A DNA stretch of 64,000 nt, taken from positions 4,811-68,810 of the forward strand of contig QKDR01000159.1 in NCBI GenBank assembly GCA_003252515.1, in the 5' to 3' direction. This document shows, piece after piece, positions 1 through 64,000 of the stretch. The notes under the pieces are model-generated. The model saw only the letters and a list, made by a program, of their open reading frames with translations. It ran no database searches and was not told where the DNA came from. How positions within the stretch are numbered: the first letter of the stretch is position 1; each line of letters starts with the position of its first letter. Origin of the DNA: Candidatus Delongbacteria bacterium (lineage in GTDB: Bacteria > UBA4055). The translations under genes were made by a program, and so were the position numbers.

Positions 1-323
1 CAGACAACAGAGTACTTTCTGAAACCAGAGATCTTGATACTGATAAAGTATATTCTTTTGAAGATTTCGAGGGTCAGTTGTCAATTGAACATAAATCTTT
101 CAGCTTCGAGAACTCAAGGCTTAAATCCAACTTCAGGAAATTCACGGAAGTTAAAGACAGCTACGACATCGATCCTATAAGATACTACCAGAATATATTC
201 AGGATCCCTGCTGAGAAATTCTATAAATTCATTAAATCTCTTGAGGAGAACGGGGTCGGTTTCAGAAAATTCATTATCTCGAGAAAAAATGATACCGTAA
301 CATTCACGGTGTATTTTGGTTAG
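1..323 (+). CDS. Hypothetical protein, 3' fragment of a gene that starts upstream of the window
   Basis: The reading frame is open from the window edge with no stop until TAG at 321-323. The ORF track only calls it from an internal TTG at 78. No recognisable motifs. Confidence 0.4.
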   Translation, partial: DNRVLSETRDLDTDKVYSFEDFEGQLSIEHKSFSFENSRLKSNFRKFTEVKDSYDIDPIRYYQNIFRIPAEKFYKFIKSLEENGVGFRKFIISRKNDTVTFTVYFG

Positions 324-885
324 ATTGACAGGCGGGAACCTCAAAGGGCGGAATGTGTATTCTTCCCATATTGAAGGTCTCAGACCGACAACATCTTTTT
401 TCAGAGAATGGATTTTCAATGTTCTTCAGAATATAACCGATATCAGGAATGTAATTCTGCTTGATCTGTTCGCAGGCACAGGTACTGTATCTCTTGAATT
501 TATTTCACGGGGAGCGATAAAAAGTACTTGTGTGGACAGTAAACGCGAAATGTGTGAACTTATAAAAAAAAGTTCTTTAAGTTTCGGCGTAAAAAACATT
601 CTTACAGTCAACTCCGAATGTTTAAACTATCTGAACAGGATAATATCTTCCGGATCTGCCGACTTTAATACTATTTTCATAGATGCTCCGTACGGTGATT
701 TTTCTCAATCCGAAAAAGTGCTCGATCAGATATTTTCGATGAAAGATATCCTTCCTGAAGAGATCATTATAATAATAGAAATTCCTAAATCGAACGAGTT
801 GAATATTCCCGGTGATTTTACTATTTTTAAGTCTAAATCTTCAGGTAGTACTAAAATGGAAATTATCAGGAGAAAATTTGATTGA
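316..885 (+). CDS. rsmD: 16S rRNA (guanine966-N2)-methyltransferase RsmD
   Basis: N-terminal GGNLKGRNV...RPTTSFFREWIFNVL, SAM motif LDLFAGTGTVSLEFISRGA and catalytic DAPY (a DPPY variant), which is the typical RsmD/COG0742 layout. TTG start overlapping the upstream stop. Confidence 0.8.
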   Translation: MVRLTGGNLKGRNVYSSHIEGLRPTTSFFREWIFNVLQNITDIRNVILLDLFAGTGTVSLEFISRGAIKSTCVDSKREMCELIKKSSLSFGVKNILTVNSECLNYLNRIISSGSADFNTIFIDAPYGDFSQSEKVLDQIFSMKDILPEEIIIIIEIPKSNELNIPGDFTIFKSKSSGSTKMEIIRRKFD

Positions 886-2362
886 TATAGCAAATCAGAT
901 AAAAGAATCCAAATCTCAGTTTCTTCCAAGACCGATGATACGGATGATCATTGCCGCTACCGAAAAGAAAATAACAACGCCTGATATTTTTGATATTATT
1001 ACATCAGAACCGGAACTTGAACAGAGATTCATGACATGTATCAACACTAACCGGGCTTTTGAGATCAAAACACTAAATGAAGCTGTTGAAATTCTTGGGG
1101 CGGACAAATGCACTTTCTCGCTCATGAATATCTTTATTTCAGATATATCGTCAGTTAATCATATTAACGATACTTCAAAAATACTGGAGATGCAGATATT
1201 TACAGCAGTCGCCAGCTACGTAATCGCAAAAAAGACAGGTATCTCGTACCCTCATCTTGCCTATATTTCCGGTATGCTTACGAACATCAGTTATTTTTAC
1301 ATTTCGGCATTTCATCCTGAAGAATATCAGAAGATCGCATTAAAGGATGATAATTCCATAAAAAGAATGACTACTGAATGGGAATTATTCGGACTGGACC
1401 ATTCAGAGATATCATACCTTCTTCTCGGATCATCAAGGATCCCTCATGAAATATACGAACCCGTAAGATATCATCATCAGAAGACTATACAGAAAACAAT
1501 AGGTACTAATAATATTGAGAACTTATCGCTCAGCCTGTATTTTGGTTCTATGCTGACAAACATATTTTATGAGGATTTTAATCTGGCAACCGAATTCAGA
1601 AAAGATATTAAAAATCTCATGAACATTTATTCAGATGAACTTGAAAATACTGTTGATGAGATTATTGAAATGTTCAAAACAGAAATAAGGTCGATCGGCG
1701 TCCGAAATTCGAATTTCCCCGGTTATTTTAAAATAATCAGCTGGTTCGACACGCAACTGGCTATGATGAGTTCCGATTTCGACCTGACTAAAAAAAAGAT
1801 GACAGAACTGAACAGTCAGAATTTAAAATACCAGAAGGCTCTTGAGGACAACAGCAGAAAACTTGTGGGTATCGCTTTACAGGACCCCCTCACAGGCGCA
1901 TTTAACAGAAGATATTTAAGCGAAAGACTTCAGGACGAATTCCTCAAGGCAAAACGGTACGGACTGAGTTTCACGCTGATCAGCTGCGATATTGATCATT
2001 TCAAGAAAATAAATGACACTTACGGACACGGATTCGGAGATACAGTGCTTGTAAAACTCGTTCAGATCATAAAATCGGGTATACGTAAAACCGATTATAT
2101 TGCGCGTACTGGGGGAGAAGAATTTCTTCTTGTATGTCATTCTTCAAACGGTATCGGAGGTGAGGTCATTGCCGAGAAAATAAGACGATCTGTAGAAACT
2201 GCTGTATTTGAATACGAGGACACAGTTGTCCCTGTCACCATGAGTTTCGGGGTCGCCGAGTACTATTCCGAGGTCAAATCCGCAGAAGAACTGATCAGGA
2301 TATCCGACGAAAGACTTTACACCGCCAAGAACACCGGCAGAAATAAAGTGATTTACAAATAG
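878..2362 (+). CDS. HDOD domain-containing diguanylate cyclase (GGDEF domain with GGEEF active site)
   Basis: C-terminal GGDEF domain: RYLSERL...DIDHFKKINDTYGHGFGDTVL...RTGGEEFLLV. The N-terminal half resembles an HDOD sensing domain. I prefer the TTG at 878, preceded by AGGAG at 868-872, over the ORF-track ATG at 812, which would overlap rsmD by 74 nt. Confidence 0.7.
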   Translation: MIDIANQIKESKSQFLPRPMIRMIIAATEKKITTPDIFDIITSEPELEQRFMTCINTNRAFEIKTLNEAVEILGADKCTFSLMNIFISDISSVNHINDTSKILEMQIFTAVASYVIAKKTGISYPHLAYISGMLTNISYFYISAFHPEEYQKIALKDDNSIKRMTTEWELFGLDHSEISYLLLGSSRIPHEIYEPVRYHHQKTIQKTIGTNNIENLSLSLYFGSMLTNIFYEDFNLATEFRKDIKNLMNIYSDELENTVDEIIEMFKTEIRSIGVRNSNFPGYFKIISWFDTQLAMMSSDFDLTKKKMTELNSQNLKYQKALEDNSRKLVGIALQDPLTGAFNRRYLSERLQDEFLKAKRYGLSFTLISCDIDHFKKINDTYGHGFGDTVLVKLVQIIKSGIRKTDYIARTGGEEFLLVCHSSNGIGGEVIAEKIRRSVETAVFEYEDTVVPVTMSFGVAEYYSEVKSAEELIRISDERLYTAKNTGRNKVIYK

Positions 2363-2450
2363 CTTATCACCTGTTTTTCAAACTCCTTGATTATTATACC
2401 TGAAAACGTTATATTTAACCTTTGCGCTTTAATTATTTGAACAGGATTAA

Positions 2451-3818
2451 ATGAACATTCTTATCATAGGCGGTGGCGAGCTCGGCTCGATGATAGCGGA
2501 TCAGCTGATCTCCGAAGGTCATGCCGTTACCCTGATAGAAAAATCGGAAAAAACAGCAAAAAAACTCAACGAAGAACTTGACGCTCTTGTGCTTAACGGC
2601 AGCGGTATTGACGTAAACATCCTTATGAAAGCCAATATTGTGAATACGGAGCTGTTCCTGGCACTGACCAACGACGATAACGTAAATATCGTATCATGCA
2701 ACCTTGTTAAAAAACTGAGTCATTACAAAGCATATACAATTGCAAAGATCGAAAATTCCTCCAGATATTTCTCGAACCCGATAATAGAATCAGCTGATTT
2801 CGGTATTGATAATATGATAGCGACACGTCAGCTTTCGATCAATAAGATTTCCGATCTGATCGCAGAGCCGGAAACTATTGAGATAATAAATTTTCATGAT
2901 AATGACATAAAGATAGTCGGTATTCAGGTAACTGACAATTTCACCGGAACAGGCAAAAAGATACATGAGATAACTTCACTGGATAAGACATGGCGTAAGG
3001 TCAGAATAATAGCCGTGAACAAAGATAACGAAGTAATTATCCCGTCGGGGAATGACATAATAGACTCCGGTGACAGAATATTCATAATAGGAAACACAGA
3101 ATCGATAAAATCGGTTACTCAGGCTTATTTCCCGTCTGTGACAAAGATCAGGAAAGTTATTATCCTTGGAGGTAACAGGATAGGTAAAGAGCTCGCCAGA
3201 AGAGAATCCGAACTCGGAAAGAGCGTTACTATTGTTGAAGAGGACGAGAATATATGTTCCCAGTTGTCGGAAGACCTCGGGAACGTTCTCATAATCAACG
3301 GAAGCGGTACCAACAGCGCTGTTCTTCACGAACTTGACATGAAAGGCTCTTTCGTAGCGTGCGTGACCGACAGGGACGAACAGAATATTATTTCCGCTGT
3401 ACTCGCCAAAAGGAACGGAGCGTACAAAGCTGTCTGCAATATAACTAACATAGCAATAACTCCAATTATCAACGAGATCAGGGATATCGATTCTGTATTC
3501 TCGACCGAATCACTTGCTCTTTCCGAAATACTCAATTACTGCCGTAAAGGTGAAATCCTTTCTTTATACCCTCTGCCTAATATGAAAGCGGAAACTATGA
3601 AGATAAAAATATCATCCCGCCTTGATATACTCGACAAACCTTTAAGAGAGATCAGGCTGCCTAAAGGAATGATAATAGGAGCAATTCTGAGAGAGAATAA
3701 GATCATTATACCTTACGGGAATGACGACATCAGACTTGATGATTTTGTTATCTGTTTTATAATCCCGTCGGCAAGAAAAGCCGCGAAAGAACTTTTCTCA
3801 AAAACATCCGGAAAATAA
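2451..3818 (+). CDS. trkA: Trk potassium uptake system NAD-binding subunit TrkA (two RCK_N/RCK_C repeats)
   Basis: MNILIIGGGELGSMIADQL Rossmann motif, a second Rossmann motif VIILGGNRIGKELAR at mid-protein, and a 455-aa length typical of TrkA. Confidence 0.85.
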   Translation: MNILIIGGGELGSMIADQLISEGHAVTLIEKSEKTAKKLNEELDALVLNGSGIDVNILMKANIVNTELFLALTNDDNVNIVSCNLVKKLSHYKAYTIAKIENSSRYFSNPIIESADFGIDNMIATRQLSINKISDLIAEPETIEIINFHDNDIKIVGIQVTDNFTGTGKKIHEITSLDKTWRKVRIIAVNKDNEVIIPSGNDIIDSGDRIFIIGNTESIKSVTQAYFPSVTKIRKVIILGGNRIGKELARRESELGKSVTIVEEDENICSQLSEDLGNVLIINGSGTNSAVLHELDMKGSFVACVTDRDEQNIISAVLAKRNGAYKAVCNITNIAITPIINEIRDIDSVFSTESLALSEILNYCRKGEILSLYPLPNMKAETMKIKISSRLDILDKPLREIRLPKGMIIGAILRENKIIIPYGNDDIRLDDFVICFIIPSARKAAKELFSKTSGK

Positions 3819-3822
3819 TTTA

Positions 3823-5280
3823 ATGAACTGGAAAGCTGTTTTTAAAATACAGGGTATTCTGCTGCTGATCCTGTCTCTGTCCATGCTTCCGTCTATTGCA
3901 TTTTCATTATATTACGGTTCAGGCGACACTAAAGAAATAACAGCCGCAGTACTTCTGACTTTTATATCCGGCCTTACATTTACCGCCGTTTTCAGATCTG
4001 ATGTTCCTTTAAGGCCTCGTGAAGGTTTTATAATCGTTACTCTCGGATGGATATTCGCGGCGCTTTTCGGAGCTCTTCCTTTCTTTTTTTACGGAATGGG
4101 CGGAGGGAACTATATTGACTGTGTTTTTGAGACTATGTCCGGTCTGACCACTACAGGAGCGACAATACTTACGGATATCTCCTCTCTGCCTAAAGGGCTT
4201 CTCTTCTGGCGAAGTTTGACGCACTGGCTTGGCGGAATGGGGATCATCATGCTTACAATAGCTATACTTCCGATTCTGGGTCTCAGCTCCAATACTTTGT
4301 ATAAAGCGGAAGTGCCGGGACCTATGAAAGACAAGATCAGTCCGAGGATCACTGATACCGCCAAAATACTCTGGTATATATATATGGGTATGACAATTCT
4401 TGAAACAATCATGCTTATGTTAGGCGGGATGAGCTTTTATGACTCTTTGTGCCATACTTTCGGGACTTTGGCGACCGGAGGATTTTCCACACTGAATAAT
4501 TCGATCGCGGGGTTCGACAGTCTGTATATTGAGATCGTCATAATTTTCTTCATGTACCTTGCAGGAATAAATTTCATACTTCATTTTTTTCTTATCAAAG
4601 GTAAGTTCAGAGATTTCTTTACGAACAGCGAAATGAAATTCTATACTTTTACTCTAGTTCTTGCATTGATATTCATAACTTTTAATTTATATTATTCCGG
4701 TATATATGACAGTATCTCTCACAGCCTCAGGTACGCAGCTTTTCAGGTTGTCTCCATAACTACAACTACAGGATTTGTAACAGCCGATTTCGAGAAATGG
4801 CCTTATTTCTCAAAAATACTTCTTATAATACTGATGTTCTTCGGCGGCTGCAGCGGATCTACAGGAGGATCTATAAAGCAGATAAGAATAATGGCTGTTT
4901 TTAAACTGTCATTGAACGAGATCAAAAAGTTGGCATATCCCAGAGCCTTCGTTTCTCTAAAGATCGGAAGTGATCCTATTAATGATCAGGTAGTAAAAAA
5001 CATAGCTGCTTTTTTCATACTTTTCATTTCTATCTTCGCCTTTGTAACACTATTCCTTACTTTTCAGGGTTATGATATCATAACTTCCTTCTCAGCTTCG
5101 ATAGCTACGCTCGGTAATATCGGCCCCGGCCTTGCGCGGGTAGGAGCGATTGAGAATTTCGCATTTTTCGATAACGTCTCTAAGCTGATCCTTACTTTCA
5201 ATATGCTTCTGGGCAGGCTTGAGATATATTCCGTTCTGATACTCATTTATTCTATTCTCAATCCGAAAAAACTGCATTAA
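3823..5280 (+). CDS. trkH: Trk potassium uptake membrane subunit TrkH
   Basis: Polytopic membrane protein with TrkH/KtrB-type selectivity-filter-like segments (TTTGATIL, GGFSTLN, TTTGFVTADF, GGCSGSTGGSIK). Lies immediately downstream of trkA. Confidence 0.85.
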   Translation: MNWKAVFKIQGILLLILSLSMLPSIAFSLYYGSGDTKEITAAVLLTFISGLTFTAVFRSDVPLRPREGFIIVTLGWIFAALFGALPFFFYGMGGGNYIDCVFETMSGLTTTGATILTDISSLPKGLLFWRSLTHWLGGMGIIMLTIAILPILGLSSNTLYKAEVPGPMKDKISPRITDTAKILWYIYMGMTILETIMLMLGGMSFYDSLCHTFGTLATGGFSTLNNSIAGFDSLYIEIVIIFFMYLAGINFILHFFLIKGKFRDFFTNSEMKFYTFTLVLALIFITFNLYYSGIYDSISHSLRYAAFQVVSITTTTGFVTADFEKWPYFSKILLIILMFFGGCSGSTGGSIKQIRIMAVFKLSLNEIKKLAYPRAFVSLKIGSDPINDQVVKNIAAFFILFISIFAFVTLFLTFQGYDIITSFSASIATLGNIGPGLARVGAIENFAFFDNVSKLILTFNMLLGRLEIYSVLILIYSILNPKKLH

Positions 5281-5290
5281 GCTTACTGCT

Positions 5291-5611
5291 ATGATCTCTA
5301 TATTGATCTTTCATAACCTCCTTCATATCATAATCCCGCTGATGATCGCGCTGTATTTTTATAAATCAACCCGGGGTAAAAGTTTTATGCTTATGCTTTC
5401 AGCTTATATTATTGACTTTGACCACCTGCTGGCGGATCCTGTTTTTGATTCCGGAAGATGCAGCATCGGATATCATCCGCTTCATTCCTACCTCGCGATC
5501 GGAGCGTATATAATGCTCCTGTATTTTCCTAAAACGAGACTGATAGGGATCGGTCTACTGACACATATTCTTGTTGACATAAGCGATTGTTTCAGAATTT
5601 CGTTCAACTGA
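5291..5611 (+). CDS. Small His-rich membrane protein (YdjM/DUF6122-like putative metal-dependent hydrolase)
   Basis: Three predicted TM segments and conserved His/Asp residues (DFDHLLADP, GYHPLHSY, HILVD). Starts 10 nt after trkH. No obvious RBS. Confidence 0.4.
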   Translation: MISILIFHNLLHIIIPLMIALYFYKSTRGKSFMLMLSAYIIDFDHLLADPVFDSGRCSIGYHPLHSYLAIGAYIMLLYFPKTRLIGIGLLTHILVDISDCFRISFN

Positions 5612-5676
5612 AGTCTTGATATACCATTCATAAGAACTTATCTTACCTGTAGTAGTACAAAGTCCAAATCAATGGA

Positions 5677-6645
5677 GTGACATTGAGCGTAAAAAGAGAG
5701 CGATACAGAGATTTCTGCAGATCGAAGTGCAACCTTCCGGTTTTTCTGTATGACTGGTGGCTAGACGCGGTCTGCGGAACGGACAACTGGGATATTGCCG
5801 CTGTAATACCGGACACAGAAATACTGGCGTTCATGCCTCTGTACACAAAAAAAGTTCTCTGGTTCAATATTCTGATTCTTCCCCAGCTTACCCAGTTCCT
5901 CGGCCCCTGGATCAATTATCCCGCCGATCTGAAAGAAACGAACAGAGCCGAGTATGATAAGAAAATGATGAATGAACTCATAGCTCAGATACCAAGAAAT
6001 CATTTCTTTGATCAGAACTTTCATTTCTCAATTTCGAACTGGCTTCCATTTTACTGGAAAGGCTACAAACAGACAACAAGATATACATACATTGTTGAGG
6101 ATATAACGCACACCGAAAGAATATTCAATAATTTCACTCCGTCAAAAAGAAAGAACATCAACAAAGCCTCAGAGATCGTCGAGGTAAAATTCGACCTTTC
6201 CGCCGATGAATTCTACGATCACCACAGCTCAACATTAAAAAAACAGGGAGTCGAAATATCCTACAGCAGAGAACTGTTCAAAAGGATATATGATTCATCT
6301 TACAGCAACAATTCAGGTAAAACGATCTTCGCAGTTGATAAAGAAGGAAGAATTCACTCGGCGCTTTTCGTCGTCTGGTCAAAATACAGTGCTTATGATC
6401 TTATCAGCTCCATAGACCCCGATCATAAGAATTCCGAATCTGCGTCTCTTCTGGTATGGGAGATGATAAAATTTCTTTCAGGAAAGGCTTACAGATTCGA
6501 TTTTGAAGGCAGTATGATAGAATCAGTTGAACGCTCGTTCAGGCAGTTCGGAACAGTTCAGAAAGCATATTTTAATATCAGTAAATGTAACTCCCTTTCT
6601 TACAGAATTTTCAGGAACATCAGAGAAAGGTTCAGAAGAAATTAA
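5677..6645 (+). CDS. FemAB-like / GNAT-fold peptidoglycan-bridge-type acyltransferase family protein
   Basis: About 320 aa with the FemAB/Acetyltransf_6-like organisation (conserved LYTKKVLWFNIL..., C-terminal YRFDFEGSM). GTG start. Confidence 0.5.
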   Translation: MTLSVKRERYRDFCRSKCNLPVFLYDWWLDAVCGTDNWDIAAVIPDTEILAFMPLYTKKVLWFNILILPQLTQFLGPWINYPADLKETNRAEYDKKMMNELIAQIPRNHFFDQNFHFSISNWLPFYWKGYKQTTRYTYIVEDITHTERIFNNFTPSKRKNINKASEIVEVKFDLSADEFYDHHSSTLKKQGVEISYSRELFKRIYDSSYSNNSGKTIFAVDKEGRIHSALFVVWSKYSAYDLISSIDPDHKNSESASLLVWEMIKFLSGKAYRFDFEGSMIESVERSFRQFGTVQKAYFNISKCNSLSYRIFRNIRERFRRN

Positions 6646-6664
6646 TCATCCTGAGGCTCTGACA

Positions 6665-7480
6665 ATGAATTTCGATCCTCTTCTAAAATATGATCCGGTA
6701 CTTCTGGCGCTTTTTGCTACATTATTCACTTACGGCGTGACTGCTCTGGGCTCTGGAATGGTTTTTTTCTTTAAAGCCATCAACAAGAAAGTACTTAATT
6801 CCATGCTCGGATTCGCAGCGGGCGTAATGATCGCGGCCAGCTTCTGGTCTCTTCTGAAACCGGCTATCGAGATGGCTGAATCGAACGGTACTCCATCCTG
6901 GATACCTGCGGCTGCCGGATTCCTTTCGGGCGGAGCATTTTTACTGCTGGTCGACAAACTTCTGCCTCACCTTCATCTGGGATTAAAGATCGATAAAGCT
7001 GAAGGTATAAAAACAGGCTGGCAGAGGAGCGTTCTTCTTGTACTTGCCATAACTTTACACAACATTCCCGAGGGACTGGCTGTCGGAGTAGCGTTCGGCG
7101 CTCTGGCTCATAATCCTGATCCGGGTATGCTTGCCGGCGCGATCGCTCTGGCAATAGGTATCGGACTTCAGAATTTTCCTGAAGGCGCTGCCGTGTCTAT
7201 TCCGCTGAGACGTGAAGGTTTTTCCAGGCTGAGAGCTTTCAATTACGGTCAGCTCTCAGGAATTGTCGAACCCGTCGCGGGAGTTCTCGGTGCTTATCTG
7301 GTGCTGACTGTCACACCGCTTCTACCCTACGCGCTTTCATTTGCAGCCGGAGCTATGATCTTCGTGGTCGTGGAAGAGCTTATTCCAGAGTCACAGACAG
7401 GCGAAGAATCCGATCTTTCCACTGTAGGAGCAATGCTCGGGTTCGCAACCATGATGATACTGGATGTCGCTCTTGGCTAA
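6665..7480 (+). CDS. ZIP family metal (Zn2+/Fe2+) transporter, ZupT/GufA-like
   Basis: Signature HNIPEGLAVGVAFG and GLQNFPEGAAV motifs in eight TM helices. The start moves to the ATG at 6665 (MNFDPLL...) because the ORF-track N-terminus (6527) overlaps the preceding gene. Confidence 0.8.
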   Translation: MNFDPLLKYDPVLLALFATLFTYGVTALGSGMVFFFKAINKKVLNSMLGFAAGVMIAASFWSLLKPAIEMAESNGTPSWIPAAAGFLSGGAFLLLVDKLLPHLHLGLKIDKAEGIKTGWQRSVLLVLAITLHNIPEGLAVGVAFGALAHNPDPGMLAGAIALAIGIGLQNFPEGAAVSIPLRREGFSRLRAFNYGQLSGIVEPVAGVLGAYLVLTVTPLLPYALSFAAGAMIFVVVEELIPESQTGEESDLSTVGAMLGFATMMILDVALG

Positions 7481-7592
7481 GAAATATGCGGACATGTTCT
7501 AATAATCAAATACTCTTATTCTCAGATCTTTTAGACAAAATAATATTGATTTAGTTGTCATTACCGAATGGTTTTGCCGATTATTCTTTAAA

Positions 7593-9008
7593 TTATTTTT
7601 TTCTGTAAATAATAAAAGAACCGAATTTGTCTGCCTCTTCGAATTCCTCAGAACTGTAAAATTTTTGCTCAGGATATGAAAACCCCTGCTTGTTTATCTC
7701 ACTTATATGCCCGGTATGGAAAACAACAAGCGATCCTGAAGGTATGATATTTTCAGTCTGATAATTTAGTCTCTTTACTCTCGAAGGTTCTTTATATCCG
7801 TCGATCAGGTCAATACTGTATTTCGTAAAATGATCAGTATAAATCTGTTTGTCGCAATTTGTTCTGATGAACTGTTCAAAACCTTCAATACTCTCCATGT
7901 CGAAATATTCCCTGAAATGTGCGGTCATAATTATTGAGAAAACGATATAAGCCGTCAGCGAGATCAGCATCCATTTCTTTTTCATCTCCGTAAAGAATTT
8001 TGTAGCTAATACCATCGCCGGCAGGAACAGAGGGAAAAGATACCATGTGAACCTGATCGGCATAGGATGATAAGAAGTAAGGGACATCGAAAAGAATAAA
8101 TATAAAATAAGAAGACCTGAGAACCAGTAAACGACGATCCTGTTCTTTCTGTACTTACGGTAGATCACAAGCTGAATTACAGCCAGAAGAGGTATGAACA
8201 GCATTGTTCTTCTCAGAAAAACCGCACTGATATTATCCGTCAGATCCCTGACAAAGCCTTTGGTAATAAAATCATTACTGCTGAAACCCGATAGAGAGTT
8301 CATAACTGTAAGCCTGTAAAAAAAATCTCCGTTGATCAATAAGTAGATCAGACCTTCAAGCACTATCCCTGTTCCAAGTACAGAAATAGAGATAAAGATA
8401 TATTTATTAAAAGTTCTTTTATAAAATAGCTGGTATACAAGAAGTCCCGTGAGCAGAATACCTGTATAAAACACATTGATCTTGAATAATACGGAAAGTC
8501 CGAACAAAAGTCCGCTTAAAGACGCATATAACCACTTCTTATCTCTGTCGGCTACAAATAACATCAGAATACCGGAATTGACCAGAACCGTTGAGAAAAG
8601 GTCAGTAAAAGCTATTGATGCAAAAAGTATCTCAGTAGGATAGAAAACTGTAAATAAAAGTACCAGAAGCGCTGTCATTTCTGATCTTGTGACAGTTTTA
8701 ACCAGCCTGTAGCTAAGGACCATGTTTATGACCGAAAATATCATCGGAAATACAGTTGTAGCTGTTTTATTCGTTCCGAAAAGAATAAAAGACAGAGATG
8801 TCAGCCAGGTCTGTCCTATTCTCACAAGACAGACCGGGTAACCCAGATAATCCGCTCCGAAGTTACCGTTGTAAAGAGTATAAGCAAGATAATCGTAATA
8901 AGCGTCATCCGAATAAACATGCCCGAAATAAAAGTAGAAACGCAGAAATATCCCAGCTGCCAGCAGAAGCATAACTGTAATTTTAGTTCTTTTATCATCC
9001 CAGATCAT
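7593..9008 (-). CDS. GT-C fold membrane glycosyltransferase (ArnT/PMT-like, GT39/GT83 family)
   Basis: Polytopic membrane protein with an Asp-rich first-loop motif (YSDDAYYDY), 10+ TM helices and a C-terminal soluble domain. RBS GGAGAC upstream of the ATG. Confidence 0.55.
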   Translation of the reverse strand: MIWDDKRTKITVMLLLAAGIFLRFYFYFGHVYSDDAYYDYLAYTLYNGNFGADYLGYPVCLVRIGQTWLTSLSFILFGTNKTATTVFPMIFSVINMVLSYRLVKTVTRSEMTALLVLLFTVFYPTEILFASIAFTDLFSTVLVNSGILMLFVADRDKKWLYASLSGLLFGLSVLFKINVFYTGILLTGLLVYQLFYKRTFNKYIFISISVLGTGIVLEGLIYLLINGDFFYRLTVMNSLSGFSSNDFITKGFVRDLTDNISAVFLRRTMLFIPLLAVIQLVIYRKYRKNRIVVYWFSGLLILYLFFSMSLTSYHPMPIRFTWYLFPLFLPAMVLATKFFTEMKKKWMLISLTAYIVFSIIMTAHFREYFDMESIEGFEQFIRTNCDKQIYTDHFTKYSIDLIDGYKEPSRVKRLNYQTENIIPSGSLVVFHTGHISEINKQGFSYPEQKFYSSEEFEEADKFGSFIIYRKK

Positions 9009-9203
9009 TTTGTCTCCGATTCTTCAAAAGGTAAAATACGCAATTAAAGCATGATTTACAAGCGCTTGAGCGTATTCTTTTTTATTTGACAATAGAATTT
9101 AAATTCATTAAATATAAATATCTGACATACGGGCCAAAATTATCTGTATATACAGTAAAAAAACGCCTCAGAGGCATATATCTTCCAAACCAGTGCCCAA
9201 ACG

Positions 9204-9237
9204 TTGCGGGTAAACGCCACAGAGGCGTTTATCCGCA
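9204..9237 (+). promoter_or_regulatory. Imperfect extended hairpin (tgcggg-taaacgcc/ggcgttta-tccgca) in the 5' leader of the KAP-TIR gene. It overlaps the second copy of a 15-bp direct repeat (aaacgccNcagaggc at 9161-9175 and 9212-9226)
   Basis: Read directly from the sequence. About 45 nt upstream of the ATG at 9279. Function unknown. Confidence 0.3.
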
Positions 9238-9278
9238 CGTTGTGTGACATGCTGTTTTTAAATAAATAAGGAAATATT

Positions 9279-11075
9279 ATGGCAAATAAAAAACAAAAAT
9301 CTTCACAACCTACATTAAATCTACTCAGTGATCAAGCAGTCGGAGAAGGTACACCTATTTCAGCTGATGGATTAGGGTTTCATATGTATTCAAATGTATT
9401 ATCAAGTGTAGCTATCGAGACTCCTGGGCCTTTTACAATCGGTGTTTTTGGTGAATGGGGAACAGGAAAAACTAGTTTGATGAGAATGGTAGAAGAAAAT
9501 CTATCAAAAGAGAAGAATATTATTACAGTATGGTTCAATGCTTGGAGATACGAAAGCGAAGAACAACCGATTGTACCATTAGTAGCAACGATTGTTAGAG
9601 AGATAGAGCGCAATAAGAATTTCATCCAGACATTAGAAGATGGAGGAAAAAGTTTACTTCGAGCCCTTAAAGCCGTTGCTTATGGATTTTCTGCTAAAAC
9701 AAAAGTTAAAGTTCCTGGATTTGCTGAAATAGAAGCATCTTTTGTAGCTAAAGATATGATTGATCGTTCTGAAAATATTGCACCTGACCCACTTCTTGAT
9801 AGAAGTATTTTTTTTGAAGCTTTTCAGCAATTATCTAGCGTTCGAATTCCAAAATCAACGCGTGTAGTAGTTTTGATAGATGATCTAGATCGTTGTTTCC
9901 CAGATAAAGCTATTGCATTACTTGAGAGTATTAAACTTGTTCTAGCCCAACCAGGTTTTATTTTTTTTCTTGGTGTTGCCAGAAAAGTAATTGAAGGCTA
10001 TCTACAGCACAGATATGAAATAGAATATGGTATTAATGGGTTCGAAGGATATGCATACCTCGACAAGATTATACAATTACCATTTCATATTCCTCCCCAT
10101 CGTAACAGAATGTCTACTTTCTGGGAGAATGTGATATCTCGATTGAATGCAGCAGACAGGAAAAGTTTTAGAGACTTAGTTCCAATCATAAACCTTGCAT
10201 CAGGTAGTAACCCTCGTTCGGCAGTGCGCTTTGTAAACAATCTTTTAGTAGACCGAGCTATATTTAAAACAACTGCTGGTGATTTAGCACTTAGTGAAAT
10301 GCCAATTGCTTTTTTTGCTATCTCAAGAAGTATCGAACAAAGATGGCCAACCATATTCTCTCTTCTATCTAGATCTGAAGAAATTTGCGAAAAAGTTGTA
10401 TCTTGGACATCCACACAATTACCAGATATAGATTCTATTGAGCAGCCAGAATTAAGAGAGGTCGCTGCTTTACTAAAAGCAGATCAAGAACTTAATGGAT
10501 TACTTGCATCTAACTATGGTAATCATTGGTTAAGTGAACATAATCGCAGAAATGCTACCATTGATTTTCTACAAGAAGAACGTTCAGAAGTTGAAGAAGT
10601 AGAAACCTATTCTCAGTCGATTTATTATGATATATTCCTTAGTTACAGTTTGGAAGATGAAAAAGCTGCTACTGAGATAAGTAATGTTCTAAAAAATATA
10701 TATGGTCTAAATGTTTTTGATATTAACAAGAGGAGTACATCTTTGCCTGTATCAATTCAATCCCTCGTTGAAACCTCAATAAATTCTTCCCAGATATTAG
10801 TTGCTTTGGTAGGAAAATCCTATAGTAACTCAAATGTATTTTATGAAATAGGTCTAGCTCTAGGGCGAAATAAAACTGTCATTCCATTAATTCTTCCAGA
10901 TGCTGAAATAGAATCTACATTACTAAACTTAGAACACCTCAAAATTAATGAAATTAATAAAGAATCTCTTTACCCAATTTATGAATCTTTCAAAAAGAGT
11001 CAGAGAGATCTTTTTAGTGAAATATCTAAAAATCTATTTAATAGATCAATGCAATTTAAAATTCCAAGAAAATAA
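9279..11075 (+). CDS. KAP-family P-loop NTPase fused to a C-terminal TIR domain (candidate anti-phage defence protein)
   Basis: KAP hallmarks: Walker A GEWGTGKTS (nt about 9448-9474), WFNAWRYE, and Walker B VVVLIDDLDRC (nt about 9867-9899). No TM insert. The TIR domain spans aa 449-560: YDIFLSYSLEDEKAA...SIQSLVETSINSSQILVALVGKSYSNSNVFYEIGLAL, with Glu in the position of the plant/bacterial TIR catalytic Glu. The gene's GC content and codon usage are visibly lower than its neighbours. RBS AAGGA. Confidence 0.8.
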   Translation: MANKKQKSSQPTLNLLSDQAVGEGTPISADGLGFHMYSNVLSSVAIETPGPFTIGVFGEWGTGKTSLMRMVEENLSKEKNIITVWFNAWRYESEEQPIVPLVATIVREIERNKNFIQTLEDGGKSLLRALKAVAYGFSAKTKVKVPGFAEIEASFVAKDMIDRSENIAPDPLLDRSIFFEAFQQLSSVRIPKSTRVVVLIDDLDRCFPDKAIALLESIKLVLAQPGFIFFLGVARKVIEGYLQHRYEIEYGINGFEGYAYLDKIIQLPFHIPPHRNRMSTFWENVISRLNAADRKSFRDLVPIINLASGSNPRSAVRFVNNLLVDRAIFKTTAGDLALSEMPIAFFAISRSIEQRWPTIFSLLSRSEEICEKVVSWTSTQLPDIDSIEQPELREVAALLKADQELNGLLASNYGNHWLSEHNRRNATIDFLQEERSEVEEVETYSQSIYYDIFLSYSLEDEKAATEISNVLKNIYGLNVFDINKRSTSLPVSIQSLVETSINSSQILVALVGKSYSNSNVFYEIGLALGRNKTVIPLILPDAEIESTLLNLEHLKINEINKESLYPIYESFKKSQRDLFSEISKNLFNRSMQFKIPRK

Positions 11076-11362
11076 TCTTGATAAAATAGTCAAATAAAAT
11101 GAGAACATCAGAGAATTCAAAGTGCAAATATATATCCTCTTGATACTAATGATTATTTAAAACAGCACGAACTCACAACATTGGCAAAAGAGAAATGCGC
11201 GGGGAAATTATTTGCACTCCTTTTTACCATGACCGTTAGCTTGAATAGAAATTACAAGGAATGCTATTTCCGGTCATCTAAGGTCCGAATACCTGTTCCT
11301 ATTCTGTCAAGAACTATAATCCTCTATATCTAATACTTAAATCTTTTAGTCGTAGCTGGAAA

Positions 11363-12541
11363 CTAATTGATTTGATATTTCTTTCTCATCTCAGATTCAT
11401 AGCCGAAATATCTGTTCCTTATCCCGTCCAGTTCATCAACGGAAGTTGAATCAAAATCAAAGCTGTACTTAAGTCTGAGACCGAGTTCCGAATTACTGAA
11501 TCTGATAAAATTCTTAAGGCTGTTACCTTTCTGGTAATACCTGAGTATCTGAAGTATCCTGAGCCCGTCTATCTTTTCGTGGCAGGCGCGGATAAATAAT
11601 TTTTCCGTCTTGAAATTATTTCTCAGAGGTTCCCATATGTTTTTTCCGAACGCTTCATATAAATATCCGTCTACAGGAGTCTCAACATCGCGCCTGAACA
11701 GCTCAGGAAGCAGCCTGTAAGTTTCACCTATCCGACTGAAAGCTTCAATGTCATAGAACGGATAGCTTTCCCAGTCACCGGACATACCTTTCGACACTGC
11801 GGGTCCCGTTCCGAACGGCACTCTGTCGGATTCGCGCGCTGAAGGATAAACTGCTTCTTCGTTCCAGACCATGATATCACCGGCTTTTTTCATTCTGTTC
11901 ACGAAGTAGAAATCCTCGCCGGCCTGCTTCGGGGTTATACCGCTGATCTTCCTGTATCCGCCGATCCTGAAAGAAATAGCTGACCCCATAGCCGTAAAAG
12001 CATAAGGAGAATAGACTTTCATAAGGTTCAGCAGGTAGTACCTCATGTAAAGTTCATACCTCAGTATCGCCCGGTCAACGCTTTCATTCCCGATGAGTTC
12101 ATGGTAGTACGGATTTGCAAGAAGAAGCGTTTTTTTATTCTTCCTGAATATATCACGAACAGATTCGATGTAACCTCTTCTGATCCTCGTATCGGCATCA
12201 AGACTTATTACGATATCGTCATCGTCCGATTCACTGTTTATCGCTTCAAAAAGTACCTTTCTCGCATAACCGACACCGCGCCGCTTTCCTTTCCATCCAT
12301 TTCCTTCCGACGCTCTGTCTGTCAGAGTTATGTTCAAGTCCCTGATGTTTTTTATGTATTCTATTGTTTCCAGATTATTTTCGCACAGTTTCTTTTTTAC
12401 AGGATCGTTCCACCACTCATCGGGATTGTTAACGCAAATATAAATCCTGAAGTCCTGAAATGACTGCGCTCCCAGATCTCCGATAAGCCCCTGAATGTGA
12501 TCATTCTCGTTCAGAGCAGGTATTGCTACGAAAACATTCAA
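11363..12541 (-). CDS. Glycosyltransferase family 2 (GT-A fold) protein
   Basis: VAIPALNENDHI at the N-terminus and a DADT (DxD-like) motif, typical of the GT2 core. TTG start. Confidence 0.7.
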   Translation of the reverse strand: MNVFVAIPALNENDHIQGLIGDLGAQSFQDFRIYICVNNPDEWWNDPVKKKLCENNLETIEYIKNIRDLNITLTDRASEGNGWKGKRRGVGYARKVLFEAINSESDDDDIVISLDADTRIRRGYIESVRDIFRKNKKTLLLANPYYHELIGNESVDRAILRYELYMRYYLLNLMKVYSPYAFTAMGSAISFRIGGYRKISGITPKQAGEDFYFVNRMKKAGDIMVWNEEAVYPSARESDRVPFGTGPAVSKGMSGDWESYPFYDIEAFSRIGETYRLLPELFRRDVETPVDGYLYEAFGKNIWEPLRNNFKTEKLFIRACHEKIDGLRILQILRYYQKGNSLKNFIRFSNSELGLRLKYSFDFDSTSVDELDGIRNRYFGYESEMRKKYQIN

Positions 12542-12672
12542 CTGGTTTCCGTTATATTATTAAACTTGATTTTTAATGCCGTAACCCCTATCTTTTCAAA
12601 GAGTGATAATATAAAGCAATCTCAAAACAATGGCAATGATAATAGGCTGACAATCCAAAAAAGGAGGAATTC

Positions 12673-13167
12673 ATGAAAAGATTTTTACTAACCGTTATTG
12701 TAGTTTTCAGTATCGCCATTATCGGATGCGGAAGCGGAAAGAAAGATGCAGCTGCTGCTACTGAGAAAAAAGCCGAACCTGTAAAAGAAGTCAAAAAAGA
12801 ACTTGCCGTTACAATGATGATCGGTGAAGAAGAATTAAAATTCTCCGGGGCAAGTTTTCTGAGTAATGCAATGACACCGGCTGACGACACGACAAAATAC
12901 ACTCTTTACGGAACCCCTGCAGGCGGAGACAAAGACGCTCTTAACATCGAATTCGACTCAGCGAAAAAAGGAGAAGCTCAGGAAGCATATATTTCCCTGA
13001 AAAACTACACAATCGAGAAATCATCGGTCACTATTGCTAAATTTGAAATACAAAAAGGTAAAGTATTAGCTGCTGAAGGAGTCTTTTCAGGTCAGCTGAA
13101 AAAACATGACCCTAACGGTTTCCCGACAGGAGAACCTATAGACTTTACAGGTACTTTTGTAAAATAA
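12673..13167 (+). CDS. Lipoprotein, function unknown
   Basis: Signal peptide with lipobox (AIIGC|GSG), a Lys/Ala-rich linker, and strong RBS AAGGAGG. Confidence 0.5.
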   Translation: MKRFLLTVIVVFSIAIIGCGSGKKDAAAATEKKAEPVKEVKKELAVTMMIGEEELKFSGASFLSNAMTPADDTTKYTLYGTPAGGDKDALNIEFDSAKKGEAQEAYISLKNYTIEKSSVTIAKFEIQKGKVLAAEGVFSGQLKKHDPNGFPTGEPIDFTGTFVK

Positions 13168-13310
13168 ATTTTAGTACACATATTCTTACACTGAAAATAT
13201 AATCATATTATATGATATTTTCCATTTGCCACAAGGCATTTTATCAGATATATTAATAACTTATGAAAGAGAAAGTCGAGAATACTATATTTATGCCGCG
13301 GGGAGATCTT

Positions 13311-15500
13311 ATGTTGAAAAGAACTGCAGTTTCTGTACTTGCGATCTTGATAATTTTCTTCGTTTCATGCGACAAGGACGAAGGAGGCGATCCTCCTCAA
13401 AATATTTATCCCGAGATAACTTCATTTACTTCATCGGTTTCCAGCGTTCATCCCGGAATACCTGTTGATGTCTCGGTCACGGCTTCTGACACTAACGGTG
13501 ATGAACTGACGTATTCATATCAGTTCATGGGAGGCCTTCAGGGAACGATCACAGGTACCGGTCCTGACGTGACTGTAACTCTTTCATCGACCGGTCAGCA
13601 TGACCTACAGGTCACGGTCAGTGACGGGAACGGCGGGTCTGCTTCGGAGTTCCTGTCGATCACAGGAGTCAACAATAATCCCGTAATAACCAACATAATC
13701 TCAGACAACACTGAGATACTTATAGGTTCAACAGTGAATATTACCGTAACTGCCAGTGATGCAGATGCTGACAGCCTTACTTATGAATATAACGTAGATA
13801 CCGGAGGTAATATTATTCCATCAGGCAATACAGCTTCAGTCGAAATTAATTCCGTGGGTGACAATGTTGTTTCAGCAGTTGTCAGGGATAGCTTCGGAGG
13901 CAGTGATTATTCCAGTATTACCGTTACGGGTACAATGTCGACTCCGTCAATAACCGCCATGACAGCCGGGAGTACTCTTATTCAACAGAACGAATCTACT
14001 TCTGTAACTTGCACTGCGGTAGGCGGAACAGGATCGCTGAGCTACTGGTTCTCCGCAATTGAGGGATATCTTGTCCAGTCCGGAAATAATGCGACTTATA
14101 CTGCATCCGGTTTCTTTTCAGGAATTGATGTAATTACAGTTCAGGTTACCGATTCCGTGTTCAATCAGACCGAAGATACATTAAGCATCAGAATAAATCA
14201 GAAACCCTCTATATCCTCTTCAGGTGTCACTTTTGCAACGATCGGAAAAGGAATGACAACAGAGCTATCGGCGACAGTATACGATGAAGAGAACGACCCT
14301 GTTTATTATGCGTGGTCAATATTAAGCGGTACCGGTACGATTACAGGCAGCGGTCCAGCAGTTTATTATACTACTGAAAGCTACGGTGATCATTATATCG
14401 AAGTGTCAATCGGGGATACTTACTGGACGAATACTGATAGAGATACCGTCCATGTGTTCTGCGAACCTCAATGGCAGCCGGTTCCGGAAGTTAACGCCAT
14501 TGCGGAACAGTTTCTGGATATTGCCACTTATAATTCAGGTCTGTATGTCACACATAATACTCCCGATTCAGCTGTTCAGCTGATAAAATATAACGGGACA
14601 TCATGGGACAATATTGGAGCTTCTTTCAGCGGAAGCGGCTGGAATGTCGGTAAACTGATGCTTACAGGATCGGATATGTATATGCTCAATTCGTATTTCG
14701 ACTGGAGTGTATTCATGGAAAAGAGAGCTGTTTACAAGTTTAACGGCAGTGGATGGAACGTTCATGCTCCTCTCGGCGACGGAGGCAGTACTGACTGGTT
14801 CGACGCCGCAGCCTACGGTAGCGTTATATATCAGGCATATTCGAATTCAAAAACAGTCGTCGAAAGATTCGACGGAAGCTGGAGTATAATCGGTGATTCC
14901 TTATCCTTAGGAGATTCGTACACTAACTCTATCGCTGTTGATCCGAACGGCAACGTATATCTCGCGTTCGTAGATAATGAGGACAACGATCCGTTAACGG
15001 ACGATATACTGAAGGTTATGAAATGGAGCGGGGTTTCATGGTCTACTATCGGGAACGGTTTCACGGACGGAGAAGCTCTCGGTCCTGTGATCAAGATGAA
15101 TGGTGACATACCGTATATCGCGTTCCAGGACAGAGCGCACAGCGACAGGGTCACCGTCATGTACTACGACGGAGCGTGGAACACTGTTGGGGATCCCGGT
15201 TTCCCGTACTGGCTCGGTGGGACTGGAGATCCCGATCCGGTGATGGGAGGAATAGATTTCGTCTTCGACGGCGACGACATTTACTGCGGATACCAGCAGA
15301 CAGGACTTACAGGATTAAATAAAACAAGTCCGTCTGTTATGAAATGGAACGGTTCCGAATGGACACTTGTCGGTATCAAACACGTAACAGGTACGACTCC
15401 GTGTTTCGGTATGAAAATTGTCATTGACTCGAACGGGATTCCTAATTTCATTACTGCCAAGGACGACAGATCGTACAGCACGGTCTATAAGTTCGAATAG
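13311..15500 (+). CDS. Large secreted lipoprotein with four tandem Ig-like (PKD/cadherin-like) domains and a C-terminal beta-propeller-like repeat region
   Basis: Start moved to the ATG at 13311 (MLKRTAVSVLAILIIFFVSC lipobox, RBS GGGAGA). Four copies of P.IT...V.VTASD.D.D.LTY.Y. The C-terminus has repeated W..(I/V)G motifs. Confidence 0.6.
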   Translation: MLKRTAVSVLAILIIFFVSCDKDEGGDPPQNIYPEITSFTSSVSSVHPGIPVDVSVTASDTNGDELTYSYQFMGGLQGTITGTGPDVTVTLSSTGQHDLQVTVSDGNGGSASEFLSITGVNNNPVITNIISDNTEILIGSTVNITVTASDADADSLTYEYNVDTGGNIIPSGNTASVEINSVGDNVVSAVVRDSFGGSDYSSITVTGTMSTPSITAMTAGSTLIQQNESTSVTCTAVGGTGSLSYWFSAIEGYLVQSGNNATYTASGFFSGIDVITVQVTDSVFNQTEDTLSIRINQKPSISSSGVTFATIGKGMTTELSATVYDEENDPVYYAWSILSGTGTITGSGPAVYYTTESYGDHYIEVSIGDTYWTNTDRDTVHVFCEPQWQPVPEVNAIAEQFLDIATYNSGLYVTHNTPDSAVQLIKYNGTSWDNIGASFSGSGWNVGKLMLTGSDMYMLNSYFDWSVFMEKRAVYKFNGSGWNVHAPLGDGGSTDWFDAAAYGSVIYQAYSNSKTVVERFDGSWSIIGDSLSLGDSYTNSIAVDPNGNVYLAFVDNEDNDPLTDDILKVMKWSGVSWSTIGNGFTDGEALGPVIKMNGDIPYIAFQDRAHSDRVTVMYYDGAWNTVGDPGFPYWLGGTGDPDPVMGGIDFVFDGDDIYCGYQQTGLTGLNKTSPSVMKWNGSEWTLVGIKHVTGTTPCFGMKIVIDSNGIPNFITAKDDRSYSTVYKFE
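13410..14460 (+). repeat. Four tandem repeats of about 270-285 nt encoding Ig-like domains inside the CDS
   Basis: Repeated PEITSF..., PVITNI..., PSITAM..., PSISSS... units with a conserved VTASD.D.D.LTY core. Boundaries approximate. Confidence 0.5.
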
Positions 15501-15525
15501 ACTTTCTTAAAAACCGGGGGATATA

Positions 15526-18498
15526 ATGAAATACATGAAGCGCGCGACAGGGAATATACTTATACTGCTGATCAGTTTTGCAATGCAGGCAGCTATTCCT
15601 GCGGGTTACTATGATTCCGCTACAGGAACCGGATACACGCTGAAGACCCAGCTGCATAATATAATCGACGATCATACTGTAGTTTCTTATGATGCACTTT
15701 GGACACATTTCCAGAGTACAGACGTGGATAATTACTACGAGAACGACGGTAGTGTGCTCGACATGTATTCTGAAAATCCCGCCGGCACTGATCCTTACGA
15801 ATTTACATTTGTCTCCAACCAATGCGGAACGTACTCTGTTGAAGGCGACTGTTACAATAGGGAGCACAGCTGGCCGAAAAGCTGGTTCAACGACGCGTCC
15901 CCGATGTACTCGGACATTTTCCACCTCTACCCCACCGACGGGAAAGTGAACGGGATGAGAAGCAACTGGCCTTTCGGTGAGACGAACGCGCCTACATGGA
16001 CTTCACAGAACGGCTCAAAACTCGGACCCAGCGCTTATCCGGGCTATACAGGTACAGTGTTCGAACCGCTTGACGAGTTCAAAGGCGATTTCGCCCGCAG
16101 TTATTTCTACATGGCGACCCGTTACGAGGACGTGATATCCGGATGGCCGGGCTGCGACATGCTCGACGGATCAGCCGACAAGGTATTTACCGACTGGGCT
16201 CTGAACATGCTGATCGACTGGCACAACGCCGATCCCGTATCACAGAAAGAGATAGACAGGAACGACCTTATTTATACTAACGTTCAGCACAACCGCAATC
16301 CATTCATAGACCACCCGGAGTATGTGAATTATATCTGGGGCGGTGCCGCTCCTGTCCCTTCCGTCAATTTTGTAACCACATCCCAACAGGTCGAGGAGAG
16401 TGCCGGGTCTTTAGGAGTATATGTTTCTATATCTCAGGCCATCCCGGATGATGTTACCGCTAATTTCACTGTAACGGGAACAGCTTCGAACGGTTCAGAC
16501 TACACTCTTTCTCAGAACTACGTTCTTTTCCCTGCTTCCGCTACTGTCAGCCAGTATGTGACGCTTACAATAACTGACGATACAGAACCGGAGGATTTCG
16601 AGTCGATAATCATAACTATCGATAATCTGGTAACAGACAATACCGAAATAATCATAGGCAACAGTGATGAGATTATCTTCACGATCAACAACAACGACGG
16701 GTACGACGCAACACCGCCGTACATATACAATCATATACTTCTGAACGATTCGACACTGGTACTGGATTTTTCAGAGAACATGGATCCGGTCACAACAGAA
16801 ACGCTGACGAACTACGTCGTTGACAATAGTGTCGGCAATCCTCTTTCCGCCCTTCTCGGATATGAAGGCGATTCATCTAAGGTCGAACTGTCCTTCCCCG
16901 TATTTTCATCAGGTATAAACTATCAGCTTACTATAAACAACGTTGAAGATCCTGCCGGTAATACGATAGCCGCGAACACTACCGTTAATTTCGCGGTCTC
17001 GTCAGGAGGAGGGAACGGCTGGATCGAATATTTCGAGGACGCAACCTTCTCCAGTTATTATACCGGAACGGTCACCTACCCCACCGGAGACTGGGACCTG
17101 GTAAACGTATACCTCGAGCCTGCAAGCGAAGCTTACGAAGGCGAACATGCAGTACGAATGAACGATGATACGGCAGGAGCGTCCGTAACCACTCCCGCAA
17201 TAAACGGCGTCGATTCCGTGATTTTCTACTACCGCGCCCTGAACAGTGAAGCCTCATCTTCAACTTTCTGGCTGCAGAAATCCGTCGACGACGGAGCTTA
17301 CACGAACGTTCAGAGCCAGGCATTTCAGGCCAGCACTTACAGTCAGTTCGCATATAAGGTCAACGACACATCCGATAACATAAAGCTAAGGGTTCTGAAC
17401 GACAATCAGGCCGGGCATCTTATAATTGACTGCTTTAAAGTCGTAACATTCTCAGTACCCGCGCCTGACACAACTCCGCCTACTATCACGGGACATGAGA
17501 TCAGCGGCACGGATATTATTATATCTTTCGACGAGGAACTCGATCCGGCTACATCAGAATCCGTTATCAATTATGTGCTTGATAACGGGGGAGATAATCC
17601 GTCGGCAGCTGTACTGGGCTATCTCGGTGATCCGGCAAAGGTAGTTCTTTCATACCCTTCGTTCATTGAGGATGTCACCTATACGCTAACAATAAATAAC
17701 GTGGAAGATCTCGCAGGCAATCCTGTAGCGGCAGGTTCGACGGTCCAGTTCATAATTAATTCGACAGGCGGCGGAGGTGGAGAAAGCTGGATCGAAGATT
17801 TCGAACTGGCGAACTGGGGAACATACTCCACCGGCACATTTACTTTATCTACCGGAGACTGGGATATAGTTGATGTCTATCCCGAAACATCATCATCGAC
17901 TTCATATGAAGGATCTCATGCTGTCAGGCTGAATGACGACTCGAATAATTCATCCATCACTGCTCCGGCGGTAAACGGTGTCGATTCAGTGATATTCTAT
18001 TTCAGGACTTTGAACCAGGAAGCTGCCGTTTCTACTTTCTGGCTTCAGAAATCTGTAGACGGCGGAGCATACACGAATATTACGAGCCAGCCGTTCCAGA
18101 ACAACACTTACGCGATGTTCGCACACAAAGTGAATGACGCATCAGATAATATCAGACTGAGGATTCTGAGCGACCAGCAGTCAGGTCACCTGATAGTGGA
18201 CTACTTCAAAGTCGTCACTTTCCCTGTTAACTTGAATTCTCCTGCCAATGTATCCACAGTAATAAGCGGCAGTGATATAACTTTAAGCTGGGATGCTGTG
18301 ACCGGAGCTTTATCATATGATGTGTACTCGTCAGATCTGCCGTACGACGGTTTTGCATGGGAAGCAACAGTAACTGTACCCGAATACACGACCTCCTGCA
18401 GTGAAGCGAAAAAATTTTATTATATACTGGCGAGCGATCAGGGAACGAAGAAGATCGACCCGAAAATATCTCACGAGAGATTTATTGAGATAAAATAA
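15526..18498 (+). CDS. Secreted multidomain nuclease: Endonuclease I family (EndA/NucM/Bsn-like) domain + Calx-beta + two 254-aa tandem repeat domains + FN3-like tail
   Basis: Signal peptide. Endonuclease_1 motifs (NREHSWPKSW, NRNPFIDHPE). Calx-beta-like segment (VNFVTTSQQVEESAGSLGVYVSI...LTITDDTEPEDFE). Two roughly 60%-identical 254-aa units. C-terminal LSWDAVTGALSYDVY (FN3-like). Confidence 0.7.
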   Translation: MKYMKRATGNILILLISFAMQAAIPAGYYDSATGTGYTLKTQLHNIIDDHTVVSYDALWTHFQSTDVDNYYENDGSVLDMYSENPAGTDPYEFTFVSNQCGTYSVEGDCYNREHSWPKSWFNDASPMYSDIFHLYPTDGKVNGMRSNWPFGETNAPTWTSQNGSKLGPSAYPGYTGTVFEPLDEFKGDFARSYFYMATRYEDVISGWPGCDMLDGSADKVFTDWALNMLIDWHNADPVSQKEIDRNDLIYTNVQHNRNPFIDHPEYVNYIWGGAAPVPSVNFVTTSQQVEESAGSLGVYVSISQAIPDDVTANFTVTGTASNGSDYTLSQNYVLFPASATVSQYVTLTITDDTEPEDFESIIITIDNLVTDNTEIIIGNSDEIIFTINNNDGYDATPPYIYNHILLNDSTLVLDFSENMDPVTTETLTNYVVDNSVGNPLSALLGYEGDSSKVELSFPVFSSGINYQLTINNVEDPAGNTIAANTTVNFAVSSGGGNGWIEYFEDATFSSYYTGTVTYPTGDWDLVNVYLEPASEAYEGEHAVRMNDDTAGASVTTPAINGVDSVIFYYRALNSEASSSTFWLQKSVDDGAYTNVQSQAFQASTYSQFAYKVNDTSDNIKLRVLNDNQAGHLIIDCFKVVTFSVPAPDTTPPTITGHEISGTDIIISFDEELDPATSESVINYVLDNGGDNPSAAVLGYLGDPAKVVLSYPSFIEDVTYTLTINNVEDLAGNPVAAGSTVQFIINSTGGGGGESWIEDFELANWGTYSTGTFTLSTGDWDIVDVYPETSSSTSYEGSHAVRLNDDSNNSSITAPAVNGVDSVIFYFRTLNQEAAVSTFWLQKSVDGGAYTNITSQPFQNNTYAMFAHKVNDASDNIRLRILSDQQSGHLIVDYFKVVTFPVNLNSPANVSTVISGSDITLSWDAVTGALSYDVYSSDLPYDGFAWEATVTVPEYTTSCSEAKKFYYILASDQGTKKIDPKISHERFIEIK
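16714..18237 (+). repeat. Two 762-bp direct tandem repeats (in-frame, coding) within the nuclease gene
   Basis: Units start at PPYIYNHILLND (16714) and PPTITGHEISGT (17476). Both end ...HLI(I/V)D(C/Y)FKVVTF. Confidence 0.8.
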
Positions 18499-18606
18499 CC
18501 CGAAATTATGTATAGCGGGAATTTAAAGAAATAAATATCTTTTTGTTTTTAAGAAAGTTATATTATCTAATATATTATCACGTAAACTTAATTTCAGGAG
18601 TAACAA

Positions 18607-19107
18607 ATGGCGCAGATCATGCTTAAAGGCAACCCGGTGAACACGGTCGGGGAACTGCCTAAGATAGGAGACGAATTAAAGGACTTCACGCTCGTAACAA
18701 ATAAACTGATCAGAACTCATCTTGCCGACTATAAGGGTACAAAACTGGTACTCAATATTTTCCCGAGTCTTGACACACCGACCTGCGCTGCTTCGGTCAG
18801 GCAGTTCAACAAGCTGGCATCCGAAATGGTGAACACGAAAGTTCTCTGCATTTCCAGAGACCTGCCGTTCGCACAGGCAAGATTCTGCGGTGCCGAAGGC
18901 CTTGAGAATGTCATTACGCTTTCAGATTATGAGACAGGCGAGTTCGGATACGATTACGGCCTTGAGATAATTGACGGCCCTCTGAAAGGACTTCACTCAA
19001 GAGTAGTCATTATAGCTGACGAGAATAGAAAAATCATTTATACCGAGCAGGTCGCCGACATTGTCAATGAGCCAAATTATGAAGCGGCGCTTAACGCACT
19101 GAAGTAA
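18607..19107 (+). CDS. tpx: Thiol peroxidase (atypical 2-Cys peroxiredoxin) Tpx
   Basis: FPSLDTPTCAASVRQFN peroxidatic Cys motif and resolving Cys in RFCGAEG. 166 aa. RBS AGGAG. Confidence 0.85.
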   Translation: MAQIMLKGNPVNTVGELPKIGDELKDFTLVTNKLIRTHLADYKGTKLVLNIFPSLDTPTCAASVRQFNKLASEMVNTKVLCISRDLPFAQARFCGAEGLENVITLSDYETGEFGYDYGLEIIDGPLKGLHSRVVIIADENRKIIYTEQVADIVNEPNYEAALNALK

Positions 19108-19547
19108 TGAAAGATATTATAATAATACGCGTCTATGATGACCATACAGACAGAGATCATGTCAGGAATATCTGGAGCAAAGTCTTCAGGTACGTTGATC
19201 CTCATAACGATCCAGATATCTCGATCGACAGAAAGCTGAAATTCGGTGATGATCTTTTCTTCGTAGCGGTTTTGAACGATAAGGCCGTCGGAACCGTAAT
19301 GGCGGGTTATGACGGTCACAGAGGCTGGATTTACTCTATGGCCGTTGATCCTGAACATGCAGGAAAGAGGATAGGTTCAATGCTGCTTAAACATGCTGAG
19401 GATGTTCTTACCGGGATGGACTGTCCGAAAGTAAATCTGCAGGTAATGTTGAATAACAGCGAAGTAGTTGAATTCTACGAAAAGAACGGCTATAAAGTCG
19501 AAGAGCGGATCAGTATGGGTAAAAAATTATACAGTCAGGAAAAATAA
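19107..19547 (+). CDS. GNAT family N-acetyltransferase
   Basis: GNAT motif A: HRGWIYSMAVDPEHAGKRIGSMLLKHAE. Start overlaps the tpx stop (TAATG). Confidence 0.75.
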   Translation: MKDIIIIRVYDDHTDRDHVRNIWSKVFRYVDPHNDPDISIDRKLKFGDDLFFVAVLNDKAVGTVMAGYDGHRGWIYSMAVDPEHAGKRIGSMLLKHAEDVLTGMDCPKVNLQVMLNNSEVVEFYEKNGYKVEERISMGKKLYSQEK

Positions 19548-19559
19548 CAGAGTGATATA

Positions 19560-20192
19560 ATGGCTGAGAACATCTACATATTCTGGTTCGGCGTGATCGG
19601 TACTGCAGCGTTCGCGATCTCAGGCGCTATGACGGCGATGCGGAAAAAATTCGACCCGTTCGGTGTCTTCATTATAGGTTTCGTGACCGCTGTAGGCGGA
19701 GGTACGATCAGGGACGTTCTCCTTAAGGATGTCTCCGTCTTCTGGCTGGAGGAACCGCATTTCGTTTACTCTATTATAGCCGGGACCGTGTTCGCGATGT
19801 TGTTCCGCAGGAACCTCGATATGCTGTCAAAATCTCTCCTTTTGTTCGATACGATCGGACTGGGACTTTATACTGTCATCGGTCTGGAGATAGGTCTGAA
19901 CAACGGACTCAGCGGGATGAGCTGCATAATCCTTGGAACGATAACGGGATCTTTCGGCGGTGTTCTTAGGGATATTCTTGTCAACGAGATACCGGTCATA
20001 TTCAGAAAGGAAATATACGCCACGGTCTCCATAATCGGAGGTCTGATCTATTTTATTTTAAAGTCGTCCGGAGTTACAGATCCGCTCCTTCAGATCGTCC
20101 CGATAGTGCTGATCATAGTCTTTAGGATCCTTGTAATTAAGTTCCGAATTTCCTATCCTTCAATTTACAATTCAAAAAAGGCGAAAAAATGA
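19560..20192 (+). CDS. Trimeric intracellular cation channel (TRIC)/UPF0126 family membrane protein (YadS/YicG-like)
   Basis: Two internal repeats, each ending in G(G)xxRD (TAVGGGTIRDVLL and TGSFGGVLRDILV). Seven TM helices. Confidence 0.75.
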   Translation: MAENIYIFWFGVIGTAAFAISGAMTAMRKKFDPFGVFIIGFVTAVGGGTIRDVLLKDVSVFWLEEPHFVYSIIAGTVFAMLFRRNLDMLSKSLLLFDTIGLGLYTVIGLEIGLNNGLSGMSCIILGTITGSFGGVLRDILVNEIPVIFRKEIYATVSIIGGLIYFILKSSGVTDPLLQIVPIVLIIVFRILVIKFRISYPSIYNSKKAKK

Positions 20193-21181
20193 ACAATATT
20201 CCGATAATATTACCCCAAGCTCTTCAGAACAGATCGGACGAATTCTGCGGCTATCTTGAGAAAGCTCTCGAAAGAGTACATAAGTTCGCTTCGGAACACG
20301 GCTGGGAAAAGCATACCGTAAAGAGCTTCATGGATAAAGTGATGATCTTCGACTCGAAGCCCGAATTCGATAAAATGCTCCTCAAACTGACAGATTCAGA
20401 CCCGACGCTCCAGCTGCCTGAGACTTATTGCGGAGCGCTTGAGGAGAGAGTTCTTGCCGTGGTCACACCCGAGATATACAGTACCGTCTATCCCCAGGGT
20501 ATTGAGGAGGATTTCTATACTAAGATACTTGCTCACGAGATCGCACACAGACTGCATATACGAATACTTGAAGGAGACGAAGATGCCATGGGACCTGTCT
20601 GGTTTTTCGAAGGCTTAGCTCTCTACGCAGCCGATCAGTTTTGTCATTCAAATATTTCGCTCGGTAAGGAAGAGATCATCGACATCCTGAATACCGAAGA
20701 ACGCGGCAGTTACGAGAAATACGCTTACATTTTCAGATATCTTGTTAAACTATTACCTCTAAAGGAACTTGTATCTAAAGCTGGATCATCTGATTTCACT
20801 GAATTTATAATAAATACTGTCAAGAACGGAGGAATTATGGCTGAATTCTATTTTCCCGCGCTTATAAAAGGGCTTCCCGAAGCGGATATCACTTTTAAAG
20901 GAATTACAGGGTGGCTTTCGCAGGGACCGGACCATCAGATAGTTTTCATGGACATCGCGCCGATCGGTGAAGTTCCCGACCACTCTCACGGCGAACAGTG
21001 GGGCGTCGTTCTGGAGGGAGAAATGGACCTTAAGATAGGCGGAGTGACAAAAACCTACAGGAAAGGCGATTCTTATTATATCGGTGACGGAGTGGTTCAT
21101 GGAGCTGCTTTTAAAAAACGTACTTTCGTAATGGATATGTTCAGGCAAAAGGACCGTTATAAGGTCAGATCAGAAAAATGA
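20189..21181 (+). CDS. Hypothetical protein with an N-terminal HExxH...E (gluzincin-like) domain and a C-terminal cupin domain
   Basis: LAHEIAHRLH followed about 24 aa later by FFEGLALY. C-terminal cupin beta-barrel motifs (PDHSHGEQWGVVLEGEM...HGAAF). ATGA overlap with the upstream gene. Confidence 0.5.
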   Translation: MNNIPIILPQALQNRSDEFCGYLEKALERVHKFASEHGWEKHTVKSFMDKVMIFDSKPEFDKMLLKLTDSDPTLQLPETYCGALEERVLAVVTPEIYSTVYPQGIEEDFYTKILAHEIAHRLHIRILEGDEDAMGPVWFFEGLALYAADQFCHSNISLGKEEIIDILNTEERGSYEKYAYIFRYLVKLLPLKELVSKAGSSDFTEFIINTVKNGGIMAEFYFPALIKGLPEADITFKGITGWLSQGPDHQIVFMDIAPIGEVPDHSHGEQWGVVLEGEMDLKIGGVTKTYRKGDSYYIGDGVVHGAAFKKRTFVMDMFRQKDRYKVRSEK

Positions 21182-21498
21182 CCGAAGCTGCGATCGGATG
21201 CAGGGGATGTACTTTATGCTGCAGACTGTTTTTAATAAATCTTAACGAAGAAGAATACAGATCCGGAAAGTATTTCACTGAGCTTCTTACGGATGGTGGT
21301 ATACCGGATGATTTTGTTTTTGCTGAAGAGAACGGCCTTAACATCGTTAAAAAGAAAAAGAACGGCTCTTGCGTTTATCTCAGGAATAACCGTTGTTCCA
21401 TATACGACTCGCGGCCTGAAGTATGCAGAGATTTTCTTTGCTCTTCGCCCGACATCAGATTTATTGAAATGATCGAAGAGCTCAACGAAAAAAGATAG
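21178..21498 (+). CDS. YkgJ-family Cys-cluster (putative Fe-S/zinc) protein
   Basis: CRGCTLCC at the N-terminus and C..YLRNNRCSIY...CRDFLC at the C-terminus, which is the YkgJ/UPF0153 pattern. ATGA overlap with the upstream gene. Confidence 0.55.
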   Translation: MTEAAIGCRGCTLCCRLFLINLNEEEYRSGKYFTELLTDGGIPDDFVFAEENGLNIVKKKKNGSCVYLRNNRCSIYDSRPEVCRDFLCSSPDIRFIEMIEELNEKR

Positions 21499-21502
21499 TG
21501 CT

Positions 21503-22690
21503 TTACATTCTGAACGCATCGTCTAATCCGACACATTTCAGCGATATCTCCGGATATGTTTCTGTAAAGGATCTGTACTTGGATATTGAAAAAGCAGCCG
21601 GATCGAATTTGGCTTCATAGGCATAGCTATTCCCGTTATCGTCTTTCGCAATAAAATCAACTTCCTTTCCATCACGGGTCCGCCAGAATCTGAGATTATC
21701 AGAGCCGTATCTTTCTTTTAATAGAAGATAAATATAATTTTCGAATAATTCGCCTTTATCCGGACGGTTTCCGATCGGACTGAAATCATTGGTCAGAGCA
21801 TTCCTGAGGCCAAGATCGGCGAAATATAATTTGGACATTTTCCTCAATTCCGAGATCAGATTGTTATGAAACGGAGGAAGAAGATGTATGTGAAAAGATT
21901 TACGCATGACCCAGATATACTGGGCAACAGTTTTATTGTCTAGACCTGCATCAGGAGCAAGACTGTTCGTGTTGAGAAGCCCGCCCGTTCCAAACGCAAG
22001 CATTTTTAACAGATTCAAATATTTATCGTGATAGGACAAGTTACTTTCAACGGCATCTTTTTTCGCATATGAATCTGCAATTTCCTTAAGAACGCGTTTT
22101 TTCTCTTTATCCGTACCACTCAGCACGACTTCGGGATAACCTCCGTATATAAGGTATTCGTAAAAATGTTCTTTGATTCTGTCCATATAAAGAAGCGGTA
22201 TATTTCCATTGTTTAGATGTGGGGCCAGATCATCTTCTCCTTTGAATATCAGTACTTCCTTTAAAGACATAGCAGGAAGTTCATAAATCCGTTTTCTCCC
22301 TGCAAGAGAATCTCTAAATTTGCGGTCGATGTAGAAACTTGATGAGCCTGTTACTATGAACTTGATTTTATCCAGATATGTATCGTAATGATATTTAAGG
22401 AAATTCGACGGATCATTTAGATACTGAACCTCGTCAATAAGAACATATCTTCTTTCCGTATCCGCAGGTTTCGCTATAAGCTGAAGAAGGTTTTTCGGAT
22501 TATCGTCGAGCATACGGAGGATTTCTTTATCTTCCAGCGTCAGATAAAAAACTGATATATTTTTGTTCTTCAGACCGGAAAATATCTGCTTCAGGATTGT
22601 AGTCTTCCCCGTTTGTCTTGCTCCGATGATCAGAGAAATGTATTTCGTTTCCAAATCTTTTTCTATTTCATTTTTAAGCTGTCGTTCCAA
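21503..22690 (-). CDS. AAA_14/DUF4143 family ATP-binding protein
   Basis: Walker A GARQTGKTT and Walker B VLIDEVQ. The C-terminal half matches DUF4143-type proteins. Confidence 0.7.
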   Translation of the reverse strand: MERQLKNEIEKDLETKYISLIIGARQTGKTTILKQIFSGLKNKNISVFYLTLEDKEILRMLDDNPKNLLQLIAKPADTERRYVLIDEVQYLNDPSNFLKYHYDTYLDKIKFIVTGSSSFYIDRKFRDSLAGRKRIYELPAMSLKEVLIFKGEDDLAPHLNNGNIPLLYMDRIKEHFYEYLIYGGYPEVVLSGTDKEKKRVLKEIADSYAKKDAVESNLSYHDKYLNLLKMLAFGTGGLLNTNSLAPDAGLDNKTVAQYIWVMRKSFHIHLLPPFHNNLISELRKMSKLYFADLGLRNALTNDFSPIGNRPDKGELFENYIYLLLKERYGSDNLRFWRTRDGKEVDFIAKDDNGNSYAYEAKFDPAAFSISKYRSFTETYPEISLKCVGLDDAFRM

Positions 22691-22777
22691 TATAATTACC
22701 TTTATGAGTAGTTATAATTCCTAAATTATTGATAAATATAAGCAATAAAATCCTAAATTGCAAGAATAATAATTAAA

Positions 22778-25309
22778 TCAGAAAGTATAACCTATAGAGA
22801 AGTGGAATACTCCGTCCTTCCATCCGTCTTTTACATCCAGAGGGAATCCCCAGAGTATACCCATAGCACCGATCGGTGTAATGTAGCGGAGCCCGGTACC
22901 GGCTGTCGATCTTAAGGTCTCCCCGCTTACCGCTTCGGTCTCTGAAAGTAATCCTGTATCGAGGAACAGCGGAAGCTCCCAGTTCTTTCTGAACTCTAAG
23001 CGCGGCTCGAACGTGAACATCGCGGTCAGCTTCCCTCCCGCAGGATCGCCTGCCGCATCCTCAAGAAAATAATTCTCATTCATCCCTCTGACCGAAGACG
23101 TTCCGCCAAGAAAGAACAGCTGATCTACGGCAGGCTCTGCGCCCGGGTTCGTCATCTGAAGGTAGTTCAGCTTACCCGCGAACGCGAATGTGACCGGCCC
23201 GAAAGGCGTGAAAAAATATTTGAGATCGAGTTTATATTTAATAAAGTCATCTTCGTTATTGTCAATGCCTGTAGAAAACTCCGTTTCCAGATTAACATAC
23301 ACGCCTTTGCGGGGCACCATGAACGAATCACGCCCGTCCCAGAGCTGAATGAACTTCAGGCTGCCCGAATTCCTGACCGTATTCGAATCCGCTCCTGAAA
23401 CGCTTTTCTCGTAAAGTGTCTTATGTTCGATCTGCGCCTGTACGATCGACTGCAGACTGCTTTTCCATCTGTAATTCGCGCCGGCTCCGAATCCTGTCGT
23501 TTCAGTCTGATATTCAGGATCGGAAATATCCTCTCTTTCCCAGAAAGCGGAAAGCGTTCCTGAAAGCTCCGTTATGAACAGTACCGGCTCGGTGAAAGCC
23601 GCAGTAACCGACTGTTTCACGAAAGACATATCGGTCTTCAGACTGAGTTCCTTGTTCCTGCCGAAAAGGTTCTTATTCCCTGCAAGCAGGCTTATATATG
23701 GCCCTACAAAACTCTCATAACCTCCCGACACCTGAAAATAATAAGGCGGATATTCTTCGACGCTGACGAGAACATCCAGCGTGTCGGTGTCAAGTCCCGT
23801 ATCTGAAGTGTAGGATGAAACGGATCTGAATATTTTCTGGTTCCTCAGATTACGCAGTCCGTCAGACAGTTCGAGTACAGAAAAGGGTTCGCCTTCCCGC
23901 AGTTTCAGAAGTTTTTTTACTGTCCGGTCTTTTGTCTTAAGATTTCCCGCGACGTAGATACTTCCGGTCTCCGTCATGTTCTTTGCGTCAGCCGTAAATA
24001 CGATATCAGCCTTTGAACTGTCCGGAGTGAATACGGTCTTTTCTTTTACTTCCGCATAAATGTATCCTCCGGCGGCGAAAATACCTTTTAATCTGGGTAC
24101 GACGTCCTTCACTATCGCTGTATTGTAAGGTTTTCCCTCCAGTTCTTCCGATATTTTCTTCACATCCGGTCCGAAGCGTTCAGATATACCTTCAAAACTT
24201 ACGCTTCCAATAACGGTTCTTACACCTTCGGATATTTCCGCTTCGATCCTGACACTGTCCCTGTTCCTGCTGAATTTAAGTCCGGTCTTCACTTTTGCCG
24301 ACAAAAATCCGTTCTGTATATAGAAAGCAGTCAGATTCCTTTCGTCGTCCTCCCAGATATCTTTCCTGAAATATTCTTTGGTTCTCCACCATCTCCTGAC
24401 CACGCTGTTGAGATAATTTCCGAGTTCATCTCCTTCAAAAAAATCATTACCTTTGAATTCTATCTTCGAAACAAGCGGTCTTACTCCCTCCGAGACCGTG
24501 ATCAGCACTTTCTTAAGCTGCGTTCCGTTCTCGCTGACAAGAGTGTCCTTCATCACCGCTTTAGCGTCCCCGAATCCCTCTTCCCTATACATTTTCCTTA
24601 TGCCTCTCACGGCCTGTCTCAGCGCAACCGATCCTCTCCTGCCTTCTTTTATAAGGTCAGTCTGTTCTAAAAGAGCTCCGTCGGAAAAGAAACTGTTCCC
24701 TGTAATTTCTATCTCGTATTCCGGGCCTTCCGTTATGGTAAGTGATATATCAGCTGTTCCTTTCAGGCTGTCCTTTCTCACGTTACATTTTATTTCGAAG
24801 TCGGCGAAACCTTTACTTCTGTACAGTTCGTTTATCTTCGTTATGTCATTGTCAAGCTCATCAGGTATCAGCCTGCCGGATTCACCGTAGAGAAAACTTC
24901 TCCACCACGTTTTCATTTCCTTTTTCAGCCTCAGTCCTGAAATATTATCATTTCCTGAGATATTAATATCACCTATCGTGAAATAACCGCTTTTCATGAT
25001 ACTGATCTTAAGAAGCCTGAGTTTCTCCGACACATCCTCTATTTCCGACTTCACTCTGACCGAATCGTAACCTTTGGAATTAAGATAATCCGTAAGATAT
25101 ACTTTCTGCTCCGCGATCTTCACACTGTCGCAAACGGAACCCGGATAGACGGACATTCTGTCGAGAAGCTCAGTTGAAAAGAAGGGATAAATACCGTAGA
25201 ATTTTATATCAGAGATCCTCGGGGCGTCAACTAGAGCCTGCATGTCTGCCGAAGCGCGCAGGAATACCGTGAGAACGAGCAAAAATATGAACAGGACGTT
25301 CTTTATCAT
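22778..25309 (-). CDS. BamA/TamA family outer-membrane protein (POTRA repeats + Omp85 beta-barrel)
   Basis: Signal peptide, several POTRA-like repeats, a C-terminal barrel ending in an aromatic residue (GYTF), and RBS AAGGAG. Its start overlaps the TamB-like stop (ATGA). Confidence 0.7.
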   Translation of the reverse strand: MIKNVLFIFLLVLTVFLRASADMQALVDAPRISDIKFYGIYPFFSTELLDRMSVYPGSVCDSVKIAEQKVYLTDYLNSKGYDSVRVKSEIEDVSEKLRLLKISIMKSGYFTIGDINISGNDNISGLRLKKEMKTWWRSFLYGESGRLIPDELDNDITKINELYRSKGFADFEIKCNVRKDSLKGTADISLTITEGPEYEIEITGNSFFSDGALLEQTDLIKEGRRGSVALRQAVRGIRKMYREEGFGDAKAVMKDTLVSENGTQLKKVLITVSEGVRPLVSKIEFKGNDFFEGDELGNYLNSVVRRWWRTKEYFRKDIWEDDERNLTAFYIQNGFLSAKVKTGLKFSRNRDSVRIEAEISEGVRTVIGSVSFEGISERFGPDVKKISEELEGKPYNTAIVKDVVPRLKGIFAAGGYIYAEVKEKTVFTPDSSKADIVFTADAKNMTETGSIYVAGNLKTKDRTVKKLLKLREGEPFSVLELSDGLRNLRNQKIFRSVSSYTSDTGLDTDTLDVLVSVEEYPPYYFQVSGGYESFVGPYISLLAGNKNLFGRNKELSLKTDMSFVKQSVTAAFTEPVLFITELSGTLSAFWEREDISDPEYQTETTGFGAGANYRWKSSLQSIVQAQIEHKTLYEKSVSGADSNTVRNSGSLKFIQLWDGRDSFMVPRKGVYVNLETEFSTGIDNNEDDFIKYKLDLKYFFTPFGPVTFAFAGKLNYLQMTNPGAEPAVDQLFFLGGTSSVRGMNENYFLEDAAGDPAGGKLTAMFTFEPRLEFRKNWELPLFLDTGLLSETEAVSGETLRSTAGTGLRYITPIGAMGILWGFPLDVKDGWKDGVFHFSIGYTF

Positions 25310-28300
25310 CTGAACTCCTTCCTGAACTGTGTCTCGGCTCCGAAATTACCGTCCGTTGACCTGAAGCCTGAGAAGATGATGTTCTCGAACATCTGGTAGT
25401 CGGCTATACCTTTCTGTATCATATCGGAACCGTCGTTAACGAGCGAATATTTAAGTATGAGTCTGTCAGAGATCTTTTTTCCGACCGTAAGCCCGTAACC
25501 TGCCGGAGCGGACGCCGAGAAATCGTCAGGAACGTTCACCTCAATATAATCGAGCCCTGTTTTTGCCGCAACCTCACCCGAGTAAGCGCTTGAAAGCCAG
25601 TCGGCTATCAGTTTCTCCTTCGAGACAGGCTGACCGCCGCCGGACAGCTCGGAAGCTTTTCTTCCGAAAACGAGTATTGAAAGTATATCGGCATCGCTTT
25701 CCGCAGGAAGGGATGTCAGGGTGAATTTAGGGTTTGAAAGATTTCCGGTCACCGAAAGAAATATTTTATATTTCCCGACGGCGGTCTCTCCCTGAATGTC
25801 GGCTGTGGGAAGAGCGCCGTAGACAGGCTCGAAATCGAGAACTCCTTTAGTGATCGTGAACGTTCGTTTCTGGAACATCAGGAAACCGTCTTTACGTATT
25901 ACAGCTCTTCCTGTGATCACCGGAGCGGAAATATCACCTTTTATCTGAAGATCAGGCTTCAGTTCCAGAAACCCGAGATTGTTGTCCATAACCAGATCAC
26001 GTCTGCTTTTCAGCTTCAGATCAAGAGATATCTCAGGCTGTCCTTCGTCAGGTGAAGCGGTCTTGACGATTTTCGGACCGGAACCTTTGAACATTCCTCC
26101 GAAAAGGTCGATATTCTTATAATAAAGAGCTTCAACTACCTCAAGCTCTCCCGTCAGTTTTCCTTTTTCAGGAGTGCCTTCGAACCTTATTCTGGAATTA
26201 AGAAGTCCTTCAAGCTGGTCGGGATAGTTCAGAGGCAGCGCGACCGTCGAAACGTCAAGCGCGATCTTTTCCGGTCTGTTGTTCTGCACGGAAATGTCTC
26301 CTTTCAACTCGAATGTGCCTTTCTCCAGCATCCCCTTTATACCTTTCAATTTTATGTTATCCTTCGAAATACCTATTTCCCCGTTTATCCCGTGCAGCTT
26401 CTGGTCGGTCTGTTCGATATAAAGTCCGATATTTTCCGGAGCGACTGTACCTGAGATGACCGGTGATGCGGTATTCCCGTCAATATTTATTTCGCCTTTA
26501 AGGAATCCTTCTGAGTTCAGGAACATATCGTTCGCGAAAGCCAGTGATCTCACAGGCAGAAGTATTGATGTTTTTATCCCTATTCCGTTATTTTTATCAG
26601 CGAAACCGTTAACGTCTATGAAACCGCTGTCGAGAAAATTCAGTCTGAGATCTTCAAGAAGAAGTTTGTCTCCTCTTACCTTTGTAATGAGACCGTATCC
26701 CGAGACCATTCTTCTTCCGTCCATATCAAGCGTGAGAGAATCTATCGGTATATCGACTTCCGGATGCGCGGGATCGTCCAGGCTTCCTTTTCCGTTAATT
26801 TTGCCCGTCATTATACCTTTGAGATGACCGTCCGAATTTTCCGGCAGATACGACGAATAATCCCAGTGGTCAAAATTGATATTGAACCCGTACTCTTTCG
26901 TTCCGAGATCGGTATGAGCTCTGATGATAAATCCCGGGTCCGCGGTCAGATCGGCAAATTTATTTTTGTAACTGAAATCTATCTTCGTATCGGGTATGAC
27001 TGTTTCACCCGCTGATATTTTTTTAAGCATTAAACTGCCTTCCGCTGACGGATCATCGAACTTTCCTTCAGCTCTGATCTCGGCTTCTACGACTGCAGCG
27101 GCTGTTCCGGCTATTCCCGTATAGATAGAATCCGCTTTGATGTTACTGATATTTACTTGCGCGGTAAAAGTTTTAAAATCCTTCATACTGCCTGAGATGC
27201 CGACCTTACCCCCGCCGCCGTGAACCGACAGATCTTCAAGCGTCACTTCGTTCCTGTCTATTCCGGCTCTCATACCGATGCTGTCTATCTCAACTCCCTG
27301 ATAACTGACCGGTCCGGTATATACATGAAGTTCCCCGTTCGGAGATTCAGCGGATCCTTTCACATATCCTGAAAAATTAACTTCAGTAGCGATGTCGGAA
27401 TAGAACTTCTCAGATCTTATTCTGCTGCCTATGAACGTCAGATCGATCTGAGGGTTCTTCAGCGGTTTTAAGTCTTTGAATACTTTCGCTTTCCCGCTCA
27501 GACTTACCTTTGAGCTGTCCATCATCACGGTCAAATCTTTTATCTCGACCGAGCCTTTGTCGCTTGCGCCGCCCGAAAGAGAAAGCGATGATATTTCGTA
27601 AGTATCCCAGCTTAGTTTCCCGGTGTTTATATCGGTAACAGCAGTGAATTTTCCTCTGTTCCAGTTCACATCCGCGACAAGCGAAGCTTTCTCTTTCAGA
27701 AGAAATTTGTCGTAGTTGAAGGGGCTGATCTGCGTATTTATCAGCGCATCCGCCGTGATCTCTTCCGGTTTTACTCCTTTTCCCTTCAGCTTCAGACCGA
27801 AGTCGAAGACCGCGTCCGGCATTCCGGGAACATTGCTCAGACTGAAGTTTTCCGCATCCACCGCCAGATCGTAAGCGGTCTTCTTAAGATCGGGTTCGGA
27901 TGAGATCAGTCCGCCTGAGAACACCTGAGTAAGATCGACCGAACCGTCGATCGCAAAATTCTCCGTGGCGGATTTGTCTATCTTTGCGTCAAGAGTGAGC
28001 AGTTTTTTCTTATATACAGCCGTTATATCAAGTCTTTCTATCTTTTGAGCGTACAGAACTCCGGTACCGTGTTTAACCGTAAAATCCGCCACTGGATACT
28101 CCGCTTCGCCTGATACAGATCCCGCTATTTTGAGAATCCCGCTATCACCGGAAAAAACTTCCATCCTGTCCAGCAGTTTTTCCGTCTCGATCCCCGCCGA
28201 GAACTTCAGATCAAAGTACGGAACTTTGAACAAACTGATCACATTCCCGCCCAAAGTAAGATCCATTCCTTCCGTCTTCAGAACTGTCTCGTCAATGAAC

Positions 28301-28959
28301 ACGTTCTGTCCTTCGAGCTTTAAAGACAGTCTTTCATCCGTTACTCTCTTATTAAGTTCAGGAGTCCTGACCAGAGCCGTAAGTTCTTCAAGCAATAGCG
28401 AATATTCGGTCTTTCTCACATCCGCCCGGGCTTCGATCAGACTTAGGCTGCAGCCGTATTCCGAGCCTCCGTCCTTATATTTCGCCGAAAGATTTTTTAC
28501 GGCAACTCTGTTCACTACTATATCGGGCAGTTCCGATCTTACACTGTCAGGTTCAGCTTTTTCTTCTTCCGGTTTACCGCTCTTTAAAACCTCCAGCTGT
28601 TCTTTAAGTACATCAGCATCAATATCTGTAACTATCAGCGAATCAACAACGTACTTTCCTGAGAACATCGGTCTATATTGAACTCCAGTACCGAAATATC
28701 CTATCCTGACCATTCTCTCTTTATCCTGACCGAAAACTTCCAGCCCTTTCAGTTCTATCCTTCCTTTAAAAACATTCAGACTGATATCTTCAAGAACTAT
28801 CTCAACAGGAGAATTTTCGTTCGCAATACCGACGATCTTATCCTTTCCCCACTGCGTATTGATCAGAAAAATGGGCAGCGCTACTATTCCCGTTATCAGT
28901 ATCACCGCTCCCAACACAGAATAAGCAGAATATTTGAGGATCTTTTTTATAACCGACAT
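25306..28959 (-). CDS. TamB-like translocation and assembly module protein (AsmA-like/DUF490 C-terminus)
   Basis: More than 1200 aa with an N-terminal signal anchor (MSVIKKILKYSAYSVLGAVILITGIV), long beta-rich repeats and a DUF490-like C-terminus. I prefer the ATG at 28959 over the GTG at 28971. Confidence 0.6.
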   Translation of the reverse strand: MSVIKKILKYSAYSVLGAVILITGIVALPIFLINTQWGKDKIVGIANENSPVEIVLEDISLNVFKGRIELKGLEVFGQDKERMVRIGYFGTGVQYRPMFSGKYVVDSLIVTDIDADVLKEQLEVLKSGKPEEEKAEPDSVRSELPDIVVNRVAVKNLSAKYKDGGSEYGCSLSLIEARADVRKTEYSLLLEELTALVRTPELNKRVTDERLSLKLEGQNVFIDETVLKTEGMDLTLGGNVISLFKVPYFDLKFSAGIETEKLLDRMEVFSGDSGILKIAGSVSGEAEYPVADFTVKHGTGVLYAQKIERLDITAVYKKKLLTLDAKIDKSATENFAIDGSVDLTQVFSGGLISSEPDLKKTAYDLAVDAENFSLSNVPGMPDAVFDFGLKLKGKGVKPEEITADALINTQISPFNYDKFLLKEKASLVADVNWNRGKFTAVTDINTGKLSWDTYEISSLSLSGGASDKGSVEIKDLTVMMDSSKVSLSGKAKVFKDLKPLKNPQIDLTFIGSRIRSEKFYSDIATEVNFSGYVKGSAESPNGELHVYTGPVSYQGVEIDSIGMRAGIDRNEVTLEDLSVHGGGGKVGISGSMKDFKTFTAQVNISNIKADSIYTGIAGTAAAVVEAEIRAEGKFDDPSAEGSLMLKKISAGETVIPDTKIDFSYKNKFADLTADPGFIIRAHTDLGTKEYGFNINFDHWDYSSYLPENSDGHLKGIMTGKINGKGSLDDPAHPEVDIPIDSLTLDMDGRRMVSGYGLITKVRGDKLLLEDLRLNFLDSGFIDVNGFADKNNGIGIKTSILLPVRSLAFANDMFLNSEGFLKGEINIDGNTASPVISGTVAPENIGLYIEQTDQKLHGINGEIGISKDNIKLKGIKGMLEKGTFELKGDISVQNNRPEKIALDVSTVALPLNYPDQLEGLLNSRIRFEGTPEKGKLTGELEVVEALYYKNIDLFGGMFKGSGPKIVKTASPDEGQPEISLDLKLKSRRDLVMDNNLGFLELKPDLQIKGDISAPVITGRAVIRKDGFLMFQKRTFTITKGVLDFEPVYGALPTADIQGETAVGKYKIFLSVTGNLSNPKFTLTSLPAESDADILSILVFGRKASELSGGGQPVSKEKLIADWLSSAYSGEVAAKTGLDYIEVNVPDDFSASAPAGYGLTVGKKISDRLILKYSLVNDGSDMIQKGIADYQMFENIIFSGFRSTDGNFGAETQFRKEFR

Positions 28960-29026
28960 CCTTATCCACACTAGTAATAGCTTCTAAATATACTCTGAAA
29001 AATACAGTTTCTCAATTCAAAAGATT

Positions 29027-29983
29027 TTAAAATTCCTTCGACACAAGGTAGATCGTATAGCTGAAATATACACCGAGCAGTACTGCCGCCTCCCACCTGT
29101 CAAGTTTGCCTTTTTCACCCGTGAACATCGCGGTAAAAAGAAAGACCGTTCCAAGCAAGAGCATGAACAGATCCGAGTTGAAAGCGTTCGAGTACTGTAC
29201 CGGGCTTATGAGAGAGCTTACGCCGAGTATCAGGAATATATTGAAAATGTTCGATCCGATGATGTTCCCTACCGCGATATCGTTGTTCTTTTTCACTGCC
29301 GCAACGACCGAAGTCGCCAGTTCCGGAAGCGAAGTTCCCGAGGCGACAATCGTCAGACCGATTATTTTCTGGCTCACTCCGAGAGCTTCCGCCATTTCGA
29401 TCGCGCTTGAAACGACAAGTTTTCCGCCGAGAACAAGCCCGGTCAGTCCAATGACAATGAAGCTCCATATCTTTAACAAAGTGAAATCCTTATGCGGAAG
29501 ATCGTCCTTTGCGGGATCATTCCCCAGCTGCTTATATACATAAAAAAGGAAGAGCCCGAACATTATAAGAAGAACAAGACCGTCGATTCTGGTAAGAACG
29601 CTGTTCCCTATGAAAACAAATTCGGCAGTGAGGACGAAAAGTAATAGAGCGGCGATGAAAGAAAAAGGTATCTCCTTCCAGACCGTGCTCGACTGAACGG
29701 CAAGCGGAGCTATCAGGCCTGCTATACCGAGGATAATGAAAAGATTGAAATTGTTGGAACCGATGATGTTGCCGAAAACAATGTCGTGATGCTCCTGATA
29801 CGCGGCGAAAATGTTCACCACAAGCTCGGGAGCGGAAGTTCCGAAAGCGACCACAGTCAGACCTATGGCAAGATCGGAGACCTTGTATTTTCTTGCAAGT
29901 TCAGAAGCTCCGTCAACAAGCCAGTCCGCCCCTTTGACGAGCACCGCGAAGCCAAGTATCAGAAGAAGTATTTGGATTGCCAT
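29027..29983 (-). CDS. Ca2+/Na+ antiporter, CaCA family (YrbG-like)
   Basis: Two alpha-repeat motifs (GTSAPELVV, GTSLPELATS). Start at the second Met (MAIQILL...), which has RBS AAGGA 8 nt upstream. Confidence 0.8.
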   Translation of the reverse strand: MAIQILLLILGFAVLVKGADWLVDGASELARKYKVSDLAIGLTVVAFGTSAPELVVNIFAAYQEHHDIVFGNIIGSNNFNLFIILGIAGLIAPLAVQSSTVWKEIPFSFIAALLLFVLTAEFVFIGNSVLTRIDGLVLLIMFGLFLFYVYKQLGNDPAKDDLPHKDFTLLKIWSFIVIGLTGLVLGGKLVVSSAIEMAEALGVSQKIIGLTIVASGTSLPELATSVVAAVKKNNDIAVGNIIGSNIFNIFLILGVSSLISPVQYSNAFNSDLFMLLLGTVFLFTAMFTGEKGKLDRWEAAVLLGVYFSYTIYLVSKEF

Positions 29984-30047
29984 AACAATGTTCCTTATTG
30001 ATGAGGAAATATACACTAAACTGGTTTAGATTAACAGAAAATATTAT

Positions 30048-31271
30048 TTGATATTCGGCAGCTTAAGGATTAAATTATTACAATATTACTTTGGATTGAT
30101 TATGACATTTTCCACGCTTACAGACATTCTGATCCCATCATTTGAGAACACTTCTTTCATCCGCCTGATCCTTTCGTCTCCCCAAGACAAGACGGGTGAT
30201 CTGAACAAGGTTACGGTAAGGCTGATCGAATTGAAGGATGAAAAGAAACTTTCTTTTCTTTACACTTATAAAACTAAAACAGTTACGAAGAATCACAGGA
30301 TAGAAGAAGGCGCGAAACTTGCGGACAAACTTTTCGCGGAGACTTTTACTCTTTGTGTAATTTTCGGAACGGAGGCGGACCATTCTTTCAGGCGGACAAA
30401 GAAGAGTAAGATACTTTATAAGAAGTCTAAGCCGACTCATTCAGAAGAAGATTTTTCTGCCGTGCATAATATGAAGAAGAAACGAATGATAACTCTTGAG
30501 AACAATATCTGGCTTCAAAGGCTGGGTGTGGCCAAAAACGGGATGGTCACAGGCGGAATGAGCGGGAAGTTCAGACAGATCAACAGGTTCGTCGAAACGA
30601 TTGACGGGCTGATCGACAGTTCTGATCTCAAAGGGAAACCGGAACTCTCAGTTTACGATATGGGTTCGGGCAAGGGATATCTGACTTTCGCCGTATATGA
30701 TTTTTTCGTCAATCAGCTTAAGATAAAAGCGGATATTACCGGGATCGAGTACAGGCGGGATCTTGCGGATATCTGCAACGATATCGCCTGCGAATGTAAA
30801 TTTACGGGGCTGAAGTTCCTTCAGGGAAGCATCTCGGACTTCGATATTCCCGCCTGCGACATTCTGATCGCCCTTCACGCCTGCGATACCGCGACCGATG
30901 ACGCTCTTTTCAATGGCATCCGCTCCGGGGCTGAGGTAATAGTCGTATCTCCCTGCTGCCACAAGCAAATCAGGAAGCAGCTTCATATTGAGAACGAACT
31001 CAGAGAGATTACAAGACACGGAATTCTTGAGGAGCGGATGGCGGAAATGACGACAGACTCTTTGAGAGCGCTGATGCTCGAGGCACACGGATATTCCGTG
31101 AACGTTTTCGAATATATTTCAGATGAACATACTCATAAAAACATAATGATAACCGCCGTTAAGCAAAAGAAAACCGCCGACTCTTCTGTTTATCTTGAAA
31201 AGATCGGCGGTCTTAAAAAATTTTTCGGTATAAGGAAGTTTTATCTTGAGGAATTATTCAATAACTCTTAG
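30048..31271 (+). CDS. SAM-dependent methyltransferase (Methyltransf_32-like)
   Basis: Motif I VYDMGSGKGYLTFAV and post-I LHACDTATDDAL. Confidence 0.6.
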   Translation: MIFGSLRIKLLQYYFGLIMTFSTLTDILIPSFENTSFIRLILSSPQDKTGDLNKVTVRLIELKDEKKLSFLYTYKTKTVTKNHRIEEGAKLADKLFAETFTLCVIFGTEADHSFRRTKKSKILYKKSKPTHSEEDFSAVHNMKKKRMITLENNIWLQRLGVAKNGMVTGGMSGKFRQINRFVETIDGLIDSSDLKGKPELSVYDMGSGKGYLTFAVYDFFVNQLKIKADITGIEYRRDLADICNDIACECKFTGLKFLQGSISDFDIPACDILIALHACDTATDDALFNGIRSGAEVIVVSPCCHKQIRKQLHIENELREITRHGILEERMAEMTTDSLRALMLEAHGYSVNVFEYISDEHTHKNIMITAVKQKKTADSSVYLEKIGGLKKFFGIRKFYLEELFNNS

Positions 31272-31838
31272 ATTATCAGTCTTAACTCTATACCCTCCAG
31301 AAACCATCACAACATTCTGATAAAGCGTTGAAGTGTCGGTTATCTTAGCCATAAACCACTCACCTGTCCTGGCTCTTTCCTGATTCTCGGGTCTGATATA
31401 AGCTTCACCCTGCTCGTAATCAAAAGCTATTACAACAGTGCCTAATCTTAGATCGGACTGAGTAGCCGGCCTTGTTTTCCAGAAATGAGTCGTCCATACT
31501 TCCCTGCCGTCCTTCACATCCATAAATTTCCCTTCGTTCTTCGTATTGGGAGATGATGACTGCACCATTTTTGCGAGATCGACCCTGATCCATCCTGACT
31601 CGAAAGCTCTTTCTGATATAAAATAGTCGTCAGCCTGGATATAATGCATATCTCCTGTTCCGCCGCCGTAAACTCCTCCGGCTGAACTTCCGCCATCGTT
31701 AACACCCATACCTGTGTTAGAGCTTATTCTGTTCATGTCATCCGACATGTCCGCCAGGTTCCTCAGCGCAACAGCAGGCCCGCATCCCCACATTACAAGT
31801 AATAGAGCTGCTGCCAGCATAATTCTTATTCTTTTCAT
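31254..31838 (-). CDS. Lipoprotein, function unknown
   Basis: Signal peptide with lipobox (LLVMWGC|GP) and RBS GAGGTGGG. Confidence 0.45.
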   Translation of the reverse strand: MKRIRIMLAAALLLVMWGCGPAVALRNLADMSDDMNRISSNTGMGVNDGGSSAGGVYGGGTGDMHYIQADDYFISERAFESGWIRVDLAKMVQSSSPNTKNEGKFMDVKDGREVWTTHFWKTRPATQSDLRLGTVVIAFDYEQGEAYIRPENQERARTGEWFMAKITDTSTLYQNVVMVSGGYRVKTDNLRVIE

Positions 31839-31994
31839 TTCCCACCTCTGTTATTTTTGAGTGTAATTTACTAAAACCATTTATAAAGTCAAGCTACTTT
31901 AACGATAAAAATTTCTTTAAAAATTATAGTAGAATTCGACATTTCATTTGTATATATTAAGTAAAAAGATGAAAAAAAATTAAGGGAGCGCGTT

Positions 31995-32975
31995 ATGTCC
32001 AAAGCTGTAAGCTACAAAGAACTGGGTCTTTCCAACACGAAAGAGATGTTCGCAAAAGCCATGAAAGAACAGTATGCCGTTCCGGCTTATAATTTCAATA
32101 ACCTCGAACAGCTTCAGGCTATCATTTATGGCTGTATCGAATCAAGATCACCTGTGATCGTTCAGGTTTCCAAGGGTGCGAGGAGCTACGCCAACTCGAC
32201 GCTTTTACGTTATATGGCAATGGGCGCGGCAGAAATGGCCAAAGAAATGGGTTCTGACATACCGATATGCCTTCACCTCGACCACGGCGATTCTTTCGAG
32301 CTGTGCAAATCCTGTATCGACAACGGGTTCTCTTCCGTAATGATAGACGGATCACATCTCCCTTACGATGAAAATGTTGCTCTGACGAAACAGGTCGTCG
32401 AGTATGCACACGCAAGGGACGTATCCGTTGAGGGCGAGCTCGGTGTGCTTGCAGGTATAGAGGACGAAGTACAGTCTGAACATTCGCACTACACACATCC
32501 TGAAGAGGTCGAGGATTTCGTTAAAAAGACAGGCGTGGACAGCCTCGCGATCTCGATCGGTACTTCGCACGGCGCTTACAAATTCAAGCTGAAACCGGGC
32601 GAGTCGGTACCTCCGCTAAGGTTCGATATACTTCAGGAGATCGAAAAAAGGATACCGGGATTCCCGATAGTACTGCACGGATCATCATCCGTGTTACCCA
32701 AATACGCCGATATGATCAACCAGTACGGCGGAAAAATGGACAATGCGGTCGGAGTACCCGAAGAACAGCTTAGAAAAGCGGCGACTTCAGCGGTCTGCAA
32801 GATCAATATCGACACTGACGGAAGAATGGTCGTGACGGCTATCGTAAGAAAAGTATTCGTAGAGAACCCGTCAGAGTTCGACCCCAGAAAATATCTGGGC
32901 CCGGCAAGAGACGAGCTCAAGAAAATGATCATGGATAAGAACCGTAACGTGCTGGGTTCGGCGGACAGATACTAG
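31995..32975 (+). CDS. fba: Fructose-bisphosphate aldolase, class II
   Basis: PAYNFNNLEQLQAI, LHLDHGDS and ISIGTSHGAYKF zinc/active-site motifs. RBS AAGGGAG. Confidence 0.9.
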   Translation: MSKAVSYKELGLSNTKEMFAKAMKEQYAVPAYNFNNLEQLQAIIYGCIESRSPVIVQVSKGARSYANSTLLRYMAMGAAEMAKEMGSDIPICLHLDHGDSFELCKSCIDNGFSSVMIDGSHLPYDENVALTKQVVEYAHARDVSVEGELGVLAGIEDEVQSEHSHYTHPEEVEDFVKKTGVDSLAISIGTSHGAYKFKLKPGESVPPLRFDILQEIEKRIPGFPIVLHGSSSVLPKYADMINQYGGKMDNAVGVPEEQLRKAATSAVCKINIDTDGRMVVTAIVRKVFVENPSEFDPRKYLGPARDELKKMIMDKNRNVLGSADRY

Positions 32976-32985
32976 AAATTCTGAA

Positions 32986-33007
32986 GGCGGGTCATACCCG
33001 CCTTTTT
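32986..33007 (+). terminator. Rho-independent terminator downstream of fba
   Basis: GGCGGGT-cat-ACCCGCC perfect 7-bp GC-rich stem followed by TTTTT. Confidence 0.6.
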
Positions 33008-35499
33008 CATTTGATAACCGAAAATATTTTCTCAGGTTTGATCTTATAGCTGTCGCAGATCAGTCTGATGAAAGCGTTAAGATCGAATTTCTCCCCGTAA
33101 CTCACCTCTATTCTGTTCTCCGGAATATTTATCAGCACCTTCGTGAACTGCCTTTTCTTAAGACCGTCTTTTGAAACCTGCGCCTCGTAGATCCCCTCGT
33201 TTATTTTAATGACCGTCGTTCTGATGTGCGATCCTGTCATGAAAGAAGTGTCGATCTTTTTTGAGTTGTCAGATATTGATATGACGATCTTTCCCTGCTG
33301 CTTCTCAGTATCGGCCGCTTCCGCAAAATCCTGAACGAAATCGTTGAACCTGTTTTTGAATTCATCTAACGCGGACTGTTCAAAAATATTATCCGACTCT
33401 TCGAATGAGCATAGGAATACTGCTTCGTCGTAGCCCAGAAGGTTCGAATTCTGAAATTTATCCCTATTTTTAAATTTTACGAACCTTTTTACAGACCTTT
33501 CACTGCCCGGTACCGATCTGATCACAGCGGATGTGAACACGGCACCGAGATATTTTTCAGACAGTCCCGCGCATTTTTCACTAAGAATTACCGGAACGGT
33601 GATCTCAACTCCTCTCAGGTATTCCGCCTTTATCTCTTTTAACCTTTCGACGGTCAGCCCTCTTCCCCTTATGTGTTCGGCCGCAGACCTGACCTCTGCG
33701 GCATCTCCGCATGCTCCGCAGGCATTACACGAGGCATCAGTAGCCTTGATCTTCCGGCACGTCCGTGTGTCGGTAAACTGCCTGAGCCTTTCTCCTGCCA
33801 TTTTCAGAAATTCTTCGCTGATATTGGAATTTAAATGCCTGTAGTCAAGGTTGCTGTTAAGAAAGCTGTCCGGGTCGGGATTTATTTTTCTCAGACCCTC
33901 TCTGAACCTGTCATAGAACTGTTTCCCTACAGAATTATAATATATGAAACCTGTTTCCTCAAGAGTACTGCGGACAGCTTCGGAGAAGGTGTCAGAACCG
34001 TTGCGGAGAAGTACCTGAGACACCCAGTATTCATAAACAGATCCCGCTGTCCTGAACTCGAATCCTTCAGAAGTAACTATACCGGAAATTCTGTCAACGA
34101 CCGCCTGCATGATCCCGGCCGAATATGCTTTCTCCTTCTCCTGAGGCGTTCCCGGGAACCTGACAAGCTGGGTCAGGGAAAACACTATCCTGGGTGGTCT
34201 GGGCCTGTTCACCGCGTTCGTTTTTATAAAAGCAGCGAGTTCTGAAAGCTCGTTATAGTCGCTCTCATCTTCCAGCCCTGTAGCTATAAGAAATATCTTC
34301 AGCGTCCTGATCGGCGAGCTGAGCAATGATATAAGGCTTTGCTGAAGCTCCGTTTCACTCAGGTCTTTCGAAAGGTAGCTCCTCATTCTTCCCGAAATTC
34401 CCTCAAGGCCGCAGGTTATGCTCGTTTTACCGGAGAACTGCAGTATTTTCAAAAATTCGCTCTTCAGTGACAGTATATCAAATCTCTGGCTCTTGAGGGA
34501 GACTATTCTGAAGTGCTTATGAAGTTCTCCGATGATCTCCTCGATACGGGAGTGCGCGTTAAAATTGAAGCTGAAAAGACTGATCTCTTCCGAACCGTTA
34601 TTTTTCTTTATCTCAAGCGCTGAATTTATGATCTCTTCTACCGGGACTTCCGAATAAGGTTTTGTGCGGAAACTTTCATTGCAGAACGAACAGAACCACG
34701 GGCATCCTCTGCTGATCACAAGGTTTGAGGACTGAGGATCATCTTTAAACAACAGCGGTACTTTCGAAGGCTGTATGTCCGCGAAGTAGCCTGCTGATAT
34801 TCTCTTCACTATTCCGCTCTCTCCTCTGCCGGGAACAGCGGCTGCAAATTCTCCGTACAATCTTTCGATAATTTCAGTTTTCTTCAGTCCGATTGCTTTA
34901 TACTCGTTTATTCTCTGAAAGAACCTGACGATATCTTCGGGATCGTCGTTCGTGTAAATGATATCCACAGGCGAATTATCGGTCATAAGGAAATGACAGT
35001 TGGCGCTGTTCGACCCGCCCAGAACGATCAGCGGCTGATCCTCATCAGGAAGTCTTTTCCGGCGGTCAGTCTCGATACCGCTTTCAGACAGAAGCATTCC
35101 GATGTTTAAGAGCTCCTGCACCAGCGAATTCGAGATCGCCAGCACATCGAAATCTGCGGGACCGGCTTTAGTATTTACAGGCAGCAGCAGCGGAATGCTG
35201 TTCTTCCTGAACGTTTCAATATCCTTATAAGACGGAAGATACGCAAGATCCGCGAACGTGCCTTCAACGGAAGAGATCAGTTTATAAAGAAGAGGATGAG
35301 TGAACGACTGAGAAGTGTCGCGATATGTCGAAAGCCTGCATATTAATACTTTTATGCCCGCAGTATCGAAATTCTCAGCGGGATGATTATTGAACTCATT
35401 TCCGCTGTAATTCATACCGTTCTGCGTAAGCTTTCCCGATAAATTCCCTATGATCTCTCTGTAGTTCTTCATGAGCTGAAAAATATGCATATTCTTCAC
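33007..35499 (-). CDS. Large radical SAM protein (B12-binding-like N-domain + radical SAM core + C-terminal radical-SAM-linked domain; TIGR03960/TIGR03936-like fusion)
   Basis: CPWFCSFC (CxxxCxxC) radical SAM cluster motif at about aa 265. 830 aa. GTG start with no clear RBS. Confidence 0.55.
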   Translation of the reverse strand: MKNMHIFQLMKNYREIIGNLSGKLTQNGMNYSGNEFNNHPAENFDTAGIKVLICRLSTYRDTSQSFTHPLLYKLISSVEGTFADLAYLPSYKDIETFRKNSIPLLLPVNTKAGPADFDVLAISNSLVQELLNIGMLLSESGIETDRRKRLPDEDQPLIVLGGSNSANCHFLMTDNSPVDIIYTNDDPEDIVRFFQRINEYKAIGLKKTEIIERLYGEFAAAVPGRGESGIVKRISAGYFADIQPSKVPLLFKDDPQSSNLVISRGCPWFCSFCNESFRTKPYSEVPVEEIINSALEIKKNNGSEEISLFSFNFNAHSRIEEIIGELHKHFRIVSLKSQRFDILSLKSEFLKILQFSGKTSITCGLEGISGRMRSYLSKDLSETELQQSLISLLSSPIRTLKIFLIATGLEDESDYNELSELAAFIKTNAVNRPRPPRIVFSLTQLVRFPGTPQEKEKAYSAGIMQAVVDRISGIVTSEGFEFRTAGSVYEYWVSQVLLRNGSDTFSEAVRSTLEETGFIYYNSVGKQFYDRFREGLRKINPDPDSFLNSNLDYRHLNSNISEEFLKMAGERLRQFTDTRTCRKIKATDASCNACGACGDAAEVRSAAEHIRGRGLTVERLKEIKAEYLRGVEITVPVILSEKCAGLSEKYLGAVFTSAVIRSVPGSERSVKRFVKFKNRDKFQNSNLLGYDEAVFLCSFEESDNIFEQSALDEFKNRFNDFVQDFAEAADTEKQQGKIVISISDNSKKIDTSFMTGSHIRTTVIKINEGIYEAQVSKDGLKKRQFTKVLINIPENRIEVSYGEKFDLNAFIRLICDSYKIKPEKIFSVIK

Positions 35500-35584
35500 A
35501 AATTGCGAATGAAATTGTAAAAATAATTCTTTTTTTGCATCGTATTATCGGCTATATTTTAATTAGATCGAAATTGAGGTATAT

Positions 35585-37306
35585 ATGCACTATTTAAGCG
35601 AAGAACATATACTTATATTTCTTACTCAGCTTTTTATACTTCTGTCTTTATCCAAGCTGATAGGTAATATTGTCCAGAAGTATGGCGTTCCGGCGCTTGC
35701 CGGAGAGATAATGACCGGTATACTGCTCGGCCCTACCGTTTTCGGCAGGTTCGGGCCCGGGCTCTATTCGAAGATTTTCCCGAGCGATCTCATTCAGCAG
35801 AACATGCTTGAGACCATAACCTGGGTCGGCCTGCTTTACCTGCTTCTGTCTACCGGATTCGAAGTGAACCTTTCGAGCGCTTTGAAACAGGGAAAAGCGG
35901 CTTTTTCTATCGGTATCATCGGAGTTGTGATCCCTTTCATACTCGCATTTTCAGTGTTTTACATGCTGCCTGACACACTGATATACAGGGGAGCTCTCGC
36001 CGACCATCTTTCATTTTCGCTCTTTATTTCGATAGCCGCTTCGATCAGCGCTCTGGCAGTGATCGCCAGAGTCCTTCACGACCTCAGAATAATCAAGTCC
36101 GACCTCGGGCTTCTGACGCTTTCGGGTTTTGTGGTGAACGACCTTTTCGGATGGCTTCTTTTTGCCATCGTCATAGGTTTCGTATCTAACGGCAGCAGTA
36201 TGGACATCGCGGGAGCTTTTAAGACTTTTTCGGCCGCCGCACTTTTCGGACTGTTCACTCTTACGCTCGGAAGCAGGATTTTCGGCTATTCCATAAGAAA
36301 ACTTAAACAGCTTGACCTGCCTCAACCCGCGTCCACGCTTACCTTCATTTCCGTTCTTGCGATACTTTGCGGTGCCGTCACTCAGTGGATAGGAGTTCAC
36401 GCCATAATCGGTTTCTTTCTCGCCGGTATTATGGCCGGTAATACGAACGAAGTCTCCGAAAGGTCGAGAGAAACAATATCCCAGATGGTGCATTCGGTTT
36501 TCGTTCCGGTTTTCTTCGCGGCTATAGGCCTCAAGGTCGATTTCCTCAAAAATACTGATATTTTCATGGTCATTGTTTTCACTTCAGTCGCTGTGGGAGG
36601 AAAATTCATTGGTGCATGGGCGGGAGCTAAGACGGCCGGATTGTCTAAAGAGGATTCTTTCTCCATGGGGATCGCTTTTATACCAGGCGGGGCTATGGAA
36701 ATAGTACTCGGGCTACTGGCGCTTGAACTTTCGATAATCTCCGAGATAACTTTCGTCGCGGTCGTTTTCGCGGCACTTTTCTCATCCGTACTTGTCGGAC
36801 CTCTGCTGTCCTGGACGATCAGAAAAAGGTCCGGTTTCGACGCCGGAGATTTCCTCTCACATAAAGGGATCATTCCTGAGCTCAAAGGTTCCACCAAATG
36901 GGAAGTTATCGCTGAGCTGTGCGGAAAAATATCGCCCGATCTCAAAAATATTTCCTGCAAAGATATAAGAACCGCTGTCAGGGAAAGAGAGGAAATTATG
37001 GGCACCGGGATGACAAAAGGCCTGGCTGTCCCTCACGGCAGACTCGACGGACTTGAAAAGCCTGTTATAGCGTTCGGCAGATCAAGTTCAGGCATAGACT
37101 GGGATTCTTCAGACGGATCACCGGCAAAATTCATCTTTCTGATACTGACGCCTTTAAACGACCAGTCAAAACAGGTACAGATACTCGCCGGTATCGCAAA
37201 AACAATATCATCTGAAGAATACCGGAATTCACTTTTCGATCTCAATGACGAAAAAAGGATATTCAGTTCGCTCAGGAACCGTCTGAGGGAAAATTCGGTC
37301 AGTTAA
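35585..37306 (+). CDS. Cation:proton antiporter (CPA2/KefB-like) fused to a C-terminal PTS EIIA type-2 (EIIA-Ntr-like) domain
   Basis: Twelve or so TM helices of Na+/H+ exchanger type. The C-terminal domain carries the EIIA-2 signature around GLAVPHGRLDGLEKPVIAFGRS. Confidence 0.7.
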   Translation: MHYLSEEHILIFLTQLFILLSLSKLIGNIVQKYGVPALAGEIMTGILLGPTVFGRFGPGLYSKIFPSDLIQQNMLETITWVGLLYLLLSTGFEVNLSSALKQGKAAFSIGIIGVVIPFILAFSVFYMLPDTLIYRGALADHLSFSLFISIAASISALAVIARVLHDLRIIKSDLGLLTLSGFVVNDLFGWLLFAIVIGFVSNGSSMDIAGAFKTFSAAALFGLFTLTLGSRIFGYSIRKLKQLDLPQPASTLTFISVLAILCGAVTQWIGVHAIIGFFLAGIMAGNTNEVSERSRETISQMVHSVFVPVFFAAIGLKVDFLKNTDIFMVIVFTSVAVGGKFIGAWAGAKTAGLSKEDSFSMGIAFIPGGAMEIVLGLLALELSIISEITFVAVVFAALFSSVLVGPLLSWTIRKRSGFDAGDFLSHKGIIPELKGSTKWEVIAELCGKISPDLKNISCKDIRTAVREREEIMGTGMTKGLAVPHGRLDGLEKPVIAFGRSSSGIDWDSSDGSPAKFIFLILTPLNDQSKQVQILAGIAKTISSEEYRNSLFDLNDEKRIFSSLRNRLRENSVS

Positions 37307-37403
37307 GTACGATACTTCGCCGTTTTAACTTGATTTTAATAATACGATTCAATATCTTTTAGTATTGACGGAATACAAAAACATTAAATAAAAGAGGTCC
37401 GTA

Positions 37404-38507
37404 ATGGGAATATTCGACAAACTGAGAGCCGAATTCATAGACATAATCGAATGGCTCGACCAGACCAACGATACGATGGCGTACCGCTTTGAGAGATATC
37501 AGAACGAGATCAAGAACGGGGCGCAGCTTACAGTAAGGGAAGGTCAGATGGCGGTATTCATCAACGAGGGAAAGATCGCTGACGTATTCATGCCCGGAAT
37601 GTATAAGCTGACTACCGAGAACCTGCCGATCCTGGCTACTCTTAAAGGATGGAAATACGGTTTCAACAGCCCGTTCAAGGCGGAAGTGTATTTTCTGAGC
37701 ACAAGGAACATTACCGATCAGAAATGGGGTACCAAGAACCCGCTTACATTATCAGACGACAGGTTCGGCATGATCGAGATCCGCGCCTTCGGAACTTACG
37801 TGATGAAGGTCAAGGACGGACCCGCTTTTATCAGGGAGATCGTCGGTACCGACGGTAATTTCACTTCCGAAGAGATCAACGGACAGCTGAGAAGCCTTAT
37901 TGTGACCAGATTCACCGACGCGATAGGCGAAGCTGAAATTCCCGTCGAGAAATACGCCCGCGACCTGAACGAGATATCCGGAACGGTACAAGGGATCATC
38001 GCGCCCGAGTTCGAGAAATACGGGATCGAGGTCACAAAATTCCTTATCGAGAATATTTCGATGCCGGAAGAGATCAAGAAAGAGATATTCGAACTTTCAA
38101 GGCTGGATAAGATAGACCTCAATAAGCTGGCGAAACTCAAGACAGCCAAGGCGATCGAAGTTGCGGCGGCTAACGAGAGCGGCACTGCCGGCGCCGGTAT
38201 GGGCATGGGTATGGGTTTCGCCATGGCGAACCAGATGGGTTCCGCTATGTCCGGCGGTCAGAACACGCAGGTTCCTCCGGCAGCTCCTCCGCCGATACCT
38301 CCGGCATTAACTTTCTACATTGTTCTCAACGGTGCTCAGAACGGGCCTCACGACATGACGGCTCTTAAAGGACTTGCCGTGAATAAAAGTTTAACGCCGG
38401 AAACGCTTGTATGGCGCGAAGGCATGAGCAACTGGACGGCCGCTAAAGATGTCGCTGAACTGTCAGGTCTGTTCGGCAGCGTTCCTCCTCCTGTACCGGG
38501 GGCGTGA
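37404..38507 (+). CDS. SPFH/Band-7 family protein (Band_7_1, YdjI-like) with a C-terminal DUF4339 (GYF-like) domain
   Basis: N-terminal MGIFDKLRAEFIDIIEWLD...YRFERYQNEI is the typical PF13421 start. A Gly/Met/Pro-rich linker follows, then C-terminal YIVLNGAQNGPH...W..GMSNWTAAKDV (DUF4339). Confidence 0.65.
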   Translation: MGIFDKLRAEFIDIIEWLDQTNDTMAYRFERYQNEIKNGAQLTVREGQMAVFINEGKIADVFMPGMYKLTTENLPILATLKGWKYGFNSPFKAEVYFLSTRNITDQKWGTKNPLTLSDDRFGMIEIRAFGTYVMKVKDGPAFIREIVGTDGNFTSEEINGQLRSLIVTRFTDAIGEAEIPVEKYARDLNEISGTVQGIIAPEFEKYGIEVTKFLIENISMPEEIKKEIFELSRLDKIDLNKLAKLKTAKAIEVAAANESGTAGAGMGMGMGFAMANQMGSAMSGGQNTQVPPAAPPPIPPALTFYIVLNGAQNGPHDMTALKGLAVNKSLTPETLVWREGMSNWTAAKDVAELSGLFGSVPPPVPGA

Positions 38508-39616
38508 TGGAAGAGTATGACAATCCCAACGCGGACAGCGGGACCTTTGCCTGCGTCGCCTGCGGCGCGGAACTGAAGTTCAAACCCGGAACGAAAGTCC
38601 TAAAGTGCGAATACTGCGGCAACGAGAATGAAATACCTCAGATCGAAACGGAGATCGAAGAGCTTGACTTCGAATCGTATATCGGCAGGGACGAGACCTC
38701 CGTTCAGATATCTGTCCACGTGGTCAAGTGCGAAAGCTGCGGTGCTTCCTCTACCCTTGATCCGAAGCTGAAATCCGCATCATGTCCCTATTGCGCGACA
38801 CCGCTGATAATAACTTCGGCGCACGACGAGTTCATGATACAGCCGAGATCTCTACTACCGTTCAAAATTGAAATTAAAGAAGCGTATTCCGAATTCATAA
38901 AATGGGTTAAGAAGCTCTGGTTCGCACCGGGTGATCTTAAAAAGTCTTCACTCGGTACCGAGATGTTCAAGGGTATCTATGTTCCCTACTGGACTTTCGA
39001 TTCGGATACGTCGACTTCATACACAGGTCAGAGAGGCGTTCACTATTATGTAACGGAAACCTATACGACTACGGTGAACGGAAAATCGGTAACCAAGACC
39101 AGGCAGGTCAGGAAAACGAGATGGTCTTTCACTTCCGGGCATGTAAAAAGGCTTTTCGACGACGTACTGACTGTCGCCTCGAAGTCGCTGCCGGAAAAAT
39201 ACATCTACGAACTTGAACCCTGGGACCTTGAAAATCTCGTCCCTTTCGACGAAAAATATCTCAGCGGTTTCATAACCGAAAAATATCAGATCGAACTCAA
39301 ACCGGGTTTCGAGATCGCAAAAGGGATCATGAACGGTGTGATCAGGCAGGACATCCGCAAAGATATAGGCGGAGACGAACAGAGAATATTTACCGTGAAC
39401 ACTTCACACAGAGACATTACTTTCAAACATATACTGCTGCCTGTTTACATCAGTGCGTTCAGGTATAAAAATAAAATTTACAGATTCCTTGTGAACGCAA
39501 GAACGGGTGAAGTTCAGGGAGAAAGGCCTTACAGCTGGATAAAGATAACATTCGCGGCACTGTCGGCACTGCTGGTAATTTCGGCTTTCATATACTTTAC
39601 AAATAAGCAAGGATAA
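38504..39616 (+). CDS. Zinc-ribbon domain protein with a C-terminal transmembrane anchor (partner of the SPFH gene)
   Basis: Four CxxC pairs (CVACG, CEYCG, CESCG, CPYCA) form two zinc ribbons. C-terminal TM helix. Start overlaps the upstream stop (GTGATGG). Confidence 0.5.
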   Translation: MMEEYDNPNADSGTFACVACGAELKFKPGTKVLKCEYCGNENEIPQIETEIEELDFESYIGRDETSVQISVHVVKCESCGASSTLDPKLKSASCPYCATPLIITSAHDEFMIQPRSLLPFKIEIKEAYSEFIKWVKKLWFAPGDLKKSSLGTEMFKGIYVPYWTFDSDTSTSYTGQRGVHYYVTETYTTTVNGKSVTKTRQVRKTRWSFTSGHVKRLFDDVLTVASKSLPEKYIYELEPWDLENLVPFDEKYLSGFITEKYQIELKPGFEIAKGIMNGVIRQDIRKDIGGDEQRIFTVNTSHRDITFKHILLPVYISAFRYKNKIYRFLVNARTGEVQGERPYSWIKITFAALSALLVISAFIYFTNKQG

Positions 39617-39620
39617 ATAT

Positions 39621-39655
39621 TGACTTTGCTTCACGCTTATCTTAAATTTTATAAG
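39621..39655 (+). promoter_or_regulatory. Candidate sigma70-type promoter for frr (TTGACT-N17-TAAATT)
   Basis: Hexamers read directly from the sequence about 45 nt upstream of the frr RBS AAAGGAG. Confidence 0.3.
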
Positions 39656-39701
39656 ATTAATTGATTATTTTGAAATTCACAAAAAATAAAAGGAGCCAAC
39701 C

Positions 39702-40277
39702 ATGTCAGTTAACGAAACCGAAATGATCAGACCGGTGATCGAAAGATGCGAAGATAAAATGAACAAGGCGATTGAGCATCTGACTCACGAATTCGAAAGA
39801 GTAAAGGCAGGTAAAGCAAATTCTCACACTCTGGACCCGGTTAAAGTCGAATCTTACGGAGCTCTTGTACCTCTGAACCAGGTGGCAAATCTCGCTATTC
39901 CGGAACCCAGGCTTATTGTGATCACACCTTGGGATAAATCTCAGATCAAAAATATCGAAAAAGGGATAATCAACGCGAATCTCGGTTTTAACCCTATCAG
40001 CGACGGGAACGTCATAAGAGTACAGATCCCGGCTTTGACTGAAGAGACAAGAAAAGATCTGGTTAAAAACGTCAAAAAGGAAGGCGAAAATACAAAAGTT
40101 ACTGTCAGGAACGCAAGAAAGGACGCCAATTCCGAACTGGATAAAATGGTCAAGGACGGACTGAGTGAGAACAGAAGAGATGTAGAGAAAGAAAATGTTC
40201 AGAAACTTACAGACAAATATATAAATGAAGTTGACGGCCTTGTAACCGCAAAAGAAAAAGAGATAATGACAATTTAA
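39702..40277 (+). CDS. frr: Ribosome recycling factor
   Basis: Full-length RRF signature (191 aa, KAGKANSHTLDPVKVESYG, RNARKDAN). Confidence 0.9.
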   Translation: MSVNETEMIRPVIERCEDKMNKAIEHLTHEFERVKAGKANSHTLDPVKVESYGALVPLNQVANLAIPEPRLIVITPWDKSQIKNIEKGIINANLGFNPISDGNVIRVQIPALTEETRKDLVKNVKKEGENTKVTVRNARKDANSELDKMVKDGLSENRRDVEKENVQKLTDKYINEVDGLVTAKEKEIMTI

Positions 40278-40292
40278 CTGCAGCAGAGGCTG

Positions 40293-41981
40293 ATGAACAA
40301 TATAAAAGATTCAGTGATAAATAAGATCCGGGAAGCTTATCCGGCATTAAAAACTATTGCGGAAGCGTCATGTTTTGAAGTGCCTAAAAATCCGGAGCAC
40401 GGGGATACGGCTCTTCCCTGCTTCAGGTTCGCGTCGGTTATGAAAAAAGCACCGTCGTCAATAGCCGACGAACTAAAAAAACTGTTCAACGGCGACCCGA
40501 ATTTCGAGAGCGTGGAGAACATTAGCGGTTATCTGAACTTTAAATATTCAAGAAAAACCTTCGCGGACTTCGTTATTTCATCACTGAACTCCGGAGCAGT
40601 CTATAATAACCTTAAAGAAAAAGGTTCCGGAAAAACTATGGTGATCGACTATTCTTCACTGAACATAGCTAAAGAACCGCATATCGGTCACCTGAGATCC
40701 ACAATCATAGGAAATTCGCTGTACAGGATCTACGATTTCCTCGGATGGAATGTGGTAAGGATAAACCATCTCGGAGACTGGGGAACCCAGTTCGGTAAAC
40801 TTATCTACGCTTACAAAACATGGGGAAATGAGAAAAATCTTTCATCAAATCCCGTAAGATATCTTCAGGAATTATACGTAAGGTTTCACAGCGAGGAGGA
40901 AAAAGACCCGGAACTGTCGGACAAAGCCAGAGAGTGGTTCTTTAAGCTCGAGAACGGTAACACGGAAGCCCGGTCGCTATGGCAGAGGTTTAAGGATTAT
41001 ACTATAGAAGGTGTCAAAGCTACATACGACAGGATCGGAGTGTCTTTTGATTTTTACAGAGGCGAAGGATATTATGAAGATAAAGCCAGGGATATTATAA
41101 AGGAAGTCGAGGCAAGCCCGGTATCAAGGATCAGCGACGGCGCTCTGATAATCGATCTTGAGGACTACGGAATGCCTCCGTGTCTGGTGAGAAAAAGCGA
41201 CGGAGCATCGATCTATTCTACCAGAGATCTCGCGGCAGCTATAGACAGGCATAATGAATTCAATTTCGATAAGATGCTGTATGTTACAGAACTTAAGCAG
41301 CAGCTTCACTTCCATCAGGTATTCAAAGCACTGGAACTCCTCGGTTACGGATGGATATCGAAAGCGGAACATATCGGTTTCGGATCTATTCTGGGAATCT
41401 CAACCAGAAAAGGCTCCGTCATTTATCTCGAGGATATTTTCGACGAAGCTAAGAGCAGAGTTCTCGACATTATGAAGGACAGGGATATTGCAGATAATGA
41501 AAAAGAAGAGATCGCCGACAAGATAGGGATCGGCGCTGTGATCTTCCAGGACCTCAGCCGCTCGAGGGTGAAGAATATTGAGTTCGACTGGGAGAGAGTT
41601 CTTTCGTTCGAAGGGGAGACAGGGCCGTACCTCCAGTATTCCTATGTAAGAATCGTAAATATCATCCACAAGGCCGGCGTTCCCGTCAATCAGGAAACGG
41701 ACTACAGTCTTCTCTCTGACGACATGACTTACGAACTTATCAAAACTATGTCATATTTTGAGAACAGGATAACGGCGGCTTACAATGAACACGAACCGTC
41801 GGTCATAGCAGGTTATCTTCTGGACCTTGCGAAGAACTTCAACAGGTTTTACAGGGTCAACCGGATAATAGGGGAAGAGCCGTATGCCGCAGAAGCCAGG
41901 ATCAGACTTCTGATCGCTCTCGAAGGCATTTTCAGAAGATGTCTTCAGATACTCAACATACCAGTAATCGATAAAATGTAG
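40293..41981 (+). CDS. argS: Arginine--tRNA ligase
   Basis: Class I HIGH motif (PHIGHLRSTIIGN) and a C-terminal DALR anticodon-binding region. 562 aa. Confidence 0.9.
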   Translation: MNNIKDSVINKIREAYPALKTIAEASCFEVPKNPEHGDTALPCFRFASVMKKAPSSIADELKKLFNGDPNFESVENISGYLNFKYSRKTFADFVISSLNSGAVYNNLKEKGSGKTMVIDYSSLNIAKEPHIGHLRSTIIGNSLYRIYDFLGWNVVRINHLGDWGTQFGKLIYAYKTWGNEKNLSSNPVRYLQELYVRFHSEEEKDPELSDKAREWFFKLENGNTEARSLWQRFKDYTIEGVKATYDRIGVSFDFYRGEGYYEDKARDIIKEVEASPVSRISDGALIIDLEDYGMPPCLVRKSDGASIYSTRDLAAAIDRHNEFNFDKMLYVTELKQQLHFHQVFKALELLGYGWISKAEHIGFGSILGISTRKGSVIYLEDIFDEAKSRVLDIMKDRDIADNEKEEIADKIGIGAVIFQDLSRSRVKNIEFDWERVLSFEGETGPYLQYSYVRIVNIIHKAGVPVNQETDYSLLSDDMTYELIKTMSYFENRITAAYNEHEPSVIAGYLLDLAKNFNRFYRVNRIIGEEPYAAEARIRLLIALEGIFRRCLQILNIPVIDKM

Positions 41982-41991
41982 GATCAGTATC

Positions 41992-44900
41992 TTGGAAACC
42001 GAAGAAATAAAGAACATCGATAATAAATACAGAGTTATCCGGAAGCTTGGCAAAGGCGGATCGAGCACTGTATATCTGGTCGAGGATTACAACGGCAACA
42101 AACTCGCTCTCAAACTTCTTAACAGGCACTCGACTCAGAAGAAGATACAGAGACTGAAGAACGAATTCAGGCTCATGTGCGCGTTAAACCATAAAAATAT
42201 AGCTAAAGTGTTCGATTTCGGATATGATCCGGATCTCGGAAATTATTATTTCACTCTGGAATATATACCGGACGGTAATTTCATTACTTTCAACCAGATC
42301 TTTAACTCAAAGGAGATGAAGCTCGAATCTTTTTATCAGCTTCTGAGCGGTCTCAGTTACCTGCACTCCAATAATTTCATTCATTACGATATTTCTCCAA
42401 ATAACGTTCTGATAAAAAAAGAGTTCGACGGTTTTACCGTCAAGATCACGGACTTCGGTCTGACGACCCAGTTCGATACGCCGAACTACAACTATGCCGG
42501 CACTTTGAACTACATGTCCCCGGAAATGATCAGGGGACTTACTACTATAGATTCGAGAAGCGATCTTTTTTCCGCAGGGCTTATACTGGCTAACCTTCTT
42601 AATTCCGAATTCGTTTACACACCGTCCTCAACTATCCACGAGTTCTTCGATAAAAGAATTAAGTTCGACGAGACCATCATTCTCGAAAAAATAAATAAGA
42701 TAGATGATCCGGATTTCAAGAAATTCCTGCGAAAACTTCTGGAAGTTGAACCCGTAGGCAGATACGCTTCTGCTAACGACACGATACAGGCAATGAATCA
42801 GATCTTCAGGAAAGAATACGATATTATAGCTTCATACAGTACTAAATCAACTTTTTCCGACACCACGATCTTCAGAGAGAATGAGTACAGGACAATACTG
42901 TCGATATTCAATTCCTCGAAAGAAAAAACAGGTAAAAGAAATTTCATTGTCATCAGCGGTGAATCGGGCTCGGGCAAAAAGAAACTCGTCGACGAGTTCA
43001 AGATCCAGTGCCAGCTGACGAACCATGAGATTTACAAAATAAATTTTCTCGAAAAACCTGAAAGTAATAATCTGGAACCACTTAAAAATCTGATCATGTC
43101 AATAGGTAAAATTATCAGGAACGGGAATCCCGATACCAAGATACTGGACAGATTATTTTACGGAGCGGAAAATATAAAAGACAATGACATACAGGATATT
43201 TTTCCCGTAGTTGAAAAATTCGTTAAGGACGTTTCTCCCGGTAATATGCTCATCGTGGCTCTCAACAATATAGAATACGCGGATAAATTCTCTCTGGATT
43301 TCATAAATCTGTTGCTCAATAAATTTTACAGGAATCTTAACATATTCATAGTAATTTCCGTAAATCCGAGAAAAATAAAGGATAACAGAAAAGTCCTTCA
43401 CAGCATTCTCAACGCGCCGAACGATATGAGGTCCGTAATAACCATACCGAACCTGAACCTCGAGCAGATCAGAAAAATAGTCAACACGTACTTTTTCAAC
43501 CTTAAAGACGCTCCCGAATTCTTTTACACAAAACTCCAGAACGTTACAGGCAACAGTATCAGAAGGCTGATAGATATTCTTAAAATGCTGTACTCGAACA
43601 ATATAATTATCAGGACTTACAGCGGTTATTCTTATAAAACATCTACAAAATTCGAGGATATGCTCAATGATTTTATAAAAAATGAGATAATTTTCGCGCC
43701 CAGATTACTTTCTCCGGAAGAATTCTCGGTACTTAAAGCGCTGTGCGTATCTCTTGTGCCGCTCTCGATCGAACAGATCACCGGAATTACGGATATTCCC
43801 GGATCTCAGGTTAGAGAGATCATTGATAAGCTCTATGAGGATTATTTCATAAGAACACAGGGTGAGAATGCTAATTTATATTCGATCACAGAAGATATTC
43901 TCAAAAGAATGGTGATCACTTCTTCAGGCGAAAATGAGATCAAGCATTATCACAGAAGGATATCATCGCTTGTATTTACCGATCTTAACATGCAGGATAC
44001 TACACGCAGGCTTTACAGGTTCGTACATATACTGGCCGGTCACAAGAACATTGATATTGATATGATGAATAAAATAGAAGTGGTGAAGAAAGGCCTTCTT
44101 AAGAACAGAGACATAACGAACCTGATAGAACTTTATCAGACACTTATATACAAGGTCGCTATCAACGACAGGCTCAAACTCAAACTTCTGTATGAAGTGA
44201 TATTTCTCATTTTTAAAAATCTCGTTCCCGAAAGCAATCAGCATTTTATTGAAGAGTACAGAAGTATTCTGTCAAGATACGATCATCCCGAAGAATTTTC
44301 ATTTGAAACAGACGCGGTGAATCTTATTGATCTGAATTTCGCGGAAAACTTTGATGAGGGTATCCTGATAATTGGCAGGCTTAGACCGTTCCTTGATGAC
44401 AAGAGCATGAGAAGGACCGTCGTGGAACTTATGGTCTATGTCATGCATCAGTCCTTTAATCACAGGAACGAATATCTTTACCTTGATGAACTTATCGAAT
44501 ATACTTCCGGCTCACTTTTCTGCAGAACAGTGAATCAGTATCTGATGATGTACGACCTTTATAACAGGAAAAATGAAGATTTTAAAAATGAACCGAAGAA
44601 ATTCGAGCAGCTCCTGTTCGAAGCTTTCAAGAACCTTAGAAATTCGGACGACAAAGTGTATGCGGCAAGAGCGTATCTTATAATGGGGTTCTATTATGAA
44701 AAGCTCGAATATTCCGATGAAGTGGAGAGGTTCTTCAATACCGCGATAGAATTTTTTCACGAGAACAGATTCCCTGTCTTCATTTTTTTTACAAGAAACG
44801 CTTATTCAACATATCTTGAAAAACATAATATGTTCAGAAAAGCCGTTGACGAAGCTAATAAAGCTTTTGTTTTCGATGTCAACTACAGCTTCCTGTTCAG

Positions 44901-45753
44901 CATCATCGATCTTATCGAACACAGATCCCAGTTAAGAATAAAACTTGAAGACCCGATACAGGAGATCATAAATGATCTGGTAATGCTCATTAATATAAAA
45001 ACAGGTGTTAAAAGCAGTATCGGCAAGGTGTATCAGAACATAATCAATCTGTATTTTGAAGCCGGAAAGTTCAACGACATGATGGAATATCTTACTTCGT
45101 ACATTATCTCCATGAACAACCGCAGGCGCGGCGAAGATACTGAAAGCCTTTCTTTCTATATCAGATCTTTCCTGAAGAACTATACTATAAACGAGATATT
45201 CGATTACACCAAGCAGTATTTTGCCGAAATGAACATCTCCGAAGACAGATTCCTTGATCTTGTATACTCTGTCAGAGAGGAAATGCAGAACGAGAAAGAA
45301 ACAACTCCCGACACTCTTTCCAATGACATTCTTATTAACGTGATAGACCGTCTCACTGACGACAAATCCGTTGACATTGACGGAATATATAAACTGATGG
45401 AGAATTACGACAAGAACGCGCCGCTGTTCAACAGAGCGAACCTTTTCATGGCCCTGCACTTTAATAATGATTATTCGAACACGCTTAATCAGCTTTATCA
45501 GGACATTGTGCTGCTCTACGGCAAAGGTTATTCGAACATGGCTCAGAAATATTCGACCGCTCTTGCGAAATACGTGTTCTATAAAAAACAGGACAACAAC
45601 GGATTTTTATCGTTCACCAAACTGTCGATGAAGATCAACGGCGAGATATTCCTTAATTCTCCTGACAACATCAAGAACGCCATTATGAAAAATCCCGACA
45701 TTAAACTGCTTAAAGATATAATCAGCAATCTCAAAATGAGATTTCAGAAATAA
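41992..45753 (+). CDS. Ser/Thr protein kinase fused to an AAA/STAND-like ATPase domain and a long TPR-like helical C-terminal region
   Basis: Kinase G-loop LGKGGSSTVY, catalytic HYDISPNNVLI, DFG, and SPE. Walker A ISGESGSGKKK around aa 320. C-terminal 700 aa helical repeats. TTG start. Confidence 0.75.
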   Translation: METEEIKNIDNKYRVIRKLGKGGSSTVYLVEDYNGNKLALKLLNRHSTQKKIQRLKNEFRLMCALNHKNIAKVFDFGYDPDLGNYYFTLEYIPDGNFITFNQIFNSKEMKLESFYQLLSGLSYLHSNNFIHYDISPNNVLIKKEFDGFTVKITDFGLTTQFDTPNYNYAGTLNYMSPEMIRGLTTIDSRSDLFSAGLILANLLNSEFVYTPSSTIHEFFDKRIKFDETIILEKINKIDDPDFKKFLRKLLEVEPVGRYASANDTIQAMNQIFRKEYDIIASYSTKSTFSDTTIFRENEYRTILSIFNSSKEKTGKRNFIVISGESGSGKKKLVDEFKIQCQLTNHEIYKINFLEKPESNNLEPLKNLIMSIGKIIRNGNPDTKILDRLFYGAENIKDNDIQDIFPVVEKFVKDVSPGNMLIVALNNIEYADKFSLDFINLLLNKFYRNLNIFIVISVNPRKIKDNRKVLHSILNAPNDMRSVITIPNLNLEQIRKIVNTYFFNLKDAPEFFYTKLQNVTGNSIRRLIDILKMLYSNNIIIRTYSGYSYKTSTKFEDMLNDFIKNEIIFAPRLLSPEEFSVLKALCVSLVPLSIEQITGITDIPGSQVREIIDKLYEDYFIRTQGENANLYSITEDILKRMVITSSGENEIKHYHRRISSLVFTDLNMQDTTRRLYRFVHILAGHKNIDIDMMNKIEVVKKGLLKNRDITNLIELYQTLIYKVAINDRLKLKLLYEVIFLIFKNLVPESNQHFIEEYRSILSRYDHPEEFSFETDAVNLIDLNFAENFDEGILIIGRLRPFLDDKSMRRTVVELMVYVMHQSFNHRNEYLYLDELIEYTSGSLFCRTVNQYLMMYDLYNRKNEDFKNEPKKFEQLLFEAFKNLRNSDDKVYAARAYLIMGFYYEKLEYSDEVERFFNTAIEFFHENRFPVFIFFTRNAYSTYLEKHNMFRKAVDEANKAFVFDVNYSFLFSIIDLIEHRSQLRIKLEDPIQEIINDLVMLINIKTGVKSSIGKVYQNIINLYFEAGKFNDMMEYLTSYIISMNNRRRGEDTESLSFYIRSFLKNYTINEIFDYTKQYFAEMNISEDRFLDLVYSVREEMQNEKETTPDTLSNDILINVIDRLTDDKSVDIDGIYKLMENYDKNAPLFNRANLFMALHFNNDYSNTLNQLYQDIVLLYGKGYSNMAQKYSTALAKYVFYKKQDNNGFLSFTKLSMKINGEIFLNSPDNIKNAIMKNPDIKLLKDIISNLKMRFQK

Positions 45754-46199
45754 TGCCCAGAAAAATTGACACGATAGTGATCCACTGCAGCGCAACGGAA
45801 TTCGGCGGCAGAACGCTTTTCAAAAGATGGCACAGGAAGCTGGGATGGGACGACGTCGGCTACCATTTTATTATCACGAACGCTTACCCGAAGAAGAAAT
45901 ACTGGAAAGAGAAGACTCCCGACTTTAAGGCCGACGGAAGAATAGAGAACGGCCGCCCGGTAGAACTTACCGGAGCTCATGTCAGGCTTCACAACGAGAA
46001 TACCATCGGCATCTGTCTGGTCGGAGACAGGACTTTCACCGGCAGGCAGTTCGATTCACTGAACAAACTTGTAAAGAGACTTTCCGCTGAATATGGCATA
46101 AATATCATCAAAGGCCATTACGAGTATGATACTGCTCAGGAACAGGGCAAGACATGCCCCAATATCAATATGGATCATCTCAGATCTCTTTTAATTTAA
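45753..46199 (+). CDS. N-acetylmuramoyl-L-alanine amidase, Amidase_2 (AmpD/T7-lysozyme/PGRP) family, no signal peptide
   Basis: IVIHCSAT...GYHFII... zinc-binding pattern of the Amidase_2 family. Start overlaps the kinase stop (TAATG). Confidence 0.75.
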   Translation: MPRKIDTIVIHCSATEFGGRTLFKRWHRKLGWDDVGYHFIITNAYPKKKYWKEKTPDFKADGRIENGRPVELTGAHVRLHNENTIGICLVGDRTFTGRQFDSLNKLVKRLSAEYGINIIKGHYEYDTAQEQGKTCPNINMDHLRSLLI

Positions 46200-46221
46200 A
46201 ATAATACCGCCGGGTCTGCTT

Positions 46222-47466
46222 TCAGGATCCGTTCCTGGTCTTTTTTAAAAATTCGCCGTAATGCTTTTCGGCACATTCCGGACATACCGAGTGGCTCATT
46301 GTCGCTTCAGATCTATTATGAATATACGATTCTACTTCGTCCCAGTGCCCTTCCTCATCCCTGATCTTCTTGCAGAACGAGCATATCGGCAGAAGTCCGT
46401 CGAGAACTTTGATCTCTTCACGGGCGGCGTTGAGTTCACGGTTCTTAAGAATCGTAACTGTCAGCAAAGTTAAAAAAAGCATTATCACGGCAAATCTGAT
46501 GCTGCCATATATAAAATATGACATAATGAGTTTATCTCTGTACTCATCTTTCATGATCCCGGTTAAATATGCGACCGGTTCATTGTCGAAATTCAGGATG
46601 CGGATGATCGTTACTGTAAAATTTTTATCGTCGACTTCTGTGATCAAAGTCCCCGAACTGAAAGAGTCAAAAAGTTCCTGAGCTTTTGGGTTTTCATAAA
46701 ATTTCCTGAATATTTTAGGATATTCTATTCCGTTAATGATCTTTCTTATTATCTTATCATGCCCTTCTCTTTCTACATAGAAATTATTATTGGCATTACA
46801 GGTCAGATAACTCTCATTCCCTGCAGCGGATGATTTTCTGTCAACGATCTCTCTTGAGATCATGAAACTGCAGGCGATATCCTTATTTTCTTCAATTATC
46901 GATATGATCCCTAGATAGGATACGCTAAGTTCCACTGATCCTATATGTGTACCTTCGTATTCAAGCGGGAATACATACCTGAATGCGCTTAACACCGTCC
47001 CTTCTTCAAAACCCTGAGAATATTCTTTGTATTTATTTGTATGGCTGACAGTACTTCTTACTTCGCTAAGATCATCTCCATATCTGTCAGGCGAATGGAA
47101 TCTGAGAAAACTTGTATTGTCGGATAAGTGGAAATGTACCTGTCTGTATTTATGTCTTTCCATCTCTTCATATGAAGTCCTCAGGGTGCTGTATAATTTC
47201 TTACGGATATCCGCTTTTTCGAGACTGTCGGCTTTATTCGCTTTTGCGATCAGCGAAAGTATCTCGGGTTTATTTATTTCCAGATTAAAGATCAGACCTG
47301 CAGGAACGCTGTAGGCCTGTACAATTTTTTCGTAAGCTGTCTCAAGATCAGTTGTCTTACTGTTCAGGTAAGTATGCAATTCATTATTGTAGGCTGTCCG
47401 GATCAAATACAGGAACAGAACTGACGTTGTCAGATAAATGAAAATAATTATGAACTTTGTCCGCAT
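46222..47466 (-). CDS. Membrane sensor protein: periplasmic Cache-like domain + TM + conserved C-terminal Cys-rich module
   Basis: N-terminal TM, about 280-aa extracytoplasmic domain, second TM, then LPICSFCKKIRDEEGHWDEVESYIHNRSEATMSHSVCPECAEKHY (a CxxC...CxxC module). RBS AGGGGAGA. Confidence 0.5.
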   Translation of the reverse strand: MRTKFIIIFIYLTTSVLFLYLIRTAYNNELHTYLNSKTTDLETAYEKIVQAYSVPAGLIFNLEINKPEILSLIAKANKADSLEKADIRKKLYSTLRTSYEEMERHKYRQVHFHLSDNTSFLRFHSPDRYGDDLSEVRSTVSHTNKYKEYSQGFEEGTVLSAFRYVFPLEYEGTHIGSVELSVSYLGIISIIEENKDIACSFMISREIVDRKSSAAGNESYLTCNANNNFYVEREGHDKIIRKIINGIEYPKIFRKFYENPKAQELFDSFSSGTLITEVDDKNFTVTIIRILNFDNEPVAYLTGIMKDEYRDKLIMSYFIYGSIRFAVIMLFLTLLTVTILKNRELNAAREEIKVLDGLLPICSFCKKIRDEEGHWDEVESYIHNRSEATMSHSVCPECAEKHYGEFLKKTRNGS

Positions 47467-47533
47467 AAATTTCTCCCCTTTGTAATTTATGAAACAAAGG
47501 ACAGAAAAAGTATGTTATTTATCAATTAATGGA

Positions 47534-48703
47534 TCAGATACCTTTTTCCCGGTATTTATACACCCTTATGCACTGATTGTCCTGATCAACGTAAAAAAGC
47601 TTTCCACCTCGCATGAACAATTCGGAATATACGAACGAGAAATCTTTACTTTTAATGAACGGAAGTCTGATTGTATTGAGATATACACCGTTTTCGAATA
47701 TATCAACCGATAACCCTTCCTGATCTTTTTTATTGTTTGTGGGTGATACTACCCACAGCCTGCCGTTCGCATCCACGTACATGTTGTTTATCGCTTTATA
47801 CTTCAGTGTTCTGTTCTTAGCCGGCGTCTTGAATTTTCTGTAGAATGAACCTCCCAGATTGTCAGGGTTGAACATATAGACTGCGGCCATGGAATCCGGT
47901 TCGATCTCTGACCTGTATTTCTTTCTTATCTCAGTGACCTTGTTGAAATCTTTATCGTATCCGAATATCTTATAACTGTCTTCCGACACATCACCCACGT
48001 AAAGCATATCCTTTCCTGCCGCGTACCTGACATACATATCGCTGACCCTGAACACTCTCATGCTTGTTCTGGTATCTTTAGAGTAGATTGTCCGCTCAAT
48101 ATTCTCGAAATTTGAATCTATAAGCGCTATGGAAGTGGTAAGGATCACCTCCGTATCATCGGCTTTTCTCGATTCTGTGTTCATCAGCATCCGGCCGTTG
48201 AAAGGCAGCTGTCCTGAAAATCCCGAACTGATCTTCGGAGGTATCTTTTTAATAAATTTCCCTTCAGTATCATAAATATTAGTTTCCGTAGTATTCCAGC
48301 ATGTAGCAAGTATATTACCTCCGAAGTAGGTCAGCGACGCGGGTCCCCCTCTGAATTCGCCGGGCCCTACCCCTTTTCCTCCGAAAGAGGAAATAAATTT
48401 GTAATCCGGCGAGAACTTCAGCACTCTGGCTATCATACTTCCGGCAACATATATATTGCCGTCCCTGTCCTCAATGACCGCTGTAGGCTGCCTGAAGTTC
48501 CTCAGTTCATTATTCTGTCCGTCAGAGAAAGAAATTACTCCATCCTCGGTAAACTCGTAACCGAATTCCGGAGCAGACGGAACAGCGCTGTTATTGCAGA
48601 CAGTAACTCCGTTGACCTCAGTAACGACCTGATCTGTCTTTTTTCCGCAGCTTACAAGCATTATAAGTCCCGTCAATACCACCGTAAACATCCTGATCTT
48701 CAT
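47534..48703 (-). CDS. Lipoprotein with NHL/6-bladed beta-propeller-like repeats
   Basis: Start at the internal Met with RBS AAGGGAGAG. Lipobox LVSC|GKK. GxGxGEF-type repeat (GGKGVGPGEFRG). Confidence 0.5.
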   Translation of the reverse strand: MKIRMFTVVLTGLIMLVSCGKKTDQVVTEVNGVTVCNNSAVPSAPEFGYEFTEDGVISFSDGQNNELRNFRQPTAVIEDRDGNIYVAGSMIARVLKFSPDYKFISSFGGKGVGPGEFRGGPASLTYFGGNILATCWNTTETNIYDTEGKFIKKIPPKISSGFSGQLPFNGRMLMNTESRKADDTEVILTTSIALIDSNFENIERTIYSKDTRTSMRVFRVSDMYVRYAAGKDMLYVGDVSEDSYKIFGYDKDFNKVTEIRKKYRSEIEPDSMAAVYMFNPDNLGGSFYRKFKTPAKNRTLKYKAINNMYVDANGRLWVVSPTNNKKDQEGLSVDIFENGVYLNTIRLPFIKSKDFSFVYSELFMRGGKLFYVDQDNQCIRVYKYREKGI

Positions 48704-48800
48704 TGAGCTCTCCCTTTTTTTAAAACTGTTAAAATGTAACAACATGCGGCGTCTGATCAAAGATTTATTCGACAAAACAGCATATTTACGGCATAAACGG

Positions 48801-50216
48801 TCATTCCTTATAGAGTTCTTTTATTTTATCGAATTCAGGAAGGTAAAGATTCATTGACTTCAGATCATCGAAATCGTCAAGTATGGTGTCTTCAAAATAG
48901 AAACAGCCGTTATATATTTTAGTTCCCTTGTATTTTCTGTAGATTTTTTCCGCTTCGTCGAACTTTCCACCCAGCGCCAGGAAATGAGCTATGTTTGTGT
49001 AAGGCCATACTTTTGTCGTATCCATTTTTGCGATCTCGTACATTATCTCAACTGCTTTAACATAATCCTTTTTAAGAACTTCCTGAATTGACAGCTCGTT
49101 GAGTTCATTCATTTTCTTTTCCGTTTCAGACATCGGAATTTCGTCAGGAACATCTGCTGCTGTTATATACAAAGTATCTCCCGCGTTACAGCCTAAAACT
49201 CTTGCTGCGTTCCTGAAGTTCCTCGCGATAACGCAATTGCCGTCTGCGAAGAAAAATGATATCCAATAGTTATAAGGAACATCGCTGAACGTGCCTGCAT
49301 ACTTTATACGCCATGTTTTACTTCCCGATCCGACAATGAAATACTGTCCCTTCTCAATACCAAGTTTACTGAAGTCCTCTCTCCGCAGATCAACTACTAC
49401 ATTTCCGTAACTGTCATCAATATACAATACAGGTACGAATGCCTTACCCTCCCTGAAAACCGCATTTGACGGTCCCTTGGACATTTCGATCAGTAATTCC
49501 CTGTCTTTTTCGATATTGTCGGTCTCAGCATATTTGATCAGCGCTTCGAACGCCTCAATTTCCTCTTTTTCATTAGTATTGCAGTGACCGTCACGGCCTA
49601 CTTTCCAGAGTACAGGCTCATATTTACCGTTCTTATATTTCGAGATATAATCCTGAGGATTTTTCAGCTCACTCTGATTTGTAAGGAATAGAACGGGAAT
49701 CTGCGGTGCGTTCGTCAGTACGTTAGTGCTGCCGTCATCCTCCATCAGCGTCATTGAAGCGCCGATAGCTAATGCACCTTTATATTTCCCTTCCGTTTTT
49801 TCAGAAAGCAGCGCAACGATCGTTCCGCCCATCGAAGCACCTTTGATATATACATTGTTTTGAACTCCGTATTTATTTTCAATATAATTTTTCAGAAGCT
49901 CGATATCTTCTACTGCGTCTTTCAGTATCTTTCCGTTCCTTCTGTAGCTCGTTGATCCGATTATCCAGCCTTCTCTAAGCAGTTTCTGCGAGAATCCGCT
50001 GTCGTCTGAAAATCCTGAAGAAAGCACTTCATTGCTTCCAGACCTCATTCCGTGAGCAAGCAGAAGTAGATTTCCGGAAAATTTTTCAGGCACAGCGACC
50101 GTAATGTTCGATCCTTCGAGCGTATCCGTGATCACGCTGTAGCCGTCCTTGACTACCGTTTCCGAAAATAGAACAGAAACTAAAAATACAAGAATTAACA
50201 ATACTGATCTTTTCAT
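48801..50216 (-). CDS. Secreted alpha/beta-hydrolase fused to a TPR-like C-terminal region
   Basis: Signal peptide, nucleophile elbow GASMGG (GxSxG), and a helical TPR-like tail. RBS GGGAGAAG. Confidence 0.5.
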   Translation of the reverse strand: MKRSVLLILVFLVSVLFSETVVKDGYSVITDTLEGSNITVAVPEKFSGNLLLLAHGMRSGSNEVLSSGFSDDSGFSQKLLREGWIIGSTSYRRNGKILKDAVEDIELLKNYIENKYGVQNNVYIKGASMGGTIVALLSEKTEGKYKGALAIGASMTLMEDDGSTNVLTNAPQIPVLFLTNQSELKNPQDYISKYKNGKYEPVLWKVGRDGHCNTNEKEEIEAFEALIKYAETDNIEKDRELLIEMSKGPSNAVFREGKAFVPVLYIDDSYGNVVVDLRREDFSKLGIEKGQYFIVGSGSKTWRIKYAGTFSDVPYNYWISFFFADGNCVIARNFRNAARVLGCNAGDTLYITAADVPDEIPMSETEKKMNELNELSIQEVLKKDYVKAVEIMYEIAKMDTTKVWPYTNIAHFLALGGKFDEAEKIYRKYKGTKIYNGCFYFEDTILDDFDDLKSMNLYLPEFDKIKELYKE

Positions 50217-50242
50217 TTTACTTCTCCCAAACTTTTATAATA

Positions 50243-51487
50243 TTATCCATTCTTCTTTACAAACAATGAATGAGTAGGTTTTTTCTCATATACGTCAAAA
50301 GTGAATTGCCATTCGCCTTTCACTTTTGTAAACTCAAGCAAATTGCCAACCATTACATTCATCATGAATTTTGTATCAGACATAGGTATGAGTAAAGATT
50401 CATTTCCCTTTTCACGCCAATAGTAGAACTTATCGTCTTTAACATAGAGTTTCCGTTCAAGTTTATCGGCTTCACACCAGTAAACAGCACTGTAACCTTC
50501 AAGTCGTTTCTTAGATATCTTGTAAGGCTTATATTCTTCGGCAGTACTGTCTGTTTTATAATAACAGTCCGACTTGATCAGCTTCAGCTTTTTTTTACCA
50601 CCGTAATTATAAAATTTAAAAGAAATAGGAAAGCCTTCCATTTCCAGTTCATTCTTTGACACAGGCAGAAGTTTTAGATTTTTCCAGAACACGTCAACGC
50701 ACAACCGGTTATCTTTTTCGTGAAGTTTGAATATCTGACCGAAACCGATATATTCACCGTAAAAATTCTTGAACTGATCGGAATATAATTTTTCTTCAAC
50801 TTTCTTCAGCTTCAGAAATTTCAGAATTTGATCTCTGTATATATCCCAATCCTGTTTCAGATTATCAATCTGGATCTTGTTGAATTTATATTCATGATAC
50901 AGTTCAACCGTGAAGTCGGTAAAATCCTGCCATATCTGAAGAGAACCTTCGTCGCCTTTCAATTCTCTGTTCTTACAGTAAAGACTTTCAACATTCATTT
51001 TAACAACCCAGCCTTTCCAGTCATCACCTCTTCTCTGCCAGTTCCTTCTCATTGAACTTTTAGCATCTTTCTGATAAAGATGAACTATCACGGGATCAAG
51101 ATGTTTTGCCGCATTAATAAGTTTATGGGAGTATTTCTTTATCTCATCCCTGTCCAGATCGTTCATGAAATGTGGGAAAAAAAGGACATCCTGAAAAAGG
51201 AAACTTTCGATGATATATACACTGTCATCGTTTTCGACCTTTTTAATGAACTTCTTCCAATTAGCATAATATCCGTTCATAAATCTTCTTGAATAAACAT
51301 GCTCATGTTCATCTTTTTTCTTTTCGTATCTCTTTCCACTAATTTGAAGAGGATGGTCTTTTTCCTGTTCGTATATCCATTTCACTTTTATTCCGTTCTT
51401 TTCGATCTGACGGAAAATATAATGCGCTGTCGTTGATTTACCCGATCCGCTTATCCCGTCAACCAGAATTAACTTTGTATTAATCAT
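50243..51487 (-). CDS. P-loop NTPase / putative nucleotide-kinase-like protein with a 250-aa C-terminal domain of unknown function
   Basis: MINTKLILVDGISGSGKST Walker A at the extreme N-terminus (kinase-like). Start moved to the second Met, which has RBS AGGAGAAG. Confidence 0.5.
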   Translation of the reverse strand: MINTKLILVDGISGSGKSTTAHYIFRQIEKNGIKVKWIYEQEKDHPLQISGKRYEKKKDEHEHVYSRRFMNGYYANWKKFIKKVENDDSVYIIESFLFQDVLFFPHFMNDLDRDEIKKYSHKLINAAKHLDPVIVHLYQKDAKSSMRRNWQRRGDDWKGWVVKMNVESLYCKNRELKGDEGSLQIWQDFTDFTVELYHEYKFNKIQIDNLKQDWDIYRDQILKFLKLKKVEEKLYSDQFKNFYGEYIGFGQIFKLHEKDNRLCVDVFWKNLKLLPVSKNELEMEGFPISFKFYNYGGKKKLKLIKSDCYYKTDSTAEEYKPYKISKKRLEGYSAVYWCEADKLERKLYVKDDKFYYWREKGNESLLIPMSDTKFMMNVMVGNLLEFTKVKGEWQFTFDVYEKKPTHSLFVKKNG

Positions 51488-51503
51488 TTTTTTACTTCTC
51501 CTG

Positions 51504-52637
51504 TTAATATTCATATACGTCGATTATACTTTTATCCGAATCGAATTTGAACATCATATCACCGTAAAAAATAAGAAAGGTATTGAAATCGCACTGGTAA
51601 TACGGCTCCTCAGTTTTGAGCAGATATGAATTCATATACTCGTTATTTCCTTTACTGAAGAAATCCAGCACCATTCCGTCCTTATTGCCTTTTGAAGTGT
51701 CTACGGCGGGATGAACTATGAGATTATCGTATTTATCGTTATAAACTCCGACAACTGCGCGTTTCTTATAGGCATTTTTCTTATTCAGATGTGCCTGACC
51801 TGTTTTATCGAGGTACTTGGTCATTTTTTCATATTCTTCGTCAGAATACATGATCGAAGCGTAATTTTTGTACACTTCCTCAACAAGATTACCGTTATGA
51901 TCGAAAACATTTATCTTGTAATACATATCCCCGCCCGTACCGACGTATATCTTGTCTTTCGATACCGAAGCGTACATCCAAGTCGCAGGAATGTCCCTGT
52001 CATCCGCAAAATATTCAGTCGTCTTAAGTACCTTGATCGTCTGGAATGAATTATTGGTGATCGCAAGCTCCTCCGTGATAAGAACGCGTCCCTGTTCTTC
52101 CTTTCCTTTCAGCAGAGAACAGATAAATTTATTCGTTCCGACAGACTTCAGCTGGAATCTCCACCCTTCAGGTTTGAATCTGAAAAGAAACTCACCCGAA
52201 GTATCGAAAACCGATACTGTTTGAGATTCATCAGCAACATATACTGTATCGTTCTTCATGCACAAATAAATTATTCTGCCCATTTCACCCGGACCCGAAC
52301 CGCTGCGAACGAACGTAGTGATGAAATTTCCGTTCCTGTCATATTTGTTTACTTTTGGAGATGAACCATAATCGGCTATGAATATATTCTCCTCGCTGTC
52401 TACGCCTATTACGTCAGTGTCGAATCGCGTCAGATAATTCTCGTTCTTCGCATCGTCATTGATAGTGAATTTCTTTACCGGATTGAAACCCAGCTTCTCA
52501 ACCGTAGGAATATTATTATTCTTGTATATCTTTACTCCGTCCTTTTCAGTGACCGTACAGGTTTGCTCTTTTGTACAGCCTGAAAATGTTATTACCGTTA
52601 GAATGGTGATAATTAATAAACTCAAACTGATCTTCAT
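51504..52637 (-). CDS. Lipoprotein with NHL/beta-propeller-like repeats (paralog-like to 47534-48703)
   Basis: Lipobox FSGC|TK, a GSGPGEMG repeat and RBS AGGAGA. Confidence 0.5.
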   Translation of the reverse strand: MKISLSLLIITILTVITFSGCTKEQTCTVTEKDGVKIYKNNNIPTVEKLGFNPVKKFTINDDAKNENYLTRFDTDVIGVDSEENIFIADYGSSPKVNKYDRNGNFITTFVRSGSGPGEMGRIIYLCMKNDTVYVADESQTVSVFDTSGEFLFRFKPEGWRFQLKSVGTNKFICSLLKGKEEQGRVLITEELAITNNSFQTIKVLKTTEYFADDRDIPATWMYASVSKDKIYVGTGGDMYYKINVFDHNGNLVEEVYKNYASIMYSDEEYEKMTKYLDKTGQAHLNKKNAYKKRAVVGVYNDKYDNLIVHPAVDTSKGNKDGMVLDFFSKGNNEYMNSYLLKTEEPYYQCDFNTFLIFYGDMMFKFDSDKSIIDVYEY

Positions 52638-52785
52638 TTACATCTCCTAATTAAAAGATTATACTTATTTCTGCCTTGTTCACTTGATGCTTATTTTGTG
52701 TTCACAAAGTAACCTGTTTTTATAGAATTTGCAAAGGAATAATGTTTTTATAATTCCCTTAATTCTTTTGAATTATCTCTGCTCA

Positions 52786-54888
52786 TCAGAAACTGTAATT
52801 GATCTTAATGTATGACTGCTCGTACGTACTTACATATTTATCCGATACGGAATTGTCGCCTGCCGTGCTGTAGCCGGCATATAAATTACAGTCCGGTCTG
52901 AATTCCCATCTGAAGTTCGAAAAGAACCCGGTACAATCCACACCGCCGTAATTATTATATCGCAGACCGTTAGTGAGCGAGATGTCGTTCGAGAAATATA
53001 TAGTGGCACCGGCATTATCCACCCAGTATTCCCTGTCATATCCCGACTCTCCCGGTAATCCTCTGTAGTTAAAGCGTATACCGCTTACACTGTAGGACAT
53101 GTATTTATTGATCCTGCCGGCTGCGGAAACGGACAGGATATTGTAATGGAATTTGTCACCCAGTTCGTATACAACTATCTCACCGAGTTCCCCGTAAATA
53201 TCCATGCTCAACAGATTCCACTTGTAATATGAGGCCCAAAGAGAACAGTTCGGAACATTGAATTTTTTACCGGTAAAATTATCCTGATTGAAGTTGCCGC
53301 CAAAATTATATGAAAATTTATACTGGGTGTCCATACTGAAATTCGCGCCTGTGTTAAGATATCGCATTTCATCATTCGATGTATAATACGAAACACTTCC
53401 CCATGTGCTCACGCAGTAGTTCTTCACCGATTCCGTAGGCGTTTCGTCTTTCCAACTGAAGCTGTAGCTCGGATAATAGAAACCAACATCGCCCGGTCTC
53501 CCCATTCCGGCTTCAAAATCTTCAGAAACGATCCCTCCGCTGAGAGACCAGGAGCACTGCCTGCTGTTGCCGTAGTAGCCTCCGGACCCGTTGTATCCTT
53601 TCTTTATCCCGTTCAGACCGTCATCAAGATAAGAAAGACTCATTTCACACCAGGCGGTATTATACTGATTCAGAGACAATTTCGGCGCAAAGTAAAATAC
53701 ATCCGCGTGATAGTCATCATTTTCCCTGTTAAGGAACGTAAACTGCATGCTCATTATATCAAGTGTCGGTCTGACGGCGACTATGTTGAAGTAATCATCT
53801 CTGTTCGTGATCTCTCCGTCGGTCTTTATCTCTTTATCCTTTGAGGACAGGACACCGTACGAAAATCCCGGCGTACTTCCCGTGACTTTAAAAGCATAAA
53901 CAGGCTGCATGATATTCCTTGAGTAGAATAAATTGCTGCCCACTCCGAATGCGTCGAGATCTTCATTGAAGAAATACCTGTTCTCAGAATAATAAGGCGC
54001 GTACCGCAGATTGAAAGTGTTCTGCGCAAGGTCCATCGGCGCGTCGGAAAAATCAGGATTAACGCTGAGCTTCGCTTTGACTGCGTTGTTCGGATTATAG
54101 GAGAAGTCAAAACCCATGTTATCAAGATCTTTCAGTTTGTTGTCATCAGAATCGTACGACGGATCGGGAGAAAATTCCTGATTCTTTATATCGTATTTCT
54201 TTAGATAATACGGACGGAAGAGGATATTGCTGTTATCCGCTATTTTTTCATTTATCACAATATCCGTCGCTTTTCTGAAATAATCCCTTCCCCATGTTAT
54301 TCGTAAATAAGGAGCTGTATAAAAAATATTTCTGTATTTTTCGTATCTCGAAAGTATGATCTTCCAGTTATGCGGAGCTTCGCCCTGAAAACGGAGATCT
54401 TTGAACGGGACTTCCATACTGCAGATCCATTTCCCGTCAGCTATCCTGTTCTGATAAGTATAACCGCTGTTCCACCCTCCGTCTATATCCATGATCTCGT
54501 TCCTTATACCGTCCGTTCTTCCTCCGAGAGGATAAGCATAAAATACGTATGCGTAGAATTTATTGACATCGGTGATGATCTGTAACCTGACGAAGTTCTC
54601 AGAGGAGAAATCGTCTCTTTTCCTGAAGCTGCTGTCGGTGAAATTCGAATCTGTCTCCGCTTCCCACAGCATGAACAGCTTTTCGCCGTTGTGCCAGAAC
54701 CAGGCTTTATTTTCATACTCGCATTTCAGCGAGTCAGCAGTGTCCCCGTTATAAAAATCGCAGCACATATTATCGTCGGTCATGACCGGATGATCTGAAA
54801 ACGGTATAGTGAACGCGTTTAATCTGAAACATATTGTTACAAGCATTATAATTATTGTGCTCATTTTTGATCGTTGTAAGTATGACAT
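52786..54888 (-). CDS. Large secreted beta-rich protein (possible CBM9-like N-domain; DUF5916-like)
   Basis: N-terminal signal sequence, C-terminal aromatic residue and a Tyr/Asn/Gly/Ser-rich composition typical of OM or secreted beta proteins. Family assignment is weak. Confidence 0.4.
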   Translation of the reverse strand: MSYLQRSKMSTIIIMLVTICFRLNAFTIPFSDHPVMTDDNMCCDFYNGDTADSLKCEYENKAWFWHNGEKLFMLWEAETDSNFTDSSFRKRDDFSSENFVRLQIITDVNKFYAYVFYAYPLGGRTDGIRNEIMDIDGGWNSGYTYQNRIADGKWICSMEVPFKDLRFQGEAPHNWKIILSRYEKYRNIFYTAPYLRITWGRDYFRKATDIVINEKIADNSNILFRPYYLKKYDIKNQEFSPDPSYDSDDNKLKDLDNMGFDFSYNPNNAVKAKLSVNPDFSDAPMDLAQNTFNLRYAPYYSENRYFFNEDLDAFGVGSNLFYSRNIMQPVYAFKVTGSTPGFSYGVLSSKDKEIKTDGEITNRDDYFNIVAVRPTLDIMSMQFTFLNRENDDYHADVFYFAPKLSLNQYNTAWCEMSLSYLDDGLNGIKKGYNGSGGYYGNSRQCSWSLSGGIVSEDFEAGMGRPGDVGFYYPSYSFSWKDETPTESVKNYCVSTWGSVSYYTSNDEMRYLNTGANFSMDTQYKFSYNFGGNFNQDNFTGKKFNVPNCSLWASYYKWNLLSMDIYGELGEIVVYELGDKFHYNILSVSAAGRINKYMSYSVSGIRFNYRGLPGESGYDREYWVDNAGATIYFSNDISLTNGLRYNNYGGVDCTGFFSNFRWEFRPDCNLYAGYSTAGDNSVSDKYVSTYEQSYIKINYSF

Positions 54889-55148
54889 GTCAGTTCCCGT
54901 TTTACTTATCTATTATAGTTCATTTGTCCTGCAAGTTAATGCTGATCTGTCTTTAATTGAATAAAATTATGATGAAACGGCAGATTAGCTGTATGAAATA
55001 ATATTTTATTTAATATCAGCTCTATTTCTTAAATTATTGTTCTCCGTATTTTAATAATTCACCCACCATCCCGAATCTTTACTTAGATGATTTTCCTGAA
55101 GCCGCAGCTCCTGATAATATGTATAGCATATCTTATTCCTTTTTTAGT

Positions 55149-55949
55149 TTACTCCTTTACGCATTTCATTGAGAACGTGAGCGGCAGATCCGATCCTTCA
55201 AGGATCCAGTAGCCGCCGTCGATCTTCTTCATGATCGGGAACATTTCGTACGAGCTGTACTTATATTCCTTTACTGAAGTGATCCTGAGACCGTTGTTTA
55301 TAGCCGCCATGATGAATTCGCTGAACGGGTGCGCCCATTCGTATTCGACGTTGTTGACCATCTTCTCGTCCCCGTCAGTGTAAGTATAATCCGTGACGTA
55401 ACGGTGCGGTTCCCTGTTGAAGTAAGGCCCGATCATCTCGACCTCTTTCTTTTCTTCATTGTACTCGAACATGTGGTTCGTCGGGTGACCGTCAAGTATG
55501 ACGAGCTCTCCGCCGGGTTTCAGGAAGTGCGCCGCGATCTCGAACCAGCGGTTCAGGTCATTTATCCAGCAGAAAACGCCGTAAGAGGCGAACACGATAT
55601 CGTATTCGCCCTTAAGGTGTTTGTCCAGCTCAAGCACGTTCGAGCAGATGAAATCCGCTTTCAGTCCCGTCTGCTCGGTGAGCTCTCTGGCTAGTTCGAC
55701 AGCTTTATCCGAAAAATCGGCGCCGGTCACTTCCGCTCCCATTCTTGCTAAAGAAAGCGTCGACATACCGAAATGGCACTGCAGGTGAAGTAATCTCTTC
55801 CCTTTCACGTCACCGAGCTCTTCCAGCTCGAGTCCGTCAAGAGAATTCCTGCCGTTGAGGAACCCTTCCACATCGTAGAATTTCGACTTCTTATGCACTC
55901 CTACGCGTTCGTTCCAGTTCTTTTTATTCGTTTCAAAATATTCGTTCAT
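55149..55949 (-). CDS. Class I SAM-dependent methyltransferase
   Basis: Motif I LHLQCHFGMSTLSLARMGA, post-I TGADFS, and motif II/III (IVFASYGVFCW...LKPGGELV). Confidence 0.75.
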   Translation of the reverse strand: MNEYFETNKKNWNERVGVHKKSKFYDVEGFLNGRNSLDGLELEELGDVKGKRLLHLQCHFGMSTLSLARMGAEVTGADFSDKAVELARELTEQTGLKADFICSNVLELDKHLKGEYDIVFASYGVFCWINDLNRWFEIAAHFLKPGGELVILDGHPTNHMFEYNEEKKEVEMIGPYFNREPHRYVTDYTYTDGDEKMVNNVEYEWAHPFSEFIMAAINNGLRITSVKEYKYSSYEMFPIMKKIDGGYWILEGSDLPLTFSMKCVKE

Positions 55950-55959
55950 AATTAATTCC

Positions 55960-58900
55960 TTATTTTTTGAATCTCACGTTCTGCAGGTCGAAAAGGCTCT
56001 CCTCCGGAAGTTTGTCTTCACTGAATATGAAGAACTTGGGCGAAAACACTTTCGTATCGCCGTTCTTTATCTTCCTGTCCTCAATCACGTCAGTATAGGC
56101 TACGCTCGGGTTGGAAGTAGCCCAGAAAGCTCCTTTGGATGATGCATACTGGTGGAGTATCTCTTTCCTTTCGGTATCTGAGCTGCAGGTCACGAGGAAT
56201 CTTTCGGTATCTTCATCCATTTCTTCGACGCCGCATCTTGTTATAATATCTCTGCCGTCCTTTTCGTAGCTTAAAACAGCCTGTTTCACGCTGCTTCCGG
56301 CTTTCAGGAACGTCTGCATGTCCATCACTTCGTTTAAATGCGATCCCGAATTCTGCTCGACAATGCTGTATAAAGCTACGACGGGCAGTTCCGGCATCAT
56401 CAGGAAATACTGACGGTATACCACGCCTTTCAGAGGCTTATATTTCTCGACCAGAGTCGAGATCTCGAATCCTTTCCACTTGTTGCCGTAATTATCGGTT
56501 TTAGTAACCTGACGGACTTCAGCTTTTTCCTCGTTCCAGTCATAATTTTTCATTGAATTGGGCTTGTGCGTCGTTCCTCCCGTCCAGGGGTTGAACCATG
56601 ATTTAGGTTCTTTCTTCGGGAATCCCGAATCAAGCCATTCCCTTCCTTCAAAAGTCATCGAGAAAATACCGGATGTGAATTCCGGTGATGTTTTAAGCTC
56701 TACCGGACCATTGGTTACAGAATGAACAGTATGATCTCCGGCTTTTACTTTTTTGAAGATTATTTTTCCGTCTTTCTTTACGAAAACAGCTTTTAACATC
56801 CTGATCGCTCTTGAGTTATTATCGACCAGGGCGTCGATCATCTCTATCCGCCTTTTGCCGTTAAAAGATATTTCTCCGCCTGCCCTATAAAGCTTGTCTT
56901 CAGCAGTAACTTTTTTACTGATCTTCTTAAAAGATCTGTACGGCGAACTTATGGTGACCTCAGCTTTAACCGGCTTGTTCTTAAGTTCAGCATAAGCGCA
57001 TTCTGTCTTACCGGATACGAAAGGATTACCGCCGTTCACTTCAAGGTCGAAGCTGTTATATATCTTTTCGGGATCAATCCTGTCTACTCCGAGAGCGAAT
57101 TCCCTTACGCGGGATACGCTGCTGAATACGTCGATCGCGAAATATACCGGTTCGGTCTTCAGTTTTCCGCCTTTTTTGAACGTACTCTCCATCACGAAAC
57201 TCCATGACGCTACGGCAGGTTTGAAGTTCTTCGGCCATATTAGAGCCAGGTTTCCGCGTTTATTCTCGCAGTACAGCCAGTTCTCGTCTATCTTCTTTCC
57301 GTCCCAGTATTCCAGCGAAGTATCGTGAAACTTTTTCCCGTTCGTCTTTATTAGCTTTCCGTCGTAATGTAGGTTCATCAGGCTCCTGTCGATGATCATA
57401 TTATAAGAGACGGAGAATTCATCCCTTCCTTTCGGGAAGCTGACGACTTCTATCCAGTGCTTCATCATCCCGTTGCGGAAAAGTTCGTAGTTCTGTGTGA
57501 ACCCGCATCCCGGGTGGTCCGATGAATTGTAGAAGAGCTTAAGCAAAGTTGACGCGTCAGTTTTCACTATCTTACTTTTATACGGAGCCTTCCTCTGGAA
57601 CTCGGATGTGTAGGGTTTACCTATCTTAGGCATACCGATATAACTCCACTGTCCCGACGATATGCTTCTGTAGATCATCTCGTTATAATCGAGATGTTTA
57701 TCCAGACTGAAGCTGAATTTGCCGAAGTTCATATAGTAATACCTGTCGTTCTCACCAGCCGATCTGCCTTCGTAAGTATTCACCGGAAGACTGAATTTCT
57801 GCCTGAAGGAATATTTCTTTCCATTTTTGAAAGCGGCAGTGATCTCAGCGTCCTCGTAATAAACTACAGAATTCTTCAGCACGGTCTTCAGGGCTATACT
57901 GCTTTTTTCTCCCGCCGCGAGCTTTATCCTGTTCTTTTTGTTTATGAAACGGATTTCATATGTATTTTTCAATGCGATATCGAAAGTGCATTCTTCAGGA
58001 TAATTGTTCTCGATGTTCACGAACAAATCGTTCTCTATCCCGGAATGGACCAGATTATAACCGCCAGACAGTTTGAACTTCAGCGGGAACTGCGGACATA
58101 TTCCGGTCTTGAACACGACTTTTTTACCATTCACTTTAATCTCGGATACTACTCCTGGATGCGTGTTCCAGGCGCTCTGGTCTGTCTCGATACTGTCGAC
58201 GAAGAACTCGCCTTCGAAGATCTCTTTACCTTTTATATTCTTCTTAAAAGCGCTTTCGCTGACGATATTCCTGTCATTAATTCCTTTTATCTCCACGTTC
58301 AGCGCTTTCCCCGACAGGTTCTCGATCTCATATCTGATCTTGTATTTCTGTCCGAAAACGAGCCTGGGCCTCTCTACTGTCGCTGTAATAATGTAATCAT
58401 TGCACGCGACCTTCCTGATGCCCCTTCCTGTCTTCTCGAATTCGACACTAAGGTCACGCCCGTTCTTCGACCATGAATATGTCAGATAATCGAAATCGTT
58501 CTCGGACCTTCCGTCGGGCGCGATCTCGATCGCTCTGGTCGAGTCGTCGTACCAGTCGGCGGTCCTGAAATAATCTTTCAGCAGTTCCGTGTTCAGTACT
58601 GCGGGAATAAAATTCATAAGATGGGTCGCGTTGGCTTCCATCTTCTCCCAGAAGAAACCGCATTTCTTATACAGCGGTACCGCTTTTATATTACCCGGCC
58701 ATGTGAACAGGTCAAGGCGCGGATAACCCAGCCCGATCGTCCTCTCGACCGATTTTTTTACAAGCATTTTACCGACTTTTTTTCCGTGATATGCCGGATC
58801 CACGCTCAAAAGATCTAGATATAAAGTATCTTTATCCGCAAAGTATTTAGCCAGTTTGCTGTAACCGATCACTTTCCCGCCGTCCATTGCAAGATCAAGG

Positions 58901-59319
58901 CTCAGATGTGACGAGGTCGACTCATAATTCTTTACGGTGTCTTCATTTTTATTGAATTCCCTGCCTTCCCAGCCGTCCTTGCTGCGGTTCCACATATCCG
59001 CTACGGCTTTTGCCAGTTTCGGTTCATATTCTACGAGTTTATACTCTGTCATTTTTTTCTCCTTTTCTTTCAGCCAGTATTTTGAACAGTCCCTCTCCCG
59101 GTCGAGATACCTCATGTCAAAGAGCTCCCTCCTCAGAAGCGGCGCATCGTTAAATGAATGCCATTCGTTCAAAATATTATTGATCTCTTTTTCACTGTAA
59201 ATTCTGTCTTTTTCAAATTTTGTCGACAAATATCCCAGCACTGCGTCTTTTTTGTTCCTTTTTGACGGCCATGATATCACTATCCCGTCCTTATCGAGAA
59301 AGTTCTTTATCCTTTCCAT
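55960..59319 (-). CDS. Giant (1119 aa) protein: DUF2087-like N-terminus + GNAT acetyltransferase domain + about 850-aa C-terminal region of unknown function
   Basis: GNAT motif A (YHGKKVGKMLVKKSVERT...LYKKCGF) at aa 180-230. RBS GGGAGG. Lies 10 nt upstream of the methyltransferase. Confidence 0.55.
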   Translation of the reverse strand: MERIKNFLDKDGIVISWPSKRNKKDAVLGYLSTKFEKDRIYSEKEINNILNEWHSFNDAPLLRRELFDMRYLDRERDCSKYWLKEKEKKMTEYKLVEYEPKLAKAVADMWNRSKDGWEGREFNKNEDTVKNYESTSSHLSLDLAMDGGKVIGYSKLAKYFADKDTLYLDLLSVDPAYHGKKVGKMLVKKSVERTIGLGYPRLDLFTWPGNIKAVPLYKKCGFFWEKMEANATHLMNFIPAVLNTELLKDYFRTADWYDDSTRAIEIAPDGRSENDFDYLTYSWSKNGRDLSVEFEKTGRGIRKVACNDYIITATVERPRLVFGQKYKIRYEIENLSGKALNVEIKGINDRNIVSESAFKKNIKGKEIFEGEFFVDSIETDQSAWNTHPGVVSEIKVNGKKVVFKTGICPQFPLKFKLSGGYNLVHSGIENDLFVNIENNYPEECTFDIALKNTYEIRFINKKNRIKLAAGEKSSIALKTVLKNSVVYYEDAEITAAFKNGKKYSFRQKFSLPVNTYEGRSAGENDRYYYMNFGKFSFSLDKHLDYNEMIYRSISSGQWSYIGMPKIGKPYTSEFQRKAPYKSKIVKTDASTLLKLFYNSSDHPGCGFTQNYELFRNGMMKHWIEVVSFPKGRDEFSVSYNMIIDRSLMNLHYDGKLIKTNGKKFHDTSLEYWDGKKIDENWLYCENKRGNLALIWPKNFKPAVASWSFVMESTFKKGGKLKTEPVYFAIDVFSSVSRVREFALGVDRIDPEKIYNSFDLEVNGGNPFVSGKTECAYAELKNKPVKAEVTISSPYRSFKKISKKVTAEDKLYRAGGEISFNGKRRIEMIDALVDNNSRAIRMLKAVFVKKDGKIIFKKVKAGDHTVHSVTNGPVELKTSPEFTSGIFSMTFEGREWLDSGFPKKEPKSWFNPWTGGTTHKPNSMKNYDWNEEKAEVRQVTKTDNYGNKWKGFEISTLVEKYKPLKGVVYRQYFLMMPELPVVALYSIVEQNSGSHLNEVMDMQTFLKAGSSVKQAVLSYEKDGRDIITRCGVEEMDEDTERFLVTCSSDTERKEILHQYASSKGAFWATSNPSVAYTDVIEDRKIKNGDTKVFSPKFFIFSEDKLPEESLFDLQNVRFKK

Positions 59320-59901
59320 TTCCTACCTCCCTGTTTTAGTACTTCACTTCGTTAATTTATATACAAAAATCCCGGGTAAACTAGAACTCCCGAAGGTTTT
59401 TCGGGTTGAGTTTGTGCGTAACCGGTATTCTGGCTGTAATTTTTGTACCGTAAATATAGTCATTTGTGAAAAATTACGCAAGAGATATTTTAGCCATCTC
59501 AATACAACGATCATAATTGTGATCCTGCCTTAAGTAAAATTAAACTCAGAATGTTAATAATATATTGTTTTGTGGGATTGTAACCGTGCTTTAAAGAATT
59601 TATCACAGAAATTGATTTTCTGCGGAGAGGATGTTTCAGTAAGTCAGTTACAATTTATAATTTTGATCTTTTCATATTGCACTTCCTTATAATGTTAGGC
59701 GTTATACTGCTTATCCTTCCACTTCCTGCCTTTGATCCCCGATCTGTCAATCCGGTCTCGCGGGTGAAGTGCCGCTTTCTTTTTAGAAAGATAAGAGGCG
59801 TTCCGACGAAGAACTATCTATATTAAGTTTCCGCGACCAATATAACTGAAATAAATTAAATTTGCAAGGAGAAATGACAGATTTTTCACTGAATACACCC
59901 A

Positions 59902-59934
59902 CCTTTCCGCTGATTCAAACACACTTTCCGCTGA
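59902..59934 (+). promoter_or_regulatory. Two copies of the direct repeat (c)tttccgctga(W)t, 21 bp apart, upstream of the first DUF1566 gene
   Basis: acctttccgctgattc at 59901-59916 and acactttccgctgaat at 59921-59936. Candidate transcription-factor site at about -90/-55 relative to the ATG at 59991. Confidence 0.3.
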
Positions 59935-59990
59935 ATATATTTTTTAAATGAAATATATATGTGCATATTGGAAGAAAACGGAGGTGCAAA

Positions 59991-61232
59991 ATGAAAAGAA
60001 TCCTGATAAAAACGGTCCTGACGGCAGTGATAATCTCTTGTATCGCCGGACAGCGGATATTATGCTCGACACTTCCAGACACCGGACAGACTCAGTTCTT
60101 CAATAATAATAAAACGATATCAGCCCCTGCCGAAGGATCGGACTTCTACGGACAGGACGCCCAGTACGGAAAAAACAGGATGTTGTATACCGATAATGGG
60201 AACGGTACGGTGACCGATAAGATCACGGGCCTGATGTGGACAAAGTCTCCCGACCTGAACGGCGACGGAAAGATCGATTACAGCGACAAACTCACTTACA
60301 GCGAAGCTGTTGAATATGTAAAGACCGTGAGTATCGGCGGATATACCGACTGGCGGCTGGCTACGATCAAAGAATTATATTCATTAATAGATTTTGACGG
60401 TGTTGATATAAGCGGTAGAATTCGTTCTAAAAACGGACTGAAACCGTTCATCGATACGGATTATTTCGATTTCGGGTACGGGGACGAAAACGCCGGAGAA
60501 AGAGCGATAGACGCTCAGTTCGTCACATCTACATTATATGTAAGTACTACAATAAACAATGATCCCACTATGTTCGGAGTGAATTTCGCGGACGGGAGGA
60601 TCAAAGGTTATCCCTACGGGCCGACCCCTCATCAGCCTGGCGGGAAAAAATTCTACGCTTATTTTGTCAGAGGCGGCGAAAGTTACGGTAAGAACGAGTT
60701 CAGTGATAACGGCAACGGTACTGTAACAGATTCGTCTACAGGTCTGATGTGGGCGCAGAACGACAGCGGAAAAGGAATGAACTGGAAGGACGCTCTTGCT
60801 TATGCCGAAGGATCTGAATTAGCGGGATATACGGACTGGAGACTCCCGAACATCAAGGAACTTCAGAGCATTGTCGACTATACAAGATCTCCCGCGACGA
60901 CAGGTTCCCCAGCCATAGATCCTGTTTTCAGCTGCACCGCCATAAAAGATGAGGACGGCGAGAATAATTACGCGTTCTACTGGAGCTCGACGACACATAT
61001 CAGCCAGCTGAGCGGTGAATACGCATGCTACATTGCGTTCGGGAAAGCACTGGGCTACATGGAGATGCCGCCGATGTCCGGCAGGAGGAACCTTATGGAT
61101 GTTCACGGCGCCGGCGCTCAGAGAAGCGATCCGAAGACTGGTGACGCATCGGATTATCCGTACGGACACGGTCCTCAGGGGGATGTCATAAGGATAAACA
61201 ATATGGTGAGATTAGTCAGAGATACAAAATAA
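59991..61232 (+). CDS. DUF1566 / Fib_succ_major (Lcl C-terminal-like) domain lipoprotein
   Basis: Start at the second Met (RBS GGAGG). Lipobox IISC|IAG. Conserved GYTDWRLATIKELYSL and TGLMW motifs. Two DUF1566 units. Confidence 0.65.
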   Translation: MKRILIKTVLTAVIISCIAGQRILCSTLPDTGQTQFFNNNKTISAPAEGSDFYGQDAQYGKNRMLYTDNGNGTVTDKITGLMWTKSPDLNGDGKIDYSDKLTYSEAVEYVKTVSIGGYTDWRLATIKELYSLIDFDGVDISGRIRSKNGLKPFIDTDYFDFGYGDENAGERAIDAQFVTSTLYVSTTINNDPTMFGVNFADGRIKGYPYGPTPHQPGGKKFYAYFVRGGESYGKNEFSDNGNGTVTDSSTGLMWAQNDSGKGMNWKDALAYAEGSELAGYTDWRLPNIKELQSIVDYTRSPATTGSPAIDPVFSCTAIKDEDGENNYAFYWSSTTHISQLSGEYACYIAFGKALGYMEMPPMSGRRNLMDVHGAGAQRSDPKTGDASDYPYGHGPQGDVIRINNMVRLVRDTK

Positions 61233-61333
61233 ATAAAGTTCTTAAGTAACAGTTCCTGCAATGGAGGGATGCTCCGGAATTCCTCCCTGCTTTAATTTTA
61301 AATTGATTGAAATAATTAGCATAAGGTATAATT

Positions 61334-62572
61334 ATGAAGATAATGAATTTAATCACGGCAGGCTTACTAATACTTATGTTAGTCTCTTGTGACGAAGATA
61401 ATGATACTAAAACAGATAATTTGCCCGATATTACTGATTATCCGATCGTAACTACCGGTCAGACCTCTTTTTTTAACAACACGGGTGAAATATCAGAACA
61501 GGATTCAGGTGATGCGTTTTATGGACAGGACGCAAATTATAAAGCCGGAAGTACACCATCCTATACAGATAACGGCGACGGCACTATAACCGATAATGTA
61601 ACCGGTCTGATGTGGGAAAAAAGCTATTCAAGAAGCAGTTACGGCAACGCGGAATCTCATGCTTCAGCTTCCACTACCGGAGGGCATACCGACTGGAGAG
61701 TGCCGACAACCAAACAACTGTATTCTTTAATTAATTTTACAGGTAATCAGGGTACAGGTGATCCGAACTCGGTATATCCGCCTGCAGATGCTGTCCCTTT
61801 CATTAATACCGATTATTTTGAATTCGACTATCCCAATGATCCTTCCCGCAGGTATATTGATGTTCAGTATATTGCTTCAACTGAATATGTAGCTACAGTT
61901 ATGAACAGTGAAGAAGCTTTTTTCGGGGTGAATTTTGCTGACGGAAGGATCAAAGGCTATCCGCAGGACCCGATCAGAGATGACTGGTATATCAGACTGG
62001 TCAGAGGAAATACAACTTATGGTCAGAATCAGTTTGTTGATAATAATGATAATACTGTCACTGATGAAGCAACAGGATTAATGTGGACAAAGTTTGACAG
62101 CGGAAATGAAGAATTCGCAGACCTTTTATCAGGCTTTACATACAGTGACGGATCGTTAAACTGGGAGGAGGCGCTGGAGTTTGCTGAAAATCTTGAGTTC
62201 GCAGGTCATTCCGACTGGCGTTTACCCAATGTAAAAGAATTACATAGTATTGTTGATTATACACGGGCACCCGATGCAACCGGTTCAGCCGCAATTAACA
62301 ATCTGTTCGAAACTACCCAGATAATCAATGAAGCAGGTAATACCGATTATCCTTTTTTCTGGTCCTCTACAACTTTTGAGCCGGGATATGATGCCTGTAT
62401 TGTTCAATTCGGCAGGTCTTTGGGTTATATTGACGGTGTATTCTTAGATGTTCATGGAGCTGGCGGACAGCGAACCGACCCGAAAACCGGAGACCCGTCT
62501 TATGGTATGGGGCCGCAGGGTGATGTAAGAAGAGTATATAATTATGTCAGATTAGTAAGAAATGTTAATTAA
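61334..62572 (+). CDS. DUF1566 / Fib_succ_major domain lipoprotein (tandem paralog)
   Basis: Lipobox LVSC|DED. Same motif set (TDWRVPTTKQLYSL, TGLMWEK, FGVNFADGRIKGYP, RLVR). Confidence 0.65.
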   Translation: MKIMNLITAGLLILMLVSCDEDNDTKTDNLPDITDYPIVTTGQTSFFNNTGEISEQDSGDAFYGQDANYKAGSTPSYTDNGDGTITDNVTGLMWEKSYSRSSYGNAESHASASTTGGHTDWRVPTTKQLYSLINFTGNQGTGDPNSVYPPADAVPFINTDYFEFDYPNDPSRRYIDVQYIASTEYVATVMNSEEAFFGVNFADGRIKGYPQDPIRDDWYIRLVRGNTTYGQNQFVDNNDNTVTDEATGLMWTKFDSGNEEFADLLSGFTYSDGSLNWEEALEFAENLEFAGHSDWRLPNVKELHSIVDYTRAPDATGSAAINNLFETTQIINEAGNTDYPFFWSSTTFEPGYDACIVQFGRSLGYIDGVFLDVHGAGGQRTDPKTGDPSYGMGPQGDVRRVYNYVRLVRNVN

Positions 62573-62587
62573 CCTTATTGGACTAAA

Positions 62588-63043
62588 ATGATGTGGAAAT
62601 ATTTAAAAATAATAATAATCTCTATCTTTTTTATCTCTATTTTTTCATGTGACAAAAATTCAGGTATTGAAACAGATGGACCGGGGGAACTTACCGACGG
62701 TTATGTATTGTATTCATTCATGGGAAATAAATCTACCAGTCTGATAGATACTGCCGGGAATATCCTGGTTTTTAATAATAATGCAGGCAATAATACATCT
62801 GAAGTTCTGGAAATTAATTCTTCAGATGAAGTGGTTTGGCAGTACTCCGACGATTTTTATTCAACTAAGATATCCGGAGCCCAACGTCTTGAATCCGGGA
62901 ACACTATAATTTGCTCAGGAGATGAAGCCCGTTTTATTGAAGTAACAAATTCAGGAGAGAAAGTTTGGGATCACACACCTGGGAATCCGGATCCGACTCA
63001 TCCGGGTTCAATTTTTAAAATTCGCAAATATATTGAATATTAA
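62588..63043 (+). CDS. Small lipoprotein, function unknown
   Basis: Lipobox IFSC|DKN. 151 aa. Confidence 0.4.
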   Translation: MMWKYLKIIIISIFFISIFSCDKNSGIETDGPGELTDGYVLYSFMGNKSTSLIDTAGNILVFNNNAGNNTSEVLEINSSDEVVWQYSDDFYSTKISGAQRLESGNTIICSGDEARFIEVTNSGEKVWDHTPGNPDPTHPGSIFKIRKYIEY

Positions 63044-63148
63044 ACAAAATTAAAAAATGGAACATACAACAGTAGAAAACGGTGCTCAGCAGTGAGTTGA
63101 CTTCACTCAAAAAGCTTTCTTGATATAACGAACGGAATGTGATATATT

Positions 63149-64000
63149 ATGTCTGATATGATAATGAAACTGATAAATAAGAACCTGCAAAATTCGATCT
63201 ATGTTATATTCTGGATAGTAATTTTCTCTGTTCCGTTCATTTTATCATTCGGGGAAAATCATTTTACATGGATGAGAATTTTCCATGAATCGTTCAGAAT
63301 ATTCCCTTTTTTCATCGTATTCTGGATAAACAATCTTTTCCTATTTGATATATACAGCAGGAAAAAATACACCCGCTATGCTTTTTTGATCTTATTAACA
63401 GTTAGCATCATCAGTGTTTTAAACAGCTTAAAACATGAACTTTTTCTAGCGACGGGCATACCGCTCCCTCCGGCAGGTATTGCCGGTCAGGATATCAACG
63501 GAGGACCCAGCGCATTCGGCATACTGACCGAATTCGTTTACACATTCCTGATCTCGTTCCTGTTCGTCGGAGTTAACAATTCAGTAAAAGTCACTTTTAA
63601 TCTCCTTGAAGAGAAAAAGAACCGCGAGGAAGCTGAACATAATAAGACGACCGCAGAACTTGCATTCCTCCAGCACCAGGTAAATCCTCATTTTTTTATG
63701 AACACTCTTAATAATATACTCGCTCTCGTAGATTTCGATAAAGAAAAGGCGAAAGACTCTTTGATCAAACTTTCAAAACTGATGAGGGTTATGCTGTATG
63801 AAAAAGAAAAGGAAGGTTACTCTCTCAATAAAGAGATCGGTTTTATAAATGATTATATAGACCTTATGAAGATCAGAACAAAAGAAACCACGGACATAAC
63901 TTTTGAATATCCGAAAGCGGGAACTGATATCAAACTCGAACCTTTCCTTTTCATAAACTTCATTGAAAATGCTTTCAAGCACGGCATCAAGGCGACAGGG
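63149..64000 (+). CDS. LytS/YehU-type sensor histidine kinase (His_kinase PF06580), 3' end beyond the window
   Basis: Several N-terminal TM helices, then the LytS-type H-box region FLQHQVNPHFFMNTLNNI. The ORF is open to the window end. Confidence 0.7.
   Translation, partial: MSDMIMKLINKNLQNSIYVIFWIVIFSVPFILSFGENHFTWMRIFHESFRIFPFFIVFWINNLFLFDIYSRKKYTRYAFLILLTVSIISVLNSLKHELFLATGIPLPPAGIAGQDINGGPSAFGILTEFVYTFLISFLFVGVNNSVKVTFNLLEEKKNREEAEHNKTTAELAFLQHQVNPHFFMNTLNNILALVDFDKEKAKDSLIKLSKLMRVMLYEKEKEGYSLNKEIGFINDYIDLMKIRTKETTDITFEYPKAGTDIKLEPFLFINFIENAFKHGIKATG

Follow-up and report, generated by a model that had tools for sequence, protein, structure and literature searches.

There is good support for the horizontal acquisition of a gene coding for a fusion of a KAP P-loop NTPase with a TIR domain (hereafter KAP-TIR) by a Candidatus Delongbacteria bacterium, because its composition is deviant, the corresponding site is empty in relatives and its nearest homologues include proteins from Zixibacteria and Thermodesulfobacteriota MAGs. 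The gene lies in a stretch of 64,000 nucleotides of contig QKDR01000159.1, which was analyzed over its full length and is called the window (Table 1). We lean towards an explanation in which a one-gene cassette of about 2.3 kb was acquired and KAP-TIR acts as an ATP-gated TIR-NADase, serving as anti-phage or conflict sensor-effector. As an evolutionary event, this is a clear but fairly ordinary horizontal acquisition that otherwise poses no challenge to current understanding. It is of wider interest as a lone defence-type gene in a housekeeping region of an uncultured phylum, at a site without visible mobility machinery where the cargo differs by lineage, and as a member of a large KAP-NTPase subfamily that combines a very conserved ATPase chassis with interchangeable C-terminal modules.

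Table 1. Features of the KAP-TIR locus, in window coordinates.
Feature	Position	Strand	Details
GT-C-type glycosyltransferase (PMT_2), left flanking host gene	7593..9008	-	471 aa; Pfam PF13231, E 2.4e-9
Native GT-C upstream region kept after insertion	9009..9064	-	blastn homology and spacer alignment
Conserved promoter-like motif TTGTAAA-N13-TTGCGTATTTT	9031..9061	-	inside native GT-C upstream region
Left arm, KAP-TIR 5' region	9065..9278	+	AT-rich
Hairpin repeat copy 1	9161..9182	.	terminator scan and repeat family D6/I3
Hairpin repeat copy 2	9205..9237	.	inverted repeat I19; near-perfect palindrome, 13-14 bp
KAP P-loop NTPase-TIR fusion gene	9279..11075	+	598 aa
Domains of the KAP-TIR protein			KAP domain aa 41-325; helical domain about 331-435; linker 436-446; TIR about 450-560; C-terminal helix 561-592
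Walker A GEWGTGKTS	9450..9476	+	aa 58-66; translation
Conserved soluble insert PGFAEIEASFVAKDMI between Walker A and B	9714..9761	+	aa 146-161; near-invariant columns
Walker B / KAP signature LIDDLDRCFPD	9873..9905	+	aa 199-209; translation
E523 codon, catalytic-glutamate position of TIR NADases	10845..10847	+	translation
Right arm, between convergent KAP-TIR and GT2 stops	11076..11362	.	no feature detected
GT2-like glycosyltransferase, right flanking host gene	11363..12541	-	392 aa; Pfam PF13632/PF00535 near cut-off

Layout and composition of the locus

The ORF calls agree with the preliminary description of the locus as a lone plus-strand gene flanked by two minus-strand glycosyltransferase genes. 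Orthologues of GT-C with 61-66% identity were found in Delongbacteria-like contigs. The GT2-like ORF matches its Pfam models slightly below their cut-offs; its homologues (62-71% identity) are annotated as GT2 and several of them belong to Candidatus Delongbacteria. The non-coding arms of 270 and 287 bp had been contrasted with the other genes of the window, most of which overlap or lie less than 100 bp apart. Both lengths and the prevalence of short gaps (25 of 39) were correct, but arm length alone is unexceptional because 8 of the 39 inter-ORF gaps reach 260 bp or more. The arms are also not abnormally AT-rich for non-coding DNA, since their GC contents of 0.34 and 0.33 exceed the intergenic mean of 0.295 in the window. 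As initially noted, there is no integrase or transposase domain in any ORF of at least 150 aa in the whole 64 kb, and no tRNA was found within the window. A repeat search yielded no convincing terminal repeats at the boundaries of the insert, at which no target-site duplication was seen either. The locus does not have the marks by which a classical genomic island borne by an integrase is recognized, namely a gene for an integrase or transposase, a tRNA or att target, and direct repeats on both sides.

The composition of the KAP-TIR gene is foreign to its surroundings. With a GC content of 0.341, a GC3 of 0.192 (z = -3.5; the window ORFs average 0.47, sd 0.09) and a z-score of -4.8 for the synonymous-codon log-likelihood, it ranks lowest of the 40 window ORFs for GC, GC3 and codon fit and has the most deviant composition of all, as its reported AT-richness relative to the neighbours had suggested. 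GC1 and GC2 are normal. The claimed codon shift proved to be exact, with frequencies in KAP-TIR versus the rest of 0% and 32% for CTG, 4% and 45% for CCG, 58% and 4% for CCA and 34% and 9% for TTA; similar differences were found for GCG (0% and 29%), CTA (23% and 3%) and CGA (16% and 2%). The summed chi-square was 504 (41 df, p = 4e-81), and NCG codons, which are favoured by the host, are avoided in the KAP-TIR gene. The most deviant stretch of the window comprises 2.3 kb at 9001-11300 (tetranucleotide distance z = 3.99; GC z = -2.6). Usage is strongly non-uniform, and the uniform composition that had been named as an argument against acquisition was not seen. The donor may have had a far lower third-position GC and have avoided NCG codons, and the gene would still be undrifted toward the composition of its host.

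The insertion site in related genomes

Seven distinct related contigs from Candidatus Delongbacteria-like MAGs (L001, L003/L010, L006, L008, L011, L012 and L013), with 61-71% aa identity on the flanking genes, contain GT2 and GT-C as adjacent genes separated by a spacer of 62-68 nt (about 65). KAP-TIR was present at none of the host-lineage loci of about 16 relatives. An alignment of relatives, which had been proposed as a check, thus revealed a conserved GT2-GT-C junction in seven contigs, with KAP-TIR missing there in all relatives sampled.

The island had been delimited as 9009-11362. Its right end was retained, but the left end had to be moved, as the first approximately 56 bp are native GT-C upstream DNA, leaving an insert of about 9065-11362. 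Homology in blastn runs beyond the GT-C start into the spacers of L003, L010 and L007, and the promoter-like motif of this region is present upstream of GT-C in L002, L003, L007, L010 and L065, regardless of the gene located farther upstream. In the relatives, this motif begins 3-15 nt past the GT2 stop. The cassette may have entered the Candidatus Delongbacteria-like chromosome just past the GT2 stop and upstream of the GT-C promoter-like region, and would thereby have separated two genes that are direct neighbours in many relatives. The likeliest route would be homologous or illegitimate recombination at a cargo-permissive junction. In other lineages, the same junction holds RtcB or an RND efflux pair, and GT-C was lost in four related contigs. 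The junction is for these reasons a generally variable spot that is not specific for defence genes.

The closest KAP-TIR homologues (63-69% aa identity) include proteins from a Zixibacteria MAG and a Thermodesulfobacteriota MAG. Look-ups of the exact KAP-TIR protein yielded no record of a strain-level relative. Since the relatives of the host are only 61-71% identical, age and direction of the event, i.e. a gain in this lineage versus an ancient gain followed by multiple losses, have to be judged mainly by composition. KAP-TIR could alternatively be an old resident, or a gene repeatedly lost in relatives, whose AT-rich third positions result from selection to keep the expression of a toxic product low. 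The distance of all available relatives, the lability of the junction with its losses of GT-C, and the normal GC1 and GC2 are compatible with such a history. However, the codon preference switches within families and beyond what an AT shift would produce, NCG codons are avoided, tetranucleotide usage deviates more than anywhere else in the 64 kb, and the gene is missing from the host-lineage loci. Additionally, the nearest homologues belong to other phyla, where their GC3 (0.46-0.56) follows the GC3 of the contig around them or lies above it. A long residence is highly improbable in light of these observations, and horizontal acquisition is the better explanation.

Domains, family and possible function of KAP-TIR

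The identification of the gene as a KAP NTPase-TIR fusion was borne out by Pfam. KAP_NTPase (PF07693) matches aa 41-325 with 130.5 bits (cut-off 20; E 1e-37) and 278 of 293 model positions, and is the best NTPase family for this protein, as the match to AAA_16 (31.6 bits) falls under the cut-off of 32.6. The catalytic motifs are intact: in Walker A, G58, G61, G63, K64, T65 and S66 are invariant among 34 homologues, and in Walker B, both alignments are invariant at D201, D204 and C206, the 34 homologues also at L203, P208 and D209, and the 83 and 116 cluster representatives at R205. Classical KAP NTPases have transmembrane helices inside the NTPase domain, which are not universal in prokaryotes. 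In KAP-TIR, the soluble insert between the Walker motifs occupies the place of these helices; the predicted structure is of low confidence at 142-161, with a pLDDT below 50. No transmembrane-like segment was found in the protein, in which the maximal 19-residue Kyte-Doolittle mean of 1.64 corresponds to a core beta-strand after Walker B. Pfam detected no repeat domain, and the protein has no obvious sensor domain.

The TIR part was recognized by TIR_2 with 42 bits (gathering cut-off 28; E 1e-10) and has a TIR fold, which is nearest to enzymatically active or assembly-forming TIRs. The DIFLSY beta-A motif is kept, and 29 of 34 homologues have E in the column of E523, which faces the E of TIR-STING and BtpA (RELD) in a profile alignment. 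In the usual WxxxE motif, the W four residues before E523 is replaced by V. Conservation is lowest in the TIR, whose mean identity is 26% while the KAP core reaches 66%, and a single-sequence query with the TIR found no homologue in PDB sequences or a large protein database. Catalysis by the TIR is not assured because of this poor conservation, the missing W and the absence of the catalytic Glu from 5 of 34 homologues, of which P0002 is the closest to KAP-TIR of all.

At E <= 1e-30, 745 clusters at 50% identity were counted for KAP-TIR, which occurs in several phyla, cyanobacteria and actinomycetes among them. The C-terminal module is swappable within the subfamily: TIR, the commonest recognizable module, was found in 18 of 83 cluster representatives, and the rest carry pentapeptide, LRR, pYEATS or other modules, with FGE-sulfatase also occurring on the same KAP chassis. 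Across five independent homologue contexts, there was no conserved neighbour gene. Three of the five were mobile or defence-type: one had integrases together with IS91 and a Schlafen protein, another was a prophage-like region, and the third contained toxin-antitoxin genes and IS110. Carriage by phages or plasmids was considered and rejected, as no full-length KAP-TIR was found among 50,697 phage or 72,556 plasmid records; IMG/VR contained distant KAP-only matches and nothing closer.

PADLOC, which had been suggested for this contig, gave defence-like matches of the NTPase half to QatA (E 3e-34), PDC-S20 and PifA (E 2e-27), but called no named system. This outcome is explained by the coverage, since the matches comprised the NTPase half (NTPase only, about 250 of 646-720 model positions for QatA and PifA) and weak ThsB-type matches of the TIR. 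Of the initial term "defence islet", the horizontal acquisition was upheld, whereas "defence" is derived from homology and the genomic contexts of homologues only. QatA of QatABCD and PifA of the F plasmid have the KAP NTPase core in common with KAP-TIR, but neither has a TIR. In NCBIfam, QatA scored 133 bits compared to an equivalog cut-off of 600, and in place of QatB, QatC and QatD the neighbouring genes code for glycosyltransferases. The fold of RdrA from RADAR resembles the KAP ATPase of KAP-TIR at 13-14% identity, and RdrA was not among the PADLOC matches. RdrA has no TIR and works together with a second protein, the adenosine deaminase RdrB, whereas the KAP-TIR islet is devoid of a deaminase gene. 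The literature searched contained no papers on PDC-S20 or on KAP with RdrA. Bacterial TIR-NLR/STAND proteins (Avs-like), plant TNLs and SARM1 combine an NB-ARC or NACHT NTPase with an N-terminal TIR, in contrast to the KAP NTPase and C-terminal TIR observed here, and the TPR, LRR or WD40 sensor arrays of STAND/Avs-type proteins have no counterpart in KAP-TIR.

A close parallel in architecture is provided by EF_KAP and three KAP fusions from gut metagenomes, which were found to be antiphage in 2026 and for whose defence both Walker B and the C-terminal region were needed (PLoS Biol, PMC13552941). Like KAP-TIR, which is also a stand-alone single ORF, they consist of one polypeptide that has its KAP NTPase at the N-terminus and varies in its C-terminal region. 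The tested fusions have C-termini of unknown fold, in EF_KAP with two transmembrane helices, whereas KAP-TIR is soluble with a recognizable TIR; EF_KAP was compared by its description. EF_KAP, the only mechanistically probed KAP fusion, showed no abortive-infection behaviour (PMC13552941). We found no experiments on any KAP-TIR protein in the literature searched. Because KAP fusions were validated as antiphage only in 2026, KAP-TIR offers a tractable test of KAP effector gating with an assayable NADase readout.

KAP-TIR probably acts in phage defence, most likely as a soluble, stand-alone single-protein sensor-effector in anti-phage or other conflicts. The KAP ATPase, with a fold like that of the ring-forming RdrA and of Cdc6/ORC/NLR switches, would be kept inactive until an infection cue leads to binding or hydrolysis of ATP and to oligomerisation. 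The C-terminal TIRs may then cluster in active head-to-tail assemblies, which would cleave NAD+ via E523 and cause growth arrest or abortive infection. Alternatively, the TIR may be a non-catalytic module for oligomerisation, scaffolding or recognition, with the KAP ATPase or another activity as effector in a non-abortive response like that of EF_KAP. The very fast divergence of the TIR relative to the NTPase and the loss of Glu in some homologues, P0002 among them, are in line with this possibility, as is the sensor-like rather than effector-like appearance of the pentapeptide, LRR, FGE-sulfatase and pYEATS C-termini on the same chassis. We consider it unlikely, as the DIFLSY motif and E523 are kept and the fold is nearest to active or assembly-forming TIRs.

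The TIR of KAP-TIR shows weak similarity, in profile and in fold, to ThsB, a bacterial TIR that serves phage defence in Thoeris. By analogy, it might produce a cADPR isomer or a similar nucleotide as second messenger and thereby switch on an effector whose gene lies elsewhere. In Thoeris, ThsB has ThsA as partner and is not fused to an NTPase, whereas no ThsA, SLOG, SIR2 or Macro partner adjoins KAP-TIR and no neighbour is conserved in the five contexts. Moreover, the ThsB matches stay under the curated thresholds and a single-gene islet would travel without its effector, rendering signal generation quite unlikely. An extension of the preferred sensor-effector reading, which we regard as doubtful, is that KAP-TIR represents a widespread single-protein immune module, with a soluble ring of KAP ATPases in the role that the STAND NTPase has in NLR-type immunity. 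If this were true, the near-invariant insert, having displaced the ancestral transmembrane hairpin, would serve to sense the trigger or to gate the protein, the rapid evolution of the TIR and its occasional lack of Glu would stem from an arms race against phage anti-TIR factors, and in Delongbacteria the GT2/GT-C junction would be a hotspot that takes up cargo without a recombinase.

Arms of the insert

In the right arm, RNA folds were at chance level (z = -0.85 to +0.15), all ORFs were 50 aa or shorter, and neither a repeat nor a blastn match was found. The left arm contains TTGACA at 9086-9091 and AAGGA 5-6 nt ahead of the ATG, as read from the sequence, and had no blastn match to relatives or homologue flanks among the fetched loci. 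An Rfam scan of both arms gave a single chance-level match (E 0.64), and a known RNA element was rejected on account of this result and the unstructured right arm. A conserved mobile cassette was likewise rejected: the arms are unlike the flanks of the closest homologues, and the nucleotide similarity of 72-73% to these begins inside the coding region. A 14-nt inverted repeat (9080-9093 / 11086-11099) was not accepted as terminal repeat because 85 inverted pairs of similar quality are present in 2.8 kb and its right half sits 264 bp inside the insert. When remnants of displaced cargo were sought in the arms by tblastn with RtcB, the OMP-like ORF, RND/MFP, GNAT, GT-C and GT2 of the relatives, one 27-bit match was obtained, between aa 277-316 of the L065 GT2 and 9158-9277 on the minus strand (13/40 identities). 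This match is attributed to chance because the GT2 of the window itself fails to reproduce it.

The hairpin motif AAACGCCNCWGWGGCR is confined to the left arm, at a chance expectation of 0.21 matches per window. Read on the minus strand, copy 1 resembles an intrinsic terminator, with a stem-loop at 9177-9163 and T7 directly after it, and faces the GT-C promoter. Copy 2 is located 42 nt upstream of the KAP-TIR ATG, and the RNA fold of 9150-9282 reaches -40.4 kcal/mol (z = -4.7), a stability equalled by 0 of 200 shuffles.

Composition of the islet gene and variability of the GT2/GT-C junction

The islet gene, encoding a KAP P-loop NTPase fused to a C-terminal TIR domain (KAP-TIR), lies on the plus strand between two minus-strand glycosyltransferase genes, and in this the ORF map agrees with the preliminary description. 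Among the 40 window ORFs of at least 150 aa, it has the lowest GC content (0.341), the lowest GC3 (0.192 versus a window mean of 0.47, sd 0.09; z = -3.5) and the poorest synonymous-codon fit to the remaining window (z = -4.8), while GC1 and GC2 are ordinary. The deviant synonymous codons noted from inspection proved to be large, genuine switches (summed chi-square 504, 41 df, p = 4e-81): CTG, CCG and GCG reach 0%, 4% and 0% in KAP-TIR versus 32%, 45% and 29% in the rest of the window, and CCA and TTA 58% and 34% versus 4% and 9%. In sliding-window analysis, no part of the 64 kb deviated more than the 2.3 kb centred on the gene, in tetranucleotide distance (z = 3.99) as well as in GC (z = -2.6), consistent with the claimed non-uniform, AT-rich composition. 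The long non-coding arms, also regarded as anomalous, are present, but gaps of at least 260 bp are not rare in the window (8 of 39). Because, in addition, arm GC (0.34 and 0.33) is slightly above the intergenic mean (0.295), the compositional anomaly resides in the coding sequence. As originally stated for the locus, no tRNA was found in the 64-kb window and no integrase or transposase domain in any of its sizeable ORFs; the remaining content includes housekeeping genes, e.g. RRF, ArgRS, class II aldolase and BamA/TamB.

Positions of the features discussed (window coordinates)
Feature	Coordinates	Strand	Basis
GT-C-type glycosyltransferase (PMT_2), 471 aa	7593-9008	-	Pfam
KAP-TIR ORF, 598 aa	9279-11075	+	ORF map, Pfam
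GT2-like gene, 392 aa	11363-12541	-	Pfam
Promoter-like motif upstream of GT-C	9031-9061	-	
Hairpin copy 1	9163-9177	-	
Hairpin copy 2	9205-9237		
KAP-TIR segment aa 146-161	9714-9761		
ZIP zinc-transporter gene	6527-7480	+	
Block with secreted Endonuclease I	12673-18498	+	
AAA_14 + DUF4143 ATPase	21503-22690	-	
Kinase/AAA_16-type protein, 1253 aa	41992-45753	+	
Long intergenic region, 468 bp	45754-46221		
Long intergenic region, 641 bp	59320-59960		
Tandem Lcl paralogues, 423 and 412 aa	59961-62572	+	
Small ORF downstream of Lcl paralogues	62588-63043		

Searches with the GT-C and GT2 proteins retrieved, at 61-71% amino acid identity, unclassified MAGs as well as contigs bearing the label Candidatus Delongbacteria; their synteny with the window extends, among others, to the GGDEF-HDOD, TrkA, TrkH and GNAT genes. 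Alignment to these relatives, as had been proposed, revealed a conserved GT2/GT-C junction with presence/absence polymorphism of KAP-TIR. In seven distinct contigs (L001, L003/L010, L006, L008, L011, L012, L013) the junction is empty and GT-C directly adjoins GT2 with a spacer of 62-68 nt. The junction contains an RtcB-like ligase in L002 and L065 (in L002 together with a beta-barrel-like ORF) and an RND membrane-fusion protein with its pump in L066 and L004; in L005, L009 and L063/L064, GT-C is missing and a GNAT gene adjoins GT2. Since the junction is empty in seven distinct contigs and KAP-TIR was found in none of the relatives' loci compared, the window being alone in carrying it, acquisition of KAP-TIR at this site is favoured, with the caveat that the relatives are all distant. 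In composition, the acquired segment is a textbook islet, and it lacks mobility genes. The initial interpretation as a horizontally acquired defence islet is supported, with corrected boundaries and with the qualification that the junction is variable in general and not a dedicated defence hotspot.

The RtcB-like RNA ligase genes (L002 625-1779, L065 7166-8329) are 90% identical between both contigs, and with their start they reach into the GT2 stop region. The beta-barrel-like ORF of L002 (239 aa) follows on the opposite strand. The RND pair (L066 7245-11509, L004 2677-6947) immediately precedes GT-C, whose start it overlaps. In L066 the pair comes after GT2, and in L004 no GT2 was detected upstream of it.

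Boundaries and arms of the insert

Nucleotide homology between the window and its relatives extends through GT-C and past its start codon into the spacer. The promoter-like motif TTGTAAA-N13-TTGC(G/T)TATT(T/A)T directly upstream of GT-C is also found in L002, L003, L007, L010 and L065, regardless of the insert farther upstream, and in empty-site relatives 3-15 nt separate the GT2 stop codon from this motif. Because GT-C homology and the motif reach into the spacer and the GT2 stop lies near the motif in relatives, the insert comprises approximately 9065-11362 (~2.3 kb). Of the interval 9009-11362 taken as the insert in the preliminary description, 9009-9064 is thus excluded as conserved, native GT-C upstream DNA, and GT-C probably retained its own promoter after the insertion.

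A hairpin-forming motif, AAACGCC-N-CWGWGGC, occurs twice in the left arm and is absent elsewhere in the window (0.21 chance matches expected). Read on the minus strand, copy 1 resembles an intrinsic terminator, with a stem-loop followed by seven T, and we speculate that it is placed to halt GT2-derived transcription through the islet ahead of the GT-C promoter. Copy 2 is palindromic over 13-14 bp and lies 42 nt before the KAP-TIR ATG, and the RNA fold of 9150-9282 has a z of -4.7. In the right arm, neither structure, ORF, repeat nor homology was detected; an Rfam search of 8800-11600 gave no match above chance. Neither terminal repeats nor a target duplication were found for the insert, and its arms lack similarity to the flanks of the closest KAP-TIR homologues. 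The most parsimonious route of insertion would be recombination at a permissive junction.

Architecture and predicted function of KAP-TIR

Profile matches above the Pfam gathering scores (KAP_NTPase, aa 41-325, 130 bits; TIR_2, aa 452-548, 42 bits), motifs and fold place the protein in the KAP NTPase family and the TIR superfamily. Both Walker motifs (A, GEWGTGKTS at aa 58-66; B, LIDDLDRCFPD at aa 199-209) are intact and invariant among homologues. The protein has no transmembrane segment, and the site of the inserted TM hairpin of classical KAP NTPases is occupied by a soluble segment, PGFAEIEASFVAKDMI (aa 146-161), which hardly varies across phyla and has an AlphaFold pLDDT <50.

Homologues form 745 clusters at 50% identity (E <= 1e-30) in many phyla, including Zixibacteria, Thermodesulfobacteriota, KSB1, Anaerolineae, cyanobacteria and many actinomycetes. 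Mean identity to homologues is 66% in the KAP core (aa 15-330; closest five 80-84%), 39% in the helical domain (aa 331-435; 48-68%) and 26% in the TIR (aa 448-560; 33-40%). For many of the best representatives, the alignment is confined to residues ~13-440 and the C-termini differ, with TIR_2 (18), pentapeptide repeats (7), LRR (3), pYEATS (3), FGE-sulfatase (2) and FtsK-gamma (2) among the 83 top cluster representatives. These varied C-termini on a conserved core indicate that the subfamily is an ATPase chassis with exchangeable C-terminal modules.

The TIR contains the DIFLSY beta-A motif and a WxxxE motif without the usual Trp; E523 lines up with the Glu of the catalytic motif in solved TIRs and is conserved as Glu in 29 of 34 aligned homologues. 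The five homologues that lost it, including P0002, P0011 and P0092, still have KAP cores 80-84% identical to the window protein; P0002, its closest relative, has Q at this position and a degenerate FLSY motif as well. Because the TIR evolves fast and the Glu is lost in some homologues, we retain two alternatives to a catalytic effector in a protein that itself carries both DIFLSY and E523: a non-catalytic TIR is unlikely, and a signalling TIR seems quite improbable.

KAP-TIR differs from QatA (133 bits versus an equivalog cut-off of 600 bits, no QatBCD genes), Thoeris (no ThsA), RADAR (no RdrB) and STAND/Avs systems (no NB-ARC, NACHT or repeat sensor), and the PADLOC models PDC-S20 and PifA match only its NTPase half. 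We found no account of a KAP-TIR fusion being described or tested in the literature searched. The protein is predicted to belong to the KAP-NTPase fusion defence proteins, with TIR as effector domain. No partner gene is common to the five independent homologue contexts. Three of these have a mobile or defence-like character: one contains integrases, IS91 and a Schlafen/AlbA_2 protein, one is a prophage-like region in which Bro-N and a tail protein are encoded, and one has toxin-antitoxin clusters with IS110. The phage and plasmid collections searched contained no full-length copy.

A stand-alone sensor-effector is the best-supported reading; domains, intact motifs, folds and the lack of a conserved partner gene are shown, and trigger, assembly, catalysis and phenotype are inferred. 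The KAP domain would undergo ATP-dependent switching and oligomerisation and thereby cluster the TIR domains; the infected cell would then be arrested by their cleavage of NAD+. Independent support comes from a 2026 study of KAP NTPase fusions as antiphage proteins (PMC13552941), which found its model protein to be non-abortive. Earlier comparative work indicated that KAP ATPases can take the place of STAND NTPases in conflict systems (PMC8195603). In a more novel and less likely reading, a soluble KAP ring would gate the fast-evolving TIR, and the conserved 146-161 insert may be the sensing element.

Other features of the window

The entire neighbourhood around GT2/GT-C is a mosaic. The ZIP gene, which separates the GNAT gene from GT-C in the window, resembles a second lineage-specific insertion, placed across GT-C from KAP-TIR: it is missing at that position in L001, L003, L008, L010 and L013, in which only ~45-55 bp lie between GT-C and GNAT, and its GC (0.484) and GC1 (0.60) are above those of its neighbours. 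Its true start is probably later, since the listed ORF overlaps the GNAT ORF by 119 bp. The block upstream of GT2 encodes a lipoprotein-like product (164 aa), a protein with PKD/Ig domains (745 aa) and a secreted Endonuclease I (990 aa) that also carries Calx-beta and Big_5 domains; it is present in L005, L006, L008, L011, L013, L063 and L065 and absent from L001, L003, L007 and L010.

Farther away, the 1253-aa protein combines an N-terminal Ser/Thr protein kinase domain with an AAA_16-type NTPase region in a STAND-like kinase architecture and has an unusually low GC2 (0.256), and the AAA_14 + DUF4143 ATPase gene is flanked by a 321-bp gap of relatively high GC (0.41). The two long intergenic regions, the first with a GC of 0.47, well above the intergenic mean, may contain hidden small genes or RNAs. 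The tandem paralogues carry two Lcl C-terminal domains apiece, and the small ORF downstream of them has a low GC3 (0.29).

What the first reader, a model, noticed from the sequence alone, without database searches (positions are those of the whole stretch)
9279..11075. Soluble KAP P-loop NTPase fused to a catalytically plausible TIR domain: candidate one-protein NAD+-depleting anti-phage system
The N-terminal 440 aa carry the KAP NTPase hallmarks (GEWGTGKTS, WFNAWRYE, hhhhDDLDRC), but lack the TM-helix insert found in many KAP NTPases, so the protein should be cytosolic. The C-terminal 115 aa align by eye to the canonical TIR pattern (YDIFLSYS.ED...S.SQILVALVGKSYSNSNVFYEIGLAL). Its Glu sits at the position of the plant/bacterial TIR catalytic glutamate in the S..WC..EL motif. 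Architecturally this is a sensor NTPase plus a TIR NADase effector. Such soluble KAP-TIR fusions are, to my knowledge, not among experimentally characterised defence systems, so this is worth testing as a novel Abi-type module.
Basis: partly seen in the sequence, partly recalled or inferred. Interest (0 to 1): 0.85.

Follow-up and report, generated by a model that had tools for sequence, protein, structure and literature searches.

The report
Inserted soluble KAP NTPase–TIR gene
This is an intact, horizontally inserted gene for a membrane-free KAP ATPase fused to a TIR domain that keeps its catalytic glutamate; it is a plausible but untested single-protein immune or cell-suicide module from a widespread family that nobody has yet characterised.

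Summary

The gene is a foreign single-gene insertion. Its GC3 is 0.19 against 0.41-0.53 in neighbours. Six syntenic metagenome contigs have the two flanking glycosyltransferase genes about 80 bp apart, against 2354 bp here.

The family is large: at least 99 90%-identity clusters carry KAP plus TIR. It is phylogenetically patchy, has no conserved partner gene, and often sits next to integrases, toxin-antitoxin genes, a prophage or Lamassu. In sister clades the C-terminal slot holds FGE-sulfatase, LRR or pentapeptide domains instead.

Best reading (about 0.55): a stand-alone conflict protein in which NTP-dependent assembly of the KAP module switches on TIR NAD+ cleavage.

Caveats: nothing is tested, the Trp four residues before the Glu is missing, the TIR is much less conserved than the KAP core, and the sensor is unknown. 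I rate it a new variant of known kinds, of moderate interest.

The parts
9279..11075 (+). KAP NTPase-TIR gene, 598 aa plus stop codon
   Evidence: ORF list. Pfam KAP_NTPase plus TIR_2. Full-length homologues at 63-69% identity.
9269..9272 (+). Shine-Dalgarno-like AGGA, 6 nt before the ATG
   Evidence: Read directly from the sequence.
9399..10253 (+). KAP P-loop NTPase domain (aa 41-325)
9450..9476 (+). Walker A GEWGTGKTS (aa 58-66)
   Evidence: Invariant or nearly invariant in 36 homologues. Position.
9555..9860 (+). Soluble helical insert between Walker A and Walker B (aa 93-194), in the place where many KAP NTPases carry TM helices. It includes the highly conserved but low-confidence stretch aa 141-170.
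   Evidence: No hydrophobic segment. pLDDT below 50 at aa 142-170. Column conservation 0.88 for aa 141-160.
9867..9896 (+). Walker B VVLIDDLDRC (aa 197-206)
   Evidence: D201, L203, D204 and C206 invariant; D202 and R205 nearly invariant.
10269..10586 (+). All-helical domain after the NTPase core (aa 331-436)
   Evidence: AF2 helices 343-443. 40% mean pairwise identity. Shared with KAP relatives that carry other C-termini.
10623..10958 (+). TIR domain (aa 449-560)
10845..10847 (+). Codon GAA for Glu523, the candidate catalytic glutamate in the first turn of helix alpha-C
   Evidence: Aligns with the Glu of Roq1, BtpA, 7uxr and TIR-STING. Glu in 97 of 123 family TIR tails. Helix 520-529.
9009..11362 (.). 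Inserted segment: the 2354-bp gap between the PMT_2 and GT2 genes. It holds only the KAP-TIR gene and its AT-rich flanks.
   Evidence: The same two genes are about 80-87 bp apart in six syntenic contigs, L092, L094, L095, L097, L098 and L099. Gene GC 0.34 and GC3 0.19 against 0.41-0.53 in neighbours.
7593..9008 (-). Flanking gene: PMT_2-type glycosyltransferase (host gene, not part of the module)
   Evidence: Pfam. Synteny.
11363..12541 (-). Flanking gene: family-2 glycosyltransferase (host gene, not part of the module)
   Evidence: Pfam. Synteny.

Best explanation
The gene encodes a stand-alone, cytosolic immune or conflict protein that was acquired horizontally as a single-gene cassette. The N-terminal KAP P-loop NTPase, together with its helical domain, is the switch and probably the sensor. 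On a trigger (phage or other invader, identity unknown) it binds or hydrolyses NTP and assembles into a ring or higher-order oligomer, as the structurally related RdrA does. That assembly brings the C-terminal TIR domains together so that Glu523-dependent NAD+ cleavage is switched on. Because no partner effector is encoded alongside, the likely output is direct NAD+ depletion leading to growth arrest or death of the infected cell. Shown here: the domain architecture, the absence of a TM segment, the fold, the position of the Glu, the insertion, the family distribution and the lack of a partner gene. Inferred: oligomerisation, NADase activity, the trigger and the phenotype.
Against: There are no experimental data for any KAP-TIR protein. 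In this window the neighbours are housekeeping genes, not a defence island. The census of homologue neighbourhoods has no background control, and only a minority of loci carry recognised defence genes. The TIR is the least conserved part of the protein (31% pairwise identity against 67-76% for the NTPase core). The Trp at -4 from the Glu, present in the four aligned solved TIR sequences, is Asn here and is Trp in only 30 of 123 family members. Some close relatives have Gln or Leu at the Glu position. In sister clades the same slot holds binding-type domains (FGE-sulfatase, LRR), so the slot is not necessarily an 'effector' slot. The one KAP fusion examined experimentally was not abortive. No sensor domain can be pointed to.
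Confidence: 0.55

Rival explanations
1. The TIR domain makes a signalling nucleotide (a cADPR isomer or His-ADPR type, as Thoeris ThsB does) that activates an effector encoded elsewhere in the genome, rather than depleting NAD+ itself.
For: There are weak, sub-threshold similarities to ThsB-type TIRs: PF08937 at 17.6-20.1 bits against a cut-off of 21.2, and PADLOC ThsB at E about 3e-4 to 1e-3. The catalytic Glu is retained.
Against: No conserved neighbour of any kind was found among 140 flanking ORFs of 24 loci (about 22 with a TIR by the family profile), and no ThsA-like family (SIR2, Macro or SLOG) was among the 25 most frequent neighbour families listed. The gene moved into this genome alone. 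A signal producer without a co-transferred receiver would be useless after transfer.
Confidence: 0.1
2. The TIR in this member, or in its subclade, is catalytically weak or dead. It would then serve as an oligomerisation or adaptor module, or as a ligand-binding regulator, with the KAP NTPase itself being the active principle.
For: The Trp at -4 is replaced by Asn519. The closest homologue, P0002, has Gln at the Glu position, and P0011 has Leu. The TIR_2 score is modest, and the precomputed annotation marks the hit 'faint' or 'weak' for P0004, P0002 and P0049. The TIR part has GC 0.28 and the lowest conservation of any domain. Sister clades carry non-enzymatic binding domains in the same slot. 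KAP fusions with non-TIR C-termini do defend against phage.
Against: E523, D451, S455 and D460 are all retained in this protein. Glu is kept in about 80% of the family. The fold is modelled at pLDDT around 90, with rmsd 1.9 A to the SARM1 TIR.
Confidence: 0.17
3. The protein is a conflict module with another role rather than an anti-phage one. Options include plasmid or mobile-element exclusion or addiction, or regulated cell death in filamentous or multicellular bacteria. The gene in this MAG could even be a silent passenger.
For: The TIR-bearing genome loci come largely from Actinomycetota, with single loci from Leptolyngbya, Thermodesulfobacteriota, Hydrogenedentes and Rhodospirillales. The Aravind group links such NTPase systems to multicellular habit (PMC7159879, PMC8195603). 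Several homologues sit inside integrative elements. According to the authors of PMC13552941, others have noted that phage restriction is probably not the primary function of the KAP protein PifA.
Against: The same features (patchy distribution, mobile contexts, module swapping) are those of anti-phage genes. Lamassu and toxin-antitoxin neighbours point to anti-phage islands. The ORF is intact, has a good ribosome-binding site and shows no sign of decay.
Confidence: 0.15

Closest known systems
KAP P-loop NTPase fusion anti-phage proteins (EF_KAP and three metagenomic KAP fusions; PLoS Biol 2026, PMC13552941)
   Same: A single polypeptide with an N-terminal KAP NTPase and a variable C-terminal region. 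Walker B and the C-terminal region are both needed for defence. The modular C-terminus matches what I see in this clade.
   Different: EF_KAP is modelled with two TM helices, one of them inside the NTPase domain. The C-terminal regions of all four tested proteins have no known domain or structural similarity. EF_KAP is reported as non-abortive. The window protein has no TM segment and carries a recognisable TIR domain.
RADAR ATPase RdrA (PDB 8hr8, 8hra, 8fnt, 8fnu)
   Different: No sequence-level match to RdrA models in PADLOC. No RdrB adenosine deaminase partner. RdrA is about 800-850 aa and has no TIR.
TIR-bearing STAND/NLR-like defence proteins (TIR-Avs, bNACHT-TIR, plant TNLs such as Roq1); recalled from my own knowledge of these families
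   Same: The logic is the same: a P-loop NTPase switch oligomerises and thereby activates a fused TIR NADase. The Glu aligns with Roq1 Glu86.
   Different: The NTPase belongs to a different clade: KAP rather than NACHT, NB-ARC or other STAND types. STAND-type Pfam hits are below threshold (NPHP3_N 19.9 against 24.8; nSTAND_NTPase5 12.9 against 34). The TIR is C-terminal rather than N-terminal, and there is no repeat-type sensor domain.
PifA (F plasmid), QatA (QatABCD) and the PADLOC candidate PDC-S20
   Same: All share the KAP NTPase core: PADLOC QatA 2.8e-34, PDC-S20 1.8e-32, PifA 1.8e-27. tblastn against plasmids finds KAP-domain genes, several annotated QatA, at 22-31% identity.
   Different: The matches cover only the N-terminal 250-290 aa. 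NCBIfam QatA scores 133 bits against a cut-off of 600. There are no QatBCD neighbours. None of these proteins has a TIR.
TIR NADase effectors activated by assembly (SARM1, TIR-STING, TIR-SAVED/Cap12, SPARTA TIR-APAZ, Thoeris ThsB, Cat1)
   Different: The activating module here is a KAP NTPase rather than a cyclic-nucleotide sensor, an Argonaute or ARM/SAM domains. The Trp at -4 from the Glu is absent.

Membership tests
KAP family P-loop NTPase (Pfam PF07693) | Match to the family HMM above the gathering threshold | tested here: met
   130.5 bits against a cut-off of 20, aa 41-325 on profile positions 12-289 of 293.
KAP family P-loop NTPase (Pfam PF07693) | Walker A GxxGxGK[ST] and Walker B hhhhDDLDR motifs | tested here: met
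   GEWGTGKTS at aa 58-66 and VVLIDDLDRC at aa 197-206, invariant or nearly invariant in 36 homologues.
KAP family P-loop NTPase (Pfam PF07693) | Transmembrane helices inserted between Walker A and Walker B (typical of many members, not obligatory) | tested here: not met
   The maximum Kyte-Doolittle 19-residue score is 1.64, and it lies outside the insert. The insert, aa 93-194, is polar and helical. This defines a soluble sub-clade rather than excluding membership.
TIR domain (Pfam PF13676 TIR_2) | Match to the family HMM above the gathering threshold | tested here: met
   42.4 bits against a cut-off of 28, aa 452-548.
TIR domain (Pfam PF13676 TIR_2) | Flavodoxin-like TIR fold | tested here: met
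Enzymatic (NADase-type) TIR | Catalytic Glu at the start of helix alpha-C | tested here: met
   E523 aligns with the Glu of Roq1, BtpA, 7uxr and TIR-STING. It lies in helix 520-529. Glu in 97 of 123 family members.
Enzymatic (NADase-type) TIR | Aromatic Trp four residues before the Glu (common in NADase TIRs, not universal) | tested here: not met
   The residue is N519 in this protein. Trp occurs in 30 of 123 family members.
Enzymatic (NADase-type) TIR | Measured NAD+ cleavage | not testable with these tools
   Needs biochemistry.
Qat system ATPase QatA | Equivalog-level HMM score, and QatB, QatC and QatD neighbours | tested here: not met
   NCBIfam NF041923 scores 132.9 bits against a cut-off of 600. 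The neighbours are glycosyltransferases.
Thoeris (ThsB plus ThsA) | ThsB-type TIR above threshold, and an adjacent ThsA effector | tested here: not met
   PF08937 scores 17.6-20.1 against a cut-off of 21.2. There is no ThsA-like gene in the window neighbourhood, and none appears among the 25 most frequent neighbour families of the 24 surveyed loci.
STAND / NLR-like TIR proteins (Avs, bNACHT) | NACHT, NB-ARC or other STAND NTPase domain | tested here: not met
   Only sub-threshold hits: NPHP3_N 19.9 against 24.8, nSTAND_NTPase5 12.9 against 34. KAP is the significant NTPase family.
RADAR (RdrA plus RdrB) | Sequence match to RdrA, and an adjacent RdrB deaminase | tested here: not met
   No RdrA model among the PADLOC hits at E up to 10. 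No deaminase neighbour. The only link is structural similarity.
Anti-phage defence gene (generic) | Enrichment next to known defence or mobile genes | tested here: inconclusive
   Mobile or defence neighbours occur in about 8 of 26 homologue loci: integrases, VapE, IS elements, toxin-antitoxin genes, a prophage, Cas2, Lamassu, SIR2-like. There is no background control, and the window locus itself sits in housekeeping context.
Anti-phage defence gene (generic) | Protection against phage on expression | not testable with these tools
   Needs experiment.

The most novel reading that the evidence does not exclude
Soluble KAP-TIR proteins form a distinct, still uncharacterised class of single-protein immune sensors. 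In this class an RdrA-like, ring-forming KAP ATPase, rather than a STAND NTPase or a cyclic-nucleotide receptor, licenses TIR NADase activity. The sensing element would be the hyper-conserved, structurally unresolved insert at aa 141-170, which replaces the transmembrane hairpin of classical KAP NTPases. Because that insert is 72% identical across phyla, it would be guarding a conserved host process or recognising a conserved invader feature, rather than taking part in a binding arms race.
Probability: 0.3. Interest if true: 0.65.

Novelty: new variant of a known kind. Interest (0 to 1): 0.5.

Why it matters
TIR NADases are activated by forced assembly. The known bacterial activators are STAND NTPases, cyclic-nucleotide sensors (STING, SAVED), Argonautes and CRISPR signalling. 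KAP NTPases were proposed as immunity proteins twenty years ago but were only shown to defend against phage in 2025-2026, and then only for fusions, one of them modelled with TM helices, whose C-termini have no known domain. A KAP-TIR protein has a readable output (NAD+ loss) and clear point-mutant controls (K64A, E523A). It would therefore be a tractable model for how a KAP NTPase senses and signals, and would add a further NTPase route to TIR activation. The clean single-gene insertion seen here shows that the module is self-contained and transferable. That is also what a heterologous test needs.

Tried and rejected
- **Single-sequence PDB searches.** phmmer against PDB sequences found nothing for the TIR tail and only a P-loop fragment for the KAP part. 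A family profile was needed.
- **Source contig.** Exact look-ups of the window protein gave no contig record.
- **Insertion scars.** There is no tRNA in the window. Near the gene there is no integrase or transposase. The flanking repeats are short and AT-rich at chance level, for example the 14-nt inverted pair 9080-9093 / 11086-11099. The mechanism of insertion is therefore unknown.
- **Small partner ORFs.** The two intergenic flanks hold only unconvincing ORFs of 25-53 aa.
- **Promoters and terminators.** The scan gave fewer promoter-like sites than shuffles, and one minus-strand terminator-like hairpin at 9163-9177.
- **Plasmids and phages.** tblastn found no full-length KAP-TIR, only KAP domains at 21-31% identity.
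- **Families considered and rejected.** QatA, PifA, Thoeris, STAND-TIR and RADAR all fail a defining feature (see the membership test).
- **Literature.** All ten searches found no paper with 'KAP-TIR', with PF07693 plus PF13676, or with PDC-S20. The 2004 KAP family paper is not held.
- I did not use the second structure job or the third fold search, because residue-level coordinates are not returned and nothing further could be decided with them.
Full report
**Observation**

Window 9279-11075 (+) is a single intact ORF of 598 aa. It starts at ATG, with an AGGA 6 nt upstream.
- Walker A GEWGTGKTS, aa 58-66
- WFNAWRYE, aa 85-92
- Walker B DDLDRC, aa 201-206
- YDIFLSYS, aa 450-457
- YEIGLAL, aa 522-528

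Pfam places KAP_NTPase on aa 41-325 (E 9.8e-38, 130.5 bits, cut-off 20). It places TIR_2 on aa 452-548 (E 1.1e-10, 42.4 bits, cut-off 28). PADLOC and NCBIfam match only the KAP half. The hits are QatA, PDC-S20 and PifA, and NCBIfam QatA scores 133 bits against a cut-off of 600. The protein is therefore a relative of those families, not a member.

No transmembrane segment is predicted. The best 19-residue Kyte-Doolittle window scores 1.64 and covers the helix and strand just after Walker B. The Walker A to Walker B insert (aa 93-194) is polar.

**TIR active site**

A profile of 23 family TIR tails hits solved TIR domains strongly:
- TIR-STING 6wt6, E 7e-15
- 7uxr, 5e-13
- Roq1, 8e-13
- BtpA 4lzp, 1e-12
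- AbTIR 7uwg and 8g83
- TcpB
- Cat1
- RUN1
- SARM1

In the printed alignments the family Glu pairs with the second Glu of Roq1 'WCLEEL' (chain residue 86). It also pairs with the equivalent Glu of BtpA, 7uxr and TIR-STING. In the window protein this residue is E523 (codon GAA, 10845-10847).

Across 123 KAP-TIR tails the column is Glu in 97. About six more have Glu one column earlier. D451, S455 and D460 are also well kept.

Two cautions apply:
- The Trp four residues before the Glu, present in the four aligned solved TIR sequences, is Asn519 here and is Trp in only 30 of 123 family members.
- Close relatives P0002 and P0011 carry Gln and Leu at the Glu position.

**Structure**

An AlphaFold2 model built on 36 homologues has mean pLDDT 82.8 and pTM 0.61. 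Low-confidence stretches are aa 142-170, the linker 437-446 and the BB-loop 486-488.

Foldseek ranks the heptameric RdrA rings first (E 5e-6). E523 lies in the first turn of helix 520-529, after strand 504-511, which is the position expected for helix alpha-C.

**Family**

The protein database returns 922 relatives. Of the best 120 clusters at 90% identity, 99 carry KAP plus TIR_2 at about 570 aa and 44-69% identity. They come from Actinomycetota, Cyanobacteria, Chloroflexota, Zixibacteria, KSB1, Thermodesulfobacteriota and others. JGI already names some 'KAP family P-loop domain/TIR domain'.

The exhaustive representative search finds 745 clusters at 50% identity with E at or below 1e-30. About 18 of the best 150 align into the TIR.

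Conservation is very uneven:

| Region | Mean pairwise identity |
|---|---|
| P-loop core | 0.76 |
| Walker B core | 0.67 |
| Insert aa 93-194 | 0.63 |
| Helical domain | 0.40 |
| TIR | 0.31 |

The stretch aa 141-160 (TKVKVPGFAEIEASFVAKDM) is among the most conserved of all, at 0.88, although the model cannot place it. It sits where classical KAP NTPases have their membrane hairpin.

In 77 species-level genome loci of this soluble KAP clade, the C-terminal slot is occupied as follows:
- TIR_2: 23
- FGE-sulfatase: 21
- LRR: about 5
- pentapeptide repeats: 2
- L7/L12 C-terminal domain: 2
- FtsK-gamma, MgtE_N, NACHT, HEAT: 1 each

This kind of module swapping on a constant NTPase chassis is what the Aravind group describes for NTP-dependent conflict systems, with TIR and FGS among the 'effector' modules (PMC7159879). 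They also report KAP ATPases displacing STAND NTPases in such systems (PMC8195603).

**Genomic context in the window**

The gene lies alone on the + strand between two minus-strand glycosyltransferase genes, PMT_2 (7593-9008) and GT2 (11363-12541). The surrounding region is housekeeping: TrkA/TrkH, a GNAT acetyltransferase, a ZIP transporter, PKD and Endonuclease I proteins, and further out aldolase, ArgRS, RRF, BamA and TamB.

It is a compositional outlier. Its GC is 0.34 and its GC3 is 0.19, against GC3 of 0.41-0.53 in most neighbours. The TIR part has GC of only 0.28.

The decisive evidence is an empty site. Metagenome contigs carry GT2 orthologues at 65-71% identity. In six of them (L092, L094, L095, L097, L098, L099) GT2 is followed after about 80-87 bp by the PMT_2 orthologue. 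In L094, L095 and L099, which extend far enough, GNAT and TrkH follow in the same order as here. In the window the two genes are 2354 bp apart, and the gap holds only this gene.

The gene therefore arrived as a self-contained cassette of about 2.3 kb. No integrase, tRNA or convincing terminal repeat marks the event.

**Context of homologues**

There is no conserved partner. Among 140 flanking ORFs of 24 loci (about 22 with a TIR by the family profile), the commonest Pfam family occurs three times.

Individual loci look like this:
- Leptolyngbya: a prophage-like block with Bro-N, HTH, a tail protein and MazG
- Acaryochloris: VapE, an integrase and IS1
- Solwaraspora: an integrase-bounded island
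- Anaerolineales: PIN, HicB, HigB and PemK toxin-antitoxin genes plus IS110
- Actinosynnema: three integrases and Cas2
- Actinokineospora: a Lamassu LmuA/LmuB pair 428 bp downstream (E 1e-165 and 4e-216)
- Amycolatopsis: SIR2-like and radical-SAM genes directly downstream
- Zixibacteria: housekeeping neighbours
- P0002, the closest homologue: neighbours mostly without any Pfam hit

This is the behaviour of a mobile conflict gene. I have no background control, so enrichment is not proven. No full-length KAP-TIR occurs in the plasmid or phage collections.

**Mechanism**

The best-supported reading is a one-protein switch plus effector.
1. The KAP NTPase, whose catalytic motifs are invariant, senses a trigger.
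2. It assembles in an NTP-dependent way, by analogy with ring-forming RdrA and with Cdc6/Orc-type ATPases.
3. That assembly clusters the C-terminal TIR domains so that composite active sites form and NAD+ is cleaved through E523.
4. With no partner gene to receive a signal, direct NAD+ depletion is the likeliest output.

Steps 1 to 4 are inference. The architecture, fold, residue positions, mobility and autonomy are shown.

The main rivals are:
- a Thoeris-like signal producer, disfavoured by the lack of any linked receiver
- a catalytically weak TIR acting as scaffold or regulator, supported by the missing Trp, the low conservation and the non-enzymatic domains in the same slot of sister clades
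- a conflict role other than phage defence

**Comparison with known systems and novelty**

The protein works like the TIR-bearing NTPase immune proteins (TIR-Avs, bNACHT, plant TNLs) and like the KAP-fusion defence proteins reported in PLoS Biology 2026. In those, Walker B and the C-terminal region are both required. EF_KAP is modelled with TM helices and was not abortive, and the C-termini of all the tested proteins have no known domain (PMC13552941).

It is a member of the KAP and TIR domain families. It fails defining features of QatA, PifA, Thoeris, STAND-TIR and RADAR.

I found no paper that tests, or even names, a KAP-TIR protein in the held library. The combination is already annotated in databases and is numerous. 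I therefore rate it a new variant of known kinds. It is a good experimental candidate with clean controls, but its logic would not surprise a specialist.

Noticed in passing
window 21503-22690 (-): A 395-aa AAA_14 plus DUF4143 ATPase that matches the PADLOC defence candidate PDC-S01 at E 4e-97. It lies about 10 kb from the KAP-TIR gene and is the only other defence-candidate hit of note in the window.
   Followed up: partly
window 41992-45753 (+): A 1253-aa protein with an N-terminal Ser/Thr kinase domain. It hits the PD-T4-6, mad6, MkoA and Stk2 models through the kinase domain only. The remaining 950 or so residues were not examined.
   Followed up: no
window 6662-7480 (+): The ZIP zinc-transporter gene (GC 0.50) is absent between the PMT_2 and GNAT orthologues in syntenic contigs L094, L095 and L099. 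It is therefore a second lineage-specific insertion, next to the KAP-TIR one.
   Followed up: partly
window 9699-9788 (aa 141-170 of the protein): The stretch TKVKVPGFAEIEASFVAKDMIDRSENIAPD is one of the most conserved parts of the family (0.88 column conservation for aa 141-160), yet AlphaFold gives pLDDT below 50. It occupies the place of the TM hairpin of classical KAP NTPases and is a candidate latch, interface or sensor.
   Followed up: partly
window 9161-9237: Two adjacent hairpins lie upstream of the gene: 9161-9180 / 9211-9230 and 9205-9218 / 9224-9237. One of them scores as a minus-strand terminator-like site. Their role is unknown.
   Followed up: no
loci L039-L072 and others (genome contigs): Twenty-one of 77 relatives of the same soluble KAP core carry a C-terminal FGE-sulfatase (formylglycine-generating-enzyme-like, C-type-lectin fold) domain instead of a TIR. 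Others carry LRR, pentapeptide, L7/L12 C-terminal, FtsK-gamma, MgtE_N, NACHT or HEAT domains.
   Followed up: partly
L026 12123-16456 (Actinokineospora fastidiosa); L023 11804-14869 (Amycolatopsis sp.): In L026 a complete Lamassu pair LmuA/LmuB lies 428 bp downstream of the KAP-TIR gene. In L023 SIR2-like and radical-SAM genes lie directly downstream of it.
   Followed up: partly
L035 (Methanospirillum purgamenti chromosome) 9989-11680: An archaeal member of the soluble KAP clade, about 43% identical over aa 12-484. Its short C-terminal tail looks TIR-like by eye but was not recovered by the family TIR profile.
   Followed up: no
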